This document shows, piece after piece, positions 1 through 64,000 of a DNA stretch of 64,000 nucleotides. The stretch comes from Candidatus Aenigmatarchaeota archaeon (GTDB taxonomy: Archaea; Aenigmatarchaeota; Aenigmatarchaeia; CG10238-14; SCSR01), in contig JAUWZS010000002.1 of NCBI GenBank assembly GCA_030615205.1, positions 131,212 through 195,211 on the forward strand, in the 5' to 3' direction. A program made the position numbers and the translations under genes. The notes beneath the pieces are model-generated. The model saw only the letters and a list, made by a program, of their open reading frames with translations. It was not told the DNA's origin and did no database searches. The first letter of the stretch is position 1. Each line of letters opens with the position of its first letter.

Positions 1-92
1 GTAAGCTTGACAGAACGGAAGGAGTGATCCTGCTCTTCATCTATATAGTATTCCTTATTTCAACATTTGGAGTGCAGATAACGATAATCTAG
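1..92 (+). CDS. 3' end of a membrane transporter gene (CaCA Na+/Ca2+ exchanger-like C-terminus), partial
   Basis: Frame 3 reads KLDRTEGVILLFIYIVFLISTFGVQITII then TAG at 90-92. The R-x-EG motif followed by a hydrophobic tail resembles CaCA antiporter C-termini. The start lies outside the window. Confidence 0.35.
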   Translation, partial: KLDRTEGVILLFIYIVFLISTFGVQITII

Positions 93-113
93 CGGGCAAA
101 TGACAGTTTCAGA

Positions 114-638
114 CTATCTCCAGTCTATGCCAATGATACTGTTAAAAAGACGGAAAAATAACTCATAAAGTTTTCCAGGTCTTGCTTGATAAACAAAAAT
201 TATTGTTTCAACGTCTTTCTTGACTTTTTCACTTCTCTGAGATTCTTCTTCAAGAGTTTCAGACATAGTCCTTAAACCGCTAGCATGTAAAGCGTCTGTC
301 ACTTCTCCCATTTGCCATTCCTTCTTTTTAATCTCCATAAAAGCAGCAGCTCTTTTCTTTGAATCTAATCCGATAAAGTCTTGTATAGTATAAATCCTTT
401 TTTCTTTATCTCCAGATTCTTCTTTAACTTCGATAGGATTTCTAAGGTATAACCCCCATTTTCTGACAAGTCTCCAGTTATAAAGCTGATTTAGAACTAA
501 AAATGTTTCCATGCCCATCCCAAAATATCTATCCCATCCCATATGTTTTGTAATTTCTTCTATTGTAGAAAATGGGTGGGTCTCCACATATTCGAATATT
601 CTTTTCCTTTCCCAACGATGTTGATTAGAAGGTGGCAT
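114..638 (-). CDS. hypothetical protein
   Basis: 174-aa ORF with no competing frame. I recognised no motif. Confidence 0.5.
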   Translation of the reverse strand: MPPSNQHRWERKRIFEYVETHPFSTIEEITKHMGWDRYFGMGMETFLVLNQLYNWRLVRKWGLYLRNPIEVKEESGDKEKRIYTIQDFIGLDSKKRAAAFMEIKKKEWQMGEVTDALHASGLRTMSETLEEESQRSEKVKKDVETIIFVYQARPGKLYELFFRLFNSIIGIDWR

Positions 639-774
639 AAAATTCTAAATTATAATTTGTAAATTATCTTTAAATGTCCATATGAATTTTTTCCCAATTT
701 ATAAGTTTTTAAAAAATCATAGACCATCCTATCTGATTTAGATTGTTTCAATATGGCAAGAGTACGCATGGATT

Positions 775-1050
775 CTAAACGCATGCAGTACCGTCAAAGC
801 ATTTACCTTCTGGACATTCGCAGATTTCCACTTCATGACTATGTTGTGGAGCGCAACCACAAGCTCCGACCAGACAGATATTTGGGAAATTGCCTGCTGA
901 CTTGCAACACGCCGACATTCTGACAGCACCGCCTGAATTTATGCAAGCCTGTTCCTTTCCTGATGCTTCTGACGTTGGAGTATTTTTAATGTTCGCGACT
1001 GTGAAAGCTATGGCCACGAACAACAAAGCTGCGATAAATACCTTTTTCAT
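775..1050 (-). CDS. small secreted cysteine-rich protein
   Basis: N-terminal signal-like segment MKKVFIAALLFVAIAFTVA. The mature part carries about 11 Cys (CCKSAGNFPNICLVGACGCAP...CECPEGKCFDGTAC). Confidence 0.6.
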   Translation of the reverse strand: MKKVFIAALLFVAIAFTVANIKNTPTSEASGKEQACINSGGAVRMSACCKSAGNFPNICLVGACGCAPQHSHEVEICECPEGKCFDGTACV

Positions 1051-1201
1051 AGTTAAGATATAGTAAAAAGGAGTTAAAAAATCAATTTATCCTATCTGAT
1101 TCGGATTATTTAGATTTTTCTCTTCCCAATATTTCACAACCAAATTTGGGTAGCACACAAAAGACATATATTTATATATCAGTGCTACCCATAATAATTT
1201 T

Positions 1202-2137
1202 ATGGCGTATACACTGGTTAAAATTAGAAATAAAAAGAAATATTATTATCTTATAAAAAATATTAGAATAAACAATAAATGGAAAAAATTCACAGTTTAT
1301 TTGGGTTCTAATTTAAATAAAAAACAGCTAATAGATAAGAAGAAAAAATATTCTAAGATATTGGAACAAAGATCTAAAGAGTATCTCAAAAGAATAGATA
1401 TTTTACGAAATCTTATTTCCGATAAAGATTTAAAATTTTTAGAATTAGCCAAACAAAAATATAAAAAATTTTCTAAGCAGAGTATAGCTACCAGAGAAAA
1501 ATATTACGAATGGTTTGTGACAACTTTTACTTACAACTCTAATGCTATAGAGGGCTCAACAATAACATTAGAAGAAACTTCTATGATTTTATTTGAAAAA
1601 ATAACTCCATCAAATAGAACTTTGAGAGAAGTGAGAGAAGTAGAAAATCATAAAAAAGCTTTTGATTATATGTTAACATATAAAGGCGATATAAATAAGA
1701 AATTTGTATTGAGACTTCATAGAATTCTTACAATAGATATACTGCAAAAAGAAGAATCTGGTAAATTTAGAAAAGTTCAAGTTTTCATAAGAGGTGAAAA
1801 ACAAATGCCTCCAAAACCAAAATTAATTTCTCTTGAACTTAATAAACTTATGAAATGGTATAATAAAAATAAGAAAAAATACCATCCTGTTATTGTAGCG
1901 TCCTATTTTCATACTGCTTTTGAAGGAGTACATCCATTTGTAGATTTTAACGGAAGGACAGGACGTTTATTACTCAATTTTATTTTATTAAAAAACAGAT
2001 TTCCAGCGATAGATATACGAACCAAAGAGAAAATACAATATTATAGAGCTATAAAACGTGCGATTAAAGAAGGGAATTTAAAACCATTTGTAAATTTGGT
2101 TATTAAATACATTAAAGAGATGGTTGATAAATTTTAG
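1202..2137 (+). CDS. Fic/DOC family protein (AMPylase-type Fido domain)
   Basis: Fic motif HPFVDFNGRTGR within FEGVHPFVDFNGRTGRLLLNFIL. The gene is very AT-rich compared with its neighbours. Confidence 0.85.
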   Translation: MAYTLVKIRNKKKYYYLIKNIRINNKWKKFTVYLGSNLNKKQLIDKKKKYSKILEQRSKEYLKRIDILRNLISDKDLKFLELAKQKYKKFSKQSIATREKYYEWFVTTFTYNSNAIEGSTITLEETSMILFEKITPSNRTLREVREVENHKKAFDYMLTYKGDINKKFVLRLHRILTIDILQKEESGKFRKVQVFIRGEKQMPPKPKLISLELNKLMKWYNKNKKKYHPVIVASYFHTAFEGVHPFVDFNGRTGRLLLNFILLKNRFPAIDIRTKEKIQYYRAIKRAIKEGNLKPFVNLVIKYIKEMVDKF

Positions 2138-2157
2138 AATCGATTAAATTATTCTTT

Positions 2158-2553
2158 CTATTCTTTCTTTTCTTTCTCTAAAACCACAGCGCTTACTACA
2201 GCATGCTGGGAAGGCCTGCTGGTAACGCGCGCCAAGCCAAGCTCGGTTTCTATTGTTGTGCCTTTTGTTATTATTCCACGTCGTATGAAATGCGGGTTTG
2301 CTGGATTCTTAATAACGTCTATTATTTTCACTTTCTGGGTTTTCTTCGTTGCCGGATCGTAGACATTGGCAGTTTGCGCAGCAAGAGCTCTTAATTTCCT
2401 GCCCCCGCCTTTTGTTCGCACAAGACTCTTACGTTCCTTTCCTAGCTTTGTCATCAAAGGATTGCTGCCTCGTTCAAACTTCCTCTTTCTTCTATACAAA
2501 TTTATTTTTCCACCAGTTTTCTTCTTTCCGCGCTCACCGTGCCATATCGGCAT
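2158..2553 (-). CDS. rps8e: 30S ribosomal protein S8e
   Basis: MPIWHGERGKKKTGGK...RKRKFERG...GGGRKLR pattern typical of S8e. ATG at 2553 is preferred over the TTG at 2562. Confidence 0.9.
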   Translation of the reverse strand: MPIWHGERGKKKTGGKINLYRRKRKFERGSNPLMTKLGKERKSLVRTKGGGRKLRALAAQTANVYDPATKKTQKVKIIDVIKNPANPHFIRRGIITKGTTIETELGLARVTSRPSQHAVVSAVVLEKEKKE

Positions 2554-2742
2554 ATTTCTCAACCTCTCTCAAAAAACTTTACTAAAAGTTTAACGGAATT
2601 TGAATATAAATACTTTTAAGTTCGAATAAACAAAAGTAAATAAAATAAAGGAAACAGAAATAGAACTAAATAAATCCAAAAATAAAATTAAATAAAACTA
2701 AAAACGGAAACAATTCAAGGATGATTCAAGGTGAATAATAAA

Positions 2743-2967
2743 ATGACAGAAAGGCCAATAGATGCACTCGATAGAGCCAAAGGAAAAAAGATATTTGCAA
2801 AGTTAAAAAACGGTGACGAAATAACAGGCGTACTAAGAGCGCTTGATTTGCATTTGAACCTTTGGATTGATGAAGCAGAAATTCAGAAGGACGGCAACAA
2901 AGTGCGCTTGGGCACTGTTCTCGTACGCGGCGACACTATTGTTTATGCTTCTCCTGTGCAAGTTTAA
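2743..2967 (+). CDS. Sm-like archaeal protein (LSm/SmAP)
   Basis: Sm1/Sm2-like sequence IFAKLKNGDEITGVLRALDLHLNLWIDEAE...VLVRGDTIVYASP. It sits directly upstream of L37e, the usual archaeal pairing. ATG at 2743 lies inside the ORF that opens at 2731. Confidence 0.85.
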   Translation: MTERPIDALDRAKGKKIFAKLKNGDEITGVLRALDLHLNLWIDEAEIQKDGNKVRLGTVLVRGDTIVYASPVQV

Positions 2968-3092
2968 TCCCATAATTGCATAAATAAACATTTCGGATTT
3001 TTAAAGATTTCTTTATTATACAAAAATAATATAATCTAAAATAAAATAAAAGTAACAATAAAAGTAAAAATAAAAGTAACGAGCGTGGTAAA

Positions 3093-3332
3093 ATGACAAA
3101 AGGAACACCAGCATTCGGAAGGAAAATAGGCGTTAAACATATCAGATGCAGGCGCTGCGGACGCGTTGCTTTCCATGTGAAGAAAAGCAAATGCGCAGCG
3201 TGCGGTTTTGGTAAAACGAGAAAGATCCGAAAGTTCAATTGGCAGATGAAGAACTACCGCAGGCTCAGAAAACAGCAAAAAGTAAGACCAAAAACCGGCA
3301 AAATTAGAAAAGATAAAAAGAAGAAAAAATGA
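3093..3332 (+). CDS. rpl37e: 50S ribosomal protein L37e
   Basis: [11 protein letters not shown]...[23 protein letters not shown] zinc-ribbon signature of L37e. Confidence 0.9.
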
Positions 3333-3357
3333 ATTTTTTTATGGGCTCAGGGAAAAG

Positions 3358-3477
3358 GGGCTCGTAGCTCAGCATGGTAGAGCAGCTGGCTTTTAGCATT
3401 AAGCGAAAAAGCGCTGATTCCAATATGACGAAACGGAAGAAACCAGTTGGTCGAGGGTTCGAATCCCTCCGAGCCCA
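3358..3477 (+). tRNA. tRNA-Lys(UUU) with a canonical 37/38 intron of about 46 nt
   Basis: Acceptor GGGCTCG/CGAGCCC. D-arm GCTC-AGCATGGTA-GAGC. Anticodon stem GCTGG/CCAGT with loop CT-TTT-A, interrupted at 3396-3441. T-arm GAGGG-TTCGAAT-CCCTC. Discriminator A; CCA is not encoded. Confidence 0.85.
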
Positions 3478-3491
3478 TTAATTCCTTAAGT

Positions 3492-4091
3492 TTAGAAGCA
3501 ACTGAATTCTTTCGTACCAAGTTCATCGTTTGCTTCGGTTGTGCATTTTATTGTGTTGCTCTCTACATAATAGTACTTTAAGTTCGGATTGTATATTTTC
3601 TGCGCACAGCATATGCTTTTCGCCGAGTTCGCACTTAGGGAATCATATTCTTCCTGGGCTGCAGCTAGTTTGCTTTCCAGCTCATTTACTTCACTCATCA
3701 ATTTGTCTACCTGGGCCATCCAATTACTAATATCGAACTCGCATGATGTTAAATCGGATCGCAATCTCTCAATCTGGTTTTTGTATTCTGAGATTTCTTC
3801 TTCCAGCTCGAGCTTATTCAAATCACAAACAACCAATTTATCCTGTGTCCCATTGGCAAACTCAGACAACATCTCCAAATTGCTTTTGCAAATATCAAGT
3901 TCGGCTGATAACTGGGCTGATACTTGAATACAATCTTTGGTTGTAATGTTCGACGATGCTGTAGAAAGAATATAAGTTGCATATCCACTAACTGAGCCTA
4001 CAACTACAGCAAGTGCCGCAATAGCTATAATAACTGATAGATATTTTTTGAAAAACCATCTAAAACTAGTCTGAGGAATCCAATAACCCAT
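3492..4091 (-). CDS. membrane-anchored coiled-coil protein, Cys-containing ectodomain
   Basis: N-terminal TM (SVIIAIAALAVVVGSVSGYATYIL) followed by heptad-like E/L/K-rich sequence. No family recognised. Confidence 0.55.
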   Translation of the reverse strand: MGYWIPQTSFRWFFKKYLSVIIAIAALAVVVGSVSGYATYILSTASSNITTKDCIQVSAQLSAELDICKSNLEMLSEFANGTQDKLVVCDLNKLELEEEISEYKNQIERLRSDLTSCEFDISNWMAQVDKLMSEVNELESKLAAAQEEYDSLSANSAKSICCAQKIYNPNLKYYYVESNTIKCTTEANDELGTKEFSCF

Positions 4092-4207
4092 AATAAATTA
4101 TTTGTCTTTATAAAAATTAAAATAGATGGATATTATAAAATAAATGATGGATATTATAATAATCCCCGAAACCATAGAAATTTATAGAAATAACAGATGA
4201 TTACAAC

Positions 4208-4618
4208 ATGGCTGAAAAATCAAAGCAACCAAGTCAGACAGAAGCCAAAGAGGGTAAAGAGACTAAAAAAGAAACTGCCGAGGATAGGGTGGAGAAAAAA
4301 GTACGATCTAGGCTCTCGCCTTATGAATGGAGACTTTTGAGGGAGCGGTTGGGCATAAAGAAGAAATTGACAGCGTTCCAACGTGAATTTCGCAGGCGAC
4401 TTGCAACTTTTATTACAGGAGCATTTGCATTCGTTGCTGCTTTGCTTTGGAGAGACGCAATAAAGTCGTTTTTAGAAAAATATCAAAGTCTAATAGAAGA
4501 GTCGTTGCCAATAAAAGAAGTTTGGGTTACCGAAGTGTTTACTGCTTTTGTTGTCTCAGCCATAGCAATAGTGGTGATAATTCTAGTAACAAAATCATTA
4601 AAAGTAAACGAAAAATAA
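4208..4618 (+). CDS. small membrane protein with charged N-terminus
   Basis: K/E-rich N-terminus followed by two hydrophobic helices (FITGAFAFVAALLW, FTAFVVSAIAIVVIILV). Confidence 0.55.
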   Translation: MAEKSKQPSQTEAKEGKETKKETAEDRVEKKVRSRLSPYEWRLLRERLGIKKKLTAFQREFRRRLATFITGAFAFVAALLWRDAIKSFLEKYQSLIEESLPIKEVWVTEVFTAFVVSAIAIVVIILVTKSLKVNEK

Positions 4619-4686
4619 TAAAACATAACATTTAATACATTATACAAAAGAAGATATAGTGAACGTTGCAAACTTAAGGGGCCCAA

Positions 4687-4805
4687 GGGCCCATAACAAC
4701 TAACGTTGTGGGTATAGCTCAGCATGGTAGAGCAGCTGGCTCTTAACCAGTTGGTCGTGGGTTCGAAAGCAATATATTATATCGCCGAAATTCCCACTGG
4801 GCCCA
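4687..4805 (+). tRNA. tRNA-Lys(CUU) with two non-canonical introns (after the 5' acceptor strand, and in the T-loop at 59/60)
   Basis: Exons assemble to GGGCCCA-TA-GCTC-AGCATGGTA-GAGC-A-GCTGG-CTCTTAA-CCAGT-TGGTC-GTGGG-TTCGAAT-CCCAC-TGGGCCC-A. Inserted segments are about 4694-4714 (21 nt) and 4768-4791 (24 nt). A second GGGCCCA copy at 4679-4685 makes the 5' boundary ambiguous. Confidence 0.7.
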
Positions 4806-4904
4806 CTTTATACACATAAAAATTTAAGTTTCTTTACAGAGAGATTATTTACAGAAAGATCATTTAGAGAGAGGCTATTTACAAAAAGATAATCCAGTGG
4901 TATA

Positions 4905-6287
4905 ATGACGGACGATTTTTTTCCAGAACCTTTCAAAATAAAGATGGTTGAACGGATTAAATTAAAACCAAAAAAAGAAAGGGAAAGGTTGATCAAAGAA
5001 GCTGGCTACAATGTTTTCATGCTGAAGATAGAGGATATTTTCATTGACCTATTGACAGACAGTGGGACATCTGCAATGAGCGATAATCAATGGTCTGGGA
5101 TGTTCAAAACAAAACAGGCTTATGCAGGCAGTGACAGTTACTACAGCTTAGAAGCTGCTATGAAAGATGTGTTTGGTTTTAAGCACTTTGTTCCTGTGCA
5201 TCAAGGACGGGCCGCTGAAAACATACTATTTTCAACAATTATAACAAAAGGCGACTATGTTCCGAATAACATGCATTTTGACACAACTGAAGCCAATATC
5301 ACGCGCAATGGCGGAATTCCTGTTAATCTCATTATCGAAGACGCTTATGACACAGCAAAGATCCTGCTGTTCAAAGGGAATATGGACATACAAAAATTAG
5401 AAAAATTCATAGAAGAAAAGACGCCAGATAAGATCCCGCTAATCATGGTCACTATCACGAACAACGGTGGTGGCGGGCAACCAGTGTCGATGGAGAACAT
5501 AAGGCAGATCAGCAATATCGCAAAAAAACATAATATCCCGTTCTTTATAGATGCATGCAGATTCGCGGAGAATTGTTACTTTATCCAGCAAAGAGAAGAA
5601 GGGTACAAAAATAAAACAATAAAACAAATAGCAAAAGAGCTTTTTTCATACGCGGATGGCTGCACGTTCAGCGGCAAAAAAGAAGCTCTGGTGAACATAG
5701 GCGGGATGTTATGCACGAATGACGAGAAGCTTCATACAAAGTTAAAAAACTTGCTGATAATCATAGAAGGTTTCCCGACTTACGGCGGAATGGCATGCAG
5801 AGACCTTGAAGCAATGGCAAGAGGAATCTATGAAGCGATCGATGATGATTACCAAAAATACAGGCATGCTCAAATGAAATTCTTGGCTGATCTTCTAAGA
5901 AAAGGCGGAGTGCCGATAGTTGAACCAACTGGCGGACACGCGGTTTATGTTGATGCAAGGAAATTCCTGCCACATATACCGATTGAAAATTTTGCTGCTC
6001 AGGCATTACTAGCTCAACTGTTCATAGAATCAGGAGTGAGAGGAGCTGAACTTGGCTGCTCATGCTTCGGAAAAACAGACCCAAAAACCGGAAAGTTCAT
6101 TCCTCCGAGACTGGATCTGCTGCGATTGACAATACCCCGGAGAGTTTACACAAACAATCATATGAAGCATGTTGCAAATGGCCTTATAGAATTATACAAG
6201 AAGCGAAAAGAAATAAAAGGTCTAAAAAGAACTTATGCACCAAAACTCCTCGGTCACTTTACTGCAAAATTTGAACCGATAAAATAA
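4905..6287 (+). CDS. PLP-dependent beta-eliminating lyase (tryptophanase / tyrosine phenol-lyase family)
   Basis: N-terminus FPEPFKIKMVE...DLLTDSGTSAMSDNQW and the PLP-lysine region FSGKKEALVNIGG match the TnaA/TPL family over the full length. Confidence 0.8.
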   Translation: MTDDFFPEPFKIKMVERIKLKPKKERERLIKEAGYNVFMLKIEDIFIDLLTDSGTSAMSDNQWSGMFKTKQAYAGSDSYYSLEAAMKDVFGFKHFVPVHQGRAAENILFSTIITKGDYVPNNMHFDTTEANITRNGGIPVNLIIEDAYDTAKILLFKGNMDIQKLEKFIEEKTPDKIPLIMVTITNNGGGGQPVSMENIRQISNIAKKHNIPFFIDACRFAENCYFIQQREEGYKNKTIKQIAKELFSYADGCTFSGKKEALVNIGGMLCTNDEKLHTKLKNLLIIIEGFPTYGGMACRDLEAMARGIYEAIDDDYQKYRHAQMKFLADLLRKGGVPIVEPTGGHAVYVDARKFLPHIPIENFAAQALLAQLFIESGVRGAELGCSCFGKTDPKTGKFIPPRLDLLRLTIPRRVYTNNHMKHVANGLIELYKKRKEIKGLKRTYAPKLLGHFTAKFEPIK

Positions 6288-6321
6288 ATCTATTTTAATT
6301 CTGTTTGCTAATTTTAGAGTA

Positions 6322-6585
6322 GTGAATATCTTGAAGAGTTTAAAGAAACTGACAAAGGCAGAAGGATTACAAATACATGAAGGTAAAAGGAGAAGTTTAG
6401 TTAAAGCAGTAACTTGGCGTGTGATAGCAACATTAACAACAATGGTTCTTGTTTTCATAGCCACAGGGGAACTGACTGTAACATTGGGCGTCGGTGTGCT
6501 GGATGTTGTCACAAAATTAATCTTCTATTTCGGCCATGAAAGAATGTGGAACCTGATCACTTGGGGAAAATATAAAAAGAATTAG
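6322..6585 (+). CDS. DUF2061-type small membrane protein
   Basis: KRRSLVKAVTWRVIATLTTMVLVFIATGE...FYFGHERMWN pattern. GTG start. Confidence 0.6.
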   Translation: MNILKSLKKLTKAEGLQIHEGKRRSLVKAVTWRVIATLTTMVLVFIATGELTVTLGVGVLDVVTKLIFYFGHERMWNLITWGKYKKN

Positions 6586-6598
6586 ATGGATTTAAAAT

Positions 6599-7054
6599 CT
6601 ATTTTTCGTCTTCTTTATCAAATTCTCTTACTAGTTCTAACAAGAGTTTATAAACTTCTTCAGGAGACTTGCCACTTCTTTGAACAAGAGATTTACCAAT
6701 TGTATCAAATATATGACCTGCGAATTCTTCTTTAGTTTTTATTTTTGAGGAATCTACCATACTTTCGCCTTTTTGTGTTAGTTCATAATATTTTCCTGAT
6801 GAAGGGATATAATCTCTCTCAATGCCATTTTTGTCAAAACCGCCAACAAGACCAAGCATCTGTAATTTTGTTAAATGATAGTGGATGCTCTTTCTAGATC
6901 GAAGGAAATGAGGTATAGGCTCTAATAGTTTGTGTTTGAGATTTTCAGGTAATCTATTTTCTATTTCATGCCCTTGAAGATAACCTTTTTCTTTTGATAA
7001 TATTCTTAATATCGAAAAATGTAGTCTAATGGTTTCTTTATCAAGATATTTCAT
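6599..7054 (-). CDS. winged-helix transcriptional regulator-like protein
   Basis: KSIHYHLTKLQMLGLVGG resembles an ArsR/wHTH recognition helix plus wing. ATG at 7054 avoids the overlap created by the TTG at 7099. Confidence 0.4.
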   Translation of the reverse strand: MKYLDKETIRLHFSILRILSKEKGYLQGHEIENRLPENLKHKLLEPIPHFLRSRKSIHYHLTKLQMLGLVGGFDKNGIERDYIPSSGKYYELTQKGESMVDSSKIKTKEEFAGHIFDTIGKSLVQRSGKSPEEVYKLLLELVREFDKEDEK

Positions 7055-7073
7055 TTTTTGACACCATTTTCTG

Positions 7074-7511
7074 TTACGATGGGCTCGCAACACCTTCAAC
7101 TTTATCTATAATCCAAGAAACTCTACGTTTGTCTCCGACTTTTAAGCCTAGTTTTTTATGGAGCTCCTTCAAGATTTCTTCTGAAGCCTTGCGCTCACAA
7201 TATGCTCTCCTTTTGTTACAGCCTGTAGGACCTAACTCACAAATATCATCTATACTGGCTACAACTTCTAAATGCGCTTCTCTATTTCCTAACAATTCAT
7301 CATAATATTTAATTAAAGAACTGATGAACTCTTTGCTATATTCTTTAGGCACACCCTCGATATTATGGAGATCTATTTCAAATTGCTCTACGTCGCCTAT
7401 ACTACCTATTACATAGGATTCTATACTTTTTCCATCCGAACGTCTAGCTGAAATTAAACAGCACAAGAGATTGAGATGATGTGGCCTCAGCCTGTAAATC
7501 TTGCTAGTCAT
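7074..7511 (-). CDS. DUF1284-like protein
   Basis: N-terminal YRLRPHHLNLLCCL and the later DDICELGPTGC resemble the DUF1284 pattern (RxHHLLC ... C..C). Weak call. Confidence 0.4.
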   Translation of the reverse strand: MTSKIYRLRPHHLNLLCCLISARRSDGKSIESYVIGSIGDVEQFEIDLHNIEGVPKEYSKEFISSLIKYYDELLGNREAHLEVVASIDDICELGPTGCNKRRAYCERKASEEILKELHKKLGLKVGDKRRVSWIIDKVEGVASPS

Positions 7512-7626
7512 AATCAAACACTAAAACTATAAAGTAACAGTAAAAATTTAAACCCATTCCTCTTGAAAACTCACAAATCAACCCAAAACAGATAGATTTA
7601 AAAGTTTAATCTCTGTTCTTATTCTC

Positions 7627-8034
7627 ATGAAAATGGCTAACTTAATAGAGCAACTGAAAGAAGTAGGCTATTATGCTTCGTATTTTATACCAGGGGTAGG
7701 CGTAATTAGAGCATACAAAGCTAGTCGACAAGTTTCGGAATTGACTGAAGGCATAATGTTGGATCAGATTCCTTATGATATTGGAAGTAAAGGTAGATTA
7801 GATTCTTTAACAACTCTAAGGAAATATGGTGGTGAAGTTGCTTTATCTACAGAAGCGCTTAGAGGTTATGGATTATTAACTTGGTACGTATTGAGATCTA
7901 TGCCAGAACCATTCAACTATATAGGAGACGCCATCGGTATATTAACCAATATACTTACACCCATTTCTCAGATATGGCTCAGTCGGAGATCGAGGGTGTA
8001 TGTGTCAAAAATAGAAAATAATAAAGCAGATTGA
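7627..8034 (+). CDS. hypothetical protein
   Basis: 135-aa ORF in a clean intergenic context. No motif recognised. Confidence 0.45.
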   Translation: MKMANLIEQLKEVGYYASYFIPGVGVIRAYKASRQVSELTEGIMLDQIPYDIGSKGRLDSLTTLRKYGGEVALSTEALRGYGLLTWYVLRSMPEPFNYIGDAIGILTNILTPISQIWLSRRSRVYVSKIENNKAD

Positions 8035-8085
8035 ATCATATAGATTTTTGTTCTTGGAAAATAAATATTATAACTGAGAAAGGTG

Positions 8086-8655
8086 ATGAAAATTAAATTA
8101 AGTTTTGTCGTGAGTGTGATAATAGTTGTTTTAATAGTTGGTACTGCAACACTCTTTCTATATCCAGCAGTTGGCCAAGGAACTTTAGTTCTGAAAATTA
8201 CAGATAAAGTTGATTTAACAAATGTAAGTTCTATTGACATTACCATAGATAAGGTCGAGGTGTATAAAGCTGTAATTGGTGAGATAGTAAACGAGACGAA
8301 CGAAACCATAGAAACGAATGAAACAACAACAGCAGGCTGGGAAACTGTGGTCAATGAGAGCAAGTCCTTTGATTTGATAGAAATAACTGGTGTTGAGGAA
8401 TTTCTTGGAGAGAAAACATTAACAGCTGGAAGGTATACTCAAATAAGATTAGAGATCAGTGATGCTAAGATAACTATTGAAGATATACAGCATGATTTGA
8501 AGATACCGAGTAAGAAAATCAAATTAATCCATCCCTTTACCATAGAAGCAAACAAGACAACAACATTGGTATTGGATTTTGACGCATCGGAATCTGTAGT
8601 GAAAGCTGGGCCACAATACATTCTAAAACCAGTTATCAAAATCATAGAGAAGTGA
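8086..8655 (+). CDS. DUF4382-like membrane-anchored protein
   Basis: N-terminal TM, then GTLVLKITDK...FDLIEITG...LTAGRYTQIRLEISDAKITIED...LKIPSKKIKL...TLVLDFDASESV, as in DUF4382 beta-sandwich proteins. Confidence 0.6.
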   Translation: MKIKLSFVVSVIIVVLIVGTATLFLYPAVGQGTLVLKITDKVDLTNVSSIDITIDKVEVYKAVIGEIVNETNETIETNETTTAGWETVVNESKSFDLIEITGVEEFLGEKTLTAGRYTQIRLEISDAKITIEDIQHDLKIPSKKIKLIHPFTIEANKTTTLVLDFDASESVVKAGPQYILKPVIKIIEK

Positions 8656-8795
8656 TTTTTTTATCTTTCAATCAACTCAAATCGGATAGATTTTTGTTCT
8701 GAGGAGAGCTTAAGCTTTAAACCATCTATGATAAAAATGAAAAGAAACATTAAGAAAAGTTAAAAGTAACAGAAATAAAATTTTTGAACTATAGT

Positions 8796-9548
8796 TTAAA
8801 AAGTGAGCCAGCCGCCGTCAACAAAGATTGTTTCGCCTGTTATATAATTGGATTCGTCCGATGCTAAGAAAGCAGCAACATTCGCTATTTCTTCTGGCTG
8901 TCCGAGCCTGCCGAGCGGAATGCGCGCAAGAATCTGTTTAAGATATTTCGGATCGTCTTCGAGTTGCTTTGTCATATCTGTCTGGATCGCGCCTGGGCCG
9001 ATAGAGGTAACGTTTATCCTGTGCGGTGCGAGCTCCAGTGCCATTTGTTTTGTCAGCTCTATGACGCCAGCCTTTGCAGCACAGTAATGTGGAAGGTTAT
9101 GAAATCCTATAAAGCCTGCGATCGATGATATGTTTATTATTTTTCCGCCATTGCCTTGCTTAATCATTTGTTTAGCAGCTGCCTGTGAGCATAGAAAAAC
9201 ACCTTTCAAATCAACATCCATCAGAGCATCCCACTGTTCCTCTTTCAAATCCAAAAAATTCGCATAGGTAATCGTGCCAGCATTATTCACAAATATATCC
9301 AAACTGCCAAATCCTTTCACAGCCGCATCAACAAGTTTTTTTGCAGTTTCAGCTTTGCTTACATCGCCTTCCACAGCAACAGCCTTTCCACCAGCTTTTA
9401 CAATCTCATCAACAACCTTTTGCGCGCTTTCTTTCTTCCTGCTATTCACAACAACAGCCGCGCCTTCTTTTGCAAGCTTGATTGCTATTGCTTTTCCGAT
9501 ACCGCGTGAGGAGCCTGTGACAACTGCAACCTTATCCTTTAGTCTCAT
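8796..9548 (-). CDS. short-chain dehydrogenase/reductase (FabG / glucose dehydrogenase-like)
   Basis: TGSSRGIGKAIA (TGxxxGxG), NNAG and the YCAAK catalytic YxxxK. The start is moved to MRLKDKVAVVTG at 9548. Confidence 0.85.
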   Translation of the reverse strand: MRLKDKVAVVTGSSRGIGKAIAIKLAKEGAAVVVNSRKKESAQKVVDEIVKAGGKAVAVEGDVSKAETAKKLVDAAVKGFGSLDIFVNNAGTITYANFLDLKEEQWDALMDVDLKGVFLCSQAAAKQMIKQGNGGKIINISSIAGFIGFHNLPHYCAAKAGVIELTKQMALELAPHRINVTSIGPGAIQTDMTKQLEDDPKYLKQILARIPLGRLGQPEEIANVAAFLASDESNYITGETIFVDGGWLTF

Positions 9549-9589
9549 ATAATTTAATTTGTAGTTTAGTAACATAAAACTTCTATAAA

Positions 9590-10411
9590 TCAAAAATATG
9601 CATAAATCAAAGCAACCATTCCTACAATCCAACAATAATACGCGAAGAAATAGAATTTTCCTTTATTCAAGATGCCCCACAGAAATTTAAGCGAGAGGTA
9701 TCCAACAACCGCAGCAATAACCGCGCCTGCAACCATTTCAAAGCCAATCGCAGCTAAATTCAAATTCACAGTTGCTCTGTACAGCTCAAACACGCTCGCC
9801 CCGATTATGGCAGGAATTGCAAGTAGAAATGAAAAAACGAATGCTTGTTGTCTGTTGATCTTCCTAAAAAGCGCTGAGGAAATTGTAATTCCGCTTCTTG
9901 AAATTCCCGGTAGCAGAGAAAATGCTTGTACGATGCCGACGAAGAAAGCATTTTTAGAATTTAATCTTTTTTCAACCCTGCCTCGAAAAATTTTTGTAAA
10001 ATATAAAATAGAACCTGTGATTATCAAAGCCGAACCGACTGCAACAAGGCTATTGAAAAGAGGCGTAATAAGATCGTAAAGAAAGAATCCTGCTAAAGCT
10101 ATTGGTATGCTGCCAATCAAAATAAACAAACCGAGCTTCCCATCGCCAGATTTAAAATCCAGCCGTACTATTGCCTGTAATATTTTCAAAATATCTTTCC
10201 AGAAAAATGCAAATAGAGCAAACAGCGTACCAGCGTGCAGCATAATATCAAAGAACAATGGCACTTGCATCCCAAACGCCTGCTGAGCAATGACCAGATG
10301 GCCTGAACTGGAAATCGGAAGCCATTCTGTCAGTCCTTGCACAATGCCTAGAAAAACTGCTTCGAATAAATTTACCACATCTACCACATTTACTATATCC
10401 GCCACATTCAT
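9590..10411 (-). CDS. uppP: undecaprenyl-diphosphatase
   Basis: QGLTEWLPISSSGHL and LPGISRSGITIS motifs of the BacA/UppP family; multi-TM protein. Confidence 0.85.
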   Translation of the reverse strand: MNVADIVNVVDVVNLFEAVFLGIVQGLTEWLPISSSGHLVIAQQAFGMQVPLFFDIMLHAGTLFALFAFFWKDILKILQAIVRLDFKSGDGKLGLFILIGSIPIALAGFFLYDLITPLFNSLVAVGSALIITGSILYFTKIFRGRVEKRLNSKNAFFVGIVQAFSLLPGISRSGITISSALFRKINRQQAFVFSFLLAIPAIIGASVFELYRATVNLNLAAIGFEMVAGAVIAAVVGYLSLKFLWGILNKGKFYFFAYYCWIVGMVALIYAYF

Positions 10412-10511
10412 ATCGTTATACTTAATTTAACTTACTTATTATTAAAAAAATAAATGAATAATTATGACTGAGAATAATCCCGGAAGCAAAACTGGGAGCA
10501 AACCAAAAACA

Positions 10512-13007
10512 ATGATAAACAGAATAACAATGCAGGGATTCAAAAGCTTCAACAGGCGCGTGAGTGTGCCGTTGCTTATGGGCTTCAACATATTTTGCGG
10601 TCCGAACGGCGTCGGTAAATCGAATGTCGTCGATGCCATTTGTTTCGTGCTTGGCCGGACAAGTGCAAAGAGCATGCGTGCTGGCAGGCTTCATGAGATG
10701 ATTTTCCATGGCGGAGACGGAAAGGCTGCAGCCAAGCAGGCCGTTGTTACGCTTTATTTGGACAACAGCAGTGGTGCTTTCAAATTTGATGATGACGAAG
10801 TCTCTGTGACACGCAAAGTGAACAAAAAGGGCGTCTCTGTTTACAAACTCAACGGCCGCACGACAACGAGGCAGAAGGTGCTCGAGTTTCTTTCGAGTGC
10901 GCGGATATATCCAGACGGCCATAACATCGTGATGCAAGGCGATATAACGCAGATCATCGAGATGAACCCGATAGAGCGACGCGGGATGATAGATGAGATA
11001 TCTGGCATAGCAGAATACAATGATAAAAAAGCAAAAGCTAACCGGGATCTGGAAAAAGTTGACCAAAGACTGCGCGAAGCAGAGATAGTTATAAGTGAAA
11101 GATATGAACGTTTCAGGCGGCTTGAGCAGGAGCGCAATGCTGCGATAAAATACCAAAACCTGCAAAAACAGTTGGCATTGTTGCGTGCGTCATTGGCACA
11201 TAAAAAAGTAGAAACATTGGAAAATAAAATCAGGAAAACAGATGAAGACATAGAACGCAAGCAAATGCAAAGCGAACGGGTGGATTCGACAATAGAAAAG
11301 CTGGAAGCTGACATAGATGAGCGCGAAGAAAATATGCGTGACATAGCCGACAAGCTTATCGAGATGTCAAAACGTGTGGGTGAGGAAAAGAAAGTCTCCG
11401 AGCTTCGCTCAAGGATGCTGATCGTGAAGAGCCAGATAGATTCGAACATGCGCGAGATCGAAAGGCTCACAGCGCTTACAGACAAGCTTGAGGCCCTTGA
11501 ATCAAGAAAAATAGAGCTCACAGGCAGGATGCCGCGAGCTGTTAAGGCTATTCTCAAGCTCAAATTGCGGGGCGTTCATGGTGTTGTACGCGATCTTATC
11601 AGCGTGCCGGAAAAGTACTCTGTTGCTATCGAAATCACAGCAGGCAGGCATTTGAACGATATTGTTGTTGAAAGCGATGATATAGCCAGCTACTGTATAG
11701 ATTATTTGAAAAGGGAAAAGATCGGACGTGCTACTTTTTTGCCGCTCAATAAAATCCGGTCAGGCCTGTTCAAAAACACAAACCTGCTTCACAGGCCAGG
11801 CGTTGTAGGAGTTGCTTCCAAACTTATAAAATATAATACAAAGTTCATGCGGGCAATAGAATTTGTTTTCGGTCGTACGCTTGTTGTCGAGAATTTGGAT
11901 GCAGCACGAGCAATCGGCATAGGCTCAGCACGTATGGTGACATTGGATGGCGATCTGGTCGAGCGCTCAGGTGCAATGATAGGTGGCCATTTCATACGAA
12001 CGCATCTGAAAACAATCACCACATCAGCTGCAGAGGAAATCGAAAGATACGGCAAGCATAGAAAAAAGCTTGAAGAGGAAATCGAAACTCTGCGGGCAGG
12101 GCTTGAGGGCATGGAAAAAGAACTGGGAAAATATGCAAAATCCGAATCGATTGGAGAAGCTGTGAATCTTGAAAAGCTTCGCATAAGCTCGGAGCGCGAA
12201 ATGGATGAGCTTCGTACAAAACGCAAACGAACGTATGAACGTAAAGTGCGACTGCAGACCGATTTGAACAAATTGAACATAGAAAAAGCAAAAGCAGAAG
12301 CCGAGCTGCAAAACGCGAAAATAGAAATCAGCCAATACGGTGAGCTGGAGTATATAGACGATACTGTGCCAGGTTTGCAAAAGTTCATACGAAAAGCCGC
12401 AGACGAGCTTCAATCAATCGGCCTAGTAAATATGAAAGCAATTGAAGAATATGAGCTCTTCCGCTCGCACTTCGATGAATACAAAAAGAAATATGAAAAA
12501 ATCCTAGAAGAGAAGAAAGCTGTAATAGATATGATGGAAGAGATAGAGGGCAAAAGAATGGAAGTTTTCTACAACTGCTTGAAAATAGTCAGCCAGCATT
12601 TTAGCAACACCTTTACCAAAATGACAAACGGTACAGCCTCCTTGCAGCTTGAAGATCAATCAAATCTTGAAAGCGGTCTCTTAATCCAAGCAAACCCAGG
12701 AGGCAAACGCATGCTGAATATAGATTCGATGTCCGGCGGAGAGAAAACCATAACAGCACTTGCATTTATTTTCGCAATCCAAAAATACAAGCCTGCTCCA
12801 TTCTACATACTCGACGAGGTAGACGCGGCGCTGGACAAGGAAAACAGCCAGAAAATGGCAGAACTCATAAAAGCACTGTCCACAAACGAGCAATTCGTAA
12901 TGATCACGCATAATGACCAGACAATAAAATACGGCGACCGAGTGTATGGAATGACAATGGAGCGTGGTGAATCAAAGATATTGGGCGTTGAGCTGCCGAA
13001 AAGTTAG
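10512..13007 (+). CDS. smc: SMC chromosome-condensation ATPase, unusually short (about 831 aa)
   Basis: Walker A GPNGVGKSN. Hinge GVHGVVRDLISVPEKYSVAIEITAGRHLNDIVV...GRATFLPLN. Signature SGGEKT. Walker B FYILDEVDAALD. Followed directly by scpA. Start taken at MINRITMQGFKSF. Confidence 0.85.
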   Translation: MINRITMQGFKSFNRRVSVPLLMGFNIFCGPNGVGKSNVVDAICFVLGRTSAKSMRAGRLHEMIFHGGDGKAAAKQAVVTLYLDNSSGAFKFDDDEVSVTRKVNKKGVSVYKLNGRTTTRQKVLEFLSSARIYPDGHNIVMQGDITQIIEMNPIERRGMIDEISGIAEYNDKKAKANRDLEKVDQRLREAEIVISERYERFRRLEQERNAAIKYQNLQKQLALLRASLAHKKVETLENKIRKTDEDIERKQMQSERVDSTIEKLEADIDEREENMRDIADKLIEMSKRVGEEKKVSELRSRMLIVKSQIDSNMREIERLTALTDKLEALESRKIELTGRMPRAVKAILKLKLRGVHGVVRDLISVPEKYSVAIEITAGRHLNDIVVESDDIASYCIDYLKREKIGRATFLPLNKIRSGLFKNTNLLHRPGVVGVASKLIKYNTKFMRAIEFVFGRTLVVENLDAARAIGIGSARMVTLDGDLVERSGAMIGGHFIRTHLKTITTSAAEEIERYGKHRKKLEEEIETLRAGLEGMEKELGKYAKSESIGEAVNLEKLRISSEREMDELRTKRKRTYERKVRLQTDLNKLNIEKAKAEAELQNAKIEISQYGELEYIDDTVPGLQKFIRKAADELQSIGLVNMKAIEEYELFRSHFDEYKKKYEKILEEKKAVIDMMEEIEGKRMEVFYNCLKIVSQHFSNTFTKMTNGTASLQLEDQSNLESGLLIQANPGGKRMLNIDSMSGGEKTITALAFIFAIQKYKPAPFYILDEVDAALDKENSQKMAELIKALSTNEQFVMITHNDQTIKYGDRVYGMTMERGESKILGVELPKS

Positions 13008-13040
13008 ACTGCTGAAAGGTTAGACTATGGTGAATTAAAA

Positions 13041-13751
13041 ATGGTGGAAGAGGACAATCTTTTGAAAATGATACTCGAAAAGGAAAGTTGGGAAGAAATA
13101 ATCTATCAAATCGTCAGTCTTGAACAGATAGATCCGTGGGATGTAGACCTTATCAAGCTAACAGAAGGTTTCTTACGCTTCATCCGACCAGCCGAGCAGC
13201 TCGACTTTCGCATACCTGCAAAGATTGTTTTTGTAGCAGCAATCCTTCTCCGGCTAAAATCCGATTATCTATCAATCTTCGAAGAACGCTCTGCAGTTGA
13301 GGAGGTGCTAGAGCGGGAAAAACCGTTTGTTGATCTGGGTATTGACCCAAATCTAGTAAAGCTTGGTCTGCCAATGAAGCGCGTGCCAAAGCGTCAAGTC
13401 ACGCTAGACGAGCTCATAGTCGCATTGAAGAAAGCTGTGACAGTACGCGAGAGGAAAGTTGAAAGAAAGCACCGCATACGTGCACGGCTGCGTGCAGAAC
13501 TCAAAGCAGAAGAAGATATAACAAAACGAATAGAAAAAGTCATGGCTGATATAGAACACCGCATGCAAGCAGCACGCTCGGACAAACTGAAATTCAGGGA
13601 TCTCGTAGAAAAATGGGAACGTGAAGAAGTCTTGAATCACTTCATCCCAATTCTACACCTCGAAAAAAACCAAAAAATATCCACAGAACAAGAAGAATTT
13701 TTCAAAGAGATATATATCAGCAGGAGGAATTTCCCTGAAAAATACATTTAA
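13041..13751 (+). CDS. scpA: segregation and condensation protein A (kleisin)
   Basis: WEEIIYQIVSLEQIDPWDVDLIKLTEGFLRFI N-terminal ScpA signature. Adjacent to smc. Confidence 0.75.
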   Translation: MVEEDNLLKMILEKESWEEIIYQIVSLEQIDPWDVDLIKLTEGFLRFIRPAEQLDFRIPAKIVFVAAILLRLKSDYLSIFEERSAVEEVLEREKPFVDLGIDPNLVKLGLPMKRVPKRQVTLDELIVALKKAVTVRERKVERKHRIRARLRAELKAEEDITKRIEKVMADIEHRMQAARSDKLKFRDLVEKWEREEVLNHFIPILHLEKNQKISTEQEEFFKEIYISRRNFPEKYI

Positions 13752-13774
13752 AGTACAAATTTTATAAATTAACT

Positions 13775-14044
13775 ATGAGATTTAAGGAGTTTTCTAAAAA
13801 ATATTGGTTTATATTCGTTATCATAATCGTGATGATTATCGCAATATTTTTATTTTTACCAACTCAGATGTATAATTGCAACCAGGATTTTGATTGCAAA
13901 AGAGTTGAATTATGCGAGTGTAAATGCATTAATAAAAATCTCGAATGGTTTTATCAATTAACTACTCAACCTTGTTTATATGGTCTTTGCTATGGAGATT
14001 GTGTTTGCCAAAATAATAAATGTACTTTAACTAATTATCCTTAA
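13775..14044 (+). CDS. small membrane-anchored cysteine-rich protein
   Basis: TM (WFIFVIIIVMIIAIFLFL) followed by a 10-Cys ectodomain (CNQDFDCKRVELCECKCIN...CLYGLCYGDCVCQNNKC). Confidence 0.5.
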   Translation: MRFKEFSKKYWFIFVIIIVMIIAIFLFLPTQMYNCNQDFDCKRVELCECKCINKNLEWFYQLTTQPCLYGLCYGDCVCQNNKCTLTNYP

Positions 14045-14160
14045 TTTTGGTTTTAGGTAATTCCTCTTGGTTGTATAGTTTATTCAAGGAAATATTCATA
14101 TGTTTGAGCATCGAAAGTCTTAAAATGTATTGAACTAAACTAATATTAGGTGGTATAAAA

Positions 14161-14427
14161 ATGGTTAAGGTAAAAAAGAGGAATGGAAGAATAGAAGATT
14201 TCATGGAATCAAAAATCACAACAGGTTGTCAAAAGGCAGGTGCAACTGCTGAAGAGGCTGCACAAGTAGTAAAGGATGTTTCTATGAGCATTGTAAATAT
14301 GGCCATAGTTCCGGCTGAACAGTTATCACAAATGGTAGTAACATCACTTAGGAAAGTCAATAATGCCGCTGCAGATGCATTCGTTAAATTCAGAGATGAA
14401 AAATTGAAAACCAAAAAATCAGAATAA
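14161..14427 (+). CDS. stand-alone ATP-cone domain protein
   Basis: VKVKKRNGRIEDFMESKITTGCQKAG...AAQVVKDV matches the ATP-cone start (V.KRdG..e.F...Ki). Confidence 0.6.
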   Translation: MVKVKKRNGRIEDFMESKITTGCQKAGATAEEAAQVVKDVSMSIVNMAIVPAEQLSQMVVTSLRKVNNAAADAFVKFRDEKLKTKKSE

Positions 14428-14523
14428 TATCAAATAACTATTCTTCAAGGAGATCTACATATCAAGAAGAATCTCCACTTCGGACCAATCGGAAAGTTGT
14501 GAATAGTTGTCAACCTTACAATT

Positions 14524-15174
14524 TTAAAATGTATTACTTGTCTTTCGGCTAAACGATATTTTTATAGAATATAAAATTCTCAGTGCCCATTCCAACATGA
14601 TACAGAATGATAAAAATTTGAATATTTCCCAACCCATAGAAGACGTAGTAGCCAATCGCCCCATTAATAAATCCCAAGAAAAGAAATTGGGATCGATTAG
14701 GAATATAGCCAATAGAGCGAAGGGAACAAGCTTTGCCAAATCTCGTGATAAATCTTCATTTAAATAGGAAATAATTCTAACCGCGGATACGAGGGTTATT
14801 GAAATGAGTATTATTTGTCTAACAGGAACATCTTTTGTCATTACAAACATTAAGACAGAGAGAACTGCAAACCAGAAACCAACATAAAATGGAAAAGCTA
14901 TACCATATTTTAAAATGTAGAGAAAAACACTTGCTGCTTTTTTTGTTCTGTTCCATTTCATCCCTGGAATTTCGTATTTGCTCAAATCCAATTTGAACAA
15001 GTCCCTTTTTGACAAAATTCTATAGAAAAACCAAATGAAAACTACGTAGAAAAAAATACCTATAGTAAAAATTAACAATTCCAAATAAGTCGTGGTTATC
15101 ATATTATAAAATATAGAGAAGTAATTTGCAGATTGTAAAGTTTGGATAAAACCAGTAACATTAAATTCAAACAT
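14524..15174 (-). CDS. polytopic membrane protein
   Basis: 216 aa with about 6 hydrophobic helices. No family recognised. Confidence 0.55.
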   Translation of the reverse strand: MFEFNVTGFIQTLQSANYFSIFYNMITTTYLELLIFTIGIFFYVVFIWFFYRILSKRDLFKLDLSKYEIPGMKWNRTKKAASVFLYILKYGIAFPFYVGFWFAVLSVLMFVMTKDVPVRQIILISITLVSAVRIISYLNEDLSRDLAKLVPFALLAIFLIDPNFFSWDLLMGRLATTSSMGWEIFKFLSFCIMLEWALRILYSIKISFSRKTSNTF

Positions 15175-15302
15175 AATCTATTTAACGTGAGTTCTTTTAA
15201 ATAAGTCTTTTAGAACGCCCGGAGTGGGATTTGAAGACACGAATATTCGTTCTAGAATGAATAAACTTTTATTTTATATATCCTTACATAATTCTGATTG
15301 AA

Positions 15303-16574
15303 TTGAGTTGGTTAGACAGGATTTTTGGAAAAAAAGAAGAAGAAAGGTTTGAAGAAACAAAGATGTCGCTGAAAGAGGTAGAAGATTTTCTAGCGAACAA
15401 AATGAAAAAAGATTTTGAACCTTTTAAAAAGTCAGCTAAAAAAGAATATGGAAACTTACAGCTAGTTGCCGATACCATGCAAGATCAACTGAAAAGCCTT
15501 ATACAGGCGCCTTATTCTGAAAGAACCTATCCCATACTTATAAGAAAATCTGTGGGAAGTAGAAAAAGTTTTGTCTATAAGATGAGGAGCTTGGTCAAAC
15601 AGATACAAAAACCAATTGGAGAAGACATGACTTCTATTCTTAATTTCCATAATGAAACTGCTAAATCAATCAATATCACAAACACAAAAACACTGAGAGA
15701 ATACGCATTTGTGAAAGAATTGTTCGAAAAGGAAGCAAAAAAAGTATTACAAAGCTTTCGCCAGATAGTTGAAATAGACAAGAAATTGGGAAATATAGTC
15801 AAAGAGTTCATAGAATCTAATGCACAACTGTTAAAGGTACAAGAGGTTGCTGCTGAAGTATTAAAATTAACAGAAGAACTGAAAAAGAAAAATGAAACGA
15901 ACGGATTAGAAAAAATGCTGAAAGAAATAGGGAATAAAAATAAGAAAATTGAAGATGAGTTGAAAAAATTACTTGATAGCAATGAGTGGAAAACATTTTT
16001 GGGGATGCAAAGAATTAGGGAAGATATGAAAACAAGTCTGCAGAATAAAAAATCTGATTTTATACAATCTGTCACAAAAGTAGAAAAACCCTTGAAGAAA
16101 TACAAATGGTCTGTTGAAAATAAAATTTTGGATGATTATGCACAACATTCGTTTGAATCTATTTTATCTGAAGATCCTAAGGGGGAAGTTTTCATGTCCG
16201 CCATCAAAGATATGAAAATAAAGATAATTGAAGGGAAGATGGATTTGAAGGATAGTGACAAATGTCTGGCTGTTATAGAAAGAATGATAGAAGACAATAC
16301 CATAGGAAAAATCCTTGAGGAATATTTAAAGCTTTCAGAGGAATTGAGAAACCAAGAAGAAAAAATAGCATTACAAGAAGTTCCAAAAAGAAAGAGTAAT
16401 TTAGAAACTGAGATGAGTAAATTAAAAAGAGAAATGGAAGAAATCAAAGCTGAGAAGGAAAGAGTTGAAGAGCGAAGAAAAAGAATGCAAACAGATAAAG
16501 AACAAAAATTAAAAGAATTGGAAAATTTGCTAAATGATGTTGCTGGTAAAAGAATTTTATTAGAAATAAACTAA
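15303..16574 (+). CDS. long coiled-coil protein
   Basis: 423 aa, K/E/L-rich with heptad-like sequence throughout. TTG start at 15303, so the true start is uncertain. Confidence 0.55.
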   Translation: MSWLDRIFGKKEEERFEETKMSLKEVEDFLANKMKKDFEPFKKSAKKEYGNLQLVADTMQDQLKSLIQAPYSERTYPILIRKSVGSRKSFVYKMRSLVKQIQKPIGEDMTSILNFHNETAKSINITNTKTLREYAFVKELFEKEAKKVLQSFRQIVEIDKKLGNIVKEFIESNAQLLKVQEVAAEVLKLTEELKKKNETNGLEKMLKEIGNKNKKIEDELKKLLDSNEWKTFLGMQRIREDMKTSLQNKKSDFIQSVTKVEKPLKKYKWSVENKILDDYAQHSFESILSEDPKGEVFMSAIKDMKIKIIEGKMDLKDSDKCLAVIERMIEDNTIGKILEEYLKLSEELRNQEEKIALQEVPKRKSNLETEMSKLKREMEEIKAEKERVEERRKRMQTDKEQKLKELENLLNDVAGKRILLEIN

Positions 16575-16604
16575 CTTATAATTTTGAAAAACAAAAATAA
16601 TTAT

Positions 16605-16862
16605 ATGGAAACTTACAGTCCTGAAGAAGTTAAAAAAATCATAGGAATGTTGAGTTCAATCAATGCTAAAGTCAAAAAGACTAAAGGTGATGAACCCACC
16701 AAACTTGAAAAGCAGATAGGATATCTGAAGCAAAGGCTCAAGTTTTTCAACCCGACAAAGAAAATGCTCGGTTACATAATTAATCAAGCTGAACATAGCA
16801 AAGTAAAACTAGATCCAGTTCTTTTGGAAAAACTAAAAAACGAGTTTATCAAGAAAGGTTAG
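16605..16862 (+). CDS. hypothetical protein
   Basis: ATG at 16605 inside the ORF that opens at 16584 (TTG). No motif recognised. Confidence 0.4.
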   Translation: METYSPEEVKKIIGMLSSINAKVKKTKGDEPTKLEKQIGYLKQRLKFFNPTKKMLGYIINQAEHSKVKLDPVLLEKLKNEFIKKG

Positions 16863-16963
16863 CACTCGAACTCTTTCTATCATTATTTGACAGTTCTATA
16901 GTTTTAAAAAATAAATCAAAGAAAAAAATCTTAAACTGGTAATCTAAAACATTTTTGATACAA

Positions 16964-17116
16964 TCAGTATTTTCTATGTTTTGGATAACATTCTTTACAA
17001 TAAACTGGTCTGTCTCCAGAAGGCTTGAAAGGAACTTCACACTCTTTTCCGCAATCTGCACAAGTTGCCTTATGCATCTCACGTGGTCCGCCAAACCCGC
17101 GTTCTTGGAATACCAT
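16964..17116 (-). CDS. small CxxC-x17-CxxC zinc-ribbon protein (50 aa)
   Basis: Hand translation gives MVFQERGFGGPREMHKATCADCGKECEVPFKPSGDRPVYCKECYPKHRKY. It is below the 60-aa cut-off of the ORF track and in a different frame from the tracked 91-aa ORF 16849..17124. Confidence 0.7.
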   Translation of the reverse strand: MVFQERGFGGPREMHKATCADCGKECEVPFKPSGDRPVYCKECYPKHRKY

Positions 17117-17309
17117 ATATTCACCTTTTTTGTTTTGAAATATACAAAGACTTACTAGGAGTAGAATCTGTTGTATACTGTAAAGTTTATTATGAAATGG
17201 GGTTTAAATACCTTCGTCTAACGCTTCAAACCAATTTTCTCCCTCCATTGACAATATCTTATTATACTATTTTTAAATATTAATTATTAAGCCAAATCAA
17301 ATATAATCT

Positions 17310-17513
17310 ATGGTTAAGAAAAAAATAAAACGGATTAAACAAATGAAACCGTGTATGCCAGATCATTTGCATTTCGCAAAGAAGAAGATGGTCTTCGGCT
17401 TCATGCTGTTCCTATTTGGTCTTATTATATATTTGGGATACAGTTGGGAAATCGCTTTCATGGTCATCGGAGCATTAATATTCTTGAAAGGATTGATGCA
17501 CCTTAAGAAATAA
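17310..17513 (+). CDS. small two-helix membrane protein
   Basis: 67 aa with two hydrophobic segments (VFGFMLFLFGLIIYLGY, IAFMVIGALIFL). Confidence 0.4.
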   Translation: MVKKKIKRIKQMKPCMPDHLHFAKKKMVFGFMLFLFGLIIYLGYSWEIAFMVIGALIFLKGLMHLKK

Positions 17514-17532
17514 TAGCAACTATCGCAAATGG

Positions 17533-18054
17533 TCAGCTGATAAGAAATAGGAAGACCAAATACCCAGCAACGATCCCAGCAACACTCGAGATCATCATTA
17601 TCAATATCCTCCTTTTAGTGAACAACCCTGGTCTACGTTCTGACAGCTTTGGCATTTTAGGTATTGAAAACTCTTCCGAATGTCCAGGCTCTTCTACTGG
17701 CAGTCCCTCTTTTACAGCAGGCTCATATGCAACAGGCTCTTTTCCATCAACAACTTTCTGTACATATTCTGAGATTTTCTCTTCTACGTCAACAGAACCA
17801 TTTATCGGCTGTTCGATTTCTGGCCGTTGTTTGACTTCATGTTCCTTTTTGACTTCTTTCTTAACTTCTATCTCTTTCTCGACTTTTTCAGGTTCTTCTT
17901 GCACATGTTCTGCTGCTGGGCTTGGGGTTGGAGCTGCTATTGAGGGTGGAGTTGGGACTGTAATAGAGGCTGAAGTAGATTGCGATAAAACACTTTCTCC
18001 TTCACTGATTGTTTGCAGCTTCTTTTTTACCCATTCTCGGACTTGCTCATCCAT
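17533..18054 (-). CDS. tail-anchored P/E-rich protein
   Basis: Start at MDEQVREW. P/E/V-rich low-complexity middle. C-terminal TM ILIMMISSVAGIVAGYLVFLFLI. Confidence 0.5.
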   Translation of the reverse strand: MDEQVREWVKKKLQTISEGESVLSQSTSASITVPTPPSIAAPTPSPAAEHVQEEPEKVEKEIEVKKEVKKEHEVKQRPEIEQPINGSVDVEEKISEYVQKVVDGKEPVAYEPAVKEGLPVEEPGHSEEFSIPKMPKLSERRPGLFTKRRILIMMISSVAGIVAGYLVFLFLIS

Positions 18055-18177
18055 AATTATCTCTAAAATTAATTTAGTTTGTGTGAAATAAAAATAAAGC
18101 ATTTAAGAAAAGAAATTATCTGTTTTTTTCAAAACTTTTATCCAAATAAAAACAAATAATATTCTATTGGCGATTGA

Positions 18178-18705
18178 ATGAATAAAAAAGCCCTTCTTGA
18201 AGCAGCGCTGTTCGTGTCCGATACGCCGTTAACAGTAGAGCGTTTGGCGAATATTGTAGGCATAGGCTCAGAAGAGCAGATCAGACAGCTGCTATCGCAA
18301 ATCAGGGACGAGCTCAAAGCAGCAGATCGTGGCATAGTGCTCGAAGAAACGCCTGAAGGATTTGAACTGCGCATCAAGCAAGAATACAGAAACCAAGTTG
18401 CAAAGCTTGCGCCGTTTTCTGATCTATCTGAGGGCATGCTGCGTACGCTTGCGATTGTGGCAGCAAGGCAACCGATAAAGCAGTCTATAATCGTAAAGTA
18501 CCAAGGAAATAAAGTATACGGTTATATAAGAGACCTAGAATCTAAGGGGCTCATTAAAGCCGAAAAGTTTGGTCGTACTAAGCTTGTTACTGTGACAAGT
18601 GGTTTTGAAAATTATTTCGGTAAGAGCACTGATGAAATAAAACAAATGCTCAATTCTAAATCGGGAAAAGAAGCGAAAGAAGAAGTAAAAGAGAAAGCCA
18701 AATAA
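18178..18705 (+). CDS. scpB: segregation and condensation protein B
   Basis: LLEAALFVSDTPLTVERLANIVG...GFELRIKQEY...LRTLAIVAARQPI, the tandem winged-helix ScpB pattern. Confidence 0.8.
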   Translation: MNKKALLEAALFVSDTPLTVERLANIVGIGSEEQIRQLLSQIRDELKAADRGIVLEETPEGFELRIKQEYRNQVAKLAPFSDLSEGMLRTLAIVAARQPIKQSIIVKYQGNKVYGYIRDLESKGLIKAEKFGRTKLVTVTSGFENYFGKSTDEIKQMLNSKSGKEAKEEVKEKAK

Positions 18706-18762
18706 AAATATTAATACATAAAAATTGATTTTAAGGTATTAGAGAATAAGTTAGTGTTTGTG

Positions 18763-19248
18763 ATGTTTATGGCGAAGCGACCGAGCTGGGATAGGTATTT
18801 TTTGGATTTGTGCGAAGCTGTTTCTAAACGTGCAACCTGCGATCGTGGCCGCTCGGGCTGTGTGATAGTAAAAGATAAGCGGATCCTAGCAACTGGTTAT
18901 GTTGGTGCGCCGACTGGGTTACTGCATTGCGATGATGTGGGTCATGATATGCGAAAGGTCTTCGACGACGCAGGCGAAGTAACACAGCACTGCGTGCGCA
19001 CGCTGCATGCAGAGCAGAATGCAATATTACAAGTGGCAAAGTTTGGCATATCCATCAATGGTGCAACGCTTTACTGCAAGCTGACGCCTTGTCGCATATG
19101 TGCAATGATGATAATAAACGCTGGGATCAAACGCGTGGTCTGCGAGAAGCGCTATCATGCAGATAAAGACACAGTCGAAGTGTTCAAGAAGGCTGGAGTA
19201 GAGCTAGTTGTAATTAATCAAGACGTAGAAGAATACGATAAGCAATAA
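18763..19248 (+). CDS. dCMP deaminase (cytidine/deoxycytidylate deaminase family)
   Basis: RPSWDRYFLDLC start, zinc motifs HAEQNAI and PCRICAMMI. Confidence 0.85.
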   Translation: MFMAKRPSWDRYFLDLCEAVSKRATCDRGRSGCVIVKDKRILATGYVGAPTGLLHCDDVGHDMRKVFDDAGEVTQHCVRTLHAEQNAILQVAKFGISINGATLYCKLTPCRICAMMIINAGIKRVVCEKRYHADKDTVEVFKKAGVELVVINQDVEEYDKQ

Positions 19249-19284
19249 AAATACGACAAGCAATAAAATTTACATTTCTAAAAT

Positions 19285-20730
19285 TTACACTTCATGAGTG
19301 ATCCGTTTCTTCTTAGGCGACAGGATCTTGGTTTTCCACAGGACTAGTAGCACTGTCACTATTATGATTCCTACAATTATGTATATGTACGTCTCTGTTG
19401 TCAGCTCTGGTAATTCAAGTGGAACTGTTGTAGTAGTTGTAGTTGGTCCGATTGTCGTTGTAGTTGTAGCTGGAACTGTAGTTGTTGTAACCGCCCCAAC
19501 TATTTCTCCGCTTATTGCAAAGTAAGAAAAGCCTGGTGTAACTGCTTCGTAATATATATAATCGTCATCCTCGTCAATTTTAGTCGTGTTTAATTTATTC
19601 CATTTATCAGCAGCAAATCTGTTCAAAGCTATTGTAGCTGAGTCGATGTCATTATCGGTAATCCAAGGCTTCTCAACTTTAAATTTCATTGTCGCTGTTA
19701 AAATATCTTCATCCTCTATCTTTTCTTTTACAACGCTTATATAATGATATACCTTACCAGAGGCTTCTGCAATTTCAGTTGGTTTCGCATCAAGTTTTCT
19801 GATCGTTATATAAACTGAATTTACTTTATTTACAACCTGTATGTTTATTTCAGTAAAGTCCACTCCCTCTGTCTTTTCGATTGTCACCCTTGTTTTACTT
19901 GCTGCTGCTATTAATGGAATATATACCACAGCTTTGCCAGGCGTTGTTGATGCAACTGGGGAGGGCGGGCCCGGAGAATAAGGTTGCGTTGTAGTTGTAG
20001 TGGTTGTGGTAGGTGGAGATGTAATAGTTAACCAATAGGTTTGCGAATCACTGGTGAAATTTGCATCGCCCTCGAAAAAGCCAGTAATATTATACTTACC
20101 AGCTGTATATGAAAGAGTGATACTATTCTCTAGAGGCGAATTTCCAGAAGTGTTATAGGTAGAAGTGAAATTTGTAGATAAATTGACAAGCACTGTGTAC
20201 GATGTTTTTATATCAACAGTTATATTTGCCACTCGGTTTTGTGTGTATGATTTGTTTCCTTCAGTTCCATTCAGAAATAGACTTACATTGGTAGTAGAGT
20301 TCACAGCCAAAGTCCAGTTGTGCGTCTGCGAGCTATTCCATATATCGTCAGTATTGTTTGCATACCATGTAAAATTGTAACTCTCCGCACGGCCGAGCTG
20401 ATTCTGCGTGAAGTTAATCCACCACATTCCTGTTGTGTCGTTCTGAATTATAACACCCAACGTATTGTTAGTATAGTTAGTGTAAGTGTCAGTAGTTATT
20501 CTACCAAGCTGGAATGTAGTATTAGCGAAGACTATAACCTCAGTAGAATTGTAAATTCCTGACACATTGCTTATATTCATCTGGAATCCGTAGTTATTGT
20601 TCTGGTTGTACTCCGTGCCTGTCACATATGTAGAAGTGTTCGAATTGAACTGCGGAGTAGCGAATGCGGGTATCGGTACTATTGAAAACAAGAAAACCAA
20701 TCCCAAAATCAATAGTAAAATCTTTTTCAT
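19285..20730 (-). CDS. surface glycoprotein candidate with PGF-pre-PGF-like domain, Thr linkers and a C-terminal anchor
   Basis: Signal MKKILLLILGLVFLFSIVPIPAFA and many NxS/T sequons. VYHYISVVKEKIEDEDILTATMKFKVEKPWI...LNRFAADKWNKLNTTKI...YYEAVTPGFSYFAISGE. C-terminus TTTTVPLELPEL + TM + KTKILSPKKKR. Confidence 0.75.
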   Translation of the reverse strand: MKKILLLILGLVFLFSIVPIPAFATPQFNSNTSTYVTGTEYNQNNNYGFQMNISNVSGIYNSTEVIVFANTTFQLGRITTDTYTNYTNNTLGVIIQNDTTGMWWINFTQNQLGRAESYNFTWYANNTDDIWNSSQTHNWTLAVNSTTNVSLFLNGTEGNKSYTQNRVANITVDIKTSYTVLVNLSTNFTSTYNTSGNSPLENSITLSYTAGKYNITGFFEGDANFTSDSQTYWLTITSPPTTTTTTTTQPYSPGPPSPVASTTPGKAVVYIPLIAAASKTRVTIEKTEGVDFTEINIQVVNKVNSVYITIRKLDAKPTEIAEASGKVYHYISVVKEKIEDEDILTATMKFKVEKPWITDNDIDSATIALNRFAADKWNKLNTTKIDEDDDYIYYEAVTPGFSYFAISGEIVGAVTTTTVPATTTTTIGPTTTTTTVPLELPELTTETYIYIIVGIIIVTVLLVLWKTKILSPKKKRITHEV

Positions 20731-20752
20731 CAATTCACCTTTTCCCAATCTT

Positions 20753-20962
20753 TTATTTCCTCTTTCCTTTCTTTGTCCTGTAAACCTTGCTACGGCCAAT
20801 GCGGATGACTTTAACCTCACCCTCATGTCTCATCGCTTCTAAGTAACCACTAACAAAATCCCGTCTGAGCTTTAATCTTCTAGAAAGCTCGCTGAGAGAC
20901 ATGGGCTCCTTTTTAAGTGTAGAAATAATTCTACGTTTTATGTCTGTCGATGCATCGGACAT
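20753..20962 (-). CDS. small winged-helix DNA-binding protein
   Basis: MSDASTDIKRRIISTLKKEPMSLSELSRRLKLRRDFVSGYLEAMRHEGEVKVIRIGRSKVY. Start moved to the ATG at 20962. Confidence 0.55.
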   Translation of the reverse strand: MSDASTDIKRRIISTLKKEPMSLSELSRRLKLRRDFVSGYLEAMRHEGEVKVIRIGRSKVYRTKKGKRK

Positions 20963-21138
20963 TATATAGTATTTCGTATTGTACGCTATATAAAGCATTA
21001 TATCGTATTCCACAATTACCTGAAAGTGACACTGAGCATACTCGAAAACCGAGCAATTCGCATATTTTGCTCGGTTTTTTACAGAGAACATATAGACTGA
21101 CTAAAAATTATAAACAAAATGTGAAAATAGAGGTGAAA

Positions 21139-21624
21139 TTATTTTGAAGAAAGAATTTGCTCGACAAAACGGACGTCTATCCCGACTTTATATCCTTCGG
21201 GGTCTCTAATTTGCGTTAAAGGCACGTTGTACTCATTCCTAAGCTCTGCTATATACGCCCGAGCTCTAGATTGGGATATGTTCAGATTTTTTGCAATCTG
21301 CTTGTATGTATGAAAACCGTTATTTATCAGCATAGCTATTATTTCTCTGTGTCTGCCTCGTATACTGCTCAAGTTCGCGGATTTGAGCGGTCGCTCGAAA
21401 TGCTCTCTTTGCTCGCCAAACTGCTCGGTTTTTGCTCGAAAAGTACTGAGCTGCTCGGTCAGATTTAAATTCTTGCCTTTTTTATAAATTAATGCCCCGC
21501 TTACAATAACGCCTGTAAGGTATTCTATTTTCGAGTTTGTTTTCTCAAGTTTTTTTTCAAAAGAAGCAAGCGTTTTACTCAAAATTTCAATTTTCCTCTC
21601 AAGTGATTTGTTTCTTTTCATCAA
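21139..21624 (-). CDS. HTH DNA-binding protein with N-terminal coiled coil
   Basis: C-terminal HTH-like HTYKQIAKNLNISQSRARAYIAELR. Confidence 0.5.
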   Translation of the reverse strand: MMKRNKSLERKIEILSKTLASFEKKLEKTNSKIEYLTGVIVSGALIYKKGKNLNLTEQLSTFRAKTEQFGEQREHFERPLKSANLSSIRGRHREIIAMLINNGFHTYKQIAKNLNISQSRARAYIAELRNEYNVPLTQIRDPEGYKVGIDVRFVEQILSSK

Positions 21625-21694
21625 TAGTTATCTTGAAACCCGAGTATATAAGTTTAACTTAATAAATTGCCCAAAAGTACTAGAAAACGAGTGA

Positions 21695-24571
21695 TTAAAA
21701 ATTAATTATTCCTTTTTTGTAAAGTACGAATATAATAATCAAGGCTACAACTATTATTATTGCTATAATCTCCAATGCTCCAATTTCGAATGGCAGACCA
21801 GCTGGCAGTGTAGTTGTAGTTGTTGATGGCAGTTTTTCTCCTCCAATTGCAAACACAGACAAGCCTGTGGACTCTGCTTCATAATGTACATAATTCGCAT
21901 CACTGCTCACCTTGGTTGTTGTAAGGTTTTCCCATGCAGCATCTGAGTATCTGTACAAATAGACTTTGTCTTCATCTATGTCATTAGATATAATCCATGT
22001 TTTCTCGACTTTGAATTTTATAGTCGCTGTAGTTATATCATCGTCAGTAAATTCGCTTTTTTCAAGCTCGAGATATTTGTATACTGCGCCGACATCAGAC
22101 GCAATCGGTGCCGATGCTTCTGACGGCAACGAGCTTTCCTTTACAGTAACTGCTATATTGGCAAGTGCCTTGTTTGCCACAATCGCAACGCTTTCTATCC
22201 TTAACTCAGCTGTTTCAAATTCGAACTCGGCAGTTTCACCAGCAGCAACGATGTCTACAGTTGTAGTTTCCTCGGCCGGGATTGTTGTAGTAGTTGTAGT
22301 AGGAGCTGCAGTAGTGGTAGTTGTTGGTAAATAAATTGAGGGTGAAGTAGTTGTGGTTGTAGTTGTAGCCGCTGCTCTCGTATATACTATAGTAACTGAA
22401 TGTGTGCCCGAAGAGTCGAAGACGACTTCAAAACTGCCAGTGTTGTATCTATCACTACTGCAATTTCCATCTATACAAAAAGAAGTGATAGTTGCGTCTG
22501 TCGCATTGATATTCGGCACCTTATCGTATAGATCTATAGAACCAGCAGAAGGTGTTGAAATTGTTGCGTTATACCTACTAGTTCCAATGCTTCCTGAAGG
22601 CACTGTAGTCTCGCTCATAATACTGACATTTAATGAAGCTGTCATATTTAATGTGATATTGGATAACGAATTGTTTGGAGACCAACCATTAACTGCTGAA
22701 AGATTGAAATCAAATTGGTGGAAACACAGTGTTATATTATTTCCTATATTTGGCCCTGGGAGATTATCAGTCATGTTTGTACAATTGCTGAACGTATCAA
22801 CTATTCCAGCCTCGCTCCATGTTTCATTAGCAACCTTAACCCAATCATTACCAGTCTTATTATATAGGGTAAAATTAGAGCCCATAGTAGCTTGAAATAC
22901 TATATCCTCAGTACTGTTATAACCAGTAACATTTATTGGGTATAGGAAACGGACATACAGCTTCGAGTCTGTTATATTGAAATCTGTGAGGCTGTTGTTG
23001 ACGCTCACCACCATTTCTATGTTTGTTGCCGTCCCTGGCTGTGGCGGGCTTGCTTCCGGGCCTGGAATAAACCCTCCTGTTAATGTCTGGTTTGTTAAGA
23101 AAATTGGTGAGGAAAGTGAGGCGCCTGTTTGACCTTCAAATGAAGGTGGAGCCAGAGAGAATAAAGATGTTAATGTAGCAGATCCAGCACCAGCGGCTTC
23201 AACGGTGATTGGCAAATCGATTAGACCAACGCTAGACTGGCCATAATTGTAAAGTACTAATCTTGAACAATTTGCATTTAAGCTCGTACTATTGTCGTAA
23301 TAATAGCTACCTTCTTGGCCACTTGCGCTCTGATTATCATAAGGACCGCACACCGTGTTATTGTAAATATAATATATCGCAGCACCAGTCGGACTAAGAG
23401 ATGGTGATAAGATTGTCCTATTTATTGTTTCGCCCATGAAAATTTCTTCATGCGTAACATACCATGCTGGTATCAAGTTCGATTCATTTTTGAAATTTAT
23501 TGAATCGTATCTCGCTCCGTATGTTATGTTTGTTTTATCACCAGCGGTGCCATTAAATGTCAAGTTCACTGTAAGATTTAGCGCCAGCAACTCCATAACA
23601 TCTGGATTTTCAAAAACAGGCTTATCAAAATACATTGCATCGATAAACCCAGAGCTTGCAATATACGGCCTATTTGAAGTGACATTGAATTGCATTATCG
23701 GCACTATAGCATAATATTCCGATTTTCGAGCTCCCCATTTCAGTATACTTACGTTTGTCAAACAATCAGTTACACCATATTCGGTTTTAACTATTGGTTT
23801 TGAGTTTGGCATGCTTTCTCCAAGCAATATTCCATTGTCGATGTAATCAGTTAGGTTTACAGAAATCCACGTTCCATTTATCACTGAGCTTGATAACAAA
23901 TTGGTTGTTGCATTTACAGCGCTACAATTATATGGTACTTCTGTCGATGTGTTATATAAATTTCCAAAATTCCAATCATCACAGACATATACATAATCAG
24001 GAACAACGCCCCTTCTGGCATAAGTAAAGTTCGCACTTGTAGCACTCGAATTGGTTGTATCATAATCAATAGCAAAAGCGCTTACTATTCTGTAACCCCC
24101 GGTTGAATTTGCAAAATTATACTCCGTAGATGGGATCAGCTGAAAGTTTAATGTGGAATTGGGCTCTGTTACATTAAAGCCGCTTATTGTTACAGAGGAA
24201 TTATAGGTCTCATTAGCTCCAACCTTAATAACAGCATCGTTTATAATCAATTCAACAGTATAAGTACAATTACTTTGATTCAATTCAACAGTGAAATCTG
24301 CTCTTGGCGGGTATGAGAAGTTACTTGAATTCATAACTGCATCAAAACAATTTGCCTCGTTTGCAGTGAAAGTTAGGTTAGCTGCGAATTCTCCATATAG
24401 ACCGAATACAGGTGGCGTTGAAACATTACCAATATAAGTGGTTATATTAACGGATACGAATGTAACATTTCCTATTACGGTTGTGTTGGGCCAAGCAAAC
24501 ACCGATGTGGATGACAAAATTATTGAAAAAAATGTTAGGAATAGCATTAAAACCAAAAACTTTATATTCAT
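21695..24571 (-). CDS. large surface (S-layer-like) glycoprotein candidate with PGF-pre-PGF-like domain
   Basis: Signal peptide and dozens of NxS/T sequons. AVYKYLELEKSEFTDDDITTATIKFKVEKTWI...LYRYSDAAWENLTTTKV...YEAESTGLSVFAIGGE. C-terminus TTTTLPAGLPFE + TM + YKKG. Confidence 0.75.
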   Translation of the reverse strand: MNIKFLVLMLFLTFFSIILSSTSVFAWPNTTVIGNVTFVSVNITTYIGNVSTPPVFGLYGEFAANLTFTANEANCFDAVMNSSNFSYPPRADFTVELNQSNCTYTVELIINDAVIKVGANETYNSSVTISGFNVTEPNSTLNFQLIPSTEYNFANSTGGYRIVSAFAIDYDTTNSSATSANFTYARRGVVPDYVYVCDDWNFGNLYNTSTEVPYNCSAVNATTNLLSSSVINGTWISVNLTDYIDNGILLGESMPNSKPIVKTEYGVTDCLTNVSILKWGARKSEYYAIVPIMQFNVTSNRPYIASSGFIDAMYFDKPVFENPDVMELLALNLTVNLTFNGTAGDKTNITYGARYDSINFKNESNLIPAWYVTHEEIFMGETINRTILSPSLSPTGAAIYYIYNNTVCGPYDNQSASGQEGSYYYDNSTSLNANCSRLVLYNYGQSSVGLIDLPITVEAAGAGSATLTSLFSLAPPSFEGQTGASLSSPIFLTNQTLTGGFIPGPEASPPQPGTATNIEMVVSVNNSLTDFNITDSKLYVRFLYPINVTGYNSTEDIVFQATMGSNFTLYNKTGNDWVKVANETWSEAGIVDTFSNCTNMTDNLPGPNIGNNITLCFHQFDFNLSAVNGWSPNNSLSNITLNMTASLNVSIMSETTVPSGSIGTSRYNATISTPSAGSIDLYDKVPNINATDATITSFCIDGNCSSDRYNTGSFEVVFDSSGTHSVTIVYTRAAATTTTTTTSPSIYLPTTTTTAAPTTTTTTIPAEETTTVDIVAAGETAEFEFETAELRIESVAIVANKALANIAVTVKESSLPSEASAPIASDVGAVYKYLELEKSEFTDDDITTATIKFKVEKTWIISNDIDEDKVYLYRYSDAAWENLTTTKVSSDANYVHYEAESTGLSVFAIGGEKLPSTTTTTLPAGLPFEIGALEIIAIIIVVALIIIFVLYKKGIINF

Positions 24572-24722
24572 TTAGCCACCTATCTTATAAAATTTTGTAT
24601 TTTTTGCTAAATAAAGTTTTTTTGGAATTTTCCAAATAAGCGCGTATTTTTTGCCATCCGAGCTATTGCTTAGAACGAGTGCTTTAAACAACTTTATCCT
24701 ACAAAAAACAGAATCTCTATTA

Positions 24723-25553
24723 ATGATTTATGTAACAAAGTTCGACGGACGCAAACAGCTGTTCAACAAACGGAAAATAATGCGGACCTGCATGCGGATG
24801 CACGCTACACCAAAAACTGCAAAAGAAATAGCAGAGAAAATCGAAGCGCACGCGTACGACGGCATAAGCACCAAAAAAATCATGCAGATGATTTTTGCGT
24901 ACATGCGAAAGCACCGGCCAGAAGTCAAGCATATAATCGACTTGCGAACAGCAATCAGCATGCTCAGACCCAAACCGGATTTCGAACTTTTTATTGCTCA
25001 ACTGCTCCGTGCACATGGCTATAAAGTCAAATCGAACCGCATGATACACGGCAAATGCATAGAGCACGAGATCGATGCGATCGCGGAAAAAGGCAAAGAT
25101 GTTTTTTATGTTGAAGTAAAGCACCATTACAAGCCGCATACGTACACTGGATTGGATGTTTTTCTCGAAGCGCGTGCAACGTTCGAAGATCTACTTGACG
25201 GCAAAAAAACCGGCGCAAACAAAATAAAATTCAACAAAGCAATGGTAATAAGCAATACAAAGCTCTCCAACCATGCAAGGCGATATGCTGATTGCCGAAG
25301 CATAATATATATCGGATGGAAAGCTCCGGTCGAGCGCGGACTGGAGCGCCTGATAGAAGAGAAGCAGTTGCATCCAATAACGTTTCTGCGCGACATTGAC
25401 CCAGCAGACGAGATAAAACTAGGTGATGCAGGGATTGTAACACTTAAACAGCTCATGGAACTCAGTCTGGACGAGCTGTGGAAAAAGACAAAAATCTCCA
25501 AAAAGACTTTGAAGGAATTTAAGCTTAAAGCGCAAAAGATACTATCAGCATGA
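24723..25553 (+). CDS. ATP-cone + Mrr-like restriction-endonuclease-fold + helix-hairpin-helix fusion protein
   Basis: ATP-cone start MIYVTKFDGRKQLFNKRKI. PD-(D/E)xK-like HEIDAIAEKGKDVFYVEVKHH. C-terminal HhH-like LGDAGIVTLKQLMELSLDELWKKTKI. Confidence 0.6.
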   Translation: MIYVTKFDGRKQLFNKRKIMRTCMRMHATPKTAKEIAEKIEAHAYDGISTKKIMQMIFAYMRKHRPEVKHIIDLRTAISMLRPKPDFELFIAQLLRAHGYKVKSNRMIHGKCIEHEIDAIAEKGKDVFYVEVKHHYKPHTYTGLDVFLEARATFEDLLDGKKTGANKIKFNKAMVISNTKLSNHARRYADCRSIIYIGWKAPVERGLERLIEEKQLHPITFLRDIDPADEIKLGDAGIVTLKQLMELSLDELWKKTKISKKTLKEFKLKAQKILSA

Positions 25554-26236
25554 GAACAACAAATGGAAAAATCATTGAATGTAAAAACGTATGGAAGATC
25601 TATAATGAAGGAACTGCTGCAGAAGTGCGCGCGCTGCAAGGGATAAATCTGGAAATTTTTGAAAAAGACTTTGTAGCGATACAGGGCGTATCTGGCAGTG
25701 GCAAGAGCACATTGCTGCATTGCATAGGATGCTTGGACACGCCTACACGTGGAAAAGTCTATATCGAAAATGAAGACATATCAAAGATGAACGAAGATGA
25801 GCTGGCGCTGATTCGCAGGGAAAAGATAGGTTTTGTTTTTCAATTCTTCAATATTATCTCAAGTTTGACAGCTTTGCAGAATGTAGAGCTTCCGATGATT
25901 TTTTCAGGACTCGACGGTACAAAAAGAAAAAAGAAAGCCAGAGAGCTGCTCGAAAAGGTAGGACTTGGTGGAAGGCTAAAGCACAAGCCGAGCGAACTTT
26001 CAGGCGGAGAGGCTCAGCGTGTTGCTATTGCGCGTGCACTGGCGAACGATCCCATACTCATGATGGCAGACGAACCGACCGGCAACCTTGATTCAAGCTC
26101 AGGAAAAGAAGTAATAAATATTTTTAATACCCTTAATAGTGAAGGTAGAACCGTTGTAATTATAACGCACGATCCGTCCATCACGAAATGCGCAAAAAGA
26201 AAAATAAAAATCAAAGATGGAAAGATTGTCGGATGA
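25550..26236 (+). CDS. ABC transporter ATP-binding protein (MacB/LolD-type)
   Basis: Walker A GVSGSGKST, signature LSGGEAQR, Walker B LMMADEPTGNLD. Confidence 0.9.
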   Translation: MRTTNGKIIECKNVWKIYNEGTAAEVRALQGINLEIFEKDFVAIQGVSGSGKSTLLHCIGCLDTPTRGKVYIENEDISKMNEDELALIRREKIGFVFQFFNIISSLTALQNVELPMIFSGLDGTKRKKKARELLEKVGLGGRLKHKPSELSGGEAQRVAIARALANDPILMMADEPTGNLDSSSGKEVINIFNTLNSEGRTVVIITHDPSITKCAKRKIKIKDGKIVG

Positions 26237-26266
26237 ATTAAATGAAATATTAAATGGTGTGTAGAA

Positions 26267-27496
26267 ATGAAAGCAAATGTAAAAAGAAATGTGGCATTGT
26301 TAGCGATATTCGCAATTTTTGTATTATCTGCATTTTCTGTACTATCTTTGAGCGCTGTTTCTGTGCGATCAGCAAGCACTTATGTATCATTAACTGTATC
26401 AAGCCAAATCGTGCCGTCAACCATAGGACCAGGCGACAGCGGAAACCTCATATTGACCATAACGAATGGCGGAACAGAATATGCACGACGTGTAAAATTA
26501 ACTGTAATATCGCATAGTTCAATAACTTTCGGCAGTAGAAGCTATGACTTGGGCATAATAGCACCGAGCGGTTCTACGCAGATCAGCATACCAATAGCAA
26601 TCTCATCATCGATCGAAGTGTACACAACTACAGTGTTTTTCTCCATATCTTATTCAGAGGGCGACAGTGCAAGCACAGCCACTATAGATGCATCAACATC
26701 AATCTCAATATCAAGACGCTCACTTGTCCAAATAGAGTCTGTGACTTGGGACAAAGAACTTATAGAACCAGGGGACGTGGTTGACGTGGACATATATGTG
26801 AAAAATGGAGGGATGGGCGATTTAAAGGATATGACTGTTGAACTCGGCAACGCGACTTTGCCATTTGTATCTGCGAGCGGCGACATAGAGACATATTTAG
26901 GTGATTTGTCCGTCAATGAGTTGCGAAAAGCTGCTTTTTCTATTATAGTGAATAAGGGCGCGGAAACTATTGCATACCGCGTGCCAGTCACAATCAAATA
27001 TTACGACGAGTCGAGCGTGCTGCATACTGACATAAAATACATAGGATTGAAGATATCTGGACAGCCGGACTTCATTGTTACTCTGGAAGACGACAGTGCG
27101 ATGTACGCTGGCAGCAGCAGTGGTGAACTTGTGATATCTCTAGCAAATCGTGGAACAGCAACAGCAAGTTTTCTCACTTTACGCTTTAATTCAACTTTTG
27201 ACATAATACCTGCAGAATACTATGTTGGCAACCTGGACCCGGATGATTATGAAACAGTCACATTATCAGTAGATCTGACATCTGTTCCTGCAGGCAAGCA
27301 CTCGCTGCCCATAGAAATGGCATATAAAGATCCATATAATCAAGAGATGTCCGAATCTGTGTCAATAGACTTTACAGCACATAGGATCCAGCCCGCAGGA
27401 ATACCACTCATAGCCCAACTGGCAATAGTCGGCATAGTGATTATAATACTATATTGGAAAAGAAAATTCTTTATCGGGCTTTTTAGAAAAAAGTAA
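26267..27496 (+). CDS. COG1361/CARDB-like surface protein associated with the ABC transporter
   Basis: Signal peptide and repeated beta-rich modules (PGDSGNLILTITNGG, PGDVVDVDIYVKNGG, SSGELVISLANRG). C-terminus QPAGIPLIAQLAIVGIVIIILYWKRK. Lies between the ATPase and permease genes. Confidence 0.6.
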   Translation: MKANVKRNVALLAIFAIFVLSAFSVLSLSAVSVRSASTYVSLTVSSQIVPSTIGPGDSGNLILTITNGGTEYARRVKLTVISHSSITFGSRSYDLGIIAPSGSTQISIPIAISSSIEVYTTTVFFSISYSEGDSASTATIDASTSISISRRSLVQIESVTWDKELIEPGDVVDVDIYVKNGGMGDLKDMTVELGNATLPFVSASGDIETYLGDLSVNELRKAAFSIIVNKGAETIAYRVPVTIKYYDESSVLHTDIKYIGLKISGQPDFIVTLEDDSAMYAGSSSGELVISLANRGTATASFLTLRFNSTFDIIPAEYYVGNLDPDDYETVTLSVDLTSVPAGKHSLPIEMAYKDPYNQEMSESVSIDFTAHRIQPAGIPLIAQLAIVGIVIIILYWKRKFFIGLFRKK

Positions 27497-27517
27497 AGTG
27501 AAAAGTCGGAGAGAGAA

Positions 27518-28750
27518 TTGAAAGTAAAGAAAAAAAGTGATCCTTTGACTTTTGATTTTGAGAAAGAAAGCATCCGCATGGCAGCACAAAGCATCCGTGA
27601 GCGGAAGCTGCGCAGTGCGTTGACAATCATAGGAATAGTAATAGGTATAGCTGCTATCATTTCCCTTGTATCGATCGGCGAAGGCACTAACATGTACATA
27701 AGGGAACAGTTCGAGCAGTTTGGCGCTAATAAAATAATTATAATGCCTTCATTCCAAATGGGCCAGGGCGCTTTAGGCAGCACGCAACAGCTTTCGGAGA
27801 AAGACATAGATATAATAAAACGCGTACGTGGGATCGACAGTGCATTACCGATATTGTCCAAGAGTCTGCAAGTCGAGTATAATGGTGCAACGAATATTCT
27901 GCAGATCATGGGCATAAACACCGGAGAAGCAGAGGAATTCTTCTCAGACATACAGTCGTTCGAACTCAGGAGTGGCCGTTTCCCACGGGCTGGAGACAAA
28001 TATGTTGTTGTGGCTGGCAGTATAATCGCAAAAAGCAGTTTTGACAAAGAACTGAGAATTCGCGATAAACTTATCATAAAAGACAAGACGTTCAACATCA
28101 TAGGTATACTGAAAGAGACAGGAAACAGCCAGGATGACTCGTCTATGATTATGCCGTTGGAGACTATGCGTGACATTACCGGAGAGGAAGATGAGATATC
28201 TCTTATAATGGCAAGCACCAGTGATGCAAGCAATGTGGACAAAGTAGCTGAGCTCGTAGAGCAGAAATTAGACAATAAATACGGTGAAAAATCTTTTATG
28301 GTGCTTAGCACATCTCAGCTGGCCGAGCAGATATCAACTATGACAAGAACTCTTTCGCTCGTATTAGGCGGGATCGCAGGCATATCCCTACTCGTCGCTG
28401 GCATAGGAATAGCAAATACAATGTACATGTCCATACTCGAACGTACAAAAGAAATCGGGATAATGAAATCTATCGGCGCTACGAACAAGAACATACTTGA
28501 GATATTTATGATAGAAGCTGCCATCATCGGATTAATCGGCGGCATCATCGGCGCGACTGTAGGCACAATCATGTCACAAATTATCGGCATCGCGCTCGAA
28601 TCTTACGGCATGCCGCTGAAGACTGTTGTCACGCCCGAACTCTTGACAATTGGAATAAGCTTCTCGGTCGTGGTCGGCGTGCTTTCAGGCTTGATGCCTG
28701 CCCGCAAAGCATCTAGGCTAAACCCAATAGAAGCACTAAGGTACGAGTAG
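27518..28750 (+). CDS. ABC transporter permease (MacB/FtsX family)
   Basis: N-terminal TM, large periplasmic-type domain, C-terminal FtsX-like 3-TM block (...MKSIGATNKNILEIFMIEA...PARKASRLNPIEALRYE). TTG start at 27518. Confidence 0.85.
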   Translation: MKVKKKSDPLTFDFEKESIRMAAQSIRERKLRSALTIIGIVIGIAAIISLVSIGEGTNMYIREQFEQFGANKIIIMPSFQMGQGALGSTQQLSEKDIDIIKRVRGIDSALPILSKSLQVEYNGATNILQIMGINTGEAEEFFSDIQSFELRSGRFPRAGDKYVVVAGSIIAKSSFDKELRIRDKLIIKDKTFNIIGILKETGNSQDDSSMIMPLETMRDITGEEDEISLIMASTSDASNVDKVAELVEQKLDNKYGEKSFMVLSTSQLAEQISTMTRTLSLVLGGIAGISLLVAGIGIANTMYMSILERTKEIGIMKSIGATNKNILEIFMIEAAIIGLIGGIIGATVGTIMSQIIGIALESYGMPLKTVVTPELLTIGISFSVVVGVLSGLMPARKASRLNPIEALRYE

Positions 28751-28766
28751 AATATACTTTTTTCTC

Positions 28767-28868
28767 CTACTCTGCAGGTTTTTCTTCTTTAGTTTCTTCG
28801 GTCTTTTCTTCTTCAGTTTTTTCTTCTTCTTTCTCTTCTTCCTCTTTCTTTTCTTCTTCTTCAACCAT
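28767..28868 (-). CDS. possible 33-aa highly acidic E/K peptide
   Basis: Hand translation MVEEEEKKEEEEKEEEKTEEEKTEETKEEKPAE. AGGAG lies 8 nt upstream of the ATG and a TATA-like TTATATAAC further upstream. Low complexity, so this could be noise. Confidence 0.25.
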   Translation of the reverse strand: MVEEEEKKEEEEKEEEKTEEEKTEETKEEKPAE

Positions 28869-28989
28869 CTAATTCATCTCCTTTTTGTTTTGAAAAGTAA
28901 ATCTAATTGATTTTTAAGTTATATAAGTATAAAAGAAAAGTTTATTTTTTATTCAATCTTAAAAAAGTAAAAGATTATTTCTTCTTATA

Positions 28990-31692
28990 TCAATCTGGTG
29001 TAAATAAAGGAGGCGGACCTCCTCCCCCACCTCCTGGAGGAACAGTGGTAGTTGTAGTGGTTACCACTTCACAAGCATCTCCACATTTTGGGTCTGAATA
29101 ATACGGTGGTGAAGGACAAGTTACTCCCCATGTATCAGCCTGATCTGGATTTGGAACATACCAACAATTGTCACAAGCATCTCCTACACCATCTGCATCT
29201 GCGTCTGGTTGATAAGGTTCTCTAAATTGCACATTTGTTCGATAGTAGAACCAATCTGTTGGGCTCCTAATTCTTAAGTAAAACGGTTCTCCAGGATTTA
29301 TACCATAATCACCTAAGTCAATTTCATCAGATGTAATAATATTGCAATCTGAAGCAGAAGCTACAGTCCAGACTAATGTTCCTGCACCTCCACATTCTCC
29401 AGTTACAATATAATAATCCACTGGTCCTGTTATGAGATTACCAGGCTTGAATTGCAATCTCATCATATTAGAAGCTGGGCTTACAAAATCATACCAAAGG
29501 TCAAATGAATCTACTCCCCAACCACAGCTTGCACCACTATAACCATTAGCTCCTGTTCCACAACTCCAAGTTCCAGTAAACTTATGTCTGACATCTTCAT
29601 GATCAATAACTTCAGTAGTTGTATAAGTATATTCGACGTTTGCTATGTTAGGACAGTTATCTATATAATCTGGAACACCATCATTATCATCGTCATTAAG
29701 TGGATGATAATCTTTCCCATCACCATCTCCTGGAATTTCATAATAATTTGGAAGTCCTGGGTTACTTAACAAGTCAGACCAGTAATTACCAACATCGCTA
29801 AGATTCCAATTGTTGTTAGTCGATTTATCAGTTTCATAAGCATTCTCCTCATTATCTATGAAAGTGTTGTTCCAATAATTATTATAATCTGAATCACCGA
29901 GGGATGCTCCATAATTGTTATTTCCGATCAACTCATTGCTAGTGACGTCGTTGTAAGAGCTTTCAGCCAAATAAATTCCATCCCAACCATTGTAGTTTGC
30001 AGTATTACCAGTAAGGGCGTTGTTGTTAGAGTTGAAAGCCACAAAAAAGCCATTAGCACCATTGTAGTTTGCAGTATTAGCGATTAGATTGTTGTAAGAG
30101 CTCGTATATAAAAAAACGCCATCACCATCGTTATCGTTCGCAGTATTACCAGTTAGATTGTTGTAAGAGCTTTGATACAAAGCAATTCCATGATAAAACT
30201 CCTGTACATTGCAATTCTTAATAGTAACTCCATCCTTATTATCAAGATAAATTCCAATACCAAGACCGGTATTGTCTCCATCAATAAAACGACCAGCACA
30301 ATCAAGAGTTATATCACTAGCACCGATTATTAATCCATCCTCCGGGCAGTTTGTAAGGTTAGCAATCAATAGCGTATCATCTGTTATTGTTTCTCCGCAA
30401 CTGGCTACATAACCTTTATCTGCATAATAAATCATCTCTTCAACTCCGCACTCTCCATACCCAACAAAAAAATAACCATCATGGGGATCTGGTTCTTTTA
30501 GTGTTGTTCCATCCCAACCTATTCCCCAACTGTTTTTAGCAATCCAATACCCTTCGTACCATAAAAAGCCAGTATCCTTATAACCAGTAATAATCACATT
30601 ATGCCTGTTTAGTGAGACTGGGAAACACCTAAGAATATCTTCATCCCAGAAACTATCAACTTCATTCATAAATATACTAGTTACAAGAGGTCCCTTCTCA
30701 ATAAGATGTTGTTTAATGGTTTGTTGATTACTCGAAACAGGACCATAATCATCTATTTTTTCTAATCTACTTTCCCAATCCCCACACAATTCACAAGGAA
30801 CATTTGCTTGATAAGGTTTGTTAGGGAAGCAATCCTCATCAACTACTCCTTCATTCTTAATGTATTCAAAGACTATATTAGGAAATCCGCCAGTGCTACA
30901 AGAACCACAACCAGTACAACAATCATCTCCATTTGAAATTAATTGTTGCTCTGATAAGTCTAAATCAAGGTTAGGGTTATTCTTACGAATATTGTACATA
31001 GCTTCCACTACCCCAATAGAGGCAAATGCCCAGCAGGAACCACACATAGTACCTTGGTTCTTTACAGAAGTCATCCAATCTTCCCCATTTTTATCTCTCC
31101 AGTCAAATGAATCGGGTAAACTCATTGTTGAAACCCTTTCTTCTGGAGCAGTTGAGGTTTGTTCTATGGAAATGCTTCCTCTAGTAGCCTTTTTACTCAA
31201 ACCAAACAAATCTGTGACAGAACCAATTTCCTTTTTTTTACGAACACAAACAGCATAATGTCTTGAAAAAGGATTCTTACCATCAGTCTTTACTATCAAA
31301 TCATAGCCTTGTCTAGCACAATAAGAATATTCTTGTCCACATTTTCCTGTCAAGAATTGCCATTCTTCGCATTCGCTTTTATCAGGAAATATGCATATAC
31401 CTTTCTGTCCTCGGTCTGTATCAACTATTTTGTATTCATATCCCAGATCATGACAATATACAGCAGCAGGGTTAGCCATTCCATAAGAATCGATATTAAT
31501 GGAGCTTTCACAGATCTTTTTCTGTTGACCAGGGGCTCTCTCTAATCCTGATGGAGATGCTTGTGACGATGCTCCCCTTGATTTGATGCTTGGGTCTGCA
31601 CTGACCATAGAGTTAACGATAAAGACAGATAGACATATCAGCATTACCAGGAACAATATAACTATTTTTTTGTTGATATTCACACCCCCCAA
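28990..31692 (-). CDS. secreted multidomain papain-family (C1) cysteine protease: DUF333-like + C1 + beta-helix repeats + TSP3-like Ca-binding repeats
   Basis: Signal peptide. DUF333-like MANPAAVYCHDLGYEY...CEEWQFLTGKC. Catalytic CGSCWAFAS and AKNSWG. Repeated NNLTGNTANxNDGDG units (parallel beta-helix). DDDNDGVPDYIDNCPN and DADADGVGDACDNCWYVPNPDQAD. Tail TTTTTTVPPGGGGGGPPPLFTPD. Start is TTG 31692 or GTG 31683. Confidence 0.8.
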   Translation of the reverse strand: MGGVNINKKIVILFLVMLICLSVFIVNSMVSADPSIKSRGASSQASPSGLERAPGQQKKICESSINIDSYGMANPAAVYCHDLGYEYKIVDTDRGQKGICIFPDKSECEEWQFLTGKCGQEYSYCARQGYDLIVKTDGKNPFSRHYAVCVRKKKEIGSVTDLFGLSKKATRGSISIEQTSTAPEERVSTMSLPDSFDWRDKNGEDWMTSVKNQGTMCGSCWAFASIGVVEAMYNIRKNNPNLDLDLSEQQLISNGDDCCTGCGSCSTGGFPNIVFEYIKNEGVVDEDCFPNKPYQANVPCELCGDWESRLEKIDDYGPVSSNQQTIKQHLIEKGPLVTSIFMNEVDSFWDEDILRCFPVSLNRHNVIITGYKDTGFLWYEGYWIAKNSWGIGWDGTTLKEPDPHDGYFFVGYGECGVEEMIYYADKGYVASCGETITDDTLLIANLTNCPEDGLIIGASDITLDCAGRFIDGDNTGLGIGIYLDNKDGVTIKNCNVQEFYHGIALYQSSYNNLTGNTANDNDGDGVFLYTSSYNNLIANTANYNGANGFFVAFNSNNNALTGNTANYNGWDGIYLAESSYNDVTSNELIGNNNYGASLGDSDYNNYWNNTFIDNEENAYETDKSTNNNWNLSDVGNYWSDLLSNPGLPNYYEIPGDGDGKDYHPLNDDDNDGVPDYIDNCPNIANVEYTYTTTEVIDHEDVRHKFTGTWSCGTGANGYSGASCGWGVDSFDLWYDFVSPASNMMRLQFKPGNLITGPVDYYIVTGECGGAGTLVWTVASASDCNIITSDEIDLGDYGINPGEPFYLRIRSPTDWFYYRTNVQFREPYQPDADADGVGDACDNCWYVPNPDQADTWGVTCPSPPYYSDPKCGDACEVVTTTTTTVPPGGGGGGPPPLFTPD

Positions 31693-31805
31693 CCAAGATA
31701 CTTACAGAATTTAAGAAATAAATAGATATTACCCGAACCAAAAAAATATACTTTCTACTCTAAGATTGTAAAAAAATAAAAAAAATAAAAAATCAAAAAC
31801 ATTTT

Positions 31806-32141
31806 TTATTTTCCTAGTTCGTATACTGCTTTCAAAGCGACTATCACTGCAGCTGGAGCAACGAATGTTGCAATGTTTAGTAGTATCGGTCCTACATACG
31901 TTCCTATTAGTGGCAGGGCCCCTAAGCCTGCAGCACCTGTCAATAGCAACGCCATTGCTGCTATCAAGAAGTTGTACACTTCTTTTTCTGATATGTTCAA
32001 GAAACCGACGATTACTCCTAGGACCACTAAGAGCATAACAATTGTTTCAGCGTAAGCTGTCCCTAGTAATGGTAGCCCTGCTAATATCGCTATTATTACT
32101 CCAAGAATGAAAGACCAGTGTCCTATTTCTTCTAGTTTCAT
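31806..32141 (-). CDS. small polytopic membrane protein
   Basis: 111 aa with 3-4 hydrophobic helices rich in G/A/L/I/V. Confidence 0.55.
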   Translation of the reverse strand: MKLEEIGHWSFILGVIIAILAGLPLLGTAYAETIVMLLVVLGVIVGFLNISEKEVYNFLIAAMALLLTGAAGLGALPLIGTYVGPILLNIATFVAPAAVIVALKAVYELGK

Positions 32142-32365
32142 TTTTACACCTTATATTTCTTTAAGAAAGGCTGGCTTATAAACCTTCGTTAATCTTCGTT
32201 AAATTAAAAATCTTTTAAACTCAGTACTTTCGTAACAATAAATTTCTGGGACAGCTTTTCATTTTGATTAAATTTGATTATACTGATTTTCTGTTTTTGG
32301 TCAGACTTTTAATGTTATCGTTTTTTGATTGACACTTAAATAATTTTTGATTTAGGTTATAATTA

Positions 32366-32884
32366 GTGGGAAAAATGGGTAGTTTAAAAGATGCTGCTGC
32401 TAAGGTCATTGGTCGGATAAGTTCGAACAGGCTTACTCCTTATAATAAACTTACTCCTTATCTTTTCGATTCTGATATGAGTGCAGAAGATGTCCAAGGC
32501 CTCGCACCAGAAACAGGAAGTAATACTGCTTATGTTGCTGGCTCACCTTCAGGGCAAAATGCTAGTATTGGCAAAAGATATAAACTTGCCGGAATCATTC
32601 TAGGAGCTACTGATCTTCTTTGCGCGGGTATATATAAAATAGTTGTTGAACATGGTATGGATTTGTATTACAAGTTTGTTCCAGGCTCAGAAGCATATAA
32701 TGGACTACATCCCGCTCAGAAGTTACTTCGTCATCTTGTGTCTGCTGATGCTCCAAAACTTGGTCCTATTACACCAGTCTCAGCAGGTTGGATTGCTTTA
32801 ACCGCAGCATGGTTAGTAGGTTTAGGATTATATCTCCATGGCAGAGACAAGGAGGGGGAAAAAGAAATAAGGTCTTTCGAATGA
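32366..32884 (+). CDS. hypothetical protein with C-terminal TM, translationally coupled to the S8 protease
   Basis: The stop overlaps the protease ATG (ATGA at 32881-32884). Hydrophobic AGWIALTAAWLVGLGLYL near the C-terminus. Start is GTG 32366 or ATG 32375. Confidence 0.5.
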   Translation: MGKMGSLKDAAAKVIGRISSNRLTPYNKLTPYLFDSDMSAEDVQGLAPETGSNTAYVAGSPSGQNASIGKRYKLAGIILGATDLLCAGIYKIVVEHGMDLYYKFVPGSEAYNGLHPAQKLLRHLVSADAPKLGPITPVSAGWIALTAAWLVGLGLYLHGRDKEGEKEIRSFE

Positions 32885-35529
32885 TTCCAAAATATCTTCA
32901 AAAAAATTCAGGGAAGTTTTTATTACTTTTTTCTATATTTTTTTTGCTAATAACACCAAATCTTGCAAACGCAATTTATTCTCAGTATTCCCAGATTCCA
33001 ACCAAAGTCTTTGAACTTGACAAAACCATTCCACAGGAAAACGTGACGATGAAAGGAATCGTCGTGGTTTCTCCTACTCGTCCAAATAAACCAAAGTTAT
33101 TAAAGAAAGGGGAAATAAAGAACGACAAAAAACTCTCAAATATTGTGAGAAAATATGATGGAAACATAGCGTTTACATCAAAATATGGTCATTCCTATAT
33201 AGATGTACCTGAAGAAAATTATGAAGCAATCATAACTAAGCTAAGGGCCGTGGGGTATAAAGTAAGAGACGAATTGATATTACAACCTATGCTCGACGAA
33301 TCATTGGTTGTCATAAGTGCACCTTATACTTGGTACAGCAGCGGCCAAGAATTAACTCTCACTGGAAATAACAGGGTCATTGCAATACTTGATACAGGAA
33401 TAGATGATACCCACAGCGATCTTCAAGGCAAGGTCCTTGCATGGAGAGATTCAATCGAAATCGTCGATAATGAAAATTATGGAAGTATTACTCCTTACGA
33501 TGACAACGGACATGGAACCTTTGTAAGTTCTATAGCTGTTGGAACTGGTGAAGCATCAAGCGGTCAATACACAGGAGTTGCACCCGGTGCAAACCTTTTG
33601 GTGGCCAGAGTCTGTGGACCAGTATACAACTGGGGATACTTACGGTGGGAATGTAGAGAACGCTATCTGGAAGATGCGTTGCAATGGATAATCGATCTCT
33701 TTGATTCCGGAGCATACCAAGCGGATGTGATAAGCATGAGCCTTGGGGCATCGAACCCAGAACCAAATAAATGCACGGACATGAACTCTGGTATGAATGA
33801 ATTGATCTCAGATGCCATTTCAAGAGGCATTCCTGTAGTTGCAGCTGCTGGAAACGATGGTCCTGCAAATGATATAAAGGTAGGTGGGATATTTGAAGGG
33901 GCTATAACTTGGCCAGCTTGCGTACAAGATGTGATTGCTGTAGGCGCAACGTACAAAAAGGCCTACCAAGGTTACAGTTTTGGTTTGGATATCCAAGAGC
34001 GTTTGTTAGTAAGTACTAAAGTCCATGTCAAAATTGATTGGGTTGATCCTGATGGTATAGCTCGCTCTGATGAGTATGAATGGGAAGCTTTCAATGCATC
34101 ATGGTCGGGCTTATATGAAAAGTCAGGTTTCGACAAAGTAATTAATCCTGGTCCATATACTGAAGACGTTTGGGTTAGTTATGAAGTGATGGAAAGAGTT
34201 ATAGGTTGTCACCTATTATTTGGTTGTCCACATATCGACGAAATATGGTATCCATCAGGAAGTGAAGAAAAGGGAGTGGCTTATTTTGGGAGACAATGTT
34301 ATGTGCCTTTTGGGTATGATAATCAAATGGTAGTTCAATTCTCAGCATGGCCGATGGTTGAAGAGATACCGGGCATACTAGGATGGACATATTATCATAC
34401 CTACTTTCCTCGTTATGAACCAGAGCCAGGCATACATGGCGAACCCAAAGGAATAAATATTAACTGTTATAAGAACATTCATGACTGGGAACTTATGACA
34501 GATTTCATTCCCTTCTGGAGTAGCAGAGGTCCTCCTCCTCAAGGTGGAATAATGAAACCTGATGTTGTCGCACCTGGTTATCATATATGTGCAGCTCATG
34601 CAGAAAATACAGAAATAGGAGAAGATATTTGCGGCAATGATCAATATACAGCTGCTATGGGAACTTCTGCTTCAACACCTTTTGTTTCTGGATTGATCGC
34701 ATTACTAAAAGAGGCAAAGCCAAATGCGGACATCAACTTGGTCAAAGATTCCATATTCAATACAGCAGATGATGTTTGCGGGGTTAATGGTTATGATGGT
34801 TATTGGAATGACAAATATTCTTGTGCAGGAGAAGGTCATGGCAGAATAAATGTACAGAAGGCCGTGGATTATATAACAGACTGCAGCCTTAAAGATGGCT
34901 GGAATTGTAACAGGAATAGTAGAGAATACTGGGATTATTATTATGATAGTGAATCTGGATCTTGTACATATTCTATAACTGCAAATGAAGATTGTAGAGT
35001 CGATGCATCTGATTCTGATGGAGGTCTAGCATACAAAACAAGAGGAACATGCACGGATTACACAGGCTGCTTAAATGGAAATTGTCAAAGCAGTAGTTAT
35101 ACAGATGTTTGTGCCAAGGACGCTACTCCAGACTGTAGAGATGAACCATTCAACTGTCCCTCTGGAAATTGTAAGACTCTGGGTTTTGATTCTGGAAAAT
35201 GTTTTCATGATGTCAGTTGTAACCCACCATATTTACCAGTCTGTGAAGTAGACTGTGTCGCAACTTATGGCTCTGGTTGGAGTTGTGCCTGGGACCCTTG
35301 GTATGGATGCTACTGTAAAAAACAAGCCAGTATAACAGCAGGCCATGAAAACTATGTAAAAGAATATTATGTTTCTGGAACGGGCGATTCAACCACTTGT
35401 AGCTATACTTATAAGAACTGTAAGGATTATGGGACATATTGGACTTGTTCTGATGGAAGATGTGTGTATACTAGTAGTGATGGCGGTGGGGGTGGAGGTG
35501 GTGGACCTCCTAGATTTACTGTGAAATAA
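32881..35529 (+). CDS. secreted subtilisin-family (S8) serine protease with Cys-rich C-terminal region
   Basis: Signal MIPKYLQKNSGKFLLLFSIFFLLITPNLANA. Catalytic triad in AILDTGIDDTH, DDNGHGTFVSS and GTSASTPFVSGL. Many Cys in the last 230 aa. Tail SSDGGGGGGGGPPRFTVK. Confidence 0.85.
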   Translation: MIPKYLQKNSGKFLLLFSIFFLLITPNLANAIYSQYSQIPTKVFELDKTIPQENVTMKGIVVVSPTRPNKPKLLKKGEIKNDKKLSNIVRKYDGNIAFTSKYGHSYIDVPEENYEAIITKLRAVGYKVRDELILQPMLDESLVVISAPYTWYSSGQELTLTGNNRVIAILDTGIDDTHSDLQGKVLAWRDSIEIVDNENYGSITPYDDNGHGTFVSSIAVGTGEASSGQYTGVAPGANLLVARVCGPVYNWGYLRWECRERYLEDALQWIIDLFDSGAYQADVISMSLGASNPEPNKCTDMNSGMNELISDAISRGIPVVAAAGNDGPANDIKVGGIFEGAITWPACVQDVIAVGATYKKAYQGYSFGLDIQERLLVSTKVHVKIDWVDPDGIARSDEYEWEAFNASWSGLYEKSGFDKVINPGPYTEDVWVSYEVMERVIGCHLLFGCPHIDEIWYPSGSEEKGVAYFGRQCYVPFGYDNQMVVQFSAWPMVEEIPGILGWTYYHTYFPRYEPEPGIHGEPKGININCYKNIHDWELMTDFIPFWSSRGPPPQGGIMKPDVVAPGYHICAAHAENTEIGEDICGNDQYTAAMGTSASTPFVSGLIALLKEAKPNADINLVKDSIFNTADDVCGVNGYDGYWNDKYSCAGEGHGRINVQKAVDYITDCSLKDGWNCNRNSREYWDYYYDSESGSCTYSITANEDCRVDASDSDGGLAYKTRGTCTDYTGCLNGNCQSSSYTDVCAKDATPDCRDEPFNCPSGNCKTLGFDSGKCFHDVSCNPPYLPVCEVDCVATYGSGWSCAWDPWYGCYCKKQASITAGHENYVKEYYVSGTGDSTTCSYTYKNCKDYGTYWTCSDGRCVYTSSDGGGGGGGGPPRFTVK

Positions 35530-35659
35530 ATCCTTGTTATTGATAAAATCTCTCCATTTCTTCAAAAAGATGGTTATGTCTTCGTGATGACAGTAAACAA
35601 AACTATAGAAATAATCAGTTGTTAAGAAAAAAGTAAGGGCATCACAGCCCTGTCTAAAT

Positions 35660-36367
35660 TTAAGCTACGTAATATCCATCTACATAGACATCAAGAGCTT
35701 TGCTGCTGTCCAACTCGAGTGTCAGCAGATATTCCCCGTTGCTGTTGCTTGTGCCTTCGGTCACCGCAGTTGTATTATCTGAATCTGCATCGTTTTCAAA
35801 TGCAAGCACTCTCACATCGCCAACGAACGCACCAGTCAAATCATCAATTATGTATCCGTTGATCCATGCAGGAGTAGGAGCTGTTTCCAAACTCACAGTC
35901 ACATATGCTTTTGTGCCTACAGTCGACAACACCGGCACTTGATCCACAACGTCTTCGTATCCGCTGATATTATACACAGAAACTGTAGCTATTGCCGCAA
36001 GCGCTGAATTGTTTATCAAATCATACGAATAGCCGTTCTCAATGCCGACCAGCCTAAGCAACTCATTTCCTTCTGCATCCTTTAACACTATTACGCTTTC
36101 ATTGTCATCAAACTTCAAATAGCTAGTGCTATTTCCCTTCCTGAACCTGACACTAGCATTATAAAACATACGCACAGTTATATTGCGCTCGTAGTATTCG
36201 CCAGGCGCAAGTGTTTTGTCAAAAGCCTTGAAAAATCCAGTAAAGCTTATGCCAGATGCAAATGAAGCCACAGCAAGCAAAGTAATCGCAGCAAAAACTC
36301 CGATTCCAGCCAGCACATATCTGTTCGTTAATTTTTTCGTTATTAAATTATTCTTTATGTCTTTCAT
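35660..36367 (-). CDS. membrane-anchored protein with carboxypeptidase-regulatory-like domain
   Basis: N-terminal TM (VLAGIGVFAAITLLAVASFA). C-terminal GYIIDDLTGAFVGDVRVLAFE...TSNSNGEYLLTLE typical of the CarboxypepD_reg fold. Confidence 0.5.
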   Translation of the reverse strand: MKDIKNNLITKKLTNRYVLAGIGVFAAITLLAVASFASGISFTGFFKAFDKTLAPGEYYERNITVRMFYNASVRFRKGNSTSYLKFDDNESVIVLKDAEGNELLRLVGIENGYSYDLINNSALAAIATVSVYNISGYEDVVDQVPVLSTVGTKAYVTVSLETAPTPAWINGYIIDDLTGAFVGDVRVLAFENDADSDNTTAVTEGTSNSNGEYLLTLELDSSKALDVYVDGYYVA

Positions 36368-36502
36368 ATTTTTTCTTTTCGCTGTTGACGTCTGTTATAT
36401 ATTTAGGACCATAACTGGTGGTGACAGTTTAGTTGTAACACAACTTAAAGTGTATCGGAAGAAGAATGAATTTGAGTGGAATTTGGACCCACTGAAATAA
36501 TT

Positions 36503-36907
36503 TTATTTTCTTTGTGTTCTTTCGTCTTTAAGTTTTGTGATAAGGGAGGTCAATAGTTTCAGATCAATTTCAGAAATTTTAAATTCATCAATATGTGGGC
36601 AATCTTCATCTAATATAGCACAATTTTTATCTTCGTCATATATTATGGGATATAATTTACATCCTTCTGGTCTATTTTCGTAAATCAAGCATTGTTCACC
36701 ATCATTAAAAACACATCTTCCATCGTAATTTTTTATTTGTAACCAACCATCTTTATTGACAGCAAAATAATCATTGTCGAAACCTAATTGTTTTATCCGT
36801 TCAATGTCTTCGTTTAACAAAGGCATCTCAGTTTCTAAACAACAATTAACGCATTTGTGACGTATACAAGAACTTCTCATATCCTCAGTTTGTTTAAGAA
36901 GATTCAA
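36503..36907 (-). CDS. YkgJ-family (COG0727) cysteine-cluster protein
   Basis: CIRHKCVNCC ... DGRCVFNDGEQCLIYENRPEGCKLYP pattern. TTG start at 36907; alternative ATG at 36880. Confidence 0.65.
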   Translation of the reverse strand: MNLLKQTEDMRSSCIRHKCVNCCLETEMPLLNEDIERIKQLGFDNDYFAVNKDGWLQIKNYDGRCVFNDGEQCLIYENRPEGCKLYPIIYDEDKNCAILDEDCPHIDEFKISEIDLKLLTSLITKLKDERTQRK

Positions 36908-37129
36908 CTATAAAAATATATAATTTCATGTTGGAAGTGGAATTTTTATCCAAAAAAAAATATAAGCCACTCCAAAACTAAATTTATAAGTGCGGACAGA
37001 AACACTGTGGATAGAAATGATGGATAAGGGTTTTCGTCTTATCACGTATCACATCTTAATCCCATAAAATCCGACTCAAAAATTAGCCTATTTTTTAAAA
37101 AGTTTAAATGTTTTACTTGTTTTTTATTA

Positions 37130-37759
37130 ATGACTAAAATGAAACCATCCGACCTTTCAGAAGAGCAAATACAGACACTGTTTGAATTATTCGATAGAGG
37201 GATAAAACCAAAAGAAGCTGCTCGAAAAACCGGCATTGAATATAAGACAGTAGTTTATGTAAGAAGACGTTCGTATTGGCTTAAGAAAAACTGGTCTGGA
37301 TCAATAGCAGCATATAAAAAAGATTTGGCTGGAAGGAAAGGTTTTCCATCACGTGCAAAATACTTTAAGTATTTGATTGAGAAGAAGTTCGGATCAACTG
37401 CAAAATATAACAAATATTTGGCTGAGAAGGCAGGATTTGAATCATCAACAGAACACCAGAAACATCGGATTGAGAAGAGAGGATTTAAAACAGTAGCGGA
37501 CTACCGTAAGGATTTGAGACGTAGTAAGAGTATTAATGCTATAGTCACTATCTTGCATGAAAATGCAGCATCAGCAAAAGAAGTTTCTCAAGAAATAAAA
37601 AAGAGATCAGGTTTTTCAGTAAAACCATCCACAATAGAAAGAAAAATAAGGCAATTCGAATCTGTTGGTCCCTGGGTCAACTTAGATGAAGAAACTAAAA
37701 GATACAAACTATACGAAGATCATTGGTTTGTTAGATCAATGATGCAAGAAATAGTTTAA
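37130..37759 (+). CDS. hypothetical protein with N-terminal HTH-like segment and about 16-aa tandem basic repeats
   Basis: Repeats AAYKKDLAGRKGFPS / RAKYFKYLIEKKFGST / AKYNKYLAEKAGFESS / TEHQKHRIEKRGFKTV / ADYRKDLRR. Confidence 0.5.
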   Translation: MTKMKPSDLSEEQIQTLFELFDRGIKPKEAARKTGIEYKTVVYVRRRSYWLKKNWSGSIAAYKKDLAGRKGFPSRAKYFKYLIEKKFGSTAKYNKYLAEKAGFESSTEHQKHRIEKRGFKTVADYRKDLRRSKSINAIVTILHENAASAKEVSQEIKKRSGFSVKPSTIERKIRQFESVGPWVNLDEETKRYKLYEDHWFVRSMMQEIV

Positions 37760-37807
37760 GAATAATTAAGAAAGGGTATTTTTTAAGAAAGATTACAAAT
37801 AATTAAT

Positions 37808-38392
37808 ATGCCATTAGTAGTCACGCACGTTCTTGTGCCGATAATATTCTTGGAACTTATCAGGGACAATTGGAAAACACGCAAGTTCAAAGCATCCAAA
37901 TTCTTCTCGAAAAGACACATATTCCTTATAGGGCTGGCCGGGCTTTTGCCAGACTTGGACGTGCCTATCTACAGGGCACTCGCACTCGTAGATAAATCAA
38001 TTTCTATTGTCGATATGGGACATAGAGTAATATTTCATAATCTGTGGATCCCGCTAGGTTTCCTCGGGTTTTTTGTTTTGTTTTACTACATCTTGCCGAA
38101 ACTATGGGAACTGAAAAAAAACAAAGCGCAGAAATTGAAATCCTTTGGAAAAGTGTTTCTAGTGCTCCTTATCGGATTCTCGATTCACTTGATGCTCGAC
38201 GCAGTGCTTACAGGACATGTTATGCCTTTTTATCCGTTGGGTAATTACCTCGTGAATTGGGACTTTGTCGGCCGAGCAGCATGTGCAACAGGTATACCTG
38301 GACTCACAATCCTAGTTTCTATGGATGCGTTGCTTTTGATATTCTGGCTCTGGCATGAAGAAATGGGTCATCGAATAAAGGATTATTTTTGA
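37808..38392 (+). CDS. membrane-bound metal-dependent hydrolase (YdjM/DUF457-like)
   Basis: LAGLLPDLD, HRVIFHN and HLMLD histidine/aspartate motifs within a 4-5 TM protein. Confidence 0.6.
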   Translation: MPLVVTHVLVPIIFLELIRDNWKTRKFKASKFFSKRHIFLIGLAGLLPDLDVPIYRALALVDKSISIVDMGHRVIFHNLWIPLGFLGFFVLFYYILPKLWELKKNKAQKLKSFGKVFLVLLIGFSIHLMLDAVLTGHVMPFYPLGNYLVNWDFVGRAACATGIPGLTILVSMDALLLIFWLWHEEMGHRIKDYF

Positions 38393-38612
38393 ATATTTTC
38401 AGATGTAGAGTTGCACCACAAAACTTATTAAGAAGCCGAAATATTACTTTTCTATAGTTCGCTAAGCATATAGCAGTTATAACATTTATGCGAACTGAAA
38501 CAAGGACCTACAGCGCATCGGATGTGCGCAATATAATATATACCCCGCTCGGATGTAGTCATTTCTATCGATTTCTGGATTTTTCAAAAAATGAGAATGG
38601 TAGGTGGTTGTG

Positions 38613-39233
38613 ATGATTAAGGCGATAATTTTCGACATAGGCGGAGTGGTACTTGAATGGCCCACTCGATTGGAAGTTGATGTAATTTATAGATATATTG
38701 CAGAAAGATTTGGATTTAATTTTGAAGAAGTAAAAGAAAAAATCAAAGCCTTGGTATATCCTCTGAAGGGTGGAGAGATAACTGAAAAAGAATGCTGGAG
38801 TAGATTTTTCAATTCCTATGGTAAAGCTCTGCCAGATGATTGGAAAGACCTATGGCAAAAGATATTCAGAGAAAAGGCAAAATTAAATGAAGATGTAATG
38901 AAGACAGTAAAGGCGCTTAAAAGCAATGGTTATCAACTCGCAGTGATCACAAACACTATACCTTCCCATAATGCTTGGGTAGAAAAAATGAAGTGGTACG
39001 AGCCTTTTGATATCTTAGTTATCTCTTGCAAAGATGGAGTAGTAAAGCCCGAGCCTGCTATATTTGAACTTGCATTAAAGAAGCTCGGATTGAAAGGACA
39101 CGAATGTATTTTTATCGATAATGTTGAAAAGAACATCCGCGGTGCTGAGCGTGCGGGCCTGCATGGTATTCTTTTTGAAAATGCTGAACAAATGAAAAAA
39201 GATTTGGAAAAATTTGGTGTTAAAATTGAGTGA
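38613..39233 (+). CDS. HAD-superfamily hydrolase (subfamily IA-like)
   Basis: Motif I IIFDIGGVV, motif II ITNT, motif IV IFIDNVEKNIRGAERAG. Paralogue of 45538..46152. Confidence 0.8.
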   Translation: MIKAIIFDIGGVVLEWPTRLEVDVIYRYIAERFGFNFEEVKEKIKALVYPLKGGEITEKECWSRFFNSYGKALPDDWKDLWQKIFREKAKLNEDVMKTVKALKSNGYQLAVITNTIPSHNAWVEKMKWYEPFDILVISCKDGVVKPEPAIFELALKKLGLKGHECIFIDNVEKNIRGAERAGLHGILFENAEQMKKDLEKFGVKIE

Positions 39234-42063
39234 AAGTGAAATTAAAATTGAAGAAAATATTTTTGGAAAACTGAACCCGCAATTGAAAAAACTTGTGAAA
39301 AAGAGGTTCAAGCAGCCAACGCTCCCGCAAAGCTTGGCCATAACTCCGATTCTCGCAGGCATGAACATAATGGTCATTTCTGAGACAGGAACAGGAAAAA
39401 CAGAGAGTGTAATGCTCCCAATATTTTCGATGCTTTTGGACAAAACTTCGAAACCAATCACAGTGCTTTACATAACACCTCTTAAAGCGCTTAATCGTGA
39501 TTTGCTTGACAGGCTCATCTGGTGGGCGAACAAGCTCGAGTTGGAAATTGCTGTGCGTCATGGCGACACTTCACAATACCAACGAAAGCAGCAAACAGAA
39601 TTCCCGCCACATATGCTTATTGTAACACTTGAAACATTGCAGCCTATTCTTACAGGAAAAAGAATACGTGAGCATTTGCGGAATGTCAAGTATGTAATTT
39701 TAGATGAAGTACACGAGACTGTGGAAAGTAAACGCGGCATACAGCTTGCATTGGGATTGGAGCGGCTTAAAAAACTGTGTGGCGACTTTCAGTTGATTAT
39801 GCTATCTGCAACTGTGGGATCTCCGGAAAAGGTTGCAGCATTTTTCTCAGCCGGCCAGAATGTAAAAATCGTTCGTGCCGAGACGCCGAAGCAGTTCGAA
39901 ATAAAAGTCATAAGCCCACGACCAAAGCCGACGGACGACAAAATTGCAAAGAAAGTTTTTACTTCAAAGGAAACTGCTGCACGGTTGAGGACTATCATGG
40001 AGCTTATTAAAGAATCACGCTCTTCGCTGACGTTTACAAATACGCGCGAGTTTGCTGAGATTCTCGCTTCACGTATAAAAACAATCGACAAAGCATTCCC
40101 TGCAGAGATACACCACAGCAGCCTGAGCAAAAGCGTACGTATAAGCACTGAGAAAAAGTTCAAAGCTGAAGAGATAAAATCAATAATTTGCACATCGTCG
40201 CTGCAGTTGGGCATAGACATAGGAAGCATCGACCAAGTCACACAATACATGTCACCACGTAGTGTCACGCAGCTTATACAACGTGTAGGCCGCAGCGGTC
40301 ATGGCATCGAGCGTGTTAGCAAAGGCATAGTTATTGCAACAGACGAAGATGATTGTTTTGAAGCTACTGTAATTGCGCGCCGGGCGCTTGCCGGGCAGAT
40401 AGAGCCTACAAAATCTCACAGAAATTCATTAGACGTGCTCGCGCATCAGCTGGTCGGCATGACACTGGAAGATTGGAAGATTGATCTACAGCAGGCTTAT
40501 CAAACTATAAGAAAAGCCGGACCGTACAATTCGATGAGCTTTGACGAGTTCATGTCTGTATGCAAGCAGTTGCAGCAGATTGGTCTTGTATTCCTCAACG
40601 GCTACATAAAAAAGAAACGTCGTGGCTTCAGCTATTATTTCCAGAATCTTTCGACTATCCCTAGTATTAAGCAGTATAAAATCTTTAACACGCTGGACCA
40701 GAGCTTTGTCGGCGTGCTGGATGATGGGTTTGTGTCTATACATGGCGATCCAGGCACTACGTTCATTGTAAAAGGCGAGCCGTGGCGGATAATCGAGACA
40801 GAGGAAGACCGTATCCTCGTTGAGCCGTCGAATGACATAGAGGCAGCTGTGCCCGGATGGGAAGGCGAATTGATGCCAGTACATTTTGATGTTGCACAAG
40901 AAGTCGGGAATTTGCGCGGCCGTATATACAAACTGCTTGACAAAATGAAGGAAAAAGAAGTTATTGAAGAGTTGAAGCACGAGTATCCGATAGGCGACAA
41001 TGTAGCGAAAAAAATGGTAAAAATAATAAAGCAGCAGAAAAAGCACGACAAGACAATGATTACGGATGACAAAAATATCCTTGTTGAAGATTATGAAAAC
41101 ATTGTTGTGCTCCACACTTGCTTTGGTTCTATTGTAAACCAGACTATCGGTCGATTTCTGGCTACGTTGCTCACGGCACGGCTCGGCTCGATCGGATTGA
41201 AAACAGACCCGTATCGCATAATGATACAGTTCCAACAAAAGAATCTCGGATTGATTAAAGAGATATTGCTAAAGACAAAACCCGAGCATCTACGAAATTA
41301 TTTAGAACTTTCAATCGCGAAAACCGAATTGTTCCAATGGAAATTCGTGCATGTGGCCAAACGCTTTGGTGCTTTTTCACGCGATGCGCAATTGAGCCGC
41401 AGGAAATTAAAAAGTGTTATAGAAGATTATGTAAACACTCCTGTTTTCAAAGAGACAATGCGCGAGATTGAAACTGAGAAACTTGACATTGAACGCGCAA
41501 CAGAGCTGCTCGGCAAAATGCAGTCCGGTGAGATAAAACTAGTTTTCAAACGCGGCATCTCGCCACTCGGCAAAATCGGCATAAAGCACAAGTATGCAGA
41601 AGTCATTGGTCCAGAGCGTCCAACAAAGGAAATCTTCGAACTTTTCAAACATAGGTTGATGAACACAAAAACACGACTCGCTTGCATGAATTGCGGAGAA
41701 TGGACGCAGAGTTACACAATAAAAGATATGCCTGAAGCTGTCAAATGTTCAAAGTGCGGGGCTTTGCTGCTAGCAGTCGTTCATCCAAGACAAAGCAATA
41801 TCCTAAAAATCATCCAAAAACATTTAAAGAAAAAGCGATTGAGGCCAGACGAGGAAGAACTGCTGAACCGCGCGAAAAAGAGCGCAGACTTGTACATAAC
41901 ATACAAACGTGCAGCTGTGATCATGCTTGCTGGCCGCGGTGTTGGACCGTACACAGCAAAAAGAATTTTGCGAAAATACCACGAGAGCGTCGAAGACCTG
42001 CTGAAAAACATACTTGAAGCAGAGCGTGCATTTTTACGTACGAAAAAATATTGGAAGGTTTAA
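39214..42063 (+). CDS. Lhr-type large DEAD/DEAH-box helicase
   Basis: Motif I SETGTGKT, motif Ia YITPLKALNRD, motif II LDEVHE, motif VI QRVGRSGH, plus a long DEAD-associated C-terminal region with zinc ribbon CMNCGEW...CSKCGA. The start is ambiguous (GTG 39214 or TTG 39226) and overlaps the HAD stop. Confidence 0.85.
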   Translation: MVLKLSESEIKIEENIFGKLNPQLKKLVKKRFKQPTLPQSLAITPILAGMNIMVISETGTGKTESVMLPIFSMLLDKTSKPITVLYITPLKALNRDLLDRLIWWANKLELEIAVRHGDTSQYQRKQQTEFPPHMLIVTLETLQPILTGKRIREHLRNVKYVILDEVHETVESKRGIQLALGLERLKKLCGDFQLIMLSATVGSPEKVAAFFSAGQNVKIVRAETPKQFEIKVISPRPKPTDDKIAKKVFTSKETAARLRTIMELIKESRSSLTFTNTREFAEILASRIKTIDKAFPAEIHHSSLSKSVRISTEKKFKAEEIKSIICTSSLQLGIDIGSIDQVTQYMSPRSVTQLIQRVGRSGHGIERVSKGIVIATDEDDCFEATVIARRALAGQIEPTKSHRNSLDVLAHQLVGMTLEDWKIDLQQAYQTIRKAGPYNSMSFDEFMSVCKQLQQIGLVFLNGYIKKKRRGFSYYFQNLSTIPSIKQYKIFNTLDQSFVGVLDDGFVSIHGDPGTTFIVKGEPWRIIETEEDRILVEPSNDIEAAVPGWEGELMPVHFDVAQEVGNLRGRIYKLLDKMKEKEVIEELKHEYPIGDNVAKKMVKIIKQQKKHDKTMITDDKNILVEDYENIVVLHTCFGSIVNQTIGRFLATLLTARLGSIGLKTDPYRIMIQFQQKNLGLIKEILLKTKPEHLRNYLELSIAKTELFQWKFVHVAKRFGAFSRDAQLSRRKLKSVIEDYVNTPVFKETMREIETEKLDIERATELLGKMQSGEIKLVFKRGISPLGKIGIKHKYAEVIGPERPTKEIFELFKHRLMNTKTRLACMNCGEWTQSYTIKDMPEAVKCSKCGALLLAVVHPRQSNILKIIQKHLKKKRLRPDEEELLNRAKKSADLYITYKRAAVIMLAGRGVGPYTAKRILRKYHESVEDLLKNILEAERAFLRTKKYWKV

Positions 42064-42115
42064 TTATCTGATTCCTACTAAGAATATATATTAACTAAGT
42101 AGAGAAAAATTATAT

Positions 42116-43660
42116 ATGAAAAGTGGCTGTAAAATAGCGTCAATCGCTTTTTTCCTATCTTTGTTTGTTTTTTCTAGTTGTGCCCAAGCGAGTACATCTG
42201 GATTGAATTTTGGGACTGTGACTGCGAATACTGGATTAAGTTATGGAGATTACGTTATATATTCTGATCTTGGATCAAATGATGGATGGGCAAGGATATT
42301 AATAACAGATTCCCAAGAAAAGACCATCGACACTTCTGTAATAACTAAAGGTGAGATGAGAACCTTTTCAGATTTAAAATTTGATATAGCTGTCACAGGT
42401 GTAGAAGCATTGCAAGATGGGACTGTAGTCGGGACTGATATAGCTGTCGATTCTGTTGGTAAAATCAAGATCGGCACAATCGATGCTGATACATCTCTTG
42501 TTGTAAAATACAATGTGTATCCAACTTTAGCTGGTAATGACGGATGGGTTAAAGTAATGATAAAAGACGAGTATGATAATGTTTTGGATACTCTGATAAT
42601 AAACGAGGGTGAAACTAAAGAATCGTCTTCTGCAGGACTAGCGATAAACGCAAATGATGTATTAGCACTAGAAGATGGTACAGTTTTATCTGTAAAACTT
42701 ATCGTTGGAAAAGTGGGAACTGTAACTGCTATAGATACGTTAGAATATATGGGATATTCTATTTACTCTGATTTAGGATCAACTGATTATTGGGCGCAAA
42801 TAAGAATTTTTGACGAGTCTGATAACAGTTACCTCCCAATTATTATCAACGAAGGATCCACTCGCACGTTCTTGGATTTCTACATAAAAGTGCTGGATGT
42901 ACGGGCTTTACAAGACGGCACGATCGTAGGTGTCGACTTGATTATTGGGAACAGTAAAAGTGTGAAAACTAACGGCTTTATAGAGCATTCGGGATTGCTC
43001 ATAAATTCTGATTCTGGAGCAGATAACGAATGGGCCAGTATAAAGATTTCAAATATGGAGAATGTTGTTGACACTTTGATAATAAACAGAATGAGTACAA
43101 GAGATTCGAATACAAACATCAGGATAGGCGTCTCCGATGTGGACGCCCTACAAGATGGCACAGTAATTGGCACAGGAGTTGTGATTGGTTCAATAGATTC
43201 TGAACCACCTACGACTACTACTACAACTACTACGCCAGAGGCTGTAACAACCACAACAACAATTGTACCAACAACAATTATCCCAACAACAACCACAACA
43301 ACTACTCCAGAGGATGTAACGACTACTACAACTACTACGCCTGAAGTAACTACAACCACAACAACAATTGTACCAACAACAACCACAACTGTTGGATGTC
43401 CGTCCGGGTGTATCTATAACGAAACTTGTTTCGATTTCGGTATAAGAATATTAGTTGACAATACGCCAGAGTACTGCAATCCAATATCAAAAACATTCGA
43501 ATCTCAAATAGGGGTTAATGCAACATGTCAAAATAACTACGAATGTTTAAGCAACTCGTGCAGTAATGGTGCTTGCGTAGAACCGATGAGTTTATTGACT
43601 GCAATATTAAACGCGTTAAAAGGATTGATCGACTTCTTCAGTTTTAGTTGGATTAGATAG
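42116..43660 (+). CDS. secreted protein with four to five ~85-aa internal repeats, Thr-rich linker and Cys-rich C-terminal domain
   Basis: Signal peptide. Repeats are marked by GxNDGW(A/V)(R/K)hxIxD ... (A/V)LQDGTh(V/I)G. Linker TTTTTTTTPEAVTTTTTIVPTT... C-terminal CPSGCIYNETC...CQNNYECLSNSCSNGAC. Confidence 0.65.
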   Translation: MKSGCKIASIAFFLSLFVFSSCAQASTSGLNFGTVTANTGLSYGDYVIYSDLGSNDGWARILITDSQEKTIDTSVITKGEMRTFSDLKFDIAVTGVEALQDGTVVGTDIAVDSVGKIKIGTIDADTSLVVKYNVYPTLAGNDGWVKVMIKDEYDNVLDTLIINEGETKESSSAGLAINANDVLALEDGTVLSVKLIVGKVGTVTAIDTLEYMGYSIYSDLGSTDYWAQIRIFDESDNSYLPIIINEGSTRTFLDFYIKVLDVRALQDGTIVGVDLIIGNSKSVKTNGFIEHSGLLINSDSGADNEWASIKISNMENVVDTLIINRMSTRDSNTNIRIGVSDVDALQDGTVIGTGVVIGSIDSEPPTTTTTTTTPEAVTTTTTIVPTTIIPTTTTTTTPEDVTTTTTTTPEVTTTTTTIVPTTTTTVGCPSGCIYNETCFDFGIRILVDNTPEYCNPISKTFESQIGVNATCQNNYECLSNSCSNGACVEPMSLLTAILNALKGLIDFFSFSWIR

Positions 43661-43693
43661 TAGAAGCAGAAGCGAAAAAAAATATTGGAAAGT

Positions 43694-44143
43694 TTAAATC
43701 AATCCAAGTTTTTCAAACCAATACTGCCAGACCGGTTCCAGTCTTTTTTCCGATTTTAATTTTTTAATTTCCTCTATACTATACCAACCAGCAGATTTGG
43801 TTTCTCTGTGGCCGCGCTTGAGCTCGCCAGAGGCCTCGCAAGAAAATAAATACCAATAATGTACGCCTATGCCTTTGACACACCAATTCCAGTCCAGTTC
43901 TTCTTCAGCAATCAGCTTACATTTTTCAATCTTTAGTCCGCTTTCTTCTTCAACTTCACGCGCCAAGGCCTGTTCAGCTGTCTCGCCTTCATCAACATGT
44001 CCAGCAGGTCCTGCAAATCCAAGAGGCGGCACGTTCCTATCAATTAACAAATATTTGCCATCTTTTTCAATCAAAGCTCCGACAGAGTAGTGCATTGGCT
44101 TGCCATGTTTTGATTTACCTAATTTCGGAGTTGCTTTGCTCAT
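43694..44143 (-). CDS. Nudix hydrolase
   Basis: Nudix box GPAGHVDEGETAEQALAREVEEESGL. Confidence 0.85.
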   Translation of the reverse strand: MSKATPKLGKSKHGKPMHYSVGALIEKDGKYLLIDRNVPPLGFAGPAGHVDEGETAEQALAREVEEESGLKIEKCKLIAEEELDWNWCVKGIGVHYWYLFSCEASGELKRGHRETKSAGWYSIEEIKKLKSEKRLEPVWQYWFEKLGLI

Positions 44144-44200
44144 AACAATTAGATAGGAAAGACTCTTTATGAGTTTTTGAGTTTTTAAACGAAAAATAAA

Positions 44201-45460
44201 TTAAACTAAAAATAACTGAATTATAAAAACAATTATCCCGGCAACGAGCAACGGCACAAATGCTTTCTTGATTTCTTTCCAGACTTTCTTGCCGCCTATC
44301 CATCTTGCCAGTAACATTTTTGAGAGCGTATTAGAAAGTGCAGCGATTATTATAGCGTTTATTGCTGTGCTGAGAGGCATGCCGTTGGGCACAGCGGAAA
44401 GAGAAGCCAGGCTTATTGTTATTGCATCCACATCAAAAATCCCAGAAAGCGCGGCTATTGGATAGATAGCAGACGGGAAATAAAGCTTGGCCATATGAGA
44501 AGCGAACAGGACAGCAACAAAAATAATCATGAATTGGAATATCGGCTTGAATGAAATCGGCGAAGTTAATTTAATTGCTGTGCGGGTTCGCCCGATTTTT
44601 TTCCATGTTATATAACTCATAACATAACCAACCACGCCAAGCGCGGCCAACGCAGGCAGCAATGCAAAGGCAATCGCATAGTCAAAAAACGAAACAACAA
44701 AGAGCATCCGGAAAAACATTGTTGATGCTGCAATAATTATTGCGAAAACAGCGGATTTTATTATTTTTTTGTTTCTCTTTGCCATGCTTGCCATCGAGAT
44801 TGTAACTGATGTGCTGCTTGCAAGGCCGCCGAAAAAGCCTGTCAGCCCCAGTCCTCGACTGCCGAGCAGCTTCATCGCAACATAGCCTGCAAAACTTACA
44901 GACATTACAACAACCATGCTGAGCCAGACGAGATAAGGATTTATGGCACCGTATGGATCGATTGGTGCTTTTGGCAACAGCGGGAGCACGATGAAAACAA
45001 GCGCAGCGAATATAATAGCATCACGTACTTCTTTTTTACTACGTTTGTGCGCAAACTTGTGAAGCGGTTCGAGTGAAAACAGAATCAATGTAAGGATTAT
45101 TCCGAGTGATATCGAAATGAAATACGGCTGTGCCTCAAAAAACAACAGCATGCCGATTATATATGTCAAGAAGAACGCTATCTCTGTTGTCAATCCCACA
45201 GAACCGAATTTTTTGAAGTTCACATAATAGCTTATCAACACCATTCCTGCAACCGCGGCCATTCCCACATAGACAAGCCACACACTAGAAATCAGCTGTG
45301 CTATATACGGCGTAAGCACACCAAACAAACAGATAAGTATAAACGTCCTTACACCAGCAAAAATCTCCTTGCTTTTTTTCGCCCGCCATTCCCGTTCTAT
45401 GCCTATCAGCGCACCAATAGCAAGTGATAAAATTATTTTTTCAAACATAAACAAATCCAT
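44201..45460 (-). CDS. MgtC/SapB domain + DUF4010 membrane protein
   Basis: N-terminal LSLAIGALIGIEREW (MgtC signature) followed by about 10 further TM helices. Confidence 0.7.
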   Translation of the reverse strand: MDLFMFEKIILSLAIGALIGIEREWRAKKSKEIFAGVRTFILICLFGVLTPYIAQLISSVWLVYVGMAAVAGMVLISYYVNFKKFGSVGLTTEIAFFLTYIIGMLLFFEAQPYFISISLGIILTLILFSLEPLHKFAHKRSKKEVRDAIIFAALVFIVLPLLPKAPIDPYGAINPYLVWLSMVVVMSVSFAGYVAMKLLGSRGLGLTGFFGGLASSTSVTISMASMAKRNKKIIKSAVFAIIIAASTMFFRMLFVVSFFDYAIAFALLPALAALGVVGYVMSYITWKKIGRTRTAIKLTSPISFKPIFQFMIIFVAVLFASHMAKLYFPSAIYPIAALSGIFDVDAITISLASLSAVPNGMPLSTAINAIIIAALSNTLSKMLLARWIGGKKVWKEIKKAFVPLLVAGIIVFIIQLFLV

Positions 45461-45537
45461 AAAGCTCCCGTAATAGAATTAGAAGCCGTTCAAGATAATA
45501 TTTTGTTTTTTTATTTGTGGAGAAACGAATTTTAATT

Positions 45538-46152
45538 ATGTCTCATGATGAAGAAAATAAGATCAAAGCAGTTATCTTCGATATTGGAGGTGTTTATTTA
45601 AAAGGTAGTAGAAAGGACATATACTCTAGTTTATCGGAACAATCCGAAGTAGACTTTGAATTCATCAAAAGCCAACTCAATAAATTTTACACTGAGTTAG
45701 AAGATACTGATTTCTTCTGGAGAAAAATCGCAGACATATTGAAACAGAAAGATTATGGAAAAGTCAGAAAAATATGGTTGGAAGCAGTAGAAAAGAAATT
45801 TGTAGTTAATAAAAAAGTAAAAGAAATTATAGAAAATCTTAAAAAATCAAATTATAAAATTGCAGCTTTAACCGACACAAACATAGTTCACTCAACTTTT
45901 ATTAAAAAAATGGGGTATTATAAACCTTTTGATGTTGTAATTTTATCTTCTGAAGTTGGAGTAAAAAAACCTGATATCAAAATATATAAGATTGTAACTG
46001 AAAAATTACTCTTGAAGCCAAAAGAATGCATCTACATCGATGACAATAAACGTAATTTAATTCCAGCAAAAAAACTAGGTATGAAAACAATTTTGTTCAA
46101 AAATGCAAAGCAGCTTGAAAACGAATTGAATAAACTTGGAATATTGAATTAA
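45538..46152 (+). CDS. HAD-superfamily hydrolase (paralogue of 38613..39233)
   Basis: VIFDIGGVYL, LTDTN and IYIDDNKRNLIPAKKLGM. ATG at 45538. Confidence 0.8.
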   Translation: MSHDEENKIKAVIFDIGGVYLKGSRKDIYSSLSEQSEVDFEFIKSQLNKFYTELEDTDFFWRKIADILKQKDYGKVRKIWLEAVEKKFVVNKKVKEIIENLKKSNYKIAALTDTNIVHSTFIKKMGYYKPFDVVILSSEVGVKKPDIKIYKIVTEKLLLKPKECIYIDDNKRNLIPAKKLGMKTILFKNAKQLENELNKLGILN

Positions 46153-46187
46153 ACGAAATTGTCTAACCTATTTTCACCAACCTATTT

Positions 46188-47042
46188 TTACCAACCGCCT
46201 CCAGCGCCTCCGCCTCCCGATCCGCCTCCACCAAATCCACCACCACCGAATCCGCCGCCTCCGCCACCGCGACCTCTTCCTCCGCCGGCAAGGAATATAA
46301 AGAAAGGATAACATCTCCTTCTTTTCTTCTTTACACATTTTTTATATCCGCATTTTTTGCAGATATGACAAATCATGTTGCCCTTGCGCTCCACACGCAT
46401 CCATGAATGGCATTTTGGGCATATGTGATTTTTAACAGAGATTATTATAGGAGGTAATATAAAAATAGCCAACATGAATAGAAGCAAGTAGCTATAATCG
46501 AACCATAGCTCATCTAACCCATCAGGCTCAAACTCGCCACTCAAAGTTTCGTTGCCTGCGATTATATCAGCAAGCGTTTTCACAGTAAGGTAAAGCCCTT
46601 CGCCATATTTTTCATCCTGGAAATAACTAGTCATATATGCTCGTCCGATGCGGCCTGCTTTTGCATCGTTTATATCTCCCTCCAGGCCATAACCAACTTC
46701 TATTTTCCATCGCCTGTCGCTGATTGCAGCAACTATAAGTATGCCGTTGTCTATTCCTTTTTGCCCGATGCCATTCTTCTCAAACACCTTTACAGCATAT
46801 TCTTCTATCGGCATTGGCTGCGTACTGTTCACTATAAGCACTGCTATCTCAGCTGTGGTTGCTGATTCGAGCTGCGCGGCGTAATTGTTTATCATACTTT
46901 CATACGAGGAATTGATTACGTTCGCAAAATCGCTCACATATGGTACAATAGTTGGTATGTCCTGTGCATGCACTTGTGCGGAAAAAAATAGTAAAGAAAA
47001 TAAAAAAGTAAAGATTAGTGTGGCAAATATTGTTTTTTTCAT
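46188..47042 (-). CDS. TPM-domain protein (YgcG-like) with zinc-ribbon insert and Gly-rich tail
   Basis: Signal peptide. TPM core VSDFANVINS...AEIAVLIVNS...DNGILIVAAISDRRWKIEVGYGLEG. TM, then CPKCHSW...CHICKKCGYKKC. Tail GGGRGRGGGGGGFGGGGFGGGGSGGGGAGGGW. Adjacent to lemA. Confidence 0.75.
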   Translation of the reverse strand: MKKTIFATLIFTFLFSLLFFSAQVHAQDIPTIVPYVSDFANVINSSYESMINNYAAQLESATTAEIAVLIVNSTQPMPIEEYAVKVFEKNGIGQKGIDNGILIVAAISDRRWKIEVGYGLEGDINDAKAGRIGRAYMTSYFQDEKYGEGLYLTVKTLADIIAGNETLSGEFEPDGLDELWFDYSYLLLFMLAIFILPPIIISVKNHICPKCHSWMRVERKGNMICHICKKCGYKKCVKKKRRRCYPFFIFLAGGGRGRGGGGGGFGGGGFGGGGSGGGGAGGGW

Positions 47043-47075
47043 TTCGAACAACCTTTGATTAATTTGCTCAGCCTG

Positions 47076-47651
47076 TTATGCGAATACTTCTGGCGCAGTC
47101 TCAGCACCTTCAGCTGCCTCGAAGTATATCTTCTCTGTGAATCCGAACGCATTTGCCAACATATTTGTCGGGAATACTTTTATTGCTGTATTGTAACCTC
47201 GTACTGCATCGTTGTATCTCATCCTTCCGACTGCTATTCTGTTTTCAGTACCAGCAAGTTCGTCCATCAGGTTGCTGATTGCTGTGATTGTTTTAAGATC
47301 TGGATAGTTTTCGTACACAAGCAAAAGCCTGGCTATTGCCGAGTCCCATTGCTCAGCCGTATCTATCCGCTCGGTCACACTTGTTGAAGTTGCCCATCGG
47401 CTTCTTAGGGTTGTCAATTCTGTCAATAAACTAGCTTCGAACTGCTCATACTCCCTGACAGTATTAACCAAGCTCGGTATAAGGTCGTATCTTCGCTGGT
47501 ATTGCGTCTCTACTTGCGCCCATTTCTCGGTCACTGTTTGATCAAGCCCGACAAGGCCGTTGTACATCACAACGATCCCTATGCCAATCACTGCAATTAC
47601 CACTATTCCTATGAACCAAGGTTGCATGTAGAATGGTTTTTTCTTTGCCAT
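47076..47651 (-). CDS. lemA: LemA family protein
   Basis: N-terminal TM, then YNGLVGLDQTVTEKWAQVETQYQRRYDLIPSLVNTV, the LemA signature. Confidence 0.85.
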   Translation of the reverse strand: MAKKKPFYMQPWFIGIVVIAVIGIGIVVMYNGLVGLDQTVTEKWAQVETQYQRRYDLIPSLVNTVREYEQFEASLLTELTTLRSRWATSTSVTERIDTAEQWDSAIARLLLVYENYPDLKTITAISNLMDELAGTENRIAVGRMRYNDAVRGYNTAIKVFPTNMLANAFGFTEKIYFEAAEGAETAPEVFA

Positions 47652-47767
47652 ATTATCTTTCTTTATTTTTCTTGTTTAAAAATAAGCAGTATTCGCTCAA
47701 GGTCAAAATTCATTTGATTTATATTGTTAGATAAAGGAATTTAAAGATTATTTTCTTAGTTTTAAAC

Positions 47768-48343
47768 ATGACAACATGGAAGAAAGTTACAAGACAAATA
47801 GCAGATTATATTTATGAGAATTATGAGGCTTTGGTTATAATCCCAAAAAAATTAAAATTCGATGGATACAGATTTGAAAAGGCACTGAAAATAATTAAAT
47901 CTGATATTGAAAAAGATTTTGGTGTGGAAGTCTGTACACACACAGTTAAAGCATATGGTCTCAGAACTTTTAATGAACTTAAAGAAGTTAGAAAGGAGGC
48001 ATATAAAAAAGATAAAAGAAGACGACAACAAAGATTGACAGAAAAGCTAAAAGAAACAAGTCCTGATTATGTTGAATTTGTAGAGTCTGTGAAAAGATTT
48101 GAAAGTGGAGAAAAGCCAGGACCAATAGATCCGGGAAATAATTATGTAAGAGTATTATCAGCTTTGGATAACTATGGTGATTCGATGCTATCAAAGAACT
48201 TGGCTAGAAATGTGGGTGAAGATAGCGTCAAAGAACAATTGAGAGTTTTTGCCATGTATGGCTTAATTGGACATCCTACTCAATCAAAAAGTGCGATATC
48301 ACAAAAAGGTACAAAATATTTAAAAAATATTGAATCTTCTTGA
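47768..48343 (+). CDS. hypothetical protein (possible C-terminal winged helix)
   Basis: 191-aa ORF. The C-terminal SKNLARNVGEDSVKEQLRVFAMYGLI is HTH-like. Weak call. Confidence 0.45.
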   Translation: MTTWKKVTRQIADYIYENYEALVIIPKKLKFDGYRFEKALKIIKSDIEKDFGVEVCTHTVKAYGLRTFNELKEVRKEAYKKDKRRRQQRLTEKLKETSPDYVEFVESVKRFESGEKPGPIDPGNNYVRVLSALDNYGDSMLSKNLARNVGEDSVKEQLRVFAMYGLIGHPTQSKSAISQKGTKYLKNIESS

Positions 48344-48353
48344 CTAACTAGTA

Positions 48354-48608
48354 TTAAGCTTTGATTTTTTTCTGCAACTTTTTTACTTTTGCCAATCTTT
48401 TAACGCGTGCCAACATCTCTTTCTTCAGGCCAATAAAAACTCCGCCTTTTTTGCCAGCGCAGTATGTCGCCTCGCCAGGCTTTATTATTTTGTTCAGCTC
48501 TGAGCTTTCTATGTCTATGTGGATTATTCTCGACCTAGTTTCTTTATCTTTTAGATGTATGTATGCTTTTACTTTAATTGGAATTTTTGATTTTGCAGGA
48601 CCAGACAT
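48354..48608 (-). CDS. small basic protein, unassigned
   Basis: 84 aa and K-rich. No family recognised. Confidence 0.45.
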   Translation of the reverse strand: MSGPAKSKIPIKVKAYIHLKDKETRSRIIHIDIESSELNKIIKPGEATYCAGKKGGVFIGLKKEMLARVKRLAKVKKLQKKIKA

Positions 48609-48691
48609 ATAATCACTTATTACAACAACTTACCTACAATCACTTATCCGCTTAAAAACAATTTAAATTTAGGAAAATAAAAGTGGTACAT

Positions 48692-49318
48692 ATGAGTTTG
48701 TTTGTTGTTTTAGAGGGGCTTGATGGCTCAGGCGGAGAAACGCAGACCAAGCGCTTAGTAGAGTTTTTACACAGCCGCGGAAGAGCAGTAGAAGTCCTGA
48801 CTTATCCAAATCCAAAAAGTCCTTTTGGTAAAATAATATACGATTATCTGAACAAGAAAATCGAACTGTCGCCTGATGCGCAGATGTCCTTATACGCAAC
48901 TGACATGGCGCTCGACCGTGAAAAAATTAATGCAGCATTGCAACAAGGCAAAATAGTCATTGCAACCCGTTACTTTTTATCTACGCTTGCTTACCAGTGT
49001 GGTGCAAAAGGCGTTCCGCTTGAAAAAGCAGTAGAGTTTGCAAAAATGCTCAAGTTGCCAGTTCCCGACCTTGTTATATGTTTGGACATTTCGCCAGAAA
49101 CTTCAATCAAACGCAAGTTCGGTGAACATAAAAAATTGGACAGGCATGAAGAGAGCAAAGCTTTGTTGGCAAAAGTCAGAGAAGCCTATCGCAATCTTGC
49201 AAATAATAAAGTATTTGCAAAAGAATGGGTTGTTGTAGATAGTGAAAAAAGTATAGAAGCTGTTGCTGCAGAAGTGCAAAAAATCGTTTTGAGTAAATTG
49301 AAATTAGAGTCAAAATAA
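48692..49318 (+). CDS. tmk: thymidylate kinase family protein with non-canonical P-loop
   Basis: The overall Tmk pattern is present (VLEGLDGSG..TQ, RYFLSTLAYQ, PDLVICLD). However the P-loop reads GLDGSGGETQ instead of GxDGxGK(S/T)T, and TRY replaces DRY. Confidence 0.7.
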   Translation: MSLFVVLEGLDGSGGETQTKRLVEFLHSRGRAVEVLTYPNPKSPFGKIIYDYLNKKIELSPDAQMSLYATDMALDREKINAALQQGKIVIATRYFLSTLAYQCGAKGVPLEKAVEFAKMLKLPVPDLVICLDISPETSIKRKFGEHKKLDRHEESKALLAKVREAYRNLANNKVFAKEWVVVDSEKSIEAVAAEVQKIVLSKLKLESK

Positions 49319-49325
49319 GATAGAA

Positions 49326-49559
49326 TTATGCAATAATTTTGTAATATACTATACCATTCTCTTTATCAAAAATTCTAGAAATCTTTTCCTTCTTCGCAAG
49401 AAAGATTAAATGATCTCTGATGATTCTCAGATTAACTGTCCTCCCGACAGACTGGTTTACTCTGTAATTGATACCAAGAGTCGTCATTGAGCCTTTAGAT
49501 TCTCTTAATATCTTTAGAATCAACGGATCAACAAAATCATAGCCTGAAGTTCTTCCCAT
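49326..49559 (-). CDS. small winged-helix-like protein
   Basis: 77 aa. LILKILRESKGSMTTLGINYRVNQSVGRTVNLRIIRDHLIFL is wHTH-like. Confidence 0.45.
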   Translation of the reverse strand: MGRTSGYDFVDPLILKILRESKGSMTTLGINYRVNQSVGRTVNLRIIRDHLIFLAKKEKISRIFDKENGIVYYKIIA

Positions 49560-49637
49560 ATGTAATATTTGGTTTTCCTGCCATATAGTCGTAGTCGTGG
49601 TTCATGTATGTGCAAAATAGGGATTTGAACACCCAAA

Positions 49638-49687
49638 TATTCCTAACTCTTGAGAATTAAAAAAAGAAAAAAGAAAGGTAAAAGATT
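49638..49687. repeat. copy A of the 3-copy intergenic element (31-nt perfect core TCCTAACTCTTGAGAATTAAAAAAAGAAAAA)
   Basis: Directly abuts the stop (49688) of the minus-strand gene remnant. On the minus strand it reads as a pyrimidine/oligo-T tract followed by AATTCTCAAGAGTTAGGA. Confidence 0.9.
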
Positions 49688-49999
49688 TTATTCGTCAATT
49701 GGAGTTATTTTGCAAATATAGGAGCCACAAATCTCGATTAGATCAGTATCACTCAAGTAAGAGCTAGGCCAATTAACCCGTGTCCACCCATGAGCTAACT
49801 TTTGGTCTACTTTTTTAGTAGGTAAATCGGCTTCACGGAAACAGTTGTAATGATTACCTGCATACCAGTCTTGCAAATGTGATGGACACTCAAATTCATT
49901 TGCAGTTACTAAAACAGTAGCTGCCCCACTACCATACGTATCTACATGTGGATTAGTTGTCGTTGGTATTGCTAATGCAATTAGTTAAAAGTCCCTCAT
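49688..49999 (-). pseudogene. small secreted-protein gene interrupted by an in-frame TAA at codon 5
   Basis: ATG(49999) AGG GAC TTT TAA(49987-49985) continues in frame as LIALAIPTTTNPHVDTYGSG...CPSHLQDWYAGNHYNCF... to the stop at 49688. No ATG or GTG follows the TAA; the only alternative start is the TTG at 49876. Confidence 0.5.
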
Positions 50000-50160
50000 T
50001 TAACACCTACTTTCAAGTCCCGACCATTTAACAGAACCTTAAATCAGAGGGTTTTTAAATGATGAAATGCTTATTAGAATATTGGAAATGTTTAAAAGGG
50101 TTTCGAAGAAAGAGTAAGTTTTAGAATTAATATTGTAGAACTATTATTTAAGAAATAAAA

Positions 50161-50865
50161 ATGGTGAAAGAAGGGGGGAAAATGGTAACTAAAGAGGAAG
50201 CTATTAAAGCGGTCCCATCATATATAGTACCTCCCGAATGTTTTATTTGGAATTGGACGGGAGCAAAAGATGGGTGGGGCGTCATTCCAGGCACTGGCTG
50301 TGCCCACTATGTGGCACATGAACATAATCCTAATATTAATCTCACGTCCCATAATACTAAACACAAGTGTTATTACTGTAAAAAATCTCAAAAAACTATA
50401 GGTAATCATAATGGAGGACGTGCAATCCGAGTTACACAAGTTAGAGCGTGGGCCAGGATTCACTATAAGAAGCCTAAACCCCTTAAGGAGGTATGCAAAA
50501 ATGATATATGGCTTAGGATAAGGGGAAAAAGCAGTCATAGTGGAATTGTGGAATCGGTAACATATGAAAAAAGTAAGCAGAAAATTGAGATTAGACATTG
50601 TAAGAAATCTGCAGGCGGCGTTACACACGATATACATGGTACTAACGGTGTTAAAGGTGGATTGTTTTATGGTCCTCCTAAGCCTCCACTTAAGTCTAAG
50701 TTCTTAGGTAATAAAAACACGACAGAAGTACACAACCTCAATAATGAACAAACAAATTGTCAGATAAATGAAATAAAAGATAGCAAGAAATTTGAGTCGT
50801 TGAAAGAAGCACATGACGAGGGATATGATAACTGTCATTATTGCTTAGGGGATTCAAAAAGATAG
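50161..50865 (+). CDS. Cys/His papain-fold (CHAP/NlpC-like) domain fused to an Ada-like zinc motif, paralogue 1
   Basis: GTGCAHYVAHE (putative nucleophile), SSHSGIVESV (putative His), C-terminal HNLNNEQTNCQINEIK...FESLKEAHDEGYDNCHYC. The ATG at 50182 is preceded by GAAGGGGGGAAA and may be the true start. Confidence 0.6.
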   Translation: MVKEGGKMVTKEEAIKAVPSYIVPPECFIWNWTGAKDGWGVIPGTGCAHYVAHEHNPNINLTSHNTKHKCYYCKKSQKTIGNHNGGRAIRVTQVRAWARIHYKKPKPLKEVCKNDIWLRIRGKSSHSGIVESVTYEKSKQKIEIRHCKKSAGGVTHDIHGTNGVKGGLFYGPPKPPLKSKFLGNKNTTEVHNLNNEQTNCQINEIKDSKKFESLKEAHDEGYDNCHYCLGDSKR

Positions 50866-50898
50866 AGATATTAAGTTTTATTTTAAAATATATGGTTC

Positions 50899-51201
50899 TT
50901 ATTCAACCAGGTCATCAAGATAACCACTTAGACTTGCCTTCATGCTTACATCATTATCTAGTTCTCTAAGGGAATCTTGTTTGGCTTTTATGAGTCTGGG
51001 CGACATTAGTGGATTGGCTAATGACCTGTACAAAGTCTTGTGGCCGACTTTGGTTTTAGTGTGGTCTATGACACTCATCAAATTCTCTACTTCTATAAGC
51101 CTCCAGGAAAGATCGTCCATGGTTCTATCCGGCATTTTTTCTTTGAGTTCTGAGTAATTCAGCTCTACTTCCAAGCTTCCATAATGAGTATAGTTAAACA
51201 A
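50899..51201 (-). pseudogene. 100-codon fragment of a MutS-family protein (core-domain start only)
   Basis: IDHTKTKVGHKTLYRSLANPLMSPRLIKAKQDSLREL matches the MutS pattern LD.T.T..G.R.L.RWL..P......I..RQ..I..L. The ORF stops after 100 codons and no ATPase domain follows. Confidence 0.55.
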
Positions 51202-51270
51202 AGTATCAAAGATTCTCGGATATGTGAGTTATGCTAAAATACTCAAATTCTCTGCCAAGAAAAGTGAATG

Positions 51271-51320
51271 TATTCCTAACTCTTGAGAATTAAAAAAAGA
51301 AAAAGAGGGAGAAAGTTTTT
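51271..51320. repeat. copy B of the 3-copy intergenic element
   Basis: TATTCCTAACTCTTGAGAATTAAAAAAAGAAAAAGAGGGAGAAAG, lying about 30 nt 3' of the stop of minus-strand gene 51352..51825. Confidence 0.9.
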
Positions 51321-51351
51321 GATTCTTAGAAAGAAGACAATACTAAAAACA

Positions 51352-51825
51352 TCAAAATGATTCAAACTTCCTTTTTAGGGTTTCAAGAGCCTTTTCATAA
51401 TCTATTAAAATTCTGAAGATAAAAATAAGGGCAGGCGACACCAAATACATAATTATTAATAAGTTTTTAAAAATAGATGAAAGAAAATATATACAAAGAG
51501 AACAATAAAAAGAAACAAGCGTAAATGCAGAAATATAATATAACGCCAAAACTATTTCATCCATTTGCTTTTTTAGGTTTTTTGATTTTGCTTTTCTTGA
51601 TGAATAACCCTTTTCATTAAAGAAATAGTCGACTACACCAAAAACGAATATTGGAAAAGAATAAAATATCGAGACCAGCATTAGTTTACCAAATTCCAAA
51701 TTAAGAAACTTTTCATATTCGCTTAAGTATAAATAACCAACACCAGGAATTGTTAATGCTAAAAATAGAAACAGATATGAAAGAATCTGATATCCTTTTA
51801 ATTTTTCCAAATTTGGTATTACCAT
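51352..51825 (-). CDS. polytopic membrane protein
   Basis: Start moved to MVIPNLEKLKG (ATG 51825). About 4 hydrophobic helices; very AT-rich. Confidence 0.5.
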   Translation of the reverse strand: MVIPNLEKLKGYQILSYLFLFLALTIPGVGYLYLSEYEKFLNLEFGKLMLVSIFYSFPIFVFGVVDYFFNEKGYSSRKAKSKNLKKQMDEIVLALYYISAFTLVSFYCSLCIYFLSSIFKNLLIIMYLVSPALIFIFRILIDYEKALETLKRKFESF

Positions 51826-51889
51826 ATAAAAATAGAATGAGTAGGTTAACTTATAACTCTTTTTAGGATATAAACTAATTGGGGATAAA

Positions 51890-52123
51890 ATGGTCAAAAA
51901 GTCTAAACATGAAATCAAAATTCTAAGAGATTATGCTCTTGGAGGTCTTGCTATCATTACAGCAATCTTCTTAGCTACCTGGCAAGAAATTATGAAAATT
52001 CTTAAACCTAACCTAATATCACTTTTGATTACTTTAGCAGGAACAACATTTGTATTCTTCTTTCTTTTGTATGTATATTTTAATCCTGAGAGATTTCTAC
52101 GTGGTAAAAAACCTAAAAAATAA
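51890..52123 (+). CDS. small two-TM membrane protein
   Basis: 77 aa. LGGLAIITAIFLATW and LLITLAGTTFVFFFLLYVYF. Confidence 0.45.
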   Translation: MVKKSKHEIKILRDYALGGLAIITAIFLATWQEIMKILKPNLISLLITLAGTTFVFFFLLYVYFNPERFLRGKKPKK

Positions 52124-52156
52124 ATCTTAATTTTTTATGAAAGTTCCTAATCTCTA

Positions 52157-52699
52157 TTAAGATGCCGAAACATAATACTCTTTATGATATTCCCGTTCGA
52201 TTGGGATAAATTTCAATTTCTTTTTATCTAGAATTAAAATATATGAACAAAATTTGTGTCCAATTTTTTGACGTAAAATTTTTAATTTTTCTCTTTCTTT
52301 TTCTATTACTTTAGGAAATGTTCTGTTTGTCCAAGAGTATTTTTTTCTCCTTAATTTTATTTCTATCACAGCATTAGGCTTTTCAAACGCGTATGCTTTT
52401 GAAGGTAATCTAAAAATACGAGAACCTTTAACTTTTAGCGTAGAAACGTCAATTACCACAATATCAGACCTTAGGTTTAAACTTGCATCGCTTCCATACC
52501 ATCTAACTTCACAATGTAGAGGTATAGACTTTTCTCCATCTTTAGTTGCTTCAATTTTACCAAAATCCTCGAGTAATAAGTGGTAGAGATAACTCCTCAC
52601 GTCTGCTTCTGTAAGAAATTTATCTGGATGCTTTTTGAACTCGTCTATTAATTTACCTATTTCCTTTTCAATTGATTTGTTTAAAACAGATTGAATCAT
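52157..52699 (-). CDS. PD-(D/E)xK (restriction-endonuclease-fold) nuclease-like protein
   Basis: Ordered core motifs TEADVRSYLYH ... SDIVVIDVS ... NAVIEIKL (E ... D ... ExK). Confidence 0.5.
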   Translation of the reverse strand: MIQSVLNKSIEKEIGKLIDEFKKHPDKFLTEADVRSYLYHLLLEDFGKIEATKDGEKSIPLHCEVRWYGSDASLNLRSDIVVIDVSTLKVKGSRIFRLPSKAYAFEKPNAVIEIKLRRKKYSWTNRTFPKVIEKEREKLKILRQKIGHKFCSYILILDKKKLKFIPIEREYHKEYYVSAS

Positions 52700-52840
52700 A
52701 ATTCCAATTTTAAAATTTAAAGATTTATAGAAAGAAAAGTGTAATTGTGCGTATATGAAAAGAAACTCGCTGTTTTTTATAGTGTGTTTAATGAAGTCTG
52801 TTTTTATTAAAGTTTTAAATTAAGACATATTTAGAAGAAT

Positions 52841-53443
52841 ATGGCAAGATGTAGTAAAAAACTGAAAAAAGAAGTATCAATTAAAATAGCTAGAGATAGC
52901 CTCGATAATGCAAAAAGCTATTTGGAAGATTCGAAGAAGATATTAAATTCTAATCCGGGACATGCTTATGCATTAGGCGTTTTGGGTATAGAAGAACTCC
53001 AAAAGGCTACCATTTTTTATGTACTGCCACGATCGACTGATTTTCCCATGAAACTTGATAAATCTCTCAAGAGTCTTTTTAAAAATCACAAAGCAAAACA
53101 ATTTGGTCAGGAACTAACATCATCAAATAGAATCTTTTTAGAGCTTTGGGATAAATATTTTAAACGTACGGGAGTTAAGCCTATTGATTTAATGAAAGAA
53201 CTTATAAAAAATCCATCAGACAAGAAATTTAAAAAAATAAAAGAAAAAGTAAATAAAAAATTGAAAGTTTATGAAAATATTGAGAATTATAAAAAAATAG
53301 GCATGTACGTTGACTTTATTAATGGAAAAGTTGTTGGTCCTAAAGATATTAATAAAAAATTAGCAAAAAAACTCATAAAGCATTTAGAGGAAGAGATTAA
53401 TTACACTGAACGTCTTTTCGATTCTATAAATAAATTTTTATAA
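52841..53443 (+). CDS. AbiV-like abortive-infection protein (HEPN superfamily)
   Basis: SLDNAKSYLEDSKKILNSNPGHAYALGVLGIEELQKATIFY and the downstream FKNHKAKQF match the AbiV-family pattern as I remember it. Confidence 0.55.
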   Translation: MARCSKKLKKEVSIKIARDSLDNAKSYLEDSKKILNSNPGHAYALGVLGIEELQKATIFYVLPRSTDFPMKLDKSLKSLFKNHKAKQFGQELTSSNRIFLELWDKYFKRTGVKPIDLMKELIKNPSDKKFKKIKEKVNKKLKVYENIENYKKIGMYVDFINGKVVGPKDINKKLAKKLIKHLEEEINYTERLFDSINKFL

Positions 53444-53486
53444 GCTTCCTCCCCACTAAAAATAAATAGAAAGAATAGGTTAAAAT

Positions 53487-53660
53487 ATGAAATGGGAAAA
53501 ACAAAAACAAATCAAAAAGGAAATAAATGAACTATTGCCGAGATTTCCAGAAGGAAATGCTAAAAATTATCGAAGGGTGCTCTATTTCCGTTTACGCTTG
53601 GAAGGCAAGACGAAAGAAGAAGCTTTAGAAGAATTGAGAAAGAGGAAACTCTACCCTTGA
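53487..53660 (+). CDS. possible 57-aa basic protein downstream of the AbiV-like gene
   Basis: Hand translation MKWEKQKQIKKEINELLPRFPEGNAKNYRRVLYFRLRLEGKTKEEALEELRKRKLYP. Purine-rich AATAGGT lies upstream. Below the ORF-track cut-off. Confidence 0.3.
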   Translation: MKWEKQKQIKKEINELLPRFPEGNAKNYRRVLYFRLRLEGKTKEEALEELRKRKLYP

Positions 53661-53712
53661 TAAAAATGGTAAGCCATTTAAGATTTACAAAAAATAAGAG
53701 AAAAATTATGAA

Positions 53713-54831
53713 TTAATATTTCTTCTCTATTATGAAAAATAACATATTTAGAATGCTCTGAACAATTTTAGGGAATTCTTTATAAATCGTTTCTCGTTCT
53801 TCTATCTTATGTCCACCAAAATTTCTCAGACAATATGTTAATGCAACGTCAAATTCGATTGCAATAGGATTGGTTACGAATCCTGTATCTGAATAAGTAT
53901 GGTTTGTTAATTTAGTTATTGTATTTTTAAAATTTCTATCTCTTTCTCCATTAAGAAAGTCTAAATTTTCCTTTTTGAGACTCAGATTAATGTCTTCACA
54001 AAAGAAGAGAGTATAATAAAATAAAGTGGGGGTTCGCCTAAGGCCATATCTAGCTTTTACCGAATCTTCTAGATATATGTTCTTTAACAATACCTCCACT
54101 AATTTACACAATTCAAATATTAAAGTTGTCTCCATGTACGAAGCAATAGTATTTTCTCGTATTCTAGGTTCAATTTCATTGATTATTTTTTTTAACTTAT
54201 AGATAGAATAAACGAAAAATAAAGCTTCTTTATAATAGGAACTTTTCTTCAAAAACTTAGTCCTTAATAAATCAATATCAAGAGAGGTTTGATTGATGGT
54301 CCTGTAACATTCTAATCTCTCATTAAGAAAATTTACAGTTTCAACAACTTTTTGTCTAAAGAATTGTTCTTTTACCCCATGTTCCAAAAGTATAAAACAT
54401 TCTGCAGGTGTAGGTTTATCTGTACCAACCCTGCCTAATCTTTTATCTTCTTGATATGCCTGATGCATTAATAATAATCCTTTTTCTATATCTCCTTTTA
54501 GAATGGACACTGTACCATAAAAATAATAAGGTGTGCCTTTGTGAATTTTATCTGGTTTATTTTTATCTTCCCATTCATGGACTAAAGAGAGTATTTTATC
54601 AAAAACTAAATCACAAAGTTGGATAGGTTTTAAAGTATAATCTGGATTTAACCAGAATGAAGTAAAATTTTCAAATAAATGGTCGTGAATTTCATAGCTG
54701 TCATTTTTGTGTTTTGTAAGAAAATCGAATAAGGCCTGTTTAAAAGATAAGTCTAATATAAATTTTCCATTTCGAAAAAAGATTAATGCTTTTTCAAATT
54801 CGTCGTCTATGGGTTCGTTAAATCTATGCAT
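53713..54831 (-). CDS. hypothetical protein with C-terminal HEPN-type Rx4H motif
   Basis: VALTYCLRNFGGHKIEE, with the His codon at 53809-53811. Sequence looks all-helical. No other motif recognised. Confidence 0.5.
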   Translation of the reverse strand: MHRFNEPIDDEFEKALIFFRNGKFILDLSFKQALFDFLTKHKNDSYEIHDHLFENFTSFWLNPDYTLKPIQLCDLVFDKILSLVHEWEDKNKPDKIHKGTPYYFYGTVSILKGDIEKGLLLMHQAYQEDKRLGRVGTDKPTPAECFILLEHGVKEQFFRQKVVETVNFLNERLECYRTINQTSLDIDLLRTKFLKKSSYYKEALFFVYSIYKLKKIINEIEPRIRENTIASYMETTLIFELCKLVEVLLKNIYLEDSVKARYGLRRTPTLFYYTLFFCEDINLSLKKENLDFLNGERDRNFKNTITKLTNHTYSDTGFVTNPIAIEFDVALTYCLRNFGGHKIEERETIYKEFPKIVQSILNMLFFIIEKKY

Positions 54832-55178
54832 ACTAGAGAATAGTCGATTATGATATTAAAAACTTTCTTATTCTCTTCAGCTTAAAAATGGCTCTTATAG
54901 TAAAGGCATTTTATAGGGTACCTATAATTTGAATCAAAATTTGTATAAGGGTTAACAAAATCGCAAGAAAAGCCGTTACTATAGTAACAGCTTCGGGTCT
55001 TGTAAAAATGGTAAACCCTTTTTCATTCCACACACCTAAATGATTACCCACTTTCTATGTTTAAATATTTTATTTTCCATTGTTTAACTTTCTCTGAATT
55101 TTTTTCAAAACAACAAAGATTCTTTTTATTTCTATAATTATATATGATATACAGAAGATTCCAGTCGTCTGTTAATAC

Positions 55179-55823
55179 CTATAAAAAGCCTATAGGTTCG
55201 TAATTCATCCCTGCCTTTACCTTTGTTCTTTCTTTGAAAACATTCAAATTTTTAACAATTTCTTTTGATTCTTCTTTGAAGAAATACGAAAATAAAAATT
55301 CTAATAAATTTAGAATTTGATAATCGATTGTATAAGTACCGTATTGATGAAATTCTAGATGAACCAAATTATTTCTCTTTATTCGAATCCATTCAAAAAC
55401 TTCTTTAATTCTTTTGATTTGTTTTGGTGATAATGTTTTTGGAAGGAACTCTAGTAATTTATTGCTACATTTCTTAAAAGAGAACTTTCTGTTTTCAATG
55501 CTATCTATAAAATATTTATAATCTTCTTTCAAAATTATGGCTTTCAATAGTATTTCTGTCCCTATCCCAATAAGAATTCCTTTAATTTCGGGTTTAGATT
55601 CTCCGAAAAACCATGTTCCAAAACCAGTGCCTTCGTATGCATAAATAATAAGATTCTCAGCTCGTTTCATTAGTATTTCATGTGGTGAGTTTTTTAGACC
55701 AGTGTCTTTCTCTCTCTTGCTCTCTGGAGATGTATAATATTTTTTAATTCTTTCAATTCCTTTTTTATGATAGGTTTTCAAATCTTTTATGTCGTTTTCC
55801 AACTTTGAATATCTTTGAGGCAT
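55179..55823 (-). CDS. HEPN-like protein (Rx4H)
   Basis: GIGTEILLKAIILKE (N-terminal HEPN-like helix) and WIRIKRNNLVHLE (RNxxxH). Confidence 0.5.
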   Translation of the reverse strand: MPQRYSKLENDIKDLKTYHKKGIERIKKYYTSPESKREKDTGLKNSPHEILMKRAENLIIYAYEGTGFGTWFFGESKPEIKGILIGIGTEILLKAIILKEDYKYFIDSIENRKFSFKKCSNKLLEFLPKTLSPKQIKRIKEVFEWIRIKRNNLVHLEFHQYGTYTIDYQILNLLEFLFSYFFKEESKEIVKNLNVFKERTKVKAGMNYEPIGFL

Positions 55824-55915
55824 ATATAAAACTTTATTGTCAAGTTTTTAAATTTTCTTAAAACTTCATTTAAAATGCTTAAATTCGGGTAAAAACTGAG
55901 TTTTAATTGAAAAGT

Positions 55916-56638
55916 ATGAATGAAATAAAAAGATTACAAAAATTTATGGAAAAACTTAACGAGGTAGTTCGACCATCAATGTTGTTTCATTCACAATGGC
56001 AACTTAGAATTATTGATGAGATAACTAAATCTCAAGCTTTTGTAAAAGAATTGAGAGAATTTCATACACCAACCCATAAAAAATTTAGAAAAGAGTGGGG
56101 GTGGTTAGTAGGTAAACGCCCATTTAGGGTTGGGAACTACTGGTATTCTTATTATAAAAAACGGGGGAATAACAAGTTTAGAGATGCTCTTTGCCGGTGG
56201 TTTTCGAGCAAAAGAAATCAGAATTATTTATTAAATGAGATGAATACTGTTTTTCCAGAAAAAAGAATTGAGATAATAAAAGAGGGTTTCAAATACCATA
56301 GAGATAAAAGATACTCAATATCGATACCATTATTACTTCCTCAAGTCGAAGGGGTTCTTTGGGATTTAGGTGCTAAGAAGGGTAAAGTCAGGAAAGCATA
56401 CAATTCAAGGGAAAAAAAATCAGGTGGTGAATGGGAATTGCCCGAATTATCTAAAGAAATTTTTCCAAATGACAAGTTTCATAAAATCATAGTTCGTGAA
56501 ATCTATTCTGAAAAATTTAGACATCCAGTATTACATGGCCGGAATATCCATAAAGGTAAAGAGAAAGAGATATCTCGATGGAGATCTACACTTTTAATTC
56601 TTACACTTTGGAGATTATCGGATGAATTTAAAAGCTAG
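55916..56638 (+). CDS. HEPN-like protein (Rx4H-G)
   Basis: IPLLLPQVEGVLWDL ... EKFRHPVLHGRN ... RSTLLILTLWRL. ATG at 55916 lies inside the TTG-initiated ORF. Confidence 0.45.
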   Translation: MNEIKRLQKFMEKLNEVVRPSMLFHSQWQLRIIDEITKSQAFVKELREFHTPTHKKFRKEWGWLVGKRPFRVGNYWYSYYKKRGNNKFRDALCRWFSSKRNQNYLLNEMNTVFPEKRIEIIKEGFKYHRDKRYSISIPLLLPQVEGVLWDLGAKKGKVRKAYNSREKKSGGEWELPELSKEIFPNDKFHKIIVREIYSEKFRHPVLHGRNIHKGKEKEISRWRSTLLILTLWRLSDEFKS

Positions 56639-56687
56639 AAATATAATCCATTTTAATACTTCCCACTCCGAGCATTAAAGCACTCCA

Positions 56688-56735
56688 TACTCCTAACTCT
56701 TGAGAATTAAAAAAAGAAAAAGAAAGGAAAAGATT
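56688..56735. repeat. copy C of the 3-copy intergenic element
   Basis: TACTCCTAACTCTTGAGAATTAAAAAAAGAAAAAGAAAGGAAAAGATTA, directly abutting the stop (56734) of minus-strand gene 56734..57252. Confidence 0.9.
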
Positions 56736-57252
56736 AAGCTCCGTATCCTGCTGGAATTCCGTGTGCAGCCCACCAATGCCCTGTTGGGCCTGTTCTTTGT
56801 TTGTGTATGACTTCCATTTGTCCCCAGATACAATATCCACCATCTCTCCAATTTGGATTTGTATTATCGCAGGGTGTTCCTACCCAAACTATCTTAGAAT
56901 GATAGCTTCTTCCTGAACCACCCGGAAACATTCCATTCCACTGATTGTTAACCCATGCGTCAGTAGTCCAAGGCGACTCATCGCCACTATATCTAGTGTT
57001 ATCTGGTCCAAAGACCGCATCATGCCAAGCTTGTGACCATTTCATTACTAGGTGGTCATCTGCATCCTCGCCGATTGCGGTTTCACATGCAACCTTATCA
57101 GTTATCCCTAGCTTTTGTTGACAGTATTGCATTCCTGTTCCAACGAATACTAATGCTTTCCAGTTGTATCCTGCTGGTTTAGCAATTACTGTAGTTGCTA
57201 GCATTAACGAAGCCACTAGAACTAATCCAAACAAAGTTTTTTTGTTTTTCAT
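56734..57252 (-). CDS. secreted Trp/Gly-rich protein, unassigned
   Basis: Signal MKNKKTLFGLVLVASLMLATTVIA. The mature part is rich in W, G and N (WVNNQWNGMFPGGSG, GHWWAAHGIPAGYGA). Confidence 0.55.
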   Translation of the reverse strand: MKNKKTLFGLVLVASLMLATTVIAKPAGYNWKALVFVGTGMQYCQQKLGITDKVACETAIGEDADDHLVMKWSQAWHDAVFGPDNTRYSGDESPWTTDAWVNNQWNGMFPGGSGRSYHSKIVWVGTPCDNTNPNWRDGGYCIWGQMEVIHKQRTGPTGHWWAAHGIPAGYGA

Positions 57253-57497
57253 AGTTGTAATTAAGATAGTTAAAGATTAATCTCTATGAGTAAATTCGAA
57301 ACGCTTTAATATGGAAAAATGCGGCAGACAGTTAGTTGCAGAAGAAGAATGTAATAAATTATTCGAAAAAGTTAAGAAAGTTAAAAGAACGGAAATTGGC
57401 AAAAAAGCTAAATTAATTCTTTTTTGAATCAGTTCTAAAATTTAAGAACTTGCAAATCAAAATAATATTCAACATGCTGTTTAAGTGGTGTTTGTAA

Positions 57498-58124
57498 GTG
57501 GTGTTTGTAAGATTTTTCGATTGGTTGTCCGGACTGCTCGGATTTAGAAAAAATATCACTTTAGGTGTGTATGGCGAGATTAACGTAGGCAAAACTACTT
57601 TGGCAAATAAAATTTCTTTGGATTGGGCAGGCGAGGAGGTAGGCATAGTTTCTAAAATCCCGCATGAAACCAGGACTATCCAGAAAAAAGAAAAAGTAGT
57701 GATACCGCTCAACGGAAGAAGAAAGATCGTGCTTAACTTGTTGGACATGCCTGGACTTGCAACAAAAGTTGATTACAAGCAATTTATGAAATATGGGATA
57801 AAACGCAAGGCTGCAAAGAAGCGAGCAAAAGAAGCGACCAGAGGCGTGATAGAAGCGATTAAATGGTTGGACAATGTTGATACAGTACTTGCTGTAATGG
57901 ATGCAACAAAAGATCCGCTCACGCAAGTCAATCTCACATTGCTAGGCAACCTAGAAGCAAAAGGAATACCGGTAATAATCGTTGCAAACAAGATTGACAA
58001 AAAAAGAGCTAAACCCAAAAGGATAAAAAGTGCTTTCCCAGAATATCCTGTAATTCCTATATCTGCACTCAAAGGAAAAAATATTGATAGATTATACAAG
58101 GCGATTGGTAAACATGCGAAATAA
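57498..58124 (+). CDS. small GTP-binding protein (archaeal GTPase of the DUF2073/DUF2072 operon)
   Basis: G1 GEINVGKTT, G3 DMPG, G4 NKID. GTG start inside a 13-nt tandem duplication. Confidence 0.8.
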   Translation: MVFVRFFDWLSGLLGFRKNITLGVYGEINVGKTTLANKISLDWAGEEVGIVSKIPHETRTIQKKEKVVIPLNGRRKIVLNLLDMPGLATKVDYKQFMKYGIKRKAAKKRAKEATRGVIEAIKWLDNVDTVLAVMDATKDPLTQVNLTLLGNLEAKGIPVIIVANKIDKKRAKPKRIKSAFPEYPVIPISALKGKNIDRLYKAIGKHAK

Positions 58125-58656
58125 AAAATTGCGGAATAAAAACTCTAAGAAGAGAAATGCTAGGAAAAACGCTAAGAAAAATGTAAAGAAAAATTCAAAG
58201 AACAAACGAGCTAAGGTAAATGCGAAAAATATCGCAAGATCTAACTTAAAGATAGATTTTATTTCATCAAATGTTTTGAATAAAAAGAGTGAGAAGAGTA
58301 GGATCACTTATATCTTAGATATAGTAAAAGACGGCACTATACTAGTTACAGACGGTGTGATGAGTCCTGATGAAGAGCTGGACTTGATTAGAGAGACTAT
58401 GCGGAAAGTAGATGATGGGTTTCCGGGAATAGAAGTCTGCAGTTTGAAAAGAGAGGCAGAGGGTTATCAAAGATTTGCAGAGCAACTTATGGAACAAAGA
58501 TACAGTATAAGAAAAGTAATTAATAAAATTATAGGAAGGGCGTCGCCGCAGATAGATCTGAAATATGGGATGACCCTTATCGGACCGTCCAGGCTTATCA
58601 AGAAGATAAAGAAAAGTCCTGATTCGTTCTCAGTTTTTGCACAATTACAAAAGTAA
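58114..58656 (+). CDS. DUF2073-like archaeal protein with K/R-rich N-terminal extension
   Basis: ILDIVKDGTILVTDGVMSPDEELDLIRETMRKVDDGFPGIEVCSL. ATG 58114 overlaps the GTPase stop. Confidence 0.65.
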   Translation: MRNKKLRNKNSKKRNARKNAKKNVKKNSKNKRAKVNAKNIARSNLKIDFISSNVLNKKSEKSRITYILDIVKDGTILVTDGVMSPDEELDLIRETMRKVDDGFPGIEVCSLKREAEGYQRFAEQLMEQRYSIRKVINKIIGRASPQIDLKYGMTLIGPSRLIKKIKKSPDSFSVFAQLQK

Positions 58657-58721
58657 TTTCATACAAAAACAATTTCAGGAACGTAATATTTCAGAGTACG
58701 AATATAATTTAAGTGGTTTTG

Positions 58722-59327
58722 ATGCACAAGTGCGTACGTTGTGGCAATACATATAAAGATAATGATAGTAGCATTCTCCGCGGTTGTACTCAATGCAGTG
58801 GCATTTTCTTTCTCTATATTAAAGGCGAAGCAGATACAAAACAGTTGGATGCAGTGCAGAGGGATCTACAGGAAAGAGACACAACATTAGAAAAAGAGCT
58901 TGTTAAACAAATTGAGAAACGAAGATCCAAGAAGCGCGTTAGAAAGAGAGTCAAAAAGAAAATTAAAAGAAAAGTCAAAGTAAAAGCGAAGGTTAAGAAA
59001 AAAGTTGGCAAGAAAAAAGTCAGGAAACGAGCCGTCAAGAAAAAACCAAGAAAGGAGAAAGTAAGAAAGGAAATAGTAAGAAAAGAAAAAGCGGAAAAAA
59101 TAGAGAAACCAGAGAAAATTGTAAGAAAGGAAGTAATAAAAATTGGGAAGGAAAAATTCGCAGTTGAAGATATTTTTGGAATCGAGACAGTCCGCGTGCC
59201 AAAAGATGGCGTATATGAAATTAATATCGATGGACTGATGAAGAAAAGGCCTGTTATAGTTTTAGAACGCGGGCAAGTTTATCTTATCCATTTGCCGCTT
59301 CTTTTTGAGGAACTGAGCGAAATCTAA
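58722..59327 (+). CDS. DUF2072-like zinc-ribbon protein with Lys-rich middle
   Basis: MHKCVRCGNTY...GCTQCSGIFFLYIK zinc ribbon, then a long K/R/V low-complexity stretch. Third gene of the conserved archaeal GTPase operon. Confidence 0.65.
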   Translation: MHKCVRCGNTYKDNDSSILRGCTQCSGIFFLYIKGEADTKQLDAVQRDLQERDTTLEKELVKQIEKRRSKKRVRKRVKKKIKRKVKVKAKVKKKVGKKKVRKRAVKKKPRKEKVRKEIVRKEKAEKIEKPEKIVRKEVIKIGKEKFAVEDIFGIETVRVPKDGVYEINIDGLMKKRPVIVLERGQVYLIHLPLLFEELSEI

Positions 59328-59561
59328 TTATAGCGAGATGTAAACCTCGAATAACACTCAATTTCTATACCTTCTCCGTCACTCAAGAATAAATGTTATA
59401 TTTTAAATCATGTATTTGCAAGTATGGATAAAATCCACAGGTCCGGATAAAGATGATGAGACGCTACTTGATGATAAAAAGATGAAATCGAGTTACCGCC
59501 CTGATTCCGAAACGCTTTAATTTAGCACTAGAAATAAGTTGGCCGGTTACTCGTGGACTCA

Positions 59562-60269
59562 CTATCTTGTAGACTTACCGGGCTTACAGTACGCACAAGG
59601 ATCATAACCATAGTCCAATGCCTCTTTTTTTGACGAAAAGTGTACCTTGCATTTTATTTCATCTATTTGACAATTTTTCTTTTCCTTTTTTAGATCATGA
59701 AACTCAAATTTCCTTTTTGGGTCCGTAGGGTTACAGTTACCCAACCATCTTGTTTTAGGCAACTTAGGACCGTAGAACTCCCCTCCTCTAACTGATTTAC
59801 TGGTGCCGTACGTTACTGTTGTGGGAGCAGCACTCTGAGGATGGTGAGAGACTCGGATAACGGGCTTTCTACCTGGAGTTACGTCAACCACATAGCCACA
59901 ATGTCCACTTACCCCATCTGGGTTCAACCTAGCCCAAATGTCTCCTTTTCTCACTTTGTGCAACTTGCCAAGTGGGTCTTCACTAGTGCGCATTTCCCAG
60001 CCTTTTCCTAGGAAGTATTGTACTACCTGGCCAACTCTAATTGGGTGGTCATTGTAGCATCTGACCCCTCTGGAAATTGTTATTTTTTTCGCACCAGCAA
60101 CATAATGAGCACAAGGAGTGCCCCCAATTGGGCCATATCCTACTTCATTATTTATATGCCAGAAAAGACATCTTGGTGTTATATATGAAGGCACTTTAGC
60201 TTCTGCGCATTTTGGGTCACAGTATCCTTCTTCTTCTGGTTTTTTCTTGTTAGATTTCTTTTTAGTCAT
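59562..60269 (-). CDS. Cys/His papain-fold (CHAP/NlpC-like) domain fused to an Ada-like zinc motif, paralogue 2
   Basis: GTPCAHYVAGA, VSGHCGYVVDV, C-terminal HDLKKEKKNCQIDEIK...FSSKKEALDYGYDPCAYCKPG. Collinear with 50161..50865. Confidence 0.6.
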   Translation of the reverse strand: MTKKKSNKKKPEEEGYCDPKCAEAKVPSYITPRCLFWHINNEVGYGPIGGTPCAHYVAGAKKITISRGVRCYNDHPIRVGQVVQYFLGKGWEMRTSEDPLGKLHKVRKGDIWARLNPDGVSGHCGYVVDVTPGRKPVIRVSHHPQSAAPTTVTYGTSKSVRGGEFYGPKLPKTRWLGNCNPTDPKRKFEFHDLKKEKKNCQIDEIKCKVHFSSKKEALDYGYDPCAYCKPGKSTR

Positions 60270-60502
60270 AGTTTTTATTCATGTTTTCATCCAAATATAT
60301 GCAAATTTATCCAATCTAGCTCCCCCTACGAGACGATGCCTGTCCCGCATACAGCTTTGCTGTTGTTCGGGGTTAGAGCCTGTTTGAAATAAGTTTTTTT
60401 AAATCCCATCTTGGGCGTTGAACCCATTGAGATTTCTATTCTAAGGATTCTGGCGTTTTATATAGATTTCCTTGAAAAATATTTACATCAAAATATTTCT
60501 AA

Positions 60503-60880
60503 CTATATCAATCCTTTCGCCCTGTCCCCTTCTATCAATTTTTTAGTTTCTGGTTTTATTTTTATCAATGCGTCAAAAATAATTTGCTTATGCTCTTCTG
60601 TAATATACCCGTCTTCTTTCAACTGGTTTAGCAAAATAAAAGTATCTAATGTAAGATGTTTTAGCTTGAATTGCTTCGATGGTTCGCAATCTCCTCTTTT
60701 GACTTTAAAATTTCTCCTGCAAGATTCTGCCAGAATTGCGGCATTGATATCGTAAATTTGTGCAACAACAATTTGCTCATTGTAAGCTATAGCCTGCCTC
60801 TCCGCAACATCTCCTTTCATTTTGTCAATCATGCTTTGCATAGCTTTGTGTATACACTCGTCTTTTCCGCAAAGCTTCAT
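60503..60880 (-). CDS. hypothetical protein
   Basis: 125-aa ORF, preferred over the overlapping plus-strand ORFs, which are hydrophobic low-complexity antisense artefacts. Confidence 0.45.
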   Translation of the reverse strand: MKLCGKDECIHKAMQSMIDKMKGDVAERQAIAYNEQIVVAQIYDINAAILAESCRRNFKVKRGDCEPSKQFKLKHLTLDTFILLNQLKEDGYITEEHKQIIFDALIKIKPETKKLIEGDRAKGLI

Positions 60881-60909
60881 AGAATAAGATTATATTTTGT
60901 CGGATTAAA

Positions 60910-61806
60910 TTATCTCTTTCTCTTTGTTTTCTTTTTTATTTCCTTAGGCTCAGCTTTCGCTTTTATTTTTCCCATTTTGAGTTTTTGTTTGTATTTCAAT
61001 TTTATTACAACAAGAACAACAATTAACGAAACCAGAAATGATATTACATACACTGAGTTTTCTGCTAAAGCTGTTGTCATACCAGTTAAAGCGCCAAGTG
61101 CAGACAGACCGCCTCCTGCTTCTTCAACTTCTTCGGGTGAACAAGGTTGTGATTCGAATGGCCTATTTCTATCTGTTCCACATTTATTTTCCTCTTCGCA
61201 TGTTCTTGCCTGCAAACCGTCTACGCATTCTCCCCATTCAGTACAGCTCCACTTCTCTTTGCAAACATAAACACAGGTTTTTGTTTCCTCTGGTTTACCA
61301 ACTTCAGTCCCACAATTGTTTTCATCTGTACATGTTCTTGTTTGTTCTCCTTCTGGTGGGCATTCGCTCCAATCTGTGCATTCCCAAGCTTCTGTACAAG
61401 GTGATGGTCCTGGTCCCGGTGATGGTCCTGGCCCTGGTCCTGGAGGAGAAGTCGTTGTTGGAGATGCTTTTGTAATTGAAAGATTTAGTTCTGTAGTACA
61501 GCCATTACAAAAATATTCAGTTTGGTATGTATCGACATCGTCAACAAAAAAATGAATTTCATCCCCTGGTGAAGCACTAATATAAAATATAGGACTGTAA
61601 CCGTATTTTCCATCTAACGTAGTTGTACTTTCTTCTATTCCATCTACCTTAGCAACAACTGATAAACCGTCTGGTGCTGGTTGACCATTCCAAGTAACAA
61701 AACCATAAAATCGATGAGGTGGGATTGGCTGAGCCAAAACTAAATTAGCAAATAACATAATTCCAATAAAAGTTGTTAACAATAATTTTTGATTCGTTTT
61801 TATCAC
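60910..61806 (-). CDS. surface protein with two Cys/Trp (TSP1-like) repeats and a C-terminal TM anchor
   Basis: Signal peptide, PHRFYGFVTWNGQPAPDG domain and a PGPGPGPSPGPGPSP linker. Two repeats CxxxWxC(T)xWxECxxxxQxRTCx(D/E)ENxCGT. TM followed by a Lys-rich tail. Confidence 0.65.
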   Translation of the reverse strand: MIKTNQKLLLTTFIGIMLFANLVLAQPIPPHRFYGFVTWNGQPAPDGLSVVAKVDGIEESTTTLDGKYGYSPIFYISASPGDEIHFFVDDVDTYQTEYFCNGCTTELNLSITKASPTTTSPPGPGPGPSPGPGPSPCTEAWECTDWSECPPEGEQTRTCTDENNCGTEVGKPEETKTCVYVCKEKWSCTEWGECVDGLQARTCEEENKCGTDRNRPFESQPCSPEEVEEAGGGLSALGALTGMTTALAENSVYVISFLVSLIVVLVVIKLKYKQKLKMGKIKAKAEPKEIKKKTKRKR

Positions 61807-61850
61807 CTACTTATAGTTAAACCATAAAAGATAAAAGGTTAATTGTTCCT

Positions 61851-63995
61851 CTAAGGACATATAAAGTTTTCGTTCCATACGCAAGTTGTTGACGGGACAT
61901 AAGTATCTGAAATACCCATCCCTATCCAATACCCCTTGCCTGCATGCATATTATCACATATATCTAGGCTAACCCAATAGCTGTCATTCCCACAGTTAAC
62001 ATAACTTATTAAAGAGCTCCATCTTGGAAATCCTTCTTGTGCATCTACTAGTGAATTGAGCGCACAATATGCGTAATTACCATATTCATAATTGTCTTCA
62101 CAATCACCATAATCATCTGAGTATTCTTGCCAATTTGTTCCATAGTATCCAATTAAGTTCCAACCTGGTGTCAAAACTCTGCTTGGAGGTGTTACTTGTG
62201 GGTTGAATAAACTGCCGCCGATTACTAAGTCAACTGAATCATTTGCTAATACCCAATAACCCCAACCTGGTTTGATGTTTTCCAAGCTGTTAGGTCCATC
62301 ACTTGTCCATACAAACCAATCTGTACCATTCCAAGTCCAAACTGATAACACTTTGTCTTTTATGTCTTTGAAAACTTCTTCTGGGTCATCATCTAGTAAT
62401 ACAAATGGGATTGAAATTAAGTTCCATTTCTTATACAAATGTATTGTAAATACTGTTCCTTCTACTTTGAATTTTTCAATATCTGTTAAACCTGTATTTC
62501 CTAAACTATCTACACAATAGAATTCTAGAGTATGATTGGATTCTTCTGGAAAATACAAAGTAAATGGTAAATCTTCAACAAAAGTCCAGTTTTGTTCTAA
62601 CTCACCATCTAGATAATACCTATAATATAGTGTTTCATAGTCAACTGGATGAGGCTGAGGGTCTACACAATCTAATATTATAGGTGTTAGGATTGTTATT
62701 TTCCATTCACATTCCTCTTCTTGGCATTCTGTCTTTGGTTCACCCACTGTTTTGTTAGGAATTGGTGGTAGGTTGTCTACGAATACACATTGCCAATTCA
62801 ATTCCTCTTCATTGTCAAAATTGTCTATGCTATAGTATTCTATGAGATGGCAGGATTGCTCTGCAATTGTAAATGAATTTGTATATTCTATAAAATCTCC
62901 TCGACCACCTGTTCCATTGCATTCTTCACAATAACTATCATCCATTAATGTTGTCCTATAATATGTTCTGTTAACCCCAGATGGACATGATTCATCATCT
63001 GTTGAAGAAAGGTTAATCAGTGTGCTTGAATTTATCCAGTTGTATGTTTCGTTTGTATGAAATGGTAAACCATAAATTTTTGTAGTATTGGGGGGTTCTT
63101 CATCAGCTATTGATTCATATAAGCATTGATCTAAATTTTCATCACAATAGCCTAATGTGCATTCAGTTTGACTAGAGCAATCTCTTGTTACTCCTCCACA
63201 AACTCCTGAGGTACATTGATCCTCTATTGTACACCATAAACCGTCATCACAAAAAGTTCCATCTTGCTTATTTCTTGTATTGTTAGTATCTATCCATTGA
63301 TGTTCAGTAATATTATATTGGCATTCTGTGTTACAATAATAATCTCTATATTCCTGTTCTTTTTGTTCCTTTTCTCTGCATTGATTTTCATCTATCCATG
63401 TTATGTTTCCAGTGTCATACCAGTCATCATAACTATCGCAGTCTTCTGGACAAAAAACTTCACATTGGACAATCCCATTCCCATTATTCAAATAGTCAGC
63501 CATATCCTTTGCTCTTTCTAAATCTTCTCCAGAATTTATCAAATCTTCTATTTCTGTCAATGCTTCTTCAACTGTGGTAGCATTAGACAAAGAACCTAAA
63601 TCAATTTGTGTGGATAAAAATAACTTTCTAGAAACCACGTTAAACCATAAAGCCATTGATTGTTGCTTGGCTCTTTGCTCCATAGAAGCTGGTTCTGAAG
63701 GATCTAATATTTGGCATAATTCATCAAAATTAGAAATGCTTGAAAAAATGTCAGAAGAATCATTAACTACATCTAAATAGCTTAGCATAGATTCTATTGT
63801 TTCATGCTGGAAGTGTTCTTTGCAAGGTTGTTTCCAATATCCTATTGTGTGTGGGTTACAGTCATTGTCTAAATAATTTGAAGAATCAGCAGAAATTGAT
63901 GCAATGCTGAAAAGACTCAAGAAAAGAATAGAAATTGGTATCAAAGAAATTTTTGAAATACTAACTAAAGATTTTTTATTCAATAATAACACCAC
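61851..63995 (-). CDS. large secreted Cys-rich protein, unassigned
   Basis: GTG start and signal-like LIPISILFLSLFSIASISA. 714 aa with many Cys and NxS/T sequons. C-terminal WNLISIPF...GWGYWV...GWNLIGYYG beta-rich region. Confidence 0.6.
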   Translation of the reverse strand: MVLLLNKKSLVSISKISLIPISILFLSLFSIASISADSSNYLDNDCNPHTIGYWKQPCKEHFQHETIESMLSYLDVVNDSSDIFSSISNFDELCQILDPSEPASMEQRAKQQSMALWFNVVSRKLFLSTQIDLGSLSNATTVEEALTEIEDLINSGEDLERAKDMADYLNNGNGIVQCEVFCPEDCDSYDDWYDTGNITWIDENQCREKEQKEQEYRDYYCNTECQYNITEHQWIDTNNTRNKQDGTFCDDGLWCTIEDQCTSGVCGGVTRDCSSQTECTLGYCDENLDQCLYESIADEEPPNTTKIYGLPFHTNETYNWINSSTLINLSSTDDESCPSGVNRTYYRTTLMDDSYCEECNGTGGRGDFIEYTNSFTIAEQSCHLIEYYSIDNFDNEEELNWQCVFVDNLPPIPNKTVGEPKTECQEEECEWKITILTPIILDCVDPQPHPVDYETLYYRYYLDGELEQNWTFVEDLPFTLYFPEESNHTLEFYCVDSLGNTGLTDIEKFKVEGTVFTIHLYKKWNLISIPFVLLDDDPEEVFKDIKDKVLSVWTWNGTDWFVWTSDGPNSLENIKPGWGYWVLANDSVDLVIGGSLFNPQVTPPSRVLTPGWNLIGYYGTNWQEYSDDYGDCEDNYEYGNYAYCALNSLVDAQEGFPRWSSLISYVNCGNDSYWVSLDICDNMHAGKGYWIGMGISDTYVPSTTCVWNENFICP

Positions 63996-64000
63996 TAATT

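Follow-up and report, generated by a model that had tools for sequence, protein, structure and literature searches.

An oligo-Gly/Pro-Pro/x-Phe-Thr end common to two unrelated secreted proteases of a DPANN archaeon

The window analysed here, a stretch of 64,000 nucleotides from the genome of a tiny DPANN archaeon (1.17 Mb, 88.5% complete), carries two genes for secreted proteases on opposite strands, with two genes for small membrane proteins between them. The features of this locus are as follows.

28990..31692, minus strand: secreted papain-family (C1) protease, 900 aa (from ORF, Pfam and NCBIfam)
28993..29034, minus strand: coding region of the C1 tail, GGGGGG-PPPLFTPD, 14 codons, followed by TGA at 28990-28992 (read from the sequence)
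31806..32141, minus strand: polytopic membrane protein of 111 aa, directly upstream of the C1 gene and on the same strand (ORF, hydropathy)
32366..32884, plus strand: protein of 172 aa whose N-terminal part is soluble and whose end is basic, with two hydrophobic segments (ORF, hydropathy)
32881..35529, plus strand: secreted subtilase (S8), 882 aa (ORF, Pfam, AF2)
35482..35526, plus strand: coding region of the S8 tail, GGGGGGGG-PPRFTVK, 15 codons, followed by TAA at 35527-35529 (read from the sequence)

The C1 protease comprises, in this order, a signal peptide, DUF333, Peptidase_C1, a parallel beta-helix (NosD-like), TSP3 repeats, a Cys-containing end domain, a Thr linker, the Gly run and the tail, with Peptidase_C1 detected by Pfam at an E-value of 3e-38 together with DUF333, beta-helix and TSP3. 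Its C-terminus, as translated from the ORF, is GGGGGGPPPLFTPD (in longer form ...VVTTTTTTVPPGGGGGGPPPLFTPD, then the stop). The S8 protease (Peptidase_S8, E 8e-42 in Pfam) is built from a signal peptide, an N-terminal region, an S8 domain with a large insert, Cys-rich C-terminal domains, the Gly run and the tail, without the Thr linker that precedes the C1 tail, and ends in GGGGGGGGPPRFTVK (in longer form ...YTSSDGGGGGGGGPPRFTVK, then the stop). Both ORF translations begin with a signal-peptide-like hydrophobic N-terminus. In the AF2 model of the S8 protease (whole-model mean pLDDT 77.6), residues 4-37 form a helix, and residues 867-882, which make up the tail, have no secondary structure and a pLDDT below 50.

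Both reading frames and their common oligo-Gly/Pro-Pro/x-Phe-Thr end are as first described in the initial annotation, and its statement that no transmembrane segment follows either tail also stands: all three frames past the Gly run stop within 18 codons, none of them hydrophobic, and only about 130-240 nt separate the tails from the next gene. As no frame offers a continuation, the tail is not a frameshift artefact concealing a longer domain, and hidden continuation by frameshift or read-through is ruled out on the same grounds. Outside the tail, similarity between the C1 and S8 proteases is undetectable, in agreement with the earlier proposal that the shared tail was not inherited together with the catalytic domains.

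The match between the two ends is non-random and far beyond chance. The pattern PP.{1,2}FT..$ has a chance of about 1e-5 per protein at a random 8-residue end, and among the genome's 1,990 ORFs with 100 aa or more it is present in 2, namely the C1 and S8 proteases. The same two are the only ORFs of the 1,990 in which a run of five or more Gly lies within 10 residues of the end, and the only carriers of the strict motif among all six-frame ORFs. A search of 60 relatives for the strict pattern at the DNA level (G5-PP-x0-2-FT) returned nothing besides the genome's own two sites, and a looser DNA pattern with one mismatch allowed yielded, in 371 genomes of the phylum, one extra C-terminal case (genome G068), the remaining matches being internal linkers, an RGG helicase tail and non-coding frames. 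A word-indexed search with the last 48 residues against 5.8 billion proteins returned the query itself as sole match. The pattern G6-[PRTS]-P-[PRTS]-[LF] gave no long-ORF match ending within 5 residues past the motif in all species genomes, a scan usable as a baseline only, since high-GC noise and a conserved motif of alanyl-tRNA synthetase (GGGGGGRPTLAQAGG) swamped it; a metagenome scan with AT-rich codons gave 1 true case in 25. The S8 C-terminal region was not found in the 40 relatives searched, so that the locus is accessory. The initial annotation had itself named confinement of the motif to these two proteins as speaking against its proposal; G5+-PP-x-F-T-x-x is confined to them, with no instance elsewhere in the genome or in the 60 relatives. 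The exact PP-x-F-T tail is private to this locus, and a reading as a genome-wide sorting signal is not favoured.

A looser form of the tail recurs on other archaeal secreted proteins. It consists of oligo-Gly, 0-4 residues, [R/P]-P-[P/L] or a small Cys loop, and 2-3 hydrophobic residues before the end, and its carriers include S8 relatives (33-48% identity for those with similar tails) and C1 relatives, as well as a lipase-like hydrolase and a small protein rich in Cys. The tails in question are these.

S8 relative P0003: G7-WRPPLLR
S8 relative P0012: G6-NLRRPRFL
S8 relative P0015, from a Heimdallarchaeaceae MAG: G6-NLRPLMLR
S8 relative P0005: G9-RKK
S8 relative P0273: ..GGGPLIVKI
S8 relative P0272: ..INGPPLLC
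S8 relative in G068: G4-CGNCLMM
C1 relative P0145: G6-SPLGRPLLR
C1 relative P0131: G4-ICWECMFHMPLTW
Cys-rich protein of 129 aa in G068, unrelated to the proteases: G9-RPPLMT, then stop
Lipase-like alpha/beta hydrolase of 584 aa, unrelated: G7-RPPLD, then stop
TSP3 protein with a zincin motif, unrelated: G6-CGGRCFLMAW, then stop

Among 275 S8 and C1 homologues, 8 of 17 runs of five or more Gly lie within 17 residues of the C-terminus, where random placement would put about 2%. P0012 and P0015 are only 46% identical, and G6-NLR(R)P..L is kept in both. Judged from these sequences, the PP-x-F-T tail appears to be one variant of an end-piece that is loosely conserved among secreted hydrolases of archaea.

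The position following the Gly run is occupied in homologues by a membrane helix with a basic anchor, by a Cys-containing (Cys-loop) tail or by a self-cleaving Hint domain. Helix and basic anchor fill it in P0173, P0181, L177 and a glycosidase-like protein of G068, and in such anchors the signature of Gly run, Arg and hydrophobic residues also precedes the helix. An S8 protease of the same phylum (P0009, genome G080) has a Hint domain at this point (GGGGGGG/CLVEGTKILT...LLIHN/MFMKMPLMV, then the stop), as does an unrelated secreted protein of 423 aa (G066), with Pfam matches to the Hint domains of homologues that lie below gathering thresholds (E 1e-5 to 1e-3). As in Hint/Hedgehog systems, the residue after the Gly run is Cys1 of a domain of about 110 aa that ends in His-Asn; this placement predicts a cut between Gly and Cys, which would make the slot a C-terminal processing site. 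Neither a Hint domain nor a Cys after the Gly run is present in the C1 or S8 protease of the window, as judged from ORFs and Pfam. The end peptide beyond the Hint domain, MFMKMPLMV, resembles the tail MFHMPLTW of the Hint-less P0131, suggesting retention of the terminal peptide as such.

The ATGA overlap between the stop of the 172-aa ORF and the start of the S8 gene, already pointed out in the initial annotation, is real. Other archaeal contigs likewise have small membrane proteins at this point upstream of their S8 and C1 genes. The 111-aa protein has no family match in Pfam, the 172-aa protein has a weak BLAST link (E 0.007) to a 157-aa protein of contig L017, and hhalign between two subgroups of these upstream proteins was not significant, so that only positional and topological similarity is claimed and a reading as homologues was dropped. 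For the two small membrane proteins, the better explanation is a conserved cassette, in which a small membrane protein is followed by a protease. In L017, adjacent S8 and C1 genes have in common a C-terminal region of 418 aa at 70% identity, and in the window most synonymous sites are alike in the DNAs of the two tails (local alignment score 18, versus 8.5 ± 1.6 for shuffled sequences). In the C1 orthologue-like P0131 the preceding domain is conserved with the C1 protease of the window and the tail differs; as the non-homologous pair of the window nevertheless has a common tail, the similarity runs within the genome and not along the gene tree. The C1 and S8 genes probably share their tail via local exchange or co-adaptation.

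Tripartite C-terminal sorting signals consist of a signature motif, a transmembrane helix and an Arg/Lys cluster (Haft 2023, bioRxiv 10.1101/2023.06.07.544157). Such signals (PGF-CTERM/archaeosortase, PEP-CTERM, LPXTG and GlyGly-CTERM, as well as the Cys-containing MYXO-, CGP-, JDVT- and Synerg-CTERM) resemble the tails in being C-terminal, located on signal-peptide proteins, portable between unrelated families, and often preceded by a Thr/Ser-rich or flexible linker, and signals of this type sit behind the Gly run in protease relatives (e.g. GGGGG-CGRGC...helix...RRKK). The tails differ, however, in having no helix and only 7-8 residues past the Gly run, in ending ...RFTVK and ...LFTPD without an Arg/Lys cluster, and in having two carriers in the genome, whereas tripartite signals have several to many substrates per genome. 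A truncated archaeosortase (PGF-like) signal, to which the Thr linker of the C1 tail could have pointed because the PGF-like proteins at 19-25 kb have one too, was rejected, as nothing is left of a helix and no Thr linker stands before the S8 tail. The Por_Secre_tail of T9SS is a folded beta-sandwich of about 80-100 aa, in contrast to tails of 14-15 residues that are disordered in AF2, and no T9SS-type domain was matched in the C1 or S8 protease with Pfam or NCBIfam. The YLP-box (NF050076, NF053834), a motif of putative function, is like the tails ultrashort, helix-less and placed at the extreme C-terminus of secreted proteins, and occurs on secreted multidomain proteins that include DUF333-C1 proteases. 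It spans 10-11 residues, in which hydrophobic residues and a basic one come after a Pro (e.g. HRIYLPLVLRE), whereas the Gly-hinged archaeal tails are without Tyr-Leu and have an oligo-Gly run in front. Eight archaeal Gly-hinged tails gave no match to either model at E <= 10 (HMM cut-offs 15 bits for NF050076 and 10 bits for NF053834), and ..HRIYLPLVLRE, used as a control tail, reached 18.3 and 15.2 bits; another YLP-like control (..YQIYLPTVLRSAP) went unmatched, so that the scan overlooks some true members.

Several explanations of the shared tail were weighed. The GGN repeats followed by CCN could act at the nucleic-acid level, as a GGAGG/CCUCC hairpin or G-quadruplex beside a T-rich stretch that terminates or stabilises the mRNA at its 3' end, the peptide being a by-product. 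A simple terminator scan does flag the C1 tail region (a 10-pair stem, then TTATTTAC), and the tail region of L161 has an inverted repeat of 8-10 bp (z = -2.00), but the two tails of the window have no folding advantage over shuffled sequences (z = -0.04 and -0.32), the G068 tail region folds worse (z = +2.02), and terminator-like structures barely exceed background (9 found versus 4.0 ± 1.9 expected). Moreover, the NLRPLMLR, RKK and Cys-loop tails have no Pro-Pro, so that the Gly run lacks a C-run as pairing partner, and conservation is visible in the peptide despite different codons. This very improbable idea was dropped on the folding z-scores, the four tail regions sharing no structure more stable than in shuffles. 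A neutral origin, which we regard as somewhat unlikely, would make the Gly run a linker that lost a larger module (anchor or Hint domain), after which the ORF ran to the next stop and a functionless piece of about 40 nt was copied between neighbours by gene conversion or recombination. It would fit the presence of Hint domains or membrane anchors in exactly that slot, the heterogeneity of tails after Gly runs, the restriction of the strict motif to this locus, the likeness of the two tail DNAs at synonymous sites, the module exchange documented between adjacent S8 and C1 genes in L017, the disorder of the tail in AF2 and the accessory nature of a locus not found in 40 relatives. It is at odds with an R/P-P-P/L-hydrophobic core that recurs in eight or more tails belonging to four unrelated families and different archaeal lineages, which random read-through would not yield, with the retention of G6-NLR(R)P..L in P0012 and P0015 despite their divergence, and with the apparent keeping of the terminal peptide in P0009 and P0131.

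The initial annotation had proposed that the tail is a recognition tag, and part of this idea holds: the tails are on signal-peptide proteins, and looser forms end unrelated secreted hydrolases. What did not hold up is its generality, the strict motif being confined to two proteins. A dedicated helix-less sorting tag, with which a putative enzyme or receptor would anchor or sort exoproteins in analogy to the YLP-box, is regarded here as an unlikely alternative, even though the tails can be carried by one unrelated family or another and sit at the very C-terminus, NCBIfam holds ultrashort helix-less putative sorting motifs that end many Chloroflexi-type C1 homologues, and helix anchors bear the Gly-run, Arg, hydrophobic signature before their helix. 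Sorting signals used across a genome usually come with a dedicated enzyme and with many substrates, but here a genome has 1-3 carriers and most genomes of the phylum have none, neither a co-occurring enzyme nor a candidate in this genome was found, and the tails fail YLP-box models that the positive control passes. The archaeosortase homologue of this genome (PF09721, 35.2 bits, G000:C29:61883-62320) would already be accounted for by helix-bearing PGF/PEF-like proteins at 19-25 kb of the window (19285..24571).

The explanation that we tentatively prefer, as possible though short of probable, is that of a Gly hinge with a tethered end peptide, a private variant in a slot for C-terminal handling that serves processing or surface retention and is shared within the cassette. 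The Gly run would act as a flexible hinge, and the 7-8 residues past it (PP-R-F-TVK and PPP-L-F-TPD) would make up a short peptide held by this tether at the very C-terminus, in a position that would serve as a slot for C-terminal handling modules. Handling modules occupy this slot in homologues, from which we infer that export is followed by recognition of the short tail; its function would be processing or retention, the recognised tail being either clipped off or holding the enzyme at the cell surface. A membrane-embedded sorting signal it is not. S8 and C1 neighbours in one cassette may exchange or co-adapt C-terminal modules, and unrelated proteases would bear the same variant because both belong to one such module-exchanging cassette. 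Clipping by the S8 subtilase itself appears the likeliest route, since P-P-x-Phe and P-P-Leu resemble classic subtilisin P4-P1 substrates. Subtilisin accepts AAPF-type P4-P1 substrates (suc-AAPF-pNA); P-P-R-F, P-P-L-F, R-P-P-L and R-P-L-M look like good P4-P1 segments, and a flexible tether would permit access to the active site. Known inhibitory segments of subtilases, however, are N-terminal propeptides (I9) and not 7-residue C-terminal tails, and non-protease proteins also bear looser Gly-hinged tails. Several observations count against processing or retention: no processing enzyme or receptor for the tail was identified, the AF2 model of the S8 protease predicts no docking of the tail in cis, the cassette of small membrane protein and protease is also present where the proteases have no such tails, Gly runs double as ordinary inter-domain linkers in the phylum, and the residues after the Gly run differ widely among proteins (AAGASSA, RKK, FR, Cys loops), as would also be expected of neutral leftovers. 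Two carriers in this genome and very few C-terminal carriers in 371 genomes make a weak case for any dedicated machinery.

It is tempting to speculate further on an undescribed class of handling modules at the C-termini of archaeal exo-enzymes, although we consider it quite improbable. Its oligo-Gly hinge would take interchangeable occupants (ultrashort R-P-P-hydrophobic peptides, small Cys loops, helix anchors and Hedgehog-like Hint domains, with the PP-x-F-T tails as the minimal form), all belonging to one pathway that would leave, and perhaps covalently attach, a Gly-terminated protein at the surface, as an archaeal counterpart of Hedgehog or sortase chemistry.

DPANN archaea are host-attached and dependent on surface and secreted hydrolases, and to our knowledge it is largely unclear how they keep or mature such enzymes without a wall. 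If the tails are neutral leftovers, they serve as a warning that identical low-complexity ends on neighbouring genes can stem from module exchange in a protease cassette. If they are functional, they would represent a second class of helix-less ultrashort C-terminal tags beside the YLP-box, with a link to the Hint autoprocessing and membrane-helix anchors of the same slot. YLP-box tails were common among the bacterial C1 homologues (about 13 of 150), whereas Gly-hinged tails are sparse.

Two secreted proteases of the window end in one oligo-Gly/Pro-Pro/x-F-T tail, and direct reading of the tail DNA gave ORFs and ends exactly as claimed in the initial annotation:

28990..31692, minus strand: C1 protease (Pfam DUF333, Peptidase_C1, NosD/beta-helix, TSP3), C-terminus VVTTTTTTVPPGGGGGGPPPLFTPD
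32881..35529, plus strand: S8 protease (Pfam Peptidase_S8), C-terminus YTSSDGGGGGGGGPPRFTVK

Both begin with a signal-peptide-like segment, and BLASTP finds no similarity between them besides the tail. The ATGA overlap between the stop of the preceding 172-aa ORF (32366..32884, plus strand) and the S8 start is likewise present in the sequence. A hidden continuation of either tail is ruled out by stops in all three frames within 18 codons of the last Gly codon, no frame being hydrophobic; given also the short distance (130-240 nt) from both genes to the next, neither a frameshift nor read-through can be masking a membrane anchor or a further domain, and the proposed absence of a transmembrane segment after either tail is borne out.

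The strict motif is rare. When the complete assembly (1.17 Mb, 36 contigs, 88.5% complete) was scanned for ORFs in six frames, G5+ followed by PP..FT was found at the end of these two proteins only, and ends of the form PP.{1,2}FT..$ occur on 2 of the 1,990 ORFs that are 100 aa or longer, the chance per random 8-residue end being about 1e-5. The strict DNA pattern had no match in 60 relatives. Judged by the refuting condition set in the initial annotation, the strict motif is limited to these two proteins across its own genome and those relatives. A word search with the last 48 residues against 5.8 billion proteins returned the query alone. A search of 371 genomes of the phylum with a looser pattern (G5-[PRTS]-P-[PRTS]-[LF], up to one mismatch) added a single C-terminal case to the two own sites: a Cys-rich signal-peptide protein of 129 aa in genome G068, ending CGGGGGGGGGRPPLMT. 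The C-terminal region of the S8 protease has no counterpart in 40 relatives, which marks the locus as accessory.

Scans for Gly6-Arg-Pro (genome contigs, L022-L101) are swamped by a conserved C-terminal motif of alanyl-tRNA synthetase, GGGGGGRPTLAQAGGK, a trap for motif searches. The only other ORF of the genome ending in Gly runs, of 295 aa, ends GGGGGGFGGGGFGGGGSGGGGAGGGW (window about 46091..46268, minus strand; G000:C26:177302-177479); the G6 run of a 57-aa ORF is internal. Gly-rich ends are also seen on proteins of about 600 aa in genomes G090, G091 and G105 (GGGFSGGGG..G8FR, ..G10YGAG). These and the 295-aa ORF are presumably TPM/DUF2207-type membrane proteins with ordinary Gly-rich ends, taken here as unrelated to the protease tails.

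A looser class of Gly-hinged tails does recur, on S8 relatives (33-48% identity), on two archaeal-type members among 150 C1-family representatives, and on unrelated carriers (Gn, run of n Gly):

P0003, S8 relative: G7-WRPPLLR
P0005, S8 relative: G9-RKK
P0012, S8 relative: G6-NLRRPRFL
P0015, S8 relative (NCBI name Heimdallarchaeaceae MAG): G6-NLRPLMLR
P0014, S8 relative: GGGGSGSCGVRPLCVVAL
P0271, S8 relative: ..GGGCQSRLYGPPVPC
P0272, S8 relative: G6-CGSGGSSVIINGPPLLC
P0273, S8 relative: ..CCGGGPLIVKI
S8 of G068: G4-CGNCLMM
P0145, C1 family: G6-SPLGRPLLR
P0131, C1 family: G4-ICWECMFHMPLTW
Lipase-like alpha/beta hydrolase, 584 aa, TSP3 repeats, unrelated: G7-RPPLD
425-aa protein, HExxH motif and TSP3 repeats, unrelated: G6-CGGRCFLMAW

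P0131 and the C1 protease of the window also have in common the domain before the tail, ..DTWG.TCP.PPY..PKCGDACE. Among 275 collected homologues, 8 of 17 G5+ runs lie at most 17 residues from the C-terminus where random placement expects about 2%, not a clean statistic because the carriers are partly related to one another. That the tail is a dedicated helix-less sorting tag seems to us improbable.

The position after the Gly run is a slot that holds other C-terminal modules in homologues: a Hint domain, a membrane helix with basic anchor, or short tails.

L185 (G080:C12:8500-13800), ORF 712..4953, minus strand: S8 of 1,414 aa, ..CSAGRCRYIGGGGGGG/CLVEGTKILT...NDLLIHN/MFMKMPLMV
L184 (G066:C1:55700-61000), ORF 3644..4912, minus strand: unrelated secreted protein of 423 aa, ..GGGGG/CLIEGFKVLT...LLIHN/APIAKQ
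P0173: G10-QPRMMAWDVQ..helix..RSRMR
P0181: GGG-CGRWC..
L177 (G080:C4): G6-CSRCYMMNV..
L012 (G068:C10), 5429..7831, minus strand: glycosidase-like protein of 800 aa, G5-CGRGCYLIAIGPY..helix..RRKK

The Hint/intein-like domains of the first two, both proteins of Aenigmatarchaeota (about 110 aa, G/CL[VI]EG..K[IV]LTP...NDLLIHN), follow the oligo-Gly directly and leave an end peptide of 6-9 residues without a nucleophile at +1. The Pfam matches (Intein_splicing, Hint_2) fall below threshold (E 1e-5 and 3e-5), but both domains have Cys1 and the closing His-Asn where expected; the sequences suggest that these archaeal exoproteins undergo C-terminal autoprocessing of the Hedgehog or BIL type. The C-terminal region of the G080 protein is near-identical to that of P0009. 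In the other four, Gly-run-x-R-x-hydrophobic precedes the anchor: oligo-Gly, C-x-R-x-C (or QPR), a hydrophobic stretch, spacer, membrane helix and Arg/Lys cluster. These anchors resemble Cys-containing sorting signals of the MYXO/CGP-CTERM type, and no NCBIfam model matched in scans covering a few of them. Since proteins of this phylum also use Gly runs simply to link domains, the run is a hinge and no signal by itself; information can lie only in what comes after.

Classical prokaryotic C-terminal sorting signals are all tripartite, with motif, transmembrane helix and Arg cluster (Haft 2023, bioRxiv 10.1101/2023.06.07.544157), whereas the tails of the window have neither helix nor Arg cluster. 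They also differ, as proposed, from the signals of two surface proteins, which carry a membrane helix:

19285..20826, minus strand: PGF/PEF-like surface protein
21695..24571, minus strand: PGF/PEF-like surface protein

Both combine a PGF-pre-PGF-like region with a Thr linker, LPAGLPFEIG or VPLELPEL, a membrane helix and a basic terminus. Together with the single archaeosortase-like gene, located elsewhere in the genome (G000:C29:61883-62320; PF09721, 35 bits), these signals appear to form a system apart from that of the tails. Among known motifs, the tails come nearest to a putative sorting motif that NCBIfam lists as YLP-box or 'ultrashort_CTERM', of the form [IV][YF]LP-hydrophobic-x-[RK]. 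About 13 of the 150 DUF333-C1 protease representatives have it at their C-terminus (e.g. HRIYLPLVLRE; P0205, P0217, P0221, P0229, P0233, P0239, P0241, P0246, P0255, P0260 and others). The archaeal tails did not match these models in a scan in which one of two control tails did, and the literature search gave no paper on either motif.

We infer, tentatively and at somewhat less than an even chance, that the Gly run is a flexible hinge presenting a short end peptide in a slot through which exo-enzymes would be processed at the C-terminus or retained at the surface. The most probable fate of the peptide would be clipping, by the subtilase itself or another surface protease, or else binding in trans. 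The AF2 model of the S8 protease is good (mean pLDDT 77.6, 38-sequence alignment), with residues 867-882 below 50 and without secondary structure; it lends no support to docking of the tail in cis, and may leave room for binding in trans or transiently, as a substrate. That the tail region acts instead as an RNA or DNA element is very unlikely. GGN followed by CCN could pair as GGAGG/CCUCC, and a simple scan flagged the C1 tail as terminator-like, but folding energies of four tail regions against shuffles (z = -0.04, -0.32, +2.0, -2.0) and the many tails without Pro-Pro led us to reject it.

On the hinged-peptide reading, the two genes would share their tail through local exchange or co-adaptation; a neutral leftover plus gene conversion is a somewhat less likely alternative. 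The DNA of the two tails aligns with a score of 18 (shuffles, 8.5 +/- 1.6), and most synonymous sites agree. In contig L017, an S8 gene and the adjoining C1 gene (5001..8930; 9750..13055) have a common 418-aa C-terminal region (70% identity, CARDB and Cys-rich end), which indicates that neighbouring protease genes of unrelated families exchange modules.

A small protein stands immediately before S8 or DUF333-C1 genes in a cassette conserved across several archaeal contigs (window 32366..32884; L014, L015, L016, L017/L018, L019/L020). Before S8 in L014, L015, L016, L017 and L019/L020 it has 150-207 aa and no Pfam match, and often overlaps the S8 start. Mostly one or two hydrophobic segments are predicted, the hydropathy threshold not being reached in L016 and L017 (157 aa). 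Some of these proteins are linked to one another by BLAST; hhalign gave no significant match between two subgroups. As the cassette is also present with proteases that have no Gly-hinged tail (P0002), there is no ground for calling the small proteins partners specific to the tails. In three of these contexts the opposite strand carries, downstream of S8, a gene for RNA 3'-phosphate cyclase. L017 has three consecutive pairs: a 190-aa protein before C1-dockerin, one of 157 aa before S8, and one of 202 aa before C1-CARDB.

Follow-up and report, generated by a model that had tools for sequence, protein, structure and literature searches.

We describe a unit of 48-50 nt that occurs three times, in one orientation and with sharp ends, in a 64-kb window of Aenigmatarchaeota DNA (the whole stretch; the analysis covered this window and approximately 4 kb more of the 350-kb contig to which it belongs). 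A close relative carries the unit once, at the orthologous place, and the two extra copies of the window bracket strain-specific, compositionally foreign DNA. With a probability that we place at about even, the unit is an intergenic att-type recombination site, and its three copies are the junctions of successive insertions of foreign DNA. Repeat-bounded inserted DNA at such a site is already a familiar kind of feature.

The 31-nt core of the unit, TCCTAACTCTTGAGAATTAAAAAAAGAAAAA, is matched exactly at 49641-49671, 51274-51304, and 56691-56721, in each case on the plus strand, as the first-pass annotation had reported, and there is no fourth match in the window at up to three mismatches. The chance expectation for such a 31-mer is zero (0 matches in 100 dinucleotide-preserving shuffles), which bears out the earlier statement that the triple match exceeds chance. 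Gapped pairwise alignment of the copies gives a similarity of 48-52 nt around the core (45-50 nt in the first estimate), and a diverged extra copy was found neither near oapA nor anywhere else in the window. Read on the minus strand, the unit has the layout AATCTTTT..CCTTTC..T5CT7-AATTCTCAAGAGTTAGGARTA, and the copies are spaced 1633 and 5417 nt apart. The features of the locus are as follows.

49326-49602, minus strand: conserved anchor, comprising a stand-alone 77-aa winged-helix gene (49326-49559) with the 43 nt that precede it.
49603-49637, minus strand: 35-nt insertion, TTTGGGTGTTCAAATCCCTATTTTGCACATACATG, exactly at the GGAATA end of copy A; absent in the relative.
49638-49687, minus strand: copy A, AATCTTTTACCTTTCTTTTTTCTTTTTTTAATTCTCAAGAGTTAGGAATA, orthologous to the single copy of the relative (exact core, blastn, alignment).
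49688-51270, no strand assigned: Block 3, between copies A and B, 1.6 kb with gene fragments; absent in the relative.
49688-49984, minus strand: in Block 3, secreted-protein pseudogene (110-116 aa) with an in-frame stop.
50161-50865, plus strand: in Block 3, 234-aa Cys/His-rich protein.
50899-51201, minus strand: in Block 3, 100-aa N-terminal MutS domain III fragment.
51271-51318, minus strand: copy B, with 5' arm AAACTTTCTCCCTC and 3' end GGAATA (exact core, alignment).
51319-56687, no strand assigned: Block 2, between copies B and C, 5.4 kb with seven genes on both strands; GC 28.7%.
56688-56735, minus strand: copy C, with 3' end GGAGTA (exact core, alignment).
56734-57432, minus strand: Block 1, the gene of a W-rich secreted protein (56734-57252) with its upstream region.
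57433-58124, plus strand: conserved right flank with oapA at 57498-58124 (blastn, alignment, Pfam).

Alignment of the copies reveals a mosaic: the 5' arm is different in each copy and tracks the upstream gene, the sole 3' variant (the G in copy C) tracks the downstream block, and the 31 nt between the arms are identical, as would be expected of a crossover inside the core. On the 3' side, all four junctions—that is, those of the three window copies and of the relative—fall at the same base, after GGARTA, where unrelated sequences begin (AACCACG in the relative, TTTGGGT after copy A, CATTCAC after copy B, and TGGAGTG after copy C). Both contigs of the relative have AACCACGACTACGAC directly after the unit.

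This close relative, represented by two contigs (L176 and L175), has the gene order oapB-oapA-one 163-aa gene-one unit-77-aa gene, and its single unit (L176 1683-1734) lies between the 163-aa secreted-protein gene and the 77-aa gene. At the nucleotide level, the window and the relative are 96% identical in the 77-aa gene and 91% identical in oapA. By blastn, homology covers 49326-49690, a match that passes through copy A, and resumes from 57433 onward with nothing in between; the variable stretch thus defined measures 7.7 kb in the window, against approximately 0.7 kb with a single gene in the relative. The two extra window copies bracket exactly the extra DNA, and the relative lacks both the 1.6-kb and the 5.4-kb block, as expected of an element bounded by direct att repeats. 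L176 likewise shows a single repeat copy (attB) at an unoccupied site, but its neighbour gene on the oapA side also differs. The anchor is 96.2% identical to L176 in nucleotides, and its upstream 43 nt, which include a TATA-like CTATATGG, are identical; the conserved copy of the unit stands 44 nt upstream of the winged-helix gene, whose product, modelled by AF2 at a pLDDT of 83, matches Fur/PadR/RosR winged helices in Foldseek. On the other side, homology restarts at TTCTAAAATTTAAGAAC, 65 nt upstream of oapA, and every Aenigmatarchaeota locus examined shows variability in the DNA that precedes this gene. Among the explanations offered in the first-pass annotation, a cassette boundary or recombination site is therefore the best supported, given the single orthologous copy in the relative and the strain-specific DNA between the extra copies.

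The comparison with related genomes that had been recommended thus yielded a single copy in L175/L176; among more than 170 related loci, the unit was otherwise seen only in Logan contigs of the same sample. Beyond this lineage, it was found in none of the GTDB representative genomes, JGI metagenomes, or IMG/VR sequences: an exact 22-mer gave no hits in the first two collections, and the one hit of a 17-mer in IMG/VR (L084) has dissimilar flanks and is taken as chance.

The cargo, which includes AbiV/HEPN, fragments of genes, and one gene also present in bacteria, is typical of islands. Block 2 encodes proteins of 157 aa (membrane), 77 aa (membrane), 180 aa, an AbiV/HEPN protein (AbiV matches in both Pfam and NCBIfam), and three more of 372, 214, and 230-243 aa. 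In GC content, this block falls below all other 5.4-kb segments of the sequence, the lowest of which has 33.6%. All seven of these proteins are singletons among approximately 15 billion sequences, as are those of Block 3, whereas the same collection holds 90%-identity cluster mates for each of the flanking proteins (77-aa, OapA, and W-rich). The island proteins have no relatives in IMG/VR, and the island DNA has no match in PLSDB or INPHARED. Block 1 sits where the relative has its unrelated 163-aa gene, and the W-rich gene is 84-86% identical in nucleotides to genes on bacterial-type contigs; in L089, this gene common to bacteria (85% nucleotide identity) adjoins a resolvase, a prim-pol, and an integrase. 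The gene ending at copy A, initially called a remnant, is a nearly full-length pseudogene of the 110-116-aa secreted protein. It was also considered as a paralogue of the W-rich gene, which a BLASTP E-value of 26 rejects; the genes at the three copies are indeed unrelated, as first stated.

In an independent assembly of the same sample (Logan SRR14872670, k=31), the sequence breaks exactly at every copy: L085 ends in copy A, L003 (1659 nt) runs from A to B, L002 (5444 nt) runs from B to C, and L001 begins inside copy C. The repeat is thus present in the reads and is not the product of one assembler. At k=31, recombinant junctions yield no new k-mers.

Four unrelated genes adjoin the unit (three in the window and one in the relative), three of which end exactly at it. 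The minus-strand stop at 49688-49690 abuts copy A, 17 nt from the core, and that of the W-rich gene (TAA, 56734-56736) overlaps copy C by 2 nt; the stop at 51352-51354 lies 34 nt from the unit of copy B and 48 nt from its core, so that the original distance of no more than about 30 nt from a stop codon holds for A and C and was slightly generous for B. Oligo-T tracts are a known archaeal termination signal. The unit has its T5CT7 (T6CT7 in copy A) 13-48 nt past the stops of the three window genes and one gene of the relative, and so offers a run of at least five T on the coding strand just past a stop codon, as in archaeal oligo-T intrinsic terminators. Such terminators require neither an exact identity of 31 nt nor an 18-21-mer past the T run, and the unit has both. 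In other genomes (L092 and L094), two of these genes have homologues that are likewise trailed by similar pyrimidine tracts but not by the AATTCTCAAGAGTTAGGA part of the unit, so a terminator alone fails to account for the exact repeat. The suggestion of a shared terminator therefore stands for the pyrimidine/oligo-T half and falls for AATTCTCAAGAGTTAGGA.

Under the att reading, the upstream half of the unit (the pyrimidine/oligo-T tract) would terminate whatever gene stands upstream, and the downstream half, AATTCTCAAGAGTTAGGA, would form together with T5CT7 the 31-bp block of identity that hosts strand exchange. A circular DNA with one site would recombine with the chromosomal copy to give site-insert-site, and a repeat of this event would bring the number of sites to three, with two blocks between them. 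The most likely reading is that the exchange was site-specific and not homologous, as donors with the unit beside a 77-aa gene would have brought that flank as well; the circular intermediate, and the identity and location of the recombinase, we infer. An att element would be expected to have a recombinase gene in or beside it, but scans with Pfam, PHROGs, PADLOC, and NCBIfam gave no hit to an integrase, a transposase, or any other recombinase, either in the blocks or in the approximately 45 window ORFs that they covered; the enzyme may have been lost after integration, or it may be supplied in trans by the host or another element. Four further observations tell against an att site: no dyad in the unit rises above chance (77 of 300 shuffles do as well), the replacement of the 163-aa gene by the W-rich gene needs more than insertion at the unit to explain it, a plain att model gives no reason why three of the four genes upstream should end precisely there, and no copy was found outside this lineage in the collections searched.

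In archaea, attB sites have been described from intergenic DNA rich in A and T, for example for prophage PsiM100, and so have integrated elements whose integrase has been lost and loci with more than one integration in tandem (PMC8371274). The present locus resembles these att-flanked elements in its direct repeats of tens of bp around foreign, low-GC, strain-specific DNA, in the single copy of the relative, and in its tandem arrangement, intergenic AT-rich target, and lack of an integrase. It departs from them in having not even an integrase remnant, in a target outside tRNA genes, in small inserts of 1.6 and 5.4 kb that show no replication or virion genes, and in a site that also serves to terminate the gene upstream.

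Several other explanations were weighed against an att site. Homology-driven accretion has an appreciable, if clearly minor, probability: the unit would be a short conserved intergenic stretch (a terminator plus the upstream region of the 77-aa gene) that anchors general recombination, by Campbell-type integration or homology-facilitated illegitimate recombination, with DNA from related strains or elements that share the stretch and without a dedicated recombinase. The missing recombinase and dyad fit this account, as do the pyrimidine half that already trails homologues of two cargo genes elsewhere, a partial homology that pre-exists, and the 96% identity of the unit plus 77-aa gene where the neighbours reach 91% and 80%, a difference suggestive of a recent inter-lineage exchange. 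Yet the identity spans merely 31-50 bp, every junction falls at the same base on both sides, and copies B and C lack any flank from the 77-aa side that a donor locus would bring. It is rather improbable that the copies are not recombination scars at all but a functional 3' module—that is, an efficient oligo-T terminator with a putative site for a bound protein, perhaps the winged-helix protein of 77 aa encoded next to it, copied to insulate or regulate genes. Such a module would accommodate T5CT7 directly past stop codons on the coding strand, the four unrelated genes that end at the unit, the conserved copy so close upstream of the winged-helix gene, and the stops in all three frames of the unit's plus strand. 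However, only recombination offers a route for placing an identical 50-nt piece behind unrelated genes, the 18-21 nt downstream of the T tract would lie mostly outside the transcript, most genes of the window lack the module, no RNA structure is evident, and the coincidence of the copies with the borders of strain-specific DNA is left unexplained. A plus-strand promoter with ATTAAAAAAA as TATA box, from which antisense RNAs would run into the three genes, had also been proposed and can be almost dismissed: only the A/T-rich stretch itself speaks for it, but no ORF or RNA family lies downstream on the plus strand, no BRE-like element is present, and neither the relative's single copy at the border of conserved and variable DNA nor the sharp GGARTA boundary is accounted for. 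A scan for bacterial-type promoters and terminators returned nothing at any copy. We also regard it as quite unlikely that the assembly threaded Blocks 2 and 3, as small circles or the DNA of coexisting strains, serially through the shared unit. The three-way identity of 31 nt equals the Logan k, so Logan cannot resolve the block order, both blocks are Logan contigs with the unit at both ends, as circles would look, and the GC of Block 2 is deviant; on the other hand, the window belongs to a 350-kb NCBI contig, and the copies diverge within approximately 50 nt, so ordinary reads and a larger k resolve the path. Even if threading had occurred, the unit would be common to chromosome and circles, as an att site predicts.

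Among known site types, an integron-like cassette array without integrase (CALIN), in which each block is a cassette ending in an attC-like site, is very improbable. CALINs have been reported in Archaea, including Aenigmatarchaeota (PMC9668308), and every block ends in a same-strand gene followed by the unit, no integrase is nearby, and one cargo gene is shared with bacteria. The terminal GTTAGGA resembles the R' core GTTRRRY (6/7 positions), with no complementary TCCTAAC-like R'' (RYYYAAC) upstream on direct reading. The unit shows neither the single-strand hairpin nor the R''/L''/L'/R' organisation of attC. The structure across copies that the first-pass annotation had proposed to look for did not appear: single-stranded DNA and RNA folds of both strands are no better than shuffles (z-scores of -0.04 to +1.7), and a 10-bp minus-strand hairpin, which needs three G.U pairs, is not significant. 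Integron arrays are defined by a nearby IntI or by two or more sites spaced under 4 kb, with short, mostly co-oriented ORFs between them. Here no IntI was found, one spacing is 5.4 kb, and Block 2 comprises seven genes on both strands with their own promoters; the CALIN reading thus fails on hairpin, IntI, and spacing. Recombinase-less modules moved by a host enzyme in trans are known from IMEX elements at dif and from the pdif modules of Acinetobacter plasmids, and dif-type sites are 11-6-11 imperfect inverted repeats. Like these Xer-dependent modules, the blocks lack a recombinase and are bounded by short repeated sites, but the unit has no above-chance dyad comparable to the ATAA-N6-TTAT inner arms of Xer/dif sites, and its best dyad (8/11 with a 2-nt spacer) is the one equalled or beaten by 77 of 300 shuffles, which rejects a dif-like architecture. 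Archaeal XerA/dif has been described (PMC2958812); no xerA gene was seen among the window ORFs scanned. The sequence GGGTGTTCAAATCCC beside copy A prompted a search for a tRNA-derived att site, which was discarded in view of the lack of any tRNA match at or beside any copy (ARAGORN; Rfam at gathering and at E<=10). A MITE or insertion sequence was likewise set aside, as the copies are direct repeats and no inverted partner was found, and a 27-mer repeat at 3365/4715, considered as a second att pair, belongs to two related tRNA-Lys genes.

How DPANN archaea, which are host-dependent and tiny in genome, acquire genes is poorly understood. The locus described here is a defined 50-bp spot beside the conserved oapABC cluster, at which the cargo differs between lineages and includes genes for secreted proteins and for AbiV/HEPN defence as well as one that bacteria also have; the most likely reading is that two insertions are stacked in tandem in the window genome. 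If a recombinase does act in trans, the site would offer a testable handle on gene flow into Aenigmatarchaeota; if it is merely a terminator copied by ordinary recombination, it would be of local interest only. It is also conceivable, though improbable, that the unit is the site of an undescribed DPANN gene-capture platform, integron-like but with a short, unstructured, double-strand site that supplies a terminator, and sometimes a stop codon, to the gene landing upstream, and with its recombinase encoded elsewhere. Such a platform could take in bacterial genes, as with the W-rich gene (85% nucleotide identity).

The 31-nt element TCCTAACTCTTGAGAATTAAAAAAAGAAAAA, reported in the first-pass annotation as an exact repeat with three copies in one orientation, does occur at 49641, 51274 and 56691, each time on the plus strand, and no further match with up to three mismatches was found in the window or in 100 shuffles. 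Gapped alignment places each 31-mer within a unit of 48–50 nt that reads, on the minus strand (the coding strand of the adjoining genes), AATCTTTT(A)CCTTTC(T)TTTTTCTTTTTTT-AATTCTCAAGAGTTAGGA(A/G)TA, and the distances from unit to stop codon of the three minus-strand genes are 0 (copy A), 34 (copy B) and -2 nt (copy C). In the independent Logan k=31 assembly of this sample (SRR14872670) the contigs break at all copies, so the reads themselves contain the repeat.

Features of the repeat-bearing locus, with the 5' pyrimidine arm of each unit and the sequence after its 3' junction
48683–49318, thymidylate kinase gene
49326–49559, stand-alone winged-helix gene (77 aa)
49603–49637, 35-nt insertion
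49638–49687, copy A; arm AATCTTTTACCTTTCT6; then TTTGGGT
49688–51270, block 3 (between A and B)
49688–49984, minus strand, pseudogene of a secreted protein
50161–50865, gene for a 234-aa protein
50899–51201, minus strand, 100-aa ORF, MutS gene fragment
51271–51318, copy B; arm AAACTTTCTCCCTCT5; then CATTCAC
51319–56687, block 2 (between B and C)
56688–56735, copy C; arm AATCTTTTCCTTTCT5; then TGGAGTG
56734–57252, W-rich secreted-protein gene
57498–59327, origin-associated oapA/B/C cluster
L176 (contig of a close relative) 1683–1734, single unit; arm AATCTTTTCTTTCCTTTCT6; then AACCACG

The window is archaeal, as indicated by an intron-containing tRNA and by the oapA/B/C cluster; OapA is at most 81% identical to proteins of Candidatus Aenigmatarchaeota MAGs, and the NCBI contig measures 350,475 bp. 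The cumulative GC skew reaches its maximum at about 58000–60000, the gene strand changes from mostly plus (left) to mostly minus (right) just past oapABC, and the ORFs scanned included no recognisable Orc1/Cdc6 gene. Two related tRNA-Lys-like genes lie at 4708–4815 (+) and 3358–3477 (+); the UUU gene carries a 49-nt canonical intron, and the CUU gene has a T-arm insert of about 24 nt and scores 28 bits, where the gathering threshold in Rfam is 29. ARAGORN called no tRNA anywhere in the window.

The stretch from thymidylate kinase to oapA spans 8.2 kb here, compared to 0.9 kb with one gene in L005, the sole relative syntenic on both sides. In all other Aenigmatarchaeota loci compared, the DNA upstream of oapA differs, holding small winged-helix genes, secreted proteins, or HEPN/nucleotidyltransferase-like genes. 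Proteins that cluster at 90% identity or more with the 77-aa protein beside copy A are encoded on two contigs of a close relative (L176, from JGI, and L175, from ENA), where the order is oapB-oapA-[163-aa secreted-protein gene]-one unit-77-aa gene. With blastn, these contigs align to the window at 49326–49690, which takes in the 77-aa gene with its upstream region and copy A as far as the adjacent stop codon; the alignment resumes at 57433, which lies 65 nt upstream of oapA, and nothing between is matched. Because the alignment runs through copy A, this is the orthologous copy. The relative thus has about 0.7 kb and one gene where the window has 7.7 kb, eleven ORFs and two extra units. Its unit has both ends the same as the window copies, starting directly behind the TAA stop of a fourth gene, unrelated to the others, and ending at GGAATA, where the upstream region of the 77-aa gene follows directly (43/43 identical to the window).

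Several further observations concern this anchor. Exactly at the GGAATA end of copy A, the window carries the 35-nt insertion, which the relative does not have and which holds GGGTGTTCAAATCCC, T-arm-like in look and without a tRNA score. Identity to the relative is 96% for the unit, upstream region and 77-aa gene (window 49326–49690 vs L176 1683–2011), 91% for oapA and 80% for oapB; homology ends exactly at the 77-aa stop codon, and in the relative this gene does not neighbour thymidylate kinase. The anchor block (unit and 77-aa gene) may itself have been recently exchanged.

The 3' junction base is identical in all four units, with unrelated sequence beyond it, whereas the 5' pyrimidine arm is distinct in each; the sole 3' variant is a G in copy C. 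The left arm therefore goes with the left neighbour and the right end with the right neighbour, while the 31 nt between are identical, which is the pattern left by reciprocal exchange inside a core.

Block 2 has a GC content of 28.7%, below that of every other 5.4-kb window of the sequence (minimum 33.6%), and codes for an AbiV/HEPN protein and six proteins without family assignment. Three of its proteins (372, 214 and 243 aa; 52841–56638) each contain, by eye, an R-x4-6-H motif (RNFGGH, RNNLVH, RHPVLH), and defence or toxin genes of HEPN type may be clustered in this block. Block 3 is a patchwork of three parts: the pseudogene of a 110–116-aa secreted protein, whose homologues P0121 and P0122 adjoin an M10 peptidase gene elsewhere; the 100-aa ORF, whose match is confined to the beginning of MutS domain III (E = 3e-9) and which is truncated by the converging gene for the 234-aa protein; and that protein itself, a 38% paralogue of the product of a chromosomal gene at 59562–60269. 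The latter (235 aa) lies just past oapC, and both paralogues end in a GYD-C-YC motif with a faint match to the Ada zinc-binding domain. Every block 2 or block 3 protein that was looked up is a singleton within a set of about 15 billion sequences.

The W-rich gene fills the slot of the relative's 163-aa gene and has 84–86% nucleotide identity to genes on bacterial-type contigs. The gene is mobile cargo, and this small secreted protein seems to have passed between bacteria and archaea recently.

Homologues of the W-rich gene
L086 3355–3890, contig with sigma-70, MetK and AddB genes
L087 10001–10528, contig with LexA and S30AE genes
L089 6001–6513, among resolvase, prim-pol and integrase

The bacterial contig L087 also contains a 27–37-nt hairpin repeat, AAGCTTAACGGCTAACCCCCTTAGCCGTTTGAA, in four copies (454, 9857, 11305, 12535), two of which flank the W-rich homologue and its neighbour.

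Oligo-T is a known archaeal termination signal. Similar pyrimidine tracts also follow the stop codons of homologues in other genomes (L092 for the W-rich gene, L094 for the pseudogene), both without AATTCTCAAGAGTTAGGA, and in L094 they stand behind most genes. The T-rich half therefore represents a kind of terminator widespread in the lineage, and what is special to the unit is the 18–21-mer combined with the exact T5CT7. Nearly all intergenic regions of L094 have a pyrimidine tract ending TTTTTTCTAAAAA, and in several a promoter-like TTAAATCTTTAAC stands some 27 nt ahead of the ATG; the two look like terminator and promoter signals typical of the lineage. In the window, a Fic-domain gene (1202–2137, +) is followed by a long tract, TTCTTTCTATTCTTTCTTTTCTTTCTC (3' flank 2138–2180), one of few there that resemble the unit's 5' half in style.

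The unit matched no tRNA fragment or Rfam family and was rejected as either; its RNA and DNA folds on both strands were no better than shuffles. It shows no dyad symmetry above chance and so is not dif-like. No copies were found in GTDB representative genomes, JGI metagenomes or IMG/VR, and the island DNA had no match in plasmid and phage collections.

With one unit in the relative and the extra copies at the insert borders, the earlier suggestion of a cassette-boundary or recombination site is retained. The best-supported reading, to which we give about even weight, is that the unit is an attachment-type site in intergenic DNA where two insertions have occurred in tandem; its upstream half would also serve as terminator for the gene in front of it, whichever that is. 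As a circle, block 2 would carry the junction membrane gene - AAACTTTCTCCCTC - core - GGAGTA - TGGAGTG, and block 3 the junction remnant pseudogene - core - GGAATA - CATTCAC; the empty site would read W-rich gene - unit - TTTGGGT or AACCACG. Ordinary homologous recombination with the unit as a short anchor seems unlikely, given that the junction bases are identical and the donor flank is missing in B and C. That the unit is a copied terminator or operator module is distinctly doubtful, as it offers neither a mechanism for copying nor a reason for the match with the island borders. Threading of circles or strain variants through the repeat by the assembler is quite improbable, although the exact repeat length does equal k=31; if true, it would still mean that an att site is shared.

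CALINs are on record in Aenigmatarchaeota (PMC9668308), and the terminal GTTAGGA resembles GTTRRRY; however, the unit lacks the hairpin that defines attC, which was accordingly rejected, and an integron-like array, having failed the structure test, is very improbable. Nothing was found in support of the proposed plus-strand antisense promoter, to which we give almost no credence. Two features misfit a plain attachment-site model: relatives also differ in which gene adjoins the unit towards oapA, and of the four upstream genes, three have their ends exactly at the unit. For these reasons a cassette-capture platform with an unstructured site is kept in view as a minor possibility. The main gap of the attachment-site reading is the recombinase: scans of the island and of about 45 further ORFs from the window and the relative turned up none. 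Archaeal integrated elements are described that use AT-rich intergenic attB sites, that lose their integrase once integrated, or that sit in tandem at a single locus (PMC8371274), patterns that this reading fits. The locus would thus belong to a known kind, tandem integrase-less insertions at an att site, here in an under-studied lineage.

Follow-up and report, generated by a model that had tools for sequence, protein, structure and literature searches.

Two ancient paralogues in an Aenigmatarchaeota genome fuse a candidate papain-like domain to a predicted Ada-like zinc module

Papain-like enzymes of the NlpC/P60-CHAP class, including MepS/Spr, the P. aeruginosa T6SS amidase Tse1/Tae1, M. tuberculosis RipB and the CHAP lysins, place a Cys at the N-terminus of a helix, a His at the start of a strand and another His on the next strand. 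This third residue is polar in all cases (His, Glu, Asn or Asp), and CHAP triads tolerate a substitution such as Glu for His at this position. The class belongs to the Peptidase_CA clan. In modular endolysins and autolysins, the catalytic head comes first and a small tail last. Small modules of the ADA_N-like class (an X-group in ECOD; Pfam PF02805; NCBIfam NF051437, 'sunset') are found at the C-terminal end of proteins that are secreted or belong to the envelope (PMC12353581). Such a module has four zinc ligands, two of them behind a beta-strand and two in a C-x-x-C of the terminal helix. Finally, DUF4157 marks the eCIS-associated toxins (EATs), where the toxin part is C-terminal (PMC8213781). 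Here, we compare these systems with two genes, P0005 and P0001, in a 64,000-nucleotide stretch of a Candidatus Aenigmatarchaeota contig (the window; Table 1).

Our analysis showed that the two proteins are genuine paralogues that share a two-domain fusion architecture. The initial annotation described them as about 234 aa long, aligning end to end and roughly one third identical. This was borne out, with 87 identities in 226 positions (38%, slightly above the estimate and far beyond chance; BLASTP E = 7e-31, residues 18-228 vs 26-228). The motif blocks it quoted were all found (VPSYI, G-T-x-C-A-H-Y-V-A, IRV, DIW, S-x-H-x-G, G-G-x-F-Y-G-P and L-G-N), and the C-terminal N-C-Q-I-x-E-I-K...G-Y-D-x-C-x-Y-C is present in both proteins. 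The genes are convergent across 8,696 nt, as its figure of about 8.7 kb implied. P0005 is matched by the HMMs of both domains (hmmsearch, N-domain E 6.6e-26, C-domain E 2.3e-29), an identical protein (100%) is present in a public collection (NCBI contig), and the HMM of each domain found no copy in the window beyond P0005 and P0001.

Table 1. Coordinates of the two fusion genes and their domains in the window
Feature	Position	Strand	Extent	Basis and remarks
Paralogue 1 (P0005), two-domain fusion	50161..50865	+	234 aa	ATG start; ORF and translation
Paralogue 1 N-domain	50197..50679	+	aa ~13-173	hmmsearch envelope 13-173; alignments A1, A5; Cys-His-His, NlpC/P60-CHAP-like (candidate)
Paralogue 1 C-domain	50695..50862	+	aa 179-234	hmmsearch 179-237 (stop-to-stop frame); alignment A7; ADA_N-like/'sunset'-like H-C-C-C predicted zinc module
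Paralogue 2 (P0001), two-domain fusion	59562..60269	-	235 aa	ATG start; ORF and translation
Paralogue 2 N-domain	59760..60212	-	aa ~20-170	hmmsearch; DSSP on AlphaFold2 model
Paralogue 2 C-domain	59565..59753	-	aa 173-235	hmmsearch E 1.5e-23; member of alignment A7

The two copies are ancient out-paralogues, because synonymous sites between them are saturated and P0001 is closer to proteins of other organisms (52-83% identity) than to P0005. The family is under purifying selection and its genes are functional, with dN/dS about 0.3 (0.31-0.35, the value between P0001 and its 83%-identical orthologue in locus L012 being 0.35).

In the 10-member family alignment, the invariant residues are C34, C53-A-H-Y-V-A58, C71, D110 and the candidate histidines H123 and H142, followed by G163/F165/Y166/G167 and by H191, C200, C225 and C228 (P0001 numbering). 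The putative triad is thus C53/H123/H142 in P0001 and C47/H126/H146 in P0005; the putative zinc ligands H191/C200/C225/C228 carry the same numbers in both. The candidate nucleophile C53 is invariant across 57 N-domain sequences, and so is His123 among N-domain relatives, where the third His is kept in at least 90% of sequences and is a Glu in one member. DSSP on the AlphaFold2 model of P0001 (pLDDT 92.1, pTM 0.85) puts Cys53 at the second position of helix 52-60, His123 within strand 122-131 and His142 at the end of strand 137-142. In a second model, that of P0035 (pLDDT 95), helix 40-49 begins at Cys41 and the two His again occupy consecutive strands. The modelled positions of C53/H123/H142 reproduce the NlpC/P60 topology, with the same order of Cys, His and His along the fold, and the family motif G-D-[IV]-W...H-x-G-[IV]-V...I-x-H-x-S stands in the same register as E. 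coli MepS G-D-L-V-L-F...H-V-G-I-Y...F-V-H-A-S.

Comparisons of the models with known folds point the same way at weak scores. The commonest structural neighbours are NlpC/P60-CHAP proteins: about 30 of the 50 top PDB matches of the P0001 model are MepS/Spr, Tse1/Tae1, a CHAP lysin or other papain-like enzymes (Foldseek), and CHAP proteins are among the BFVD matches at probability 0.99. The best Foldseek E-values are 0.046 (PDB) and 0.0044 (BFVD), and the TM is at most 0.50. For the P0035 model, Spr, SagA, Acd24020 and RipB are the highest-TM and sole full-length matches, but the lowest E-values fall on eIF5A beta-barrels, which weighs against a papain-like fold. Profile comparisons were mostly silent. 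No Pfam NlpC/P60 or CHAP match was found for P0005 or P0001 at E <= 10, PDB profile searches were empty, and hhalign against LysK, Tse1 and MepS gave probabilities under 1%. At that same level, hhalign against MepS paired both family His with the two His of the MepS sequence, which we take to be its catalytic ones. CHAP is the sole recurrent Pfam family among N-domain relatives (3/37; best E 1.2e-3, below the gathering score). The N-domain differs from NlpC/P60-CHAP enzymes by a further beta-hairpin at its N-terminus, two more invariant Cys, a C-A-H-x-V-A-H helix motif, the lack of a significant profile or fold score and of a covering Pfam or NCBIfam model, and an archaeal host without murein. 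It is most plausibly a very divergent NlpC/P60-CHAP (papain-like) hydrolase by modelled fold and motif, with no single match significant. The CHAP/NlpC-P60-like Cys/His pair proposed earlier hence survives in the helix-N-terminal Cys, the two His on consecutive strands and the fold neighbours, and falls short of a significant match. The suggested AlphaFold check divides likewise, with Cys, His and His on the expected secondary-structure elements of confident models (pLDDT 92-95) and structural matches that are not significant.

The C-terminal block was earlier likened to the Ada zinc module, and this likeness is supported by several weak matches. Pfam Ada_Zn_binding matches P0001 aa 211-230 with E 0.044 and 14.2 bits (cutoff 23), and the best C-domain relative with E 3.7e-4; the 'sunset' model reaches 19.8 bits (cutoff 27). 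Alignment A7 compared with the E. coli Ada sequence gave an hhalign probability of 85.7% (E 5.4e-6, 35 columns) and paired the putative ligands C200/C225/C228 with Ada C42/C69/C72. The probability is comparable with the HHpred values of 82-98% accepted by ECOD for ADA_N-like domains (PMC12353581). Like these domains, ours is small, has the terminal motif F-x-S-x-x-E-A-x-x-x-G-[YF]-x-x-C-x-x-C and sits at the very end of varied host proteins: it closes the protein in 24/24 aligned cases, usually with G-x-S-x-R, and is likewise the tail of ~300-aa proteins. Across 24-37 sequences H191, C200 and C228 never vary, and C225 is kept in at least 90%. Unlike in Ada, the first putative ligand is a His (H-x8-C instead of C-x3-C), and the domain has a signature of its own, L-G-N-x-N...E-x-H-x-L...N-C-Q-I-x-E-I-K, with the conserved G-x-S-x-R end. 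We regard it as an H-C-C-C module of the ADA_N-like ('sunset') class, predicted from its sequence to bind zinc.

The fusion of the two domains is very rare, with about 7-10 clusters among 1.8 billion representatives. In an exhaustive profile search with 385 matches, ~7 carry both domains and the others only one module. One fusion member is in a CPR bacterium, whereas the window is archaeal. The initial annotation could place the fusion in no characterised family, and indeed nothing in Pfam, NCBIfam, PHROGs or PADLOC scores above threshold. The separate domains occur with other partners. Among 50 proteins, the N-domain accompanies eCIS_core/DUF4157 (7), VgrG (Phage_GPD with gp5; 2), Hydrolase_2 (2) and SLT (1). 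It is also carried by giant CARDB/PKD surface proteins, and in many relatives a Sec signal immediately precedes it. As in EATs and evolved VgrG effectors, it is carried as cargo at the C-terminus of DUF4157 proteins and VgrG spikes (PMC8213781), and a PAAR gene comes after one such VgrG gene. The C-domain is fused to a Baseplate_J protein and occurs in an eCIS locus. Judged by these architectures, the N-domain is elsewhere a deployed effector, with relatives overwhelmingly exported or injected, including as T6SS/VgrG and eCIS cargo in the manner of Tae effectors.

These observations suggest that both genes code for modular hydrolytic effectors, each with a catalytic head and a zinc-containing targeting tail, a reading to which we assign a probability of about 0.5. 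In the candidate papain-like N-domain of ~150 aa, C53 would be the nucleophile, with His123 acting as general base and His142 completing the triad. It would cut an amide or a peptide bond, and its likeliest target would be an envelope peptide on a different cell. The C-domain of ~60 aa (His191, Cys200, Cys225, Cys228) would be non-catalytic and might serve as a targeting, anchoring or docking tail, by analogy with the binding domain of a lysin. The order of putative head and tail and the lack of a Sec signal recall modular endolysins, but the window fusion has no phage context, holin or viral homologues, and binding by its tail is putative. Several facts weigh against this reading. An archaeon has no murein that could be the substrate. 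Contrary to EATs and VgrG effectors, P0005 and P0001 lack DUF4157, VgrG, PAAR and a Sec signal, and no injection-system genes were seen among the large ORFs of the window. The ORFs that were scanned include no sheath, tube or baseplate protein and encode SMC, Lhr, proteases, the CARDB protein of an ABC operon, Tmk, OapABC, or proteins with no Pfam match. There is also no conserved immunity-like partner among the fusion loci. The earlier prediction of a cytoplasmic location holds as far as hydrophobic N-termini and TM segments are absent from both proteins (15-residue Kyte-Doolittle means peak at 0.98 and 0.44). Its corollary, that they are not wall lysins, is unsafe, because Sec signals are also missing from endolysins and T6SS/eCIS cargo, and N-domain relatives are overwhelmingly exported or injected.

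The absence of signal peptides and TM segments, together with the basic character of both proteins (pI 9.5), would also fit an intracellular enzyme or regulator directed at nucleic acids or ribosomes. Its zinc tail would bind DNA or RNA in the manner of Ada or of the 'sunset' tails of L4/L17, and its Cys-His domain would be a cytoplasmic protease, deamidase or acyltransferase acting on a nucleoprotein target. The zinc domain Ada-N binds DNA, the ribosomal proteins L4 and L17 have sunset variants as their tails (PMC12353581), and the pairing with a zinc module recurs, since 16/37 stand-alone N-domain relatives have no signal and an N-terminal B-box-like Cys/His finger. Yet ADA_N-like domains are without demonstrated function and several are on secreted envelope proteins (PMC12353581), nearly every fusion partner of the N-domain is a wall hydrolase or a module for export or injection, and neither an HTH or other regulator domain nor a conserved operon partner was found, which makes this possibility rather unlikely. 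A non-hydrolytic N-domain, a metal-binding or adaptor module in which C34, C53, H55, C71, H123 and H142 ligate zinc or iron, is quite improbable. It would account for the three Cys that never vary and for the three or four His that are conserved, two of which in most members stand at i/i+4 of a single helix, and for the lack of a significant match to any papain-like family. A simple triad leaves over C34, C71 and H55, which weighs against hydrolysis. Conversely, the NlpC/P60-like placement of C53/H123/H142, the Glu replacing the third His in one member, the dominance of NlpC/P60 and CHAP among structural neighbours and the fusions to other wall hydrolases all suggest an enzymatic role.

The setting of the pair might suggest a role in defence or mobility. 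An AbiV-type HEPN gene (52841-53443, E 3.6e-16) lies between the two genes in a low-GC island with a direct repeat at its bounds, and the initial annotation raised the possibility of an effector, or of a regulator tied to these defence genes. The neighbourhood survey it proposed gave the opposite result: 0/4 other fusion loci have HEPN/Abi genes or a neighbour in common with the window, and all-vs-all BLAST found no neighbour common to the six fusion loci. PADLOC returned no defence-system match for the window fusion proteins, the GC of both genes resembles that of the host and neither falls within the low-GC segment, and the housekeeping OapABC operon separates P0001 from the island. A function in this island is thus very improbable. 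That a mobile element or provirus has these genes as its ends or its lysin, as their inverted orientation might indicate, is scarcely credible. Stand-alone C-domain genes do occur in small islands near integrase fragments or toxin-antitoxin genes (L027, L007), and the C-domain matches phrog_28292 (P0005 aa 179-211, E 6.9e-6). However, there is no terminal inverted repeat at the DNA level beyond the shared coding motif, the conserved OapABC operon lies inside the interval, synonymous sites are saturated between the copies, and no viral or plasmid homologue was found in 50,697 phage records (tblastn), 72,556 plasmids and IMG/VR. The bracketing of the region emphasised earlier is therefore positional, not functional: the six fusion loci have no conserved neighbour, no HEPN/Abi gene was found at the others and nothing viral was found, and the copies are ancient out-paralogues with saturated dS and no terminal repeats of an element. 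We regard the convergent arrangement, with the HEPN island and the OapABC operon in between, as circumstantial and as belonging to no system.

Overall, the N-domain and the C-domain are independently mobile modules. Both parts of the fusion are of known kinds and their combination is new, and the fusion itself is a rare gene of the accessory type, with horizontal mobility.

The two window genes are paralogues. Both open reading frames lie exactly where the initial annotation had placed them, and over almost their whole length BLASTP aligns their products (P0005 for paralogue 1; P0001, whose residue numbering we use, for paralogue 2) at 38% identity (87/226, E = 7e-31), which confirms the paralogy proposed there. 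The genes are convergent, with 8,696 nt between them, and HMMs of each domain found no third copy of either module in the window. Each protein joins a Cys/His domain (N-domain, ~150 residues) to a C-terminal zinc module (C-domain, ~60). Among 5.8 billion proteins, word-indexed searching recovered no more than six relatives, two of them the window proteins themselves, encoded on a 350-kb NCBI contig. When 1.84 billion cluster representatives were searched exhaustively with a HMMER profile, 385 matched at E <= 1e-3, and only about seven of these (P0003, P0006-P0010, P0086) contain both halves. The remaining matches cover profile positions ~15-170 or ~175-238, one half each; the protein thus fuses two modules that are mobile independently of each other. 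Public look-ups of cluster members gave "hypothetical protein" or nothing, and no informative name.

Features of the window and of the contigs carrying relatives (L014, L017, L027)
Sequence	Position	Strand	Feature	Details
Window	1202-2137	+	Fic/DOC-domain protein	
Window	3358-3477	+	tRNA	120 nt; Rfam 61 bits; not found by ARAGORN; as would fit an archaeal tRNA with an intron
Window	24651-25553	+	Restriction-type nuclease	ATP-cone, Mrr_cat, AF1548-like
Window	25550-28750		ABC ATPase, CARDB protein, MacB/FtsX permease operon	
Window	28990-31692	-	900-aa protein	DUF333, Peptidase_C1 (papain family), NosD/beta-helix, TSP_3
Window	32788-35529	+	913-aa subtilase	beside the 900-aa Peptidase_C1 protein; both very large proteases
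Window	49638-49685		Direct repeat, copy 1	38-48 nt, TAYTCCTAACTCTTGAGAATTAAAAAAAGAAAAAG...
Window	50161-50865	+	Paralogue 1	234 aa
Window	50899-51201	-	MutS domain III fragment	100 aa; profile positions 19-78 of 194, E 3e-9
Window	51271-51318		Direct repeat, copy 2	
Window	52157-52699		Low-GC island ORF	no family match
Window	52841-53443		AbiV-type HEPN gene	low-GC island; Pfam E 3.6e-16
Window	53713-54831		Low-GC island ORF	no family match
Window	55179-55823		Low-GC island ORF	no family match
Window	55907-56638		Low-GC island ORF	weak Imm9 match
Window	56688-56735		Direct repeat, copy 3	
Window	59562-60269	-	Paralogue 2	235 aa
L014	1084-4098		ABC ATPase, CARDB protein, MacB/FtsX permease operon	
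L014	7261-7761	+	166-aa TM-anchored protein with C-domain	500 nt downstream of fusion homologue P0009
L017	780-7626		eCIS locus	P0078 (293 aa, C-domain tail), flanked by a DUF6519 protein (1129 aa) and an eCIS_core protein (825 aa)
L027	8749-8919		Stand-alone C-domain ORF	within 7925-10781; a DUF3800-like gene on one side and tyrosine-recombinase fragments on the other, as judged from the translations

The N-domain is probably a very divergent papain-like hydrolase of the NlpC/P60-CHAP kind, a membership unproven by score. In an alignment of 57 sequences Cys34, Cys53-Ala54, Cys71 and His123-x-Gly125 are invariant, and His55, His59, His142 and Ser144 nearly so. Pfam, NCBIfam, PHROGs and PADLOC gave nothing above threshold for either window protein, with no model covering the N-domain, and sequence and profile searches of the PDB (a single protein and three profiles) found nothing relevant. 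In the AlphaFold2 models of P0001 (pLDDT 92.1, pTM 0.85) and of the stand-alone N-domain protein P0035 (pLDDT 95.1), the Cys (Cys53; Cys41 in P0035) is at the beginning of an alpha-helix and the two His are on consecutive beta-strands, His123 at the start of a long one and His142 at the end of the next; NlpC/P60-CHAP enzymes share this arrangement. Foldseek gave no individually significant match (best E 0.046 in the PDB, 0.0044 in BFVD). Papain-like enzymes nevertheless account for about 30 of the top 50 PDB matches of the P0001 model, among them MepS/Spr, the T6SS amidase Tse1/Tae1, the CHAP lysin Ly7917, a T. thermophilus NlpC/P60 endopeptidase, a C39 peptidase and staphopain, and entries named CHAP, Peptidase C51 or lysin A are frequent in the BFVD list (top three at probability 0.99). 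The P0035 model has its lowest Foldseek E-values with eIF5A beta-barrels, partial matches of 78 columns at TM 0.25; Spr, SagA, Acd24020 and RipB alone match it over its full length, and their TM (0.42-0.50) is the highest. Among 37 relatives CHAP is the only recurring Pfam family (3 matches, best E 1.2e-3), next to single weak matches to DUF1287 and Peptidase_C54. Alignments by hhalign to MepS, LysK CHAP and Tse1 were not significant; in the one to MepS the two His of the family fall on the two His of the MepS sequence used, which we take to be its catalytic ones.

The fusion partners and Sec signals of its relatives identify the parent N-domain family as an exported or injected effector domain, accompanying wall hydrolases. 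Over 50 N-domain relatives, partners are eCIS_core/DUF4157 (seven), CARDB (four), PKD (four, PKD_4 and PKD models), VgrG (two, Phage_GPD with gp5), Hydrolase_2 (two) and SLT (one). DUF4157 is an eCIS marker with a toxin at its C-terminus (PMC8213781). The N-domain follows VgrG in P0091, DUF900 in P0033 (whose N-terminus is hydrophobic and signal-like by eye) and BACON, DUF11 and CARDB in P0154, and it precedes Hydrolase_2 in P0103. Many large relatives start with a Sec signal and have the N-domain right after it, and a PAAR gene comes after the VgrG-N-domain fusion gene P0113. About 16 of the 37 stand-alone members carry a B-box-like Cys/His finger at the N-terminus and no signal; the motif C-x2-H-P-G-R...Y-C-x2-C starts P0038, P0040, P0043, P0046, P0049 and others (alignment A6). 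In these proteins the N-domain is again paired with a small Cys/His module, independently of the window fusion.

The C-domain, always the last in its protein, has the consensus R-Y-L-G-N-x-N-x-K-E-V-H-D-L-x-N-E-x-x-N-C-Q-I-D-E-I-K, then F-D-T-L-x-E-A-x-x-x-G-Y-D-N-C-x-Y-C-x-G-x-S-x-R and the stop codon. One His, two Cys and one Gln are invariant, and a third Cys is at least 90% conserved. All model matches are sub-threshold: Pfam Ada_Zn_binding (14.2 bits for P0001; 7/37 relatives, best E 3.7e-4), the NCBIfam "sunset" model NF051437 (19.8 bits, cutoff 27), the NCBIfam "sunset variant" models for L17 and L4, and phrog_28292. Alignment by hhalign to residues 1-80 of E. coli Ada gave 85.7% probability, with Cys200, Cys225 and Cys228 on Ada Cys42, Cys69 and Cys72. 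The ECOD 2025 curation paper, the only literature found for "sunset domain", ADA_N-like or DPANN with NlpC, describes ADA_N-like domains as mostly C-terminal, of unknown function, and occurring on ribosomal L4, Cwp27, ArfC, ComEC and LGFP proteins (PMC12353581). Since the C-domain fits this class, the Ada likeness first noticed by eye was right in kind. Within the class it forms a distinct subfamily, set apart by a His as first ligand, H-x8-C spacing and its own signature. The module occurs in stand-alone proteins of 57-93 aa and as the tail of ~300-aa proteins. P0092 has two copies after a Baseplate_J domain and P0078 lies in an eCIS locus, so the zinc module has its own link to contractile injection loci. 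In the TM-anchored L014 protein it follows a glycine-rich TM segment and a basic Pro-rich linker. The stand-alone ORF of L027, a contig with archaeal-type ribosomal and exosome-like genes judged thaumarchaeal-like by eye, appears to lie inside a small integrated element.

The genes are functional and under moderate purifying selection, with dN/dS of 0.35 between P0001 and its 83%-identical orthologue, and 0.31 both for P0003 against P0004 and for P0001 against P0003. Synonymous sites are saturated between the two window copies, and P0001 is 52-83% identical to proteins of other organisms, against only 38% to paralogue 1; such values indicate ancient out-paralogues or separate acquisitions. P0004 adjoins lspA and lgt in the MAG of a CPR bacterium, Candidatus Nealsonbacteria, whereas the window is archaeal (intron-containing tRNA and OapABC operon); it follows that the family has passed between bacteria and archaea. 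Conservation of the ABC/CARDB/MacB operon (53% and 31% identity) suggests that L014 comes from a related archaeon. In metagenome and genome scans the sole full-length fusion locus was that of the Nealsonbacteria contig, known already; all other loci had the C-domain alone, since the pattern that could be searched for is part of that domain. Neither module matched phage records, plasmids or IMG/VR, which disfavours a viral or plasmid origin.

We put at roughly even odds (about 50%) that the fusion is a modular hydrolytic effector with a papain-type head and an ADA_N-like zinc tail. The head, through Cys53, His123 and His142, would hydrolyse an amide or peptide bond, its likeliest substrate being a peptide in the envelope of another cell, and the tail would serve in targeting, anchoring or docking. 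What the analysis establishes is the paralogy, the modular build, the conservation, the fusion partners, the purifying selection and the lack of conserved partners; catalysis, substrate, tail function and exit route are inferred. The protein would have to exit the cell; no export route is visible in the window, whose large ORFs include no injection-system genes. Neither protein has a hydrophobic N-terminus or TM segment; the initial annotation, seeing no signal peptide, had predicted cytoplasmic proteins. That is no argument against an extracellular target, because endolysins and T6SS/eCIS cargo also lack a Sec signal. A cytoplasmic enzyme directed at nucleic acids or ribosomes is an unlikely alternative: it would suit the basic pI (9.5 for both proteins), and it would leave the export- and injection-related partners of the N-domain aside. 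More doubtful is a metal-binding domain without catalysis. The papain-like reading does not account for two extra invariant Cys and the helix motif C-A-H-x-V-A-H, which may form a structural metal site or disulfide; the placement of Cys53, His123 and His142 along helix and strands in the models argues for an enzyme. We also consider, with little confidence, a bolder version of the effector reading, in which the zinc module is a portable "address tag" and the fusion a signal-less trans-domain effector. The tag could dock cargo onto contractile-injection or cell-contact machinery, the target-cell envelope or nucleic acid, and ultra-small episymbionts (CPR bacteria, DPANN-like archaea) would exchange the effector and use it on their hosts.

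The genomic setting bears on two further explanations. Around the pair the chromosome is ordinary (Lhr helicase, NUDIX, MgtC, HAD, TPM, LemA, thymidylate kinase, SMC, OapABC), and between the genes lies a low-GC segment (~51.3-56.7 kb, 27-30% GC against 36-40% outside), bounded exactly by direct-repeat copies 2 and 3, in which no integrase was seen (51300-56700). Every copy of the repeat immediately adjoins a minus-strand ORF on the 3' side, and no homology extends beyond the 38 nt into the flanks. The repeat may be a shared terminator or an att-type duplication; copy 3 is where a Logan assembly contig of the same genome ends. Paralogue 1, of host-like GC, lies between copies 1 and 2 and adjoins the MutS ORF, a gene remnant truncated at both sides that separates it from copy 2; the window holds no duplicated pieces of the 172-aa secreted gene, the MutS fragment or the 62-aa ORF. 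The HEPN gene had suggested a tie to defence neighbours, with the paralogues bracketing the region. All-vs-all BLAST of six fusion loci (two in the window, L002, L004, L012, L014) found no shared neighbour besides the fusion itself, on which ground we rejected an operon or defence system, and the four other loci lack HEPN/Abi genes. The bracketing is therefore a chance of position, or at most reflects that both copies favour a variable region, and it is not evidence of a system; that the proteins are defence-island components is very improbable. Hardly any weight goes to mobile-element ends or a lysin. The sole inverted repeat joining the genes is the shared N-C-Q-I-x-E-I-K coding stretch, and the element-ends idea was rejected for that reason.

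Both parts of the fusion are distantly of known kinds; the family of the N-domain has no name, and their fusion is undescribed. If our reading is wrong, the genes are two ordinary accessory hypothetical proteins, and no surprising mechanism is demonstrated here; the fusion is useful as a handle on ADA_N-like tail function and on a new effector family. If the effector reading is true, the N-domain family, unnamed and comprising a few hundred 50%-identity clusters, would be defined as an effector domain that serves on VgrG spikes, as cargo of eCIS and on giant surface proteins, and would enlarge the catalogue of injected or secreted cysteine hydrolases. Were the address-tag version true, the N-domain would be a new, widely deployed papain-like effector family with an extra Cys/His metal site. 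The effector reading would also give the ADA_N-like/"sunset" tail a testable role in targeting or docking, because the tail is joined to an enzyme here and to baseplate proteins elsewhere. It would further provide a small, signal-less candidate enzyme for host interaction, present in both a CPR bacterium and an archaeon, and little is known about the interaction toolkits of either lineage.
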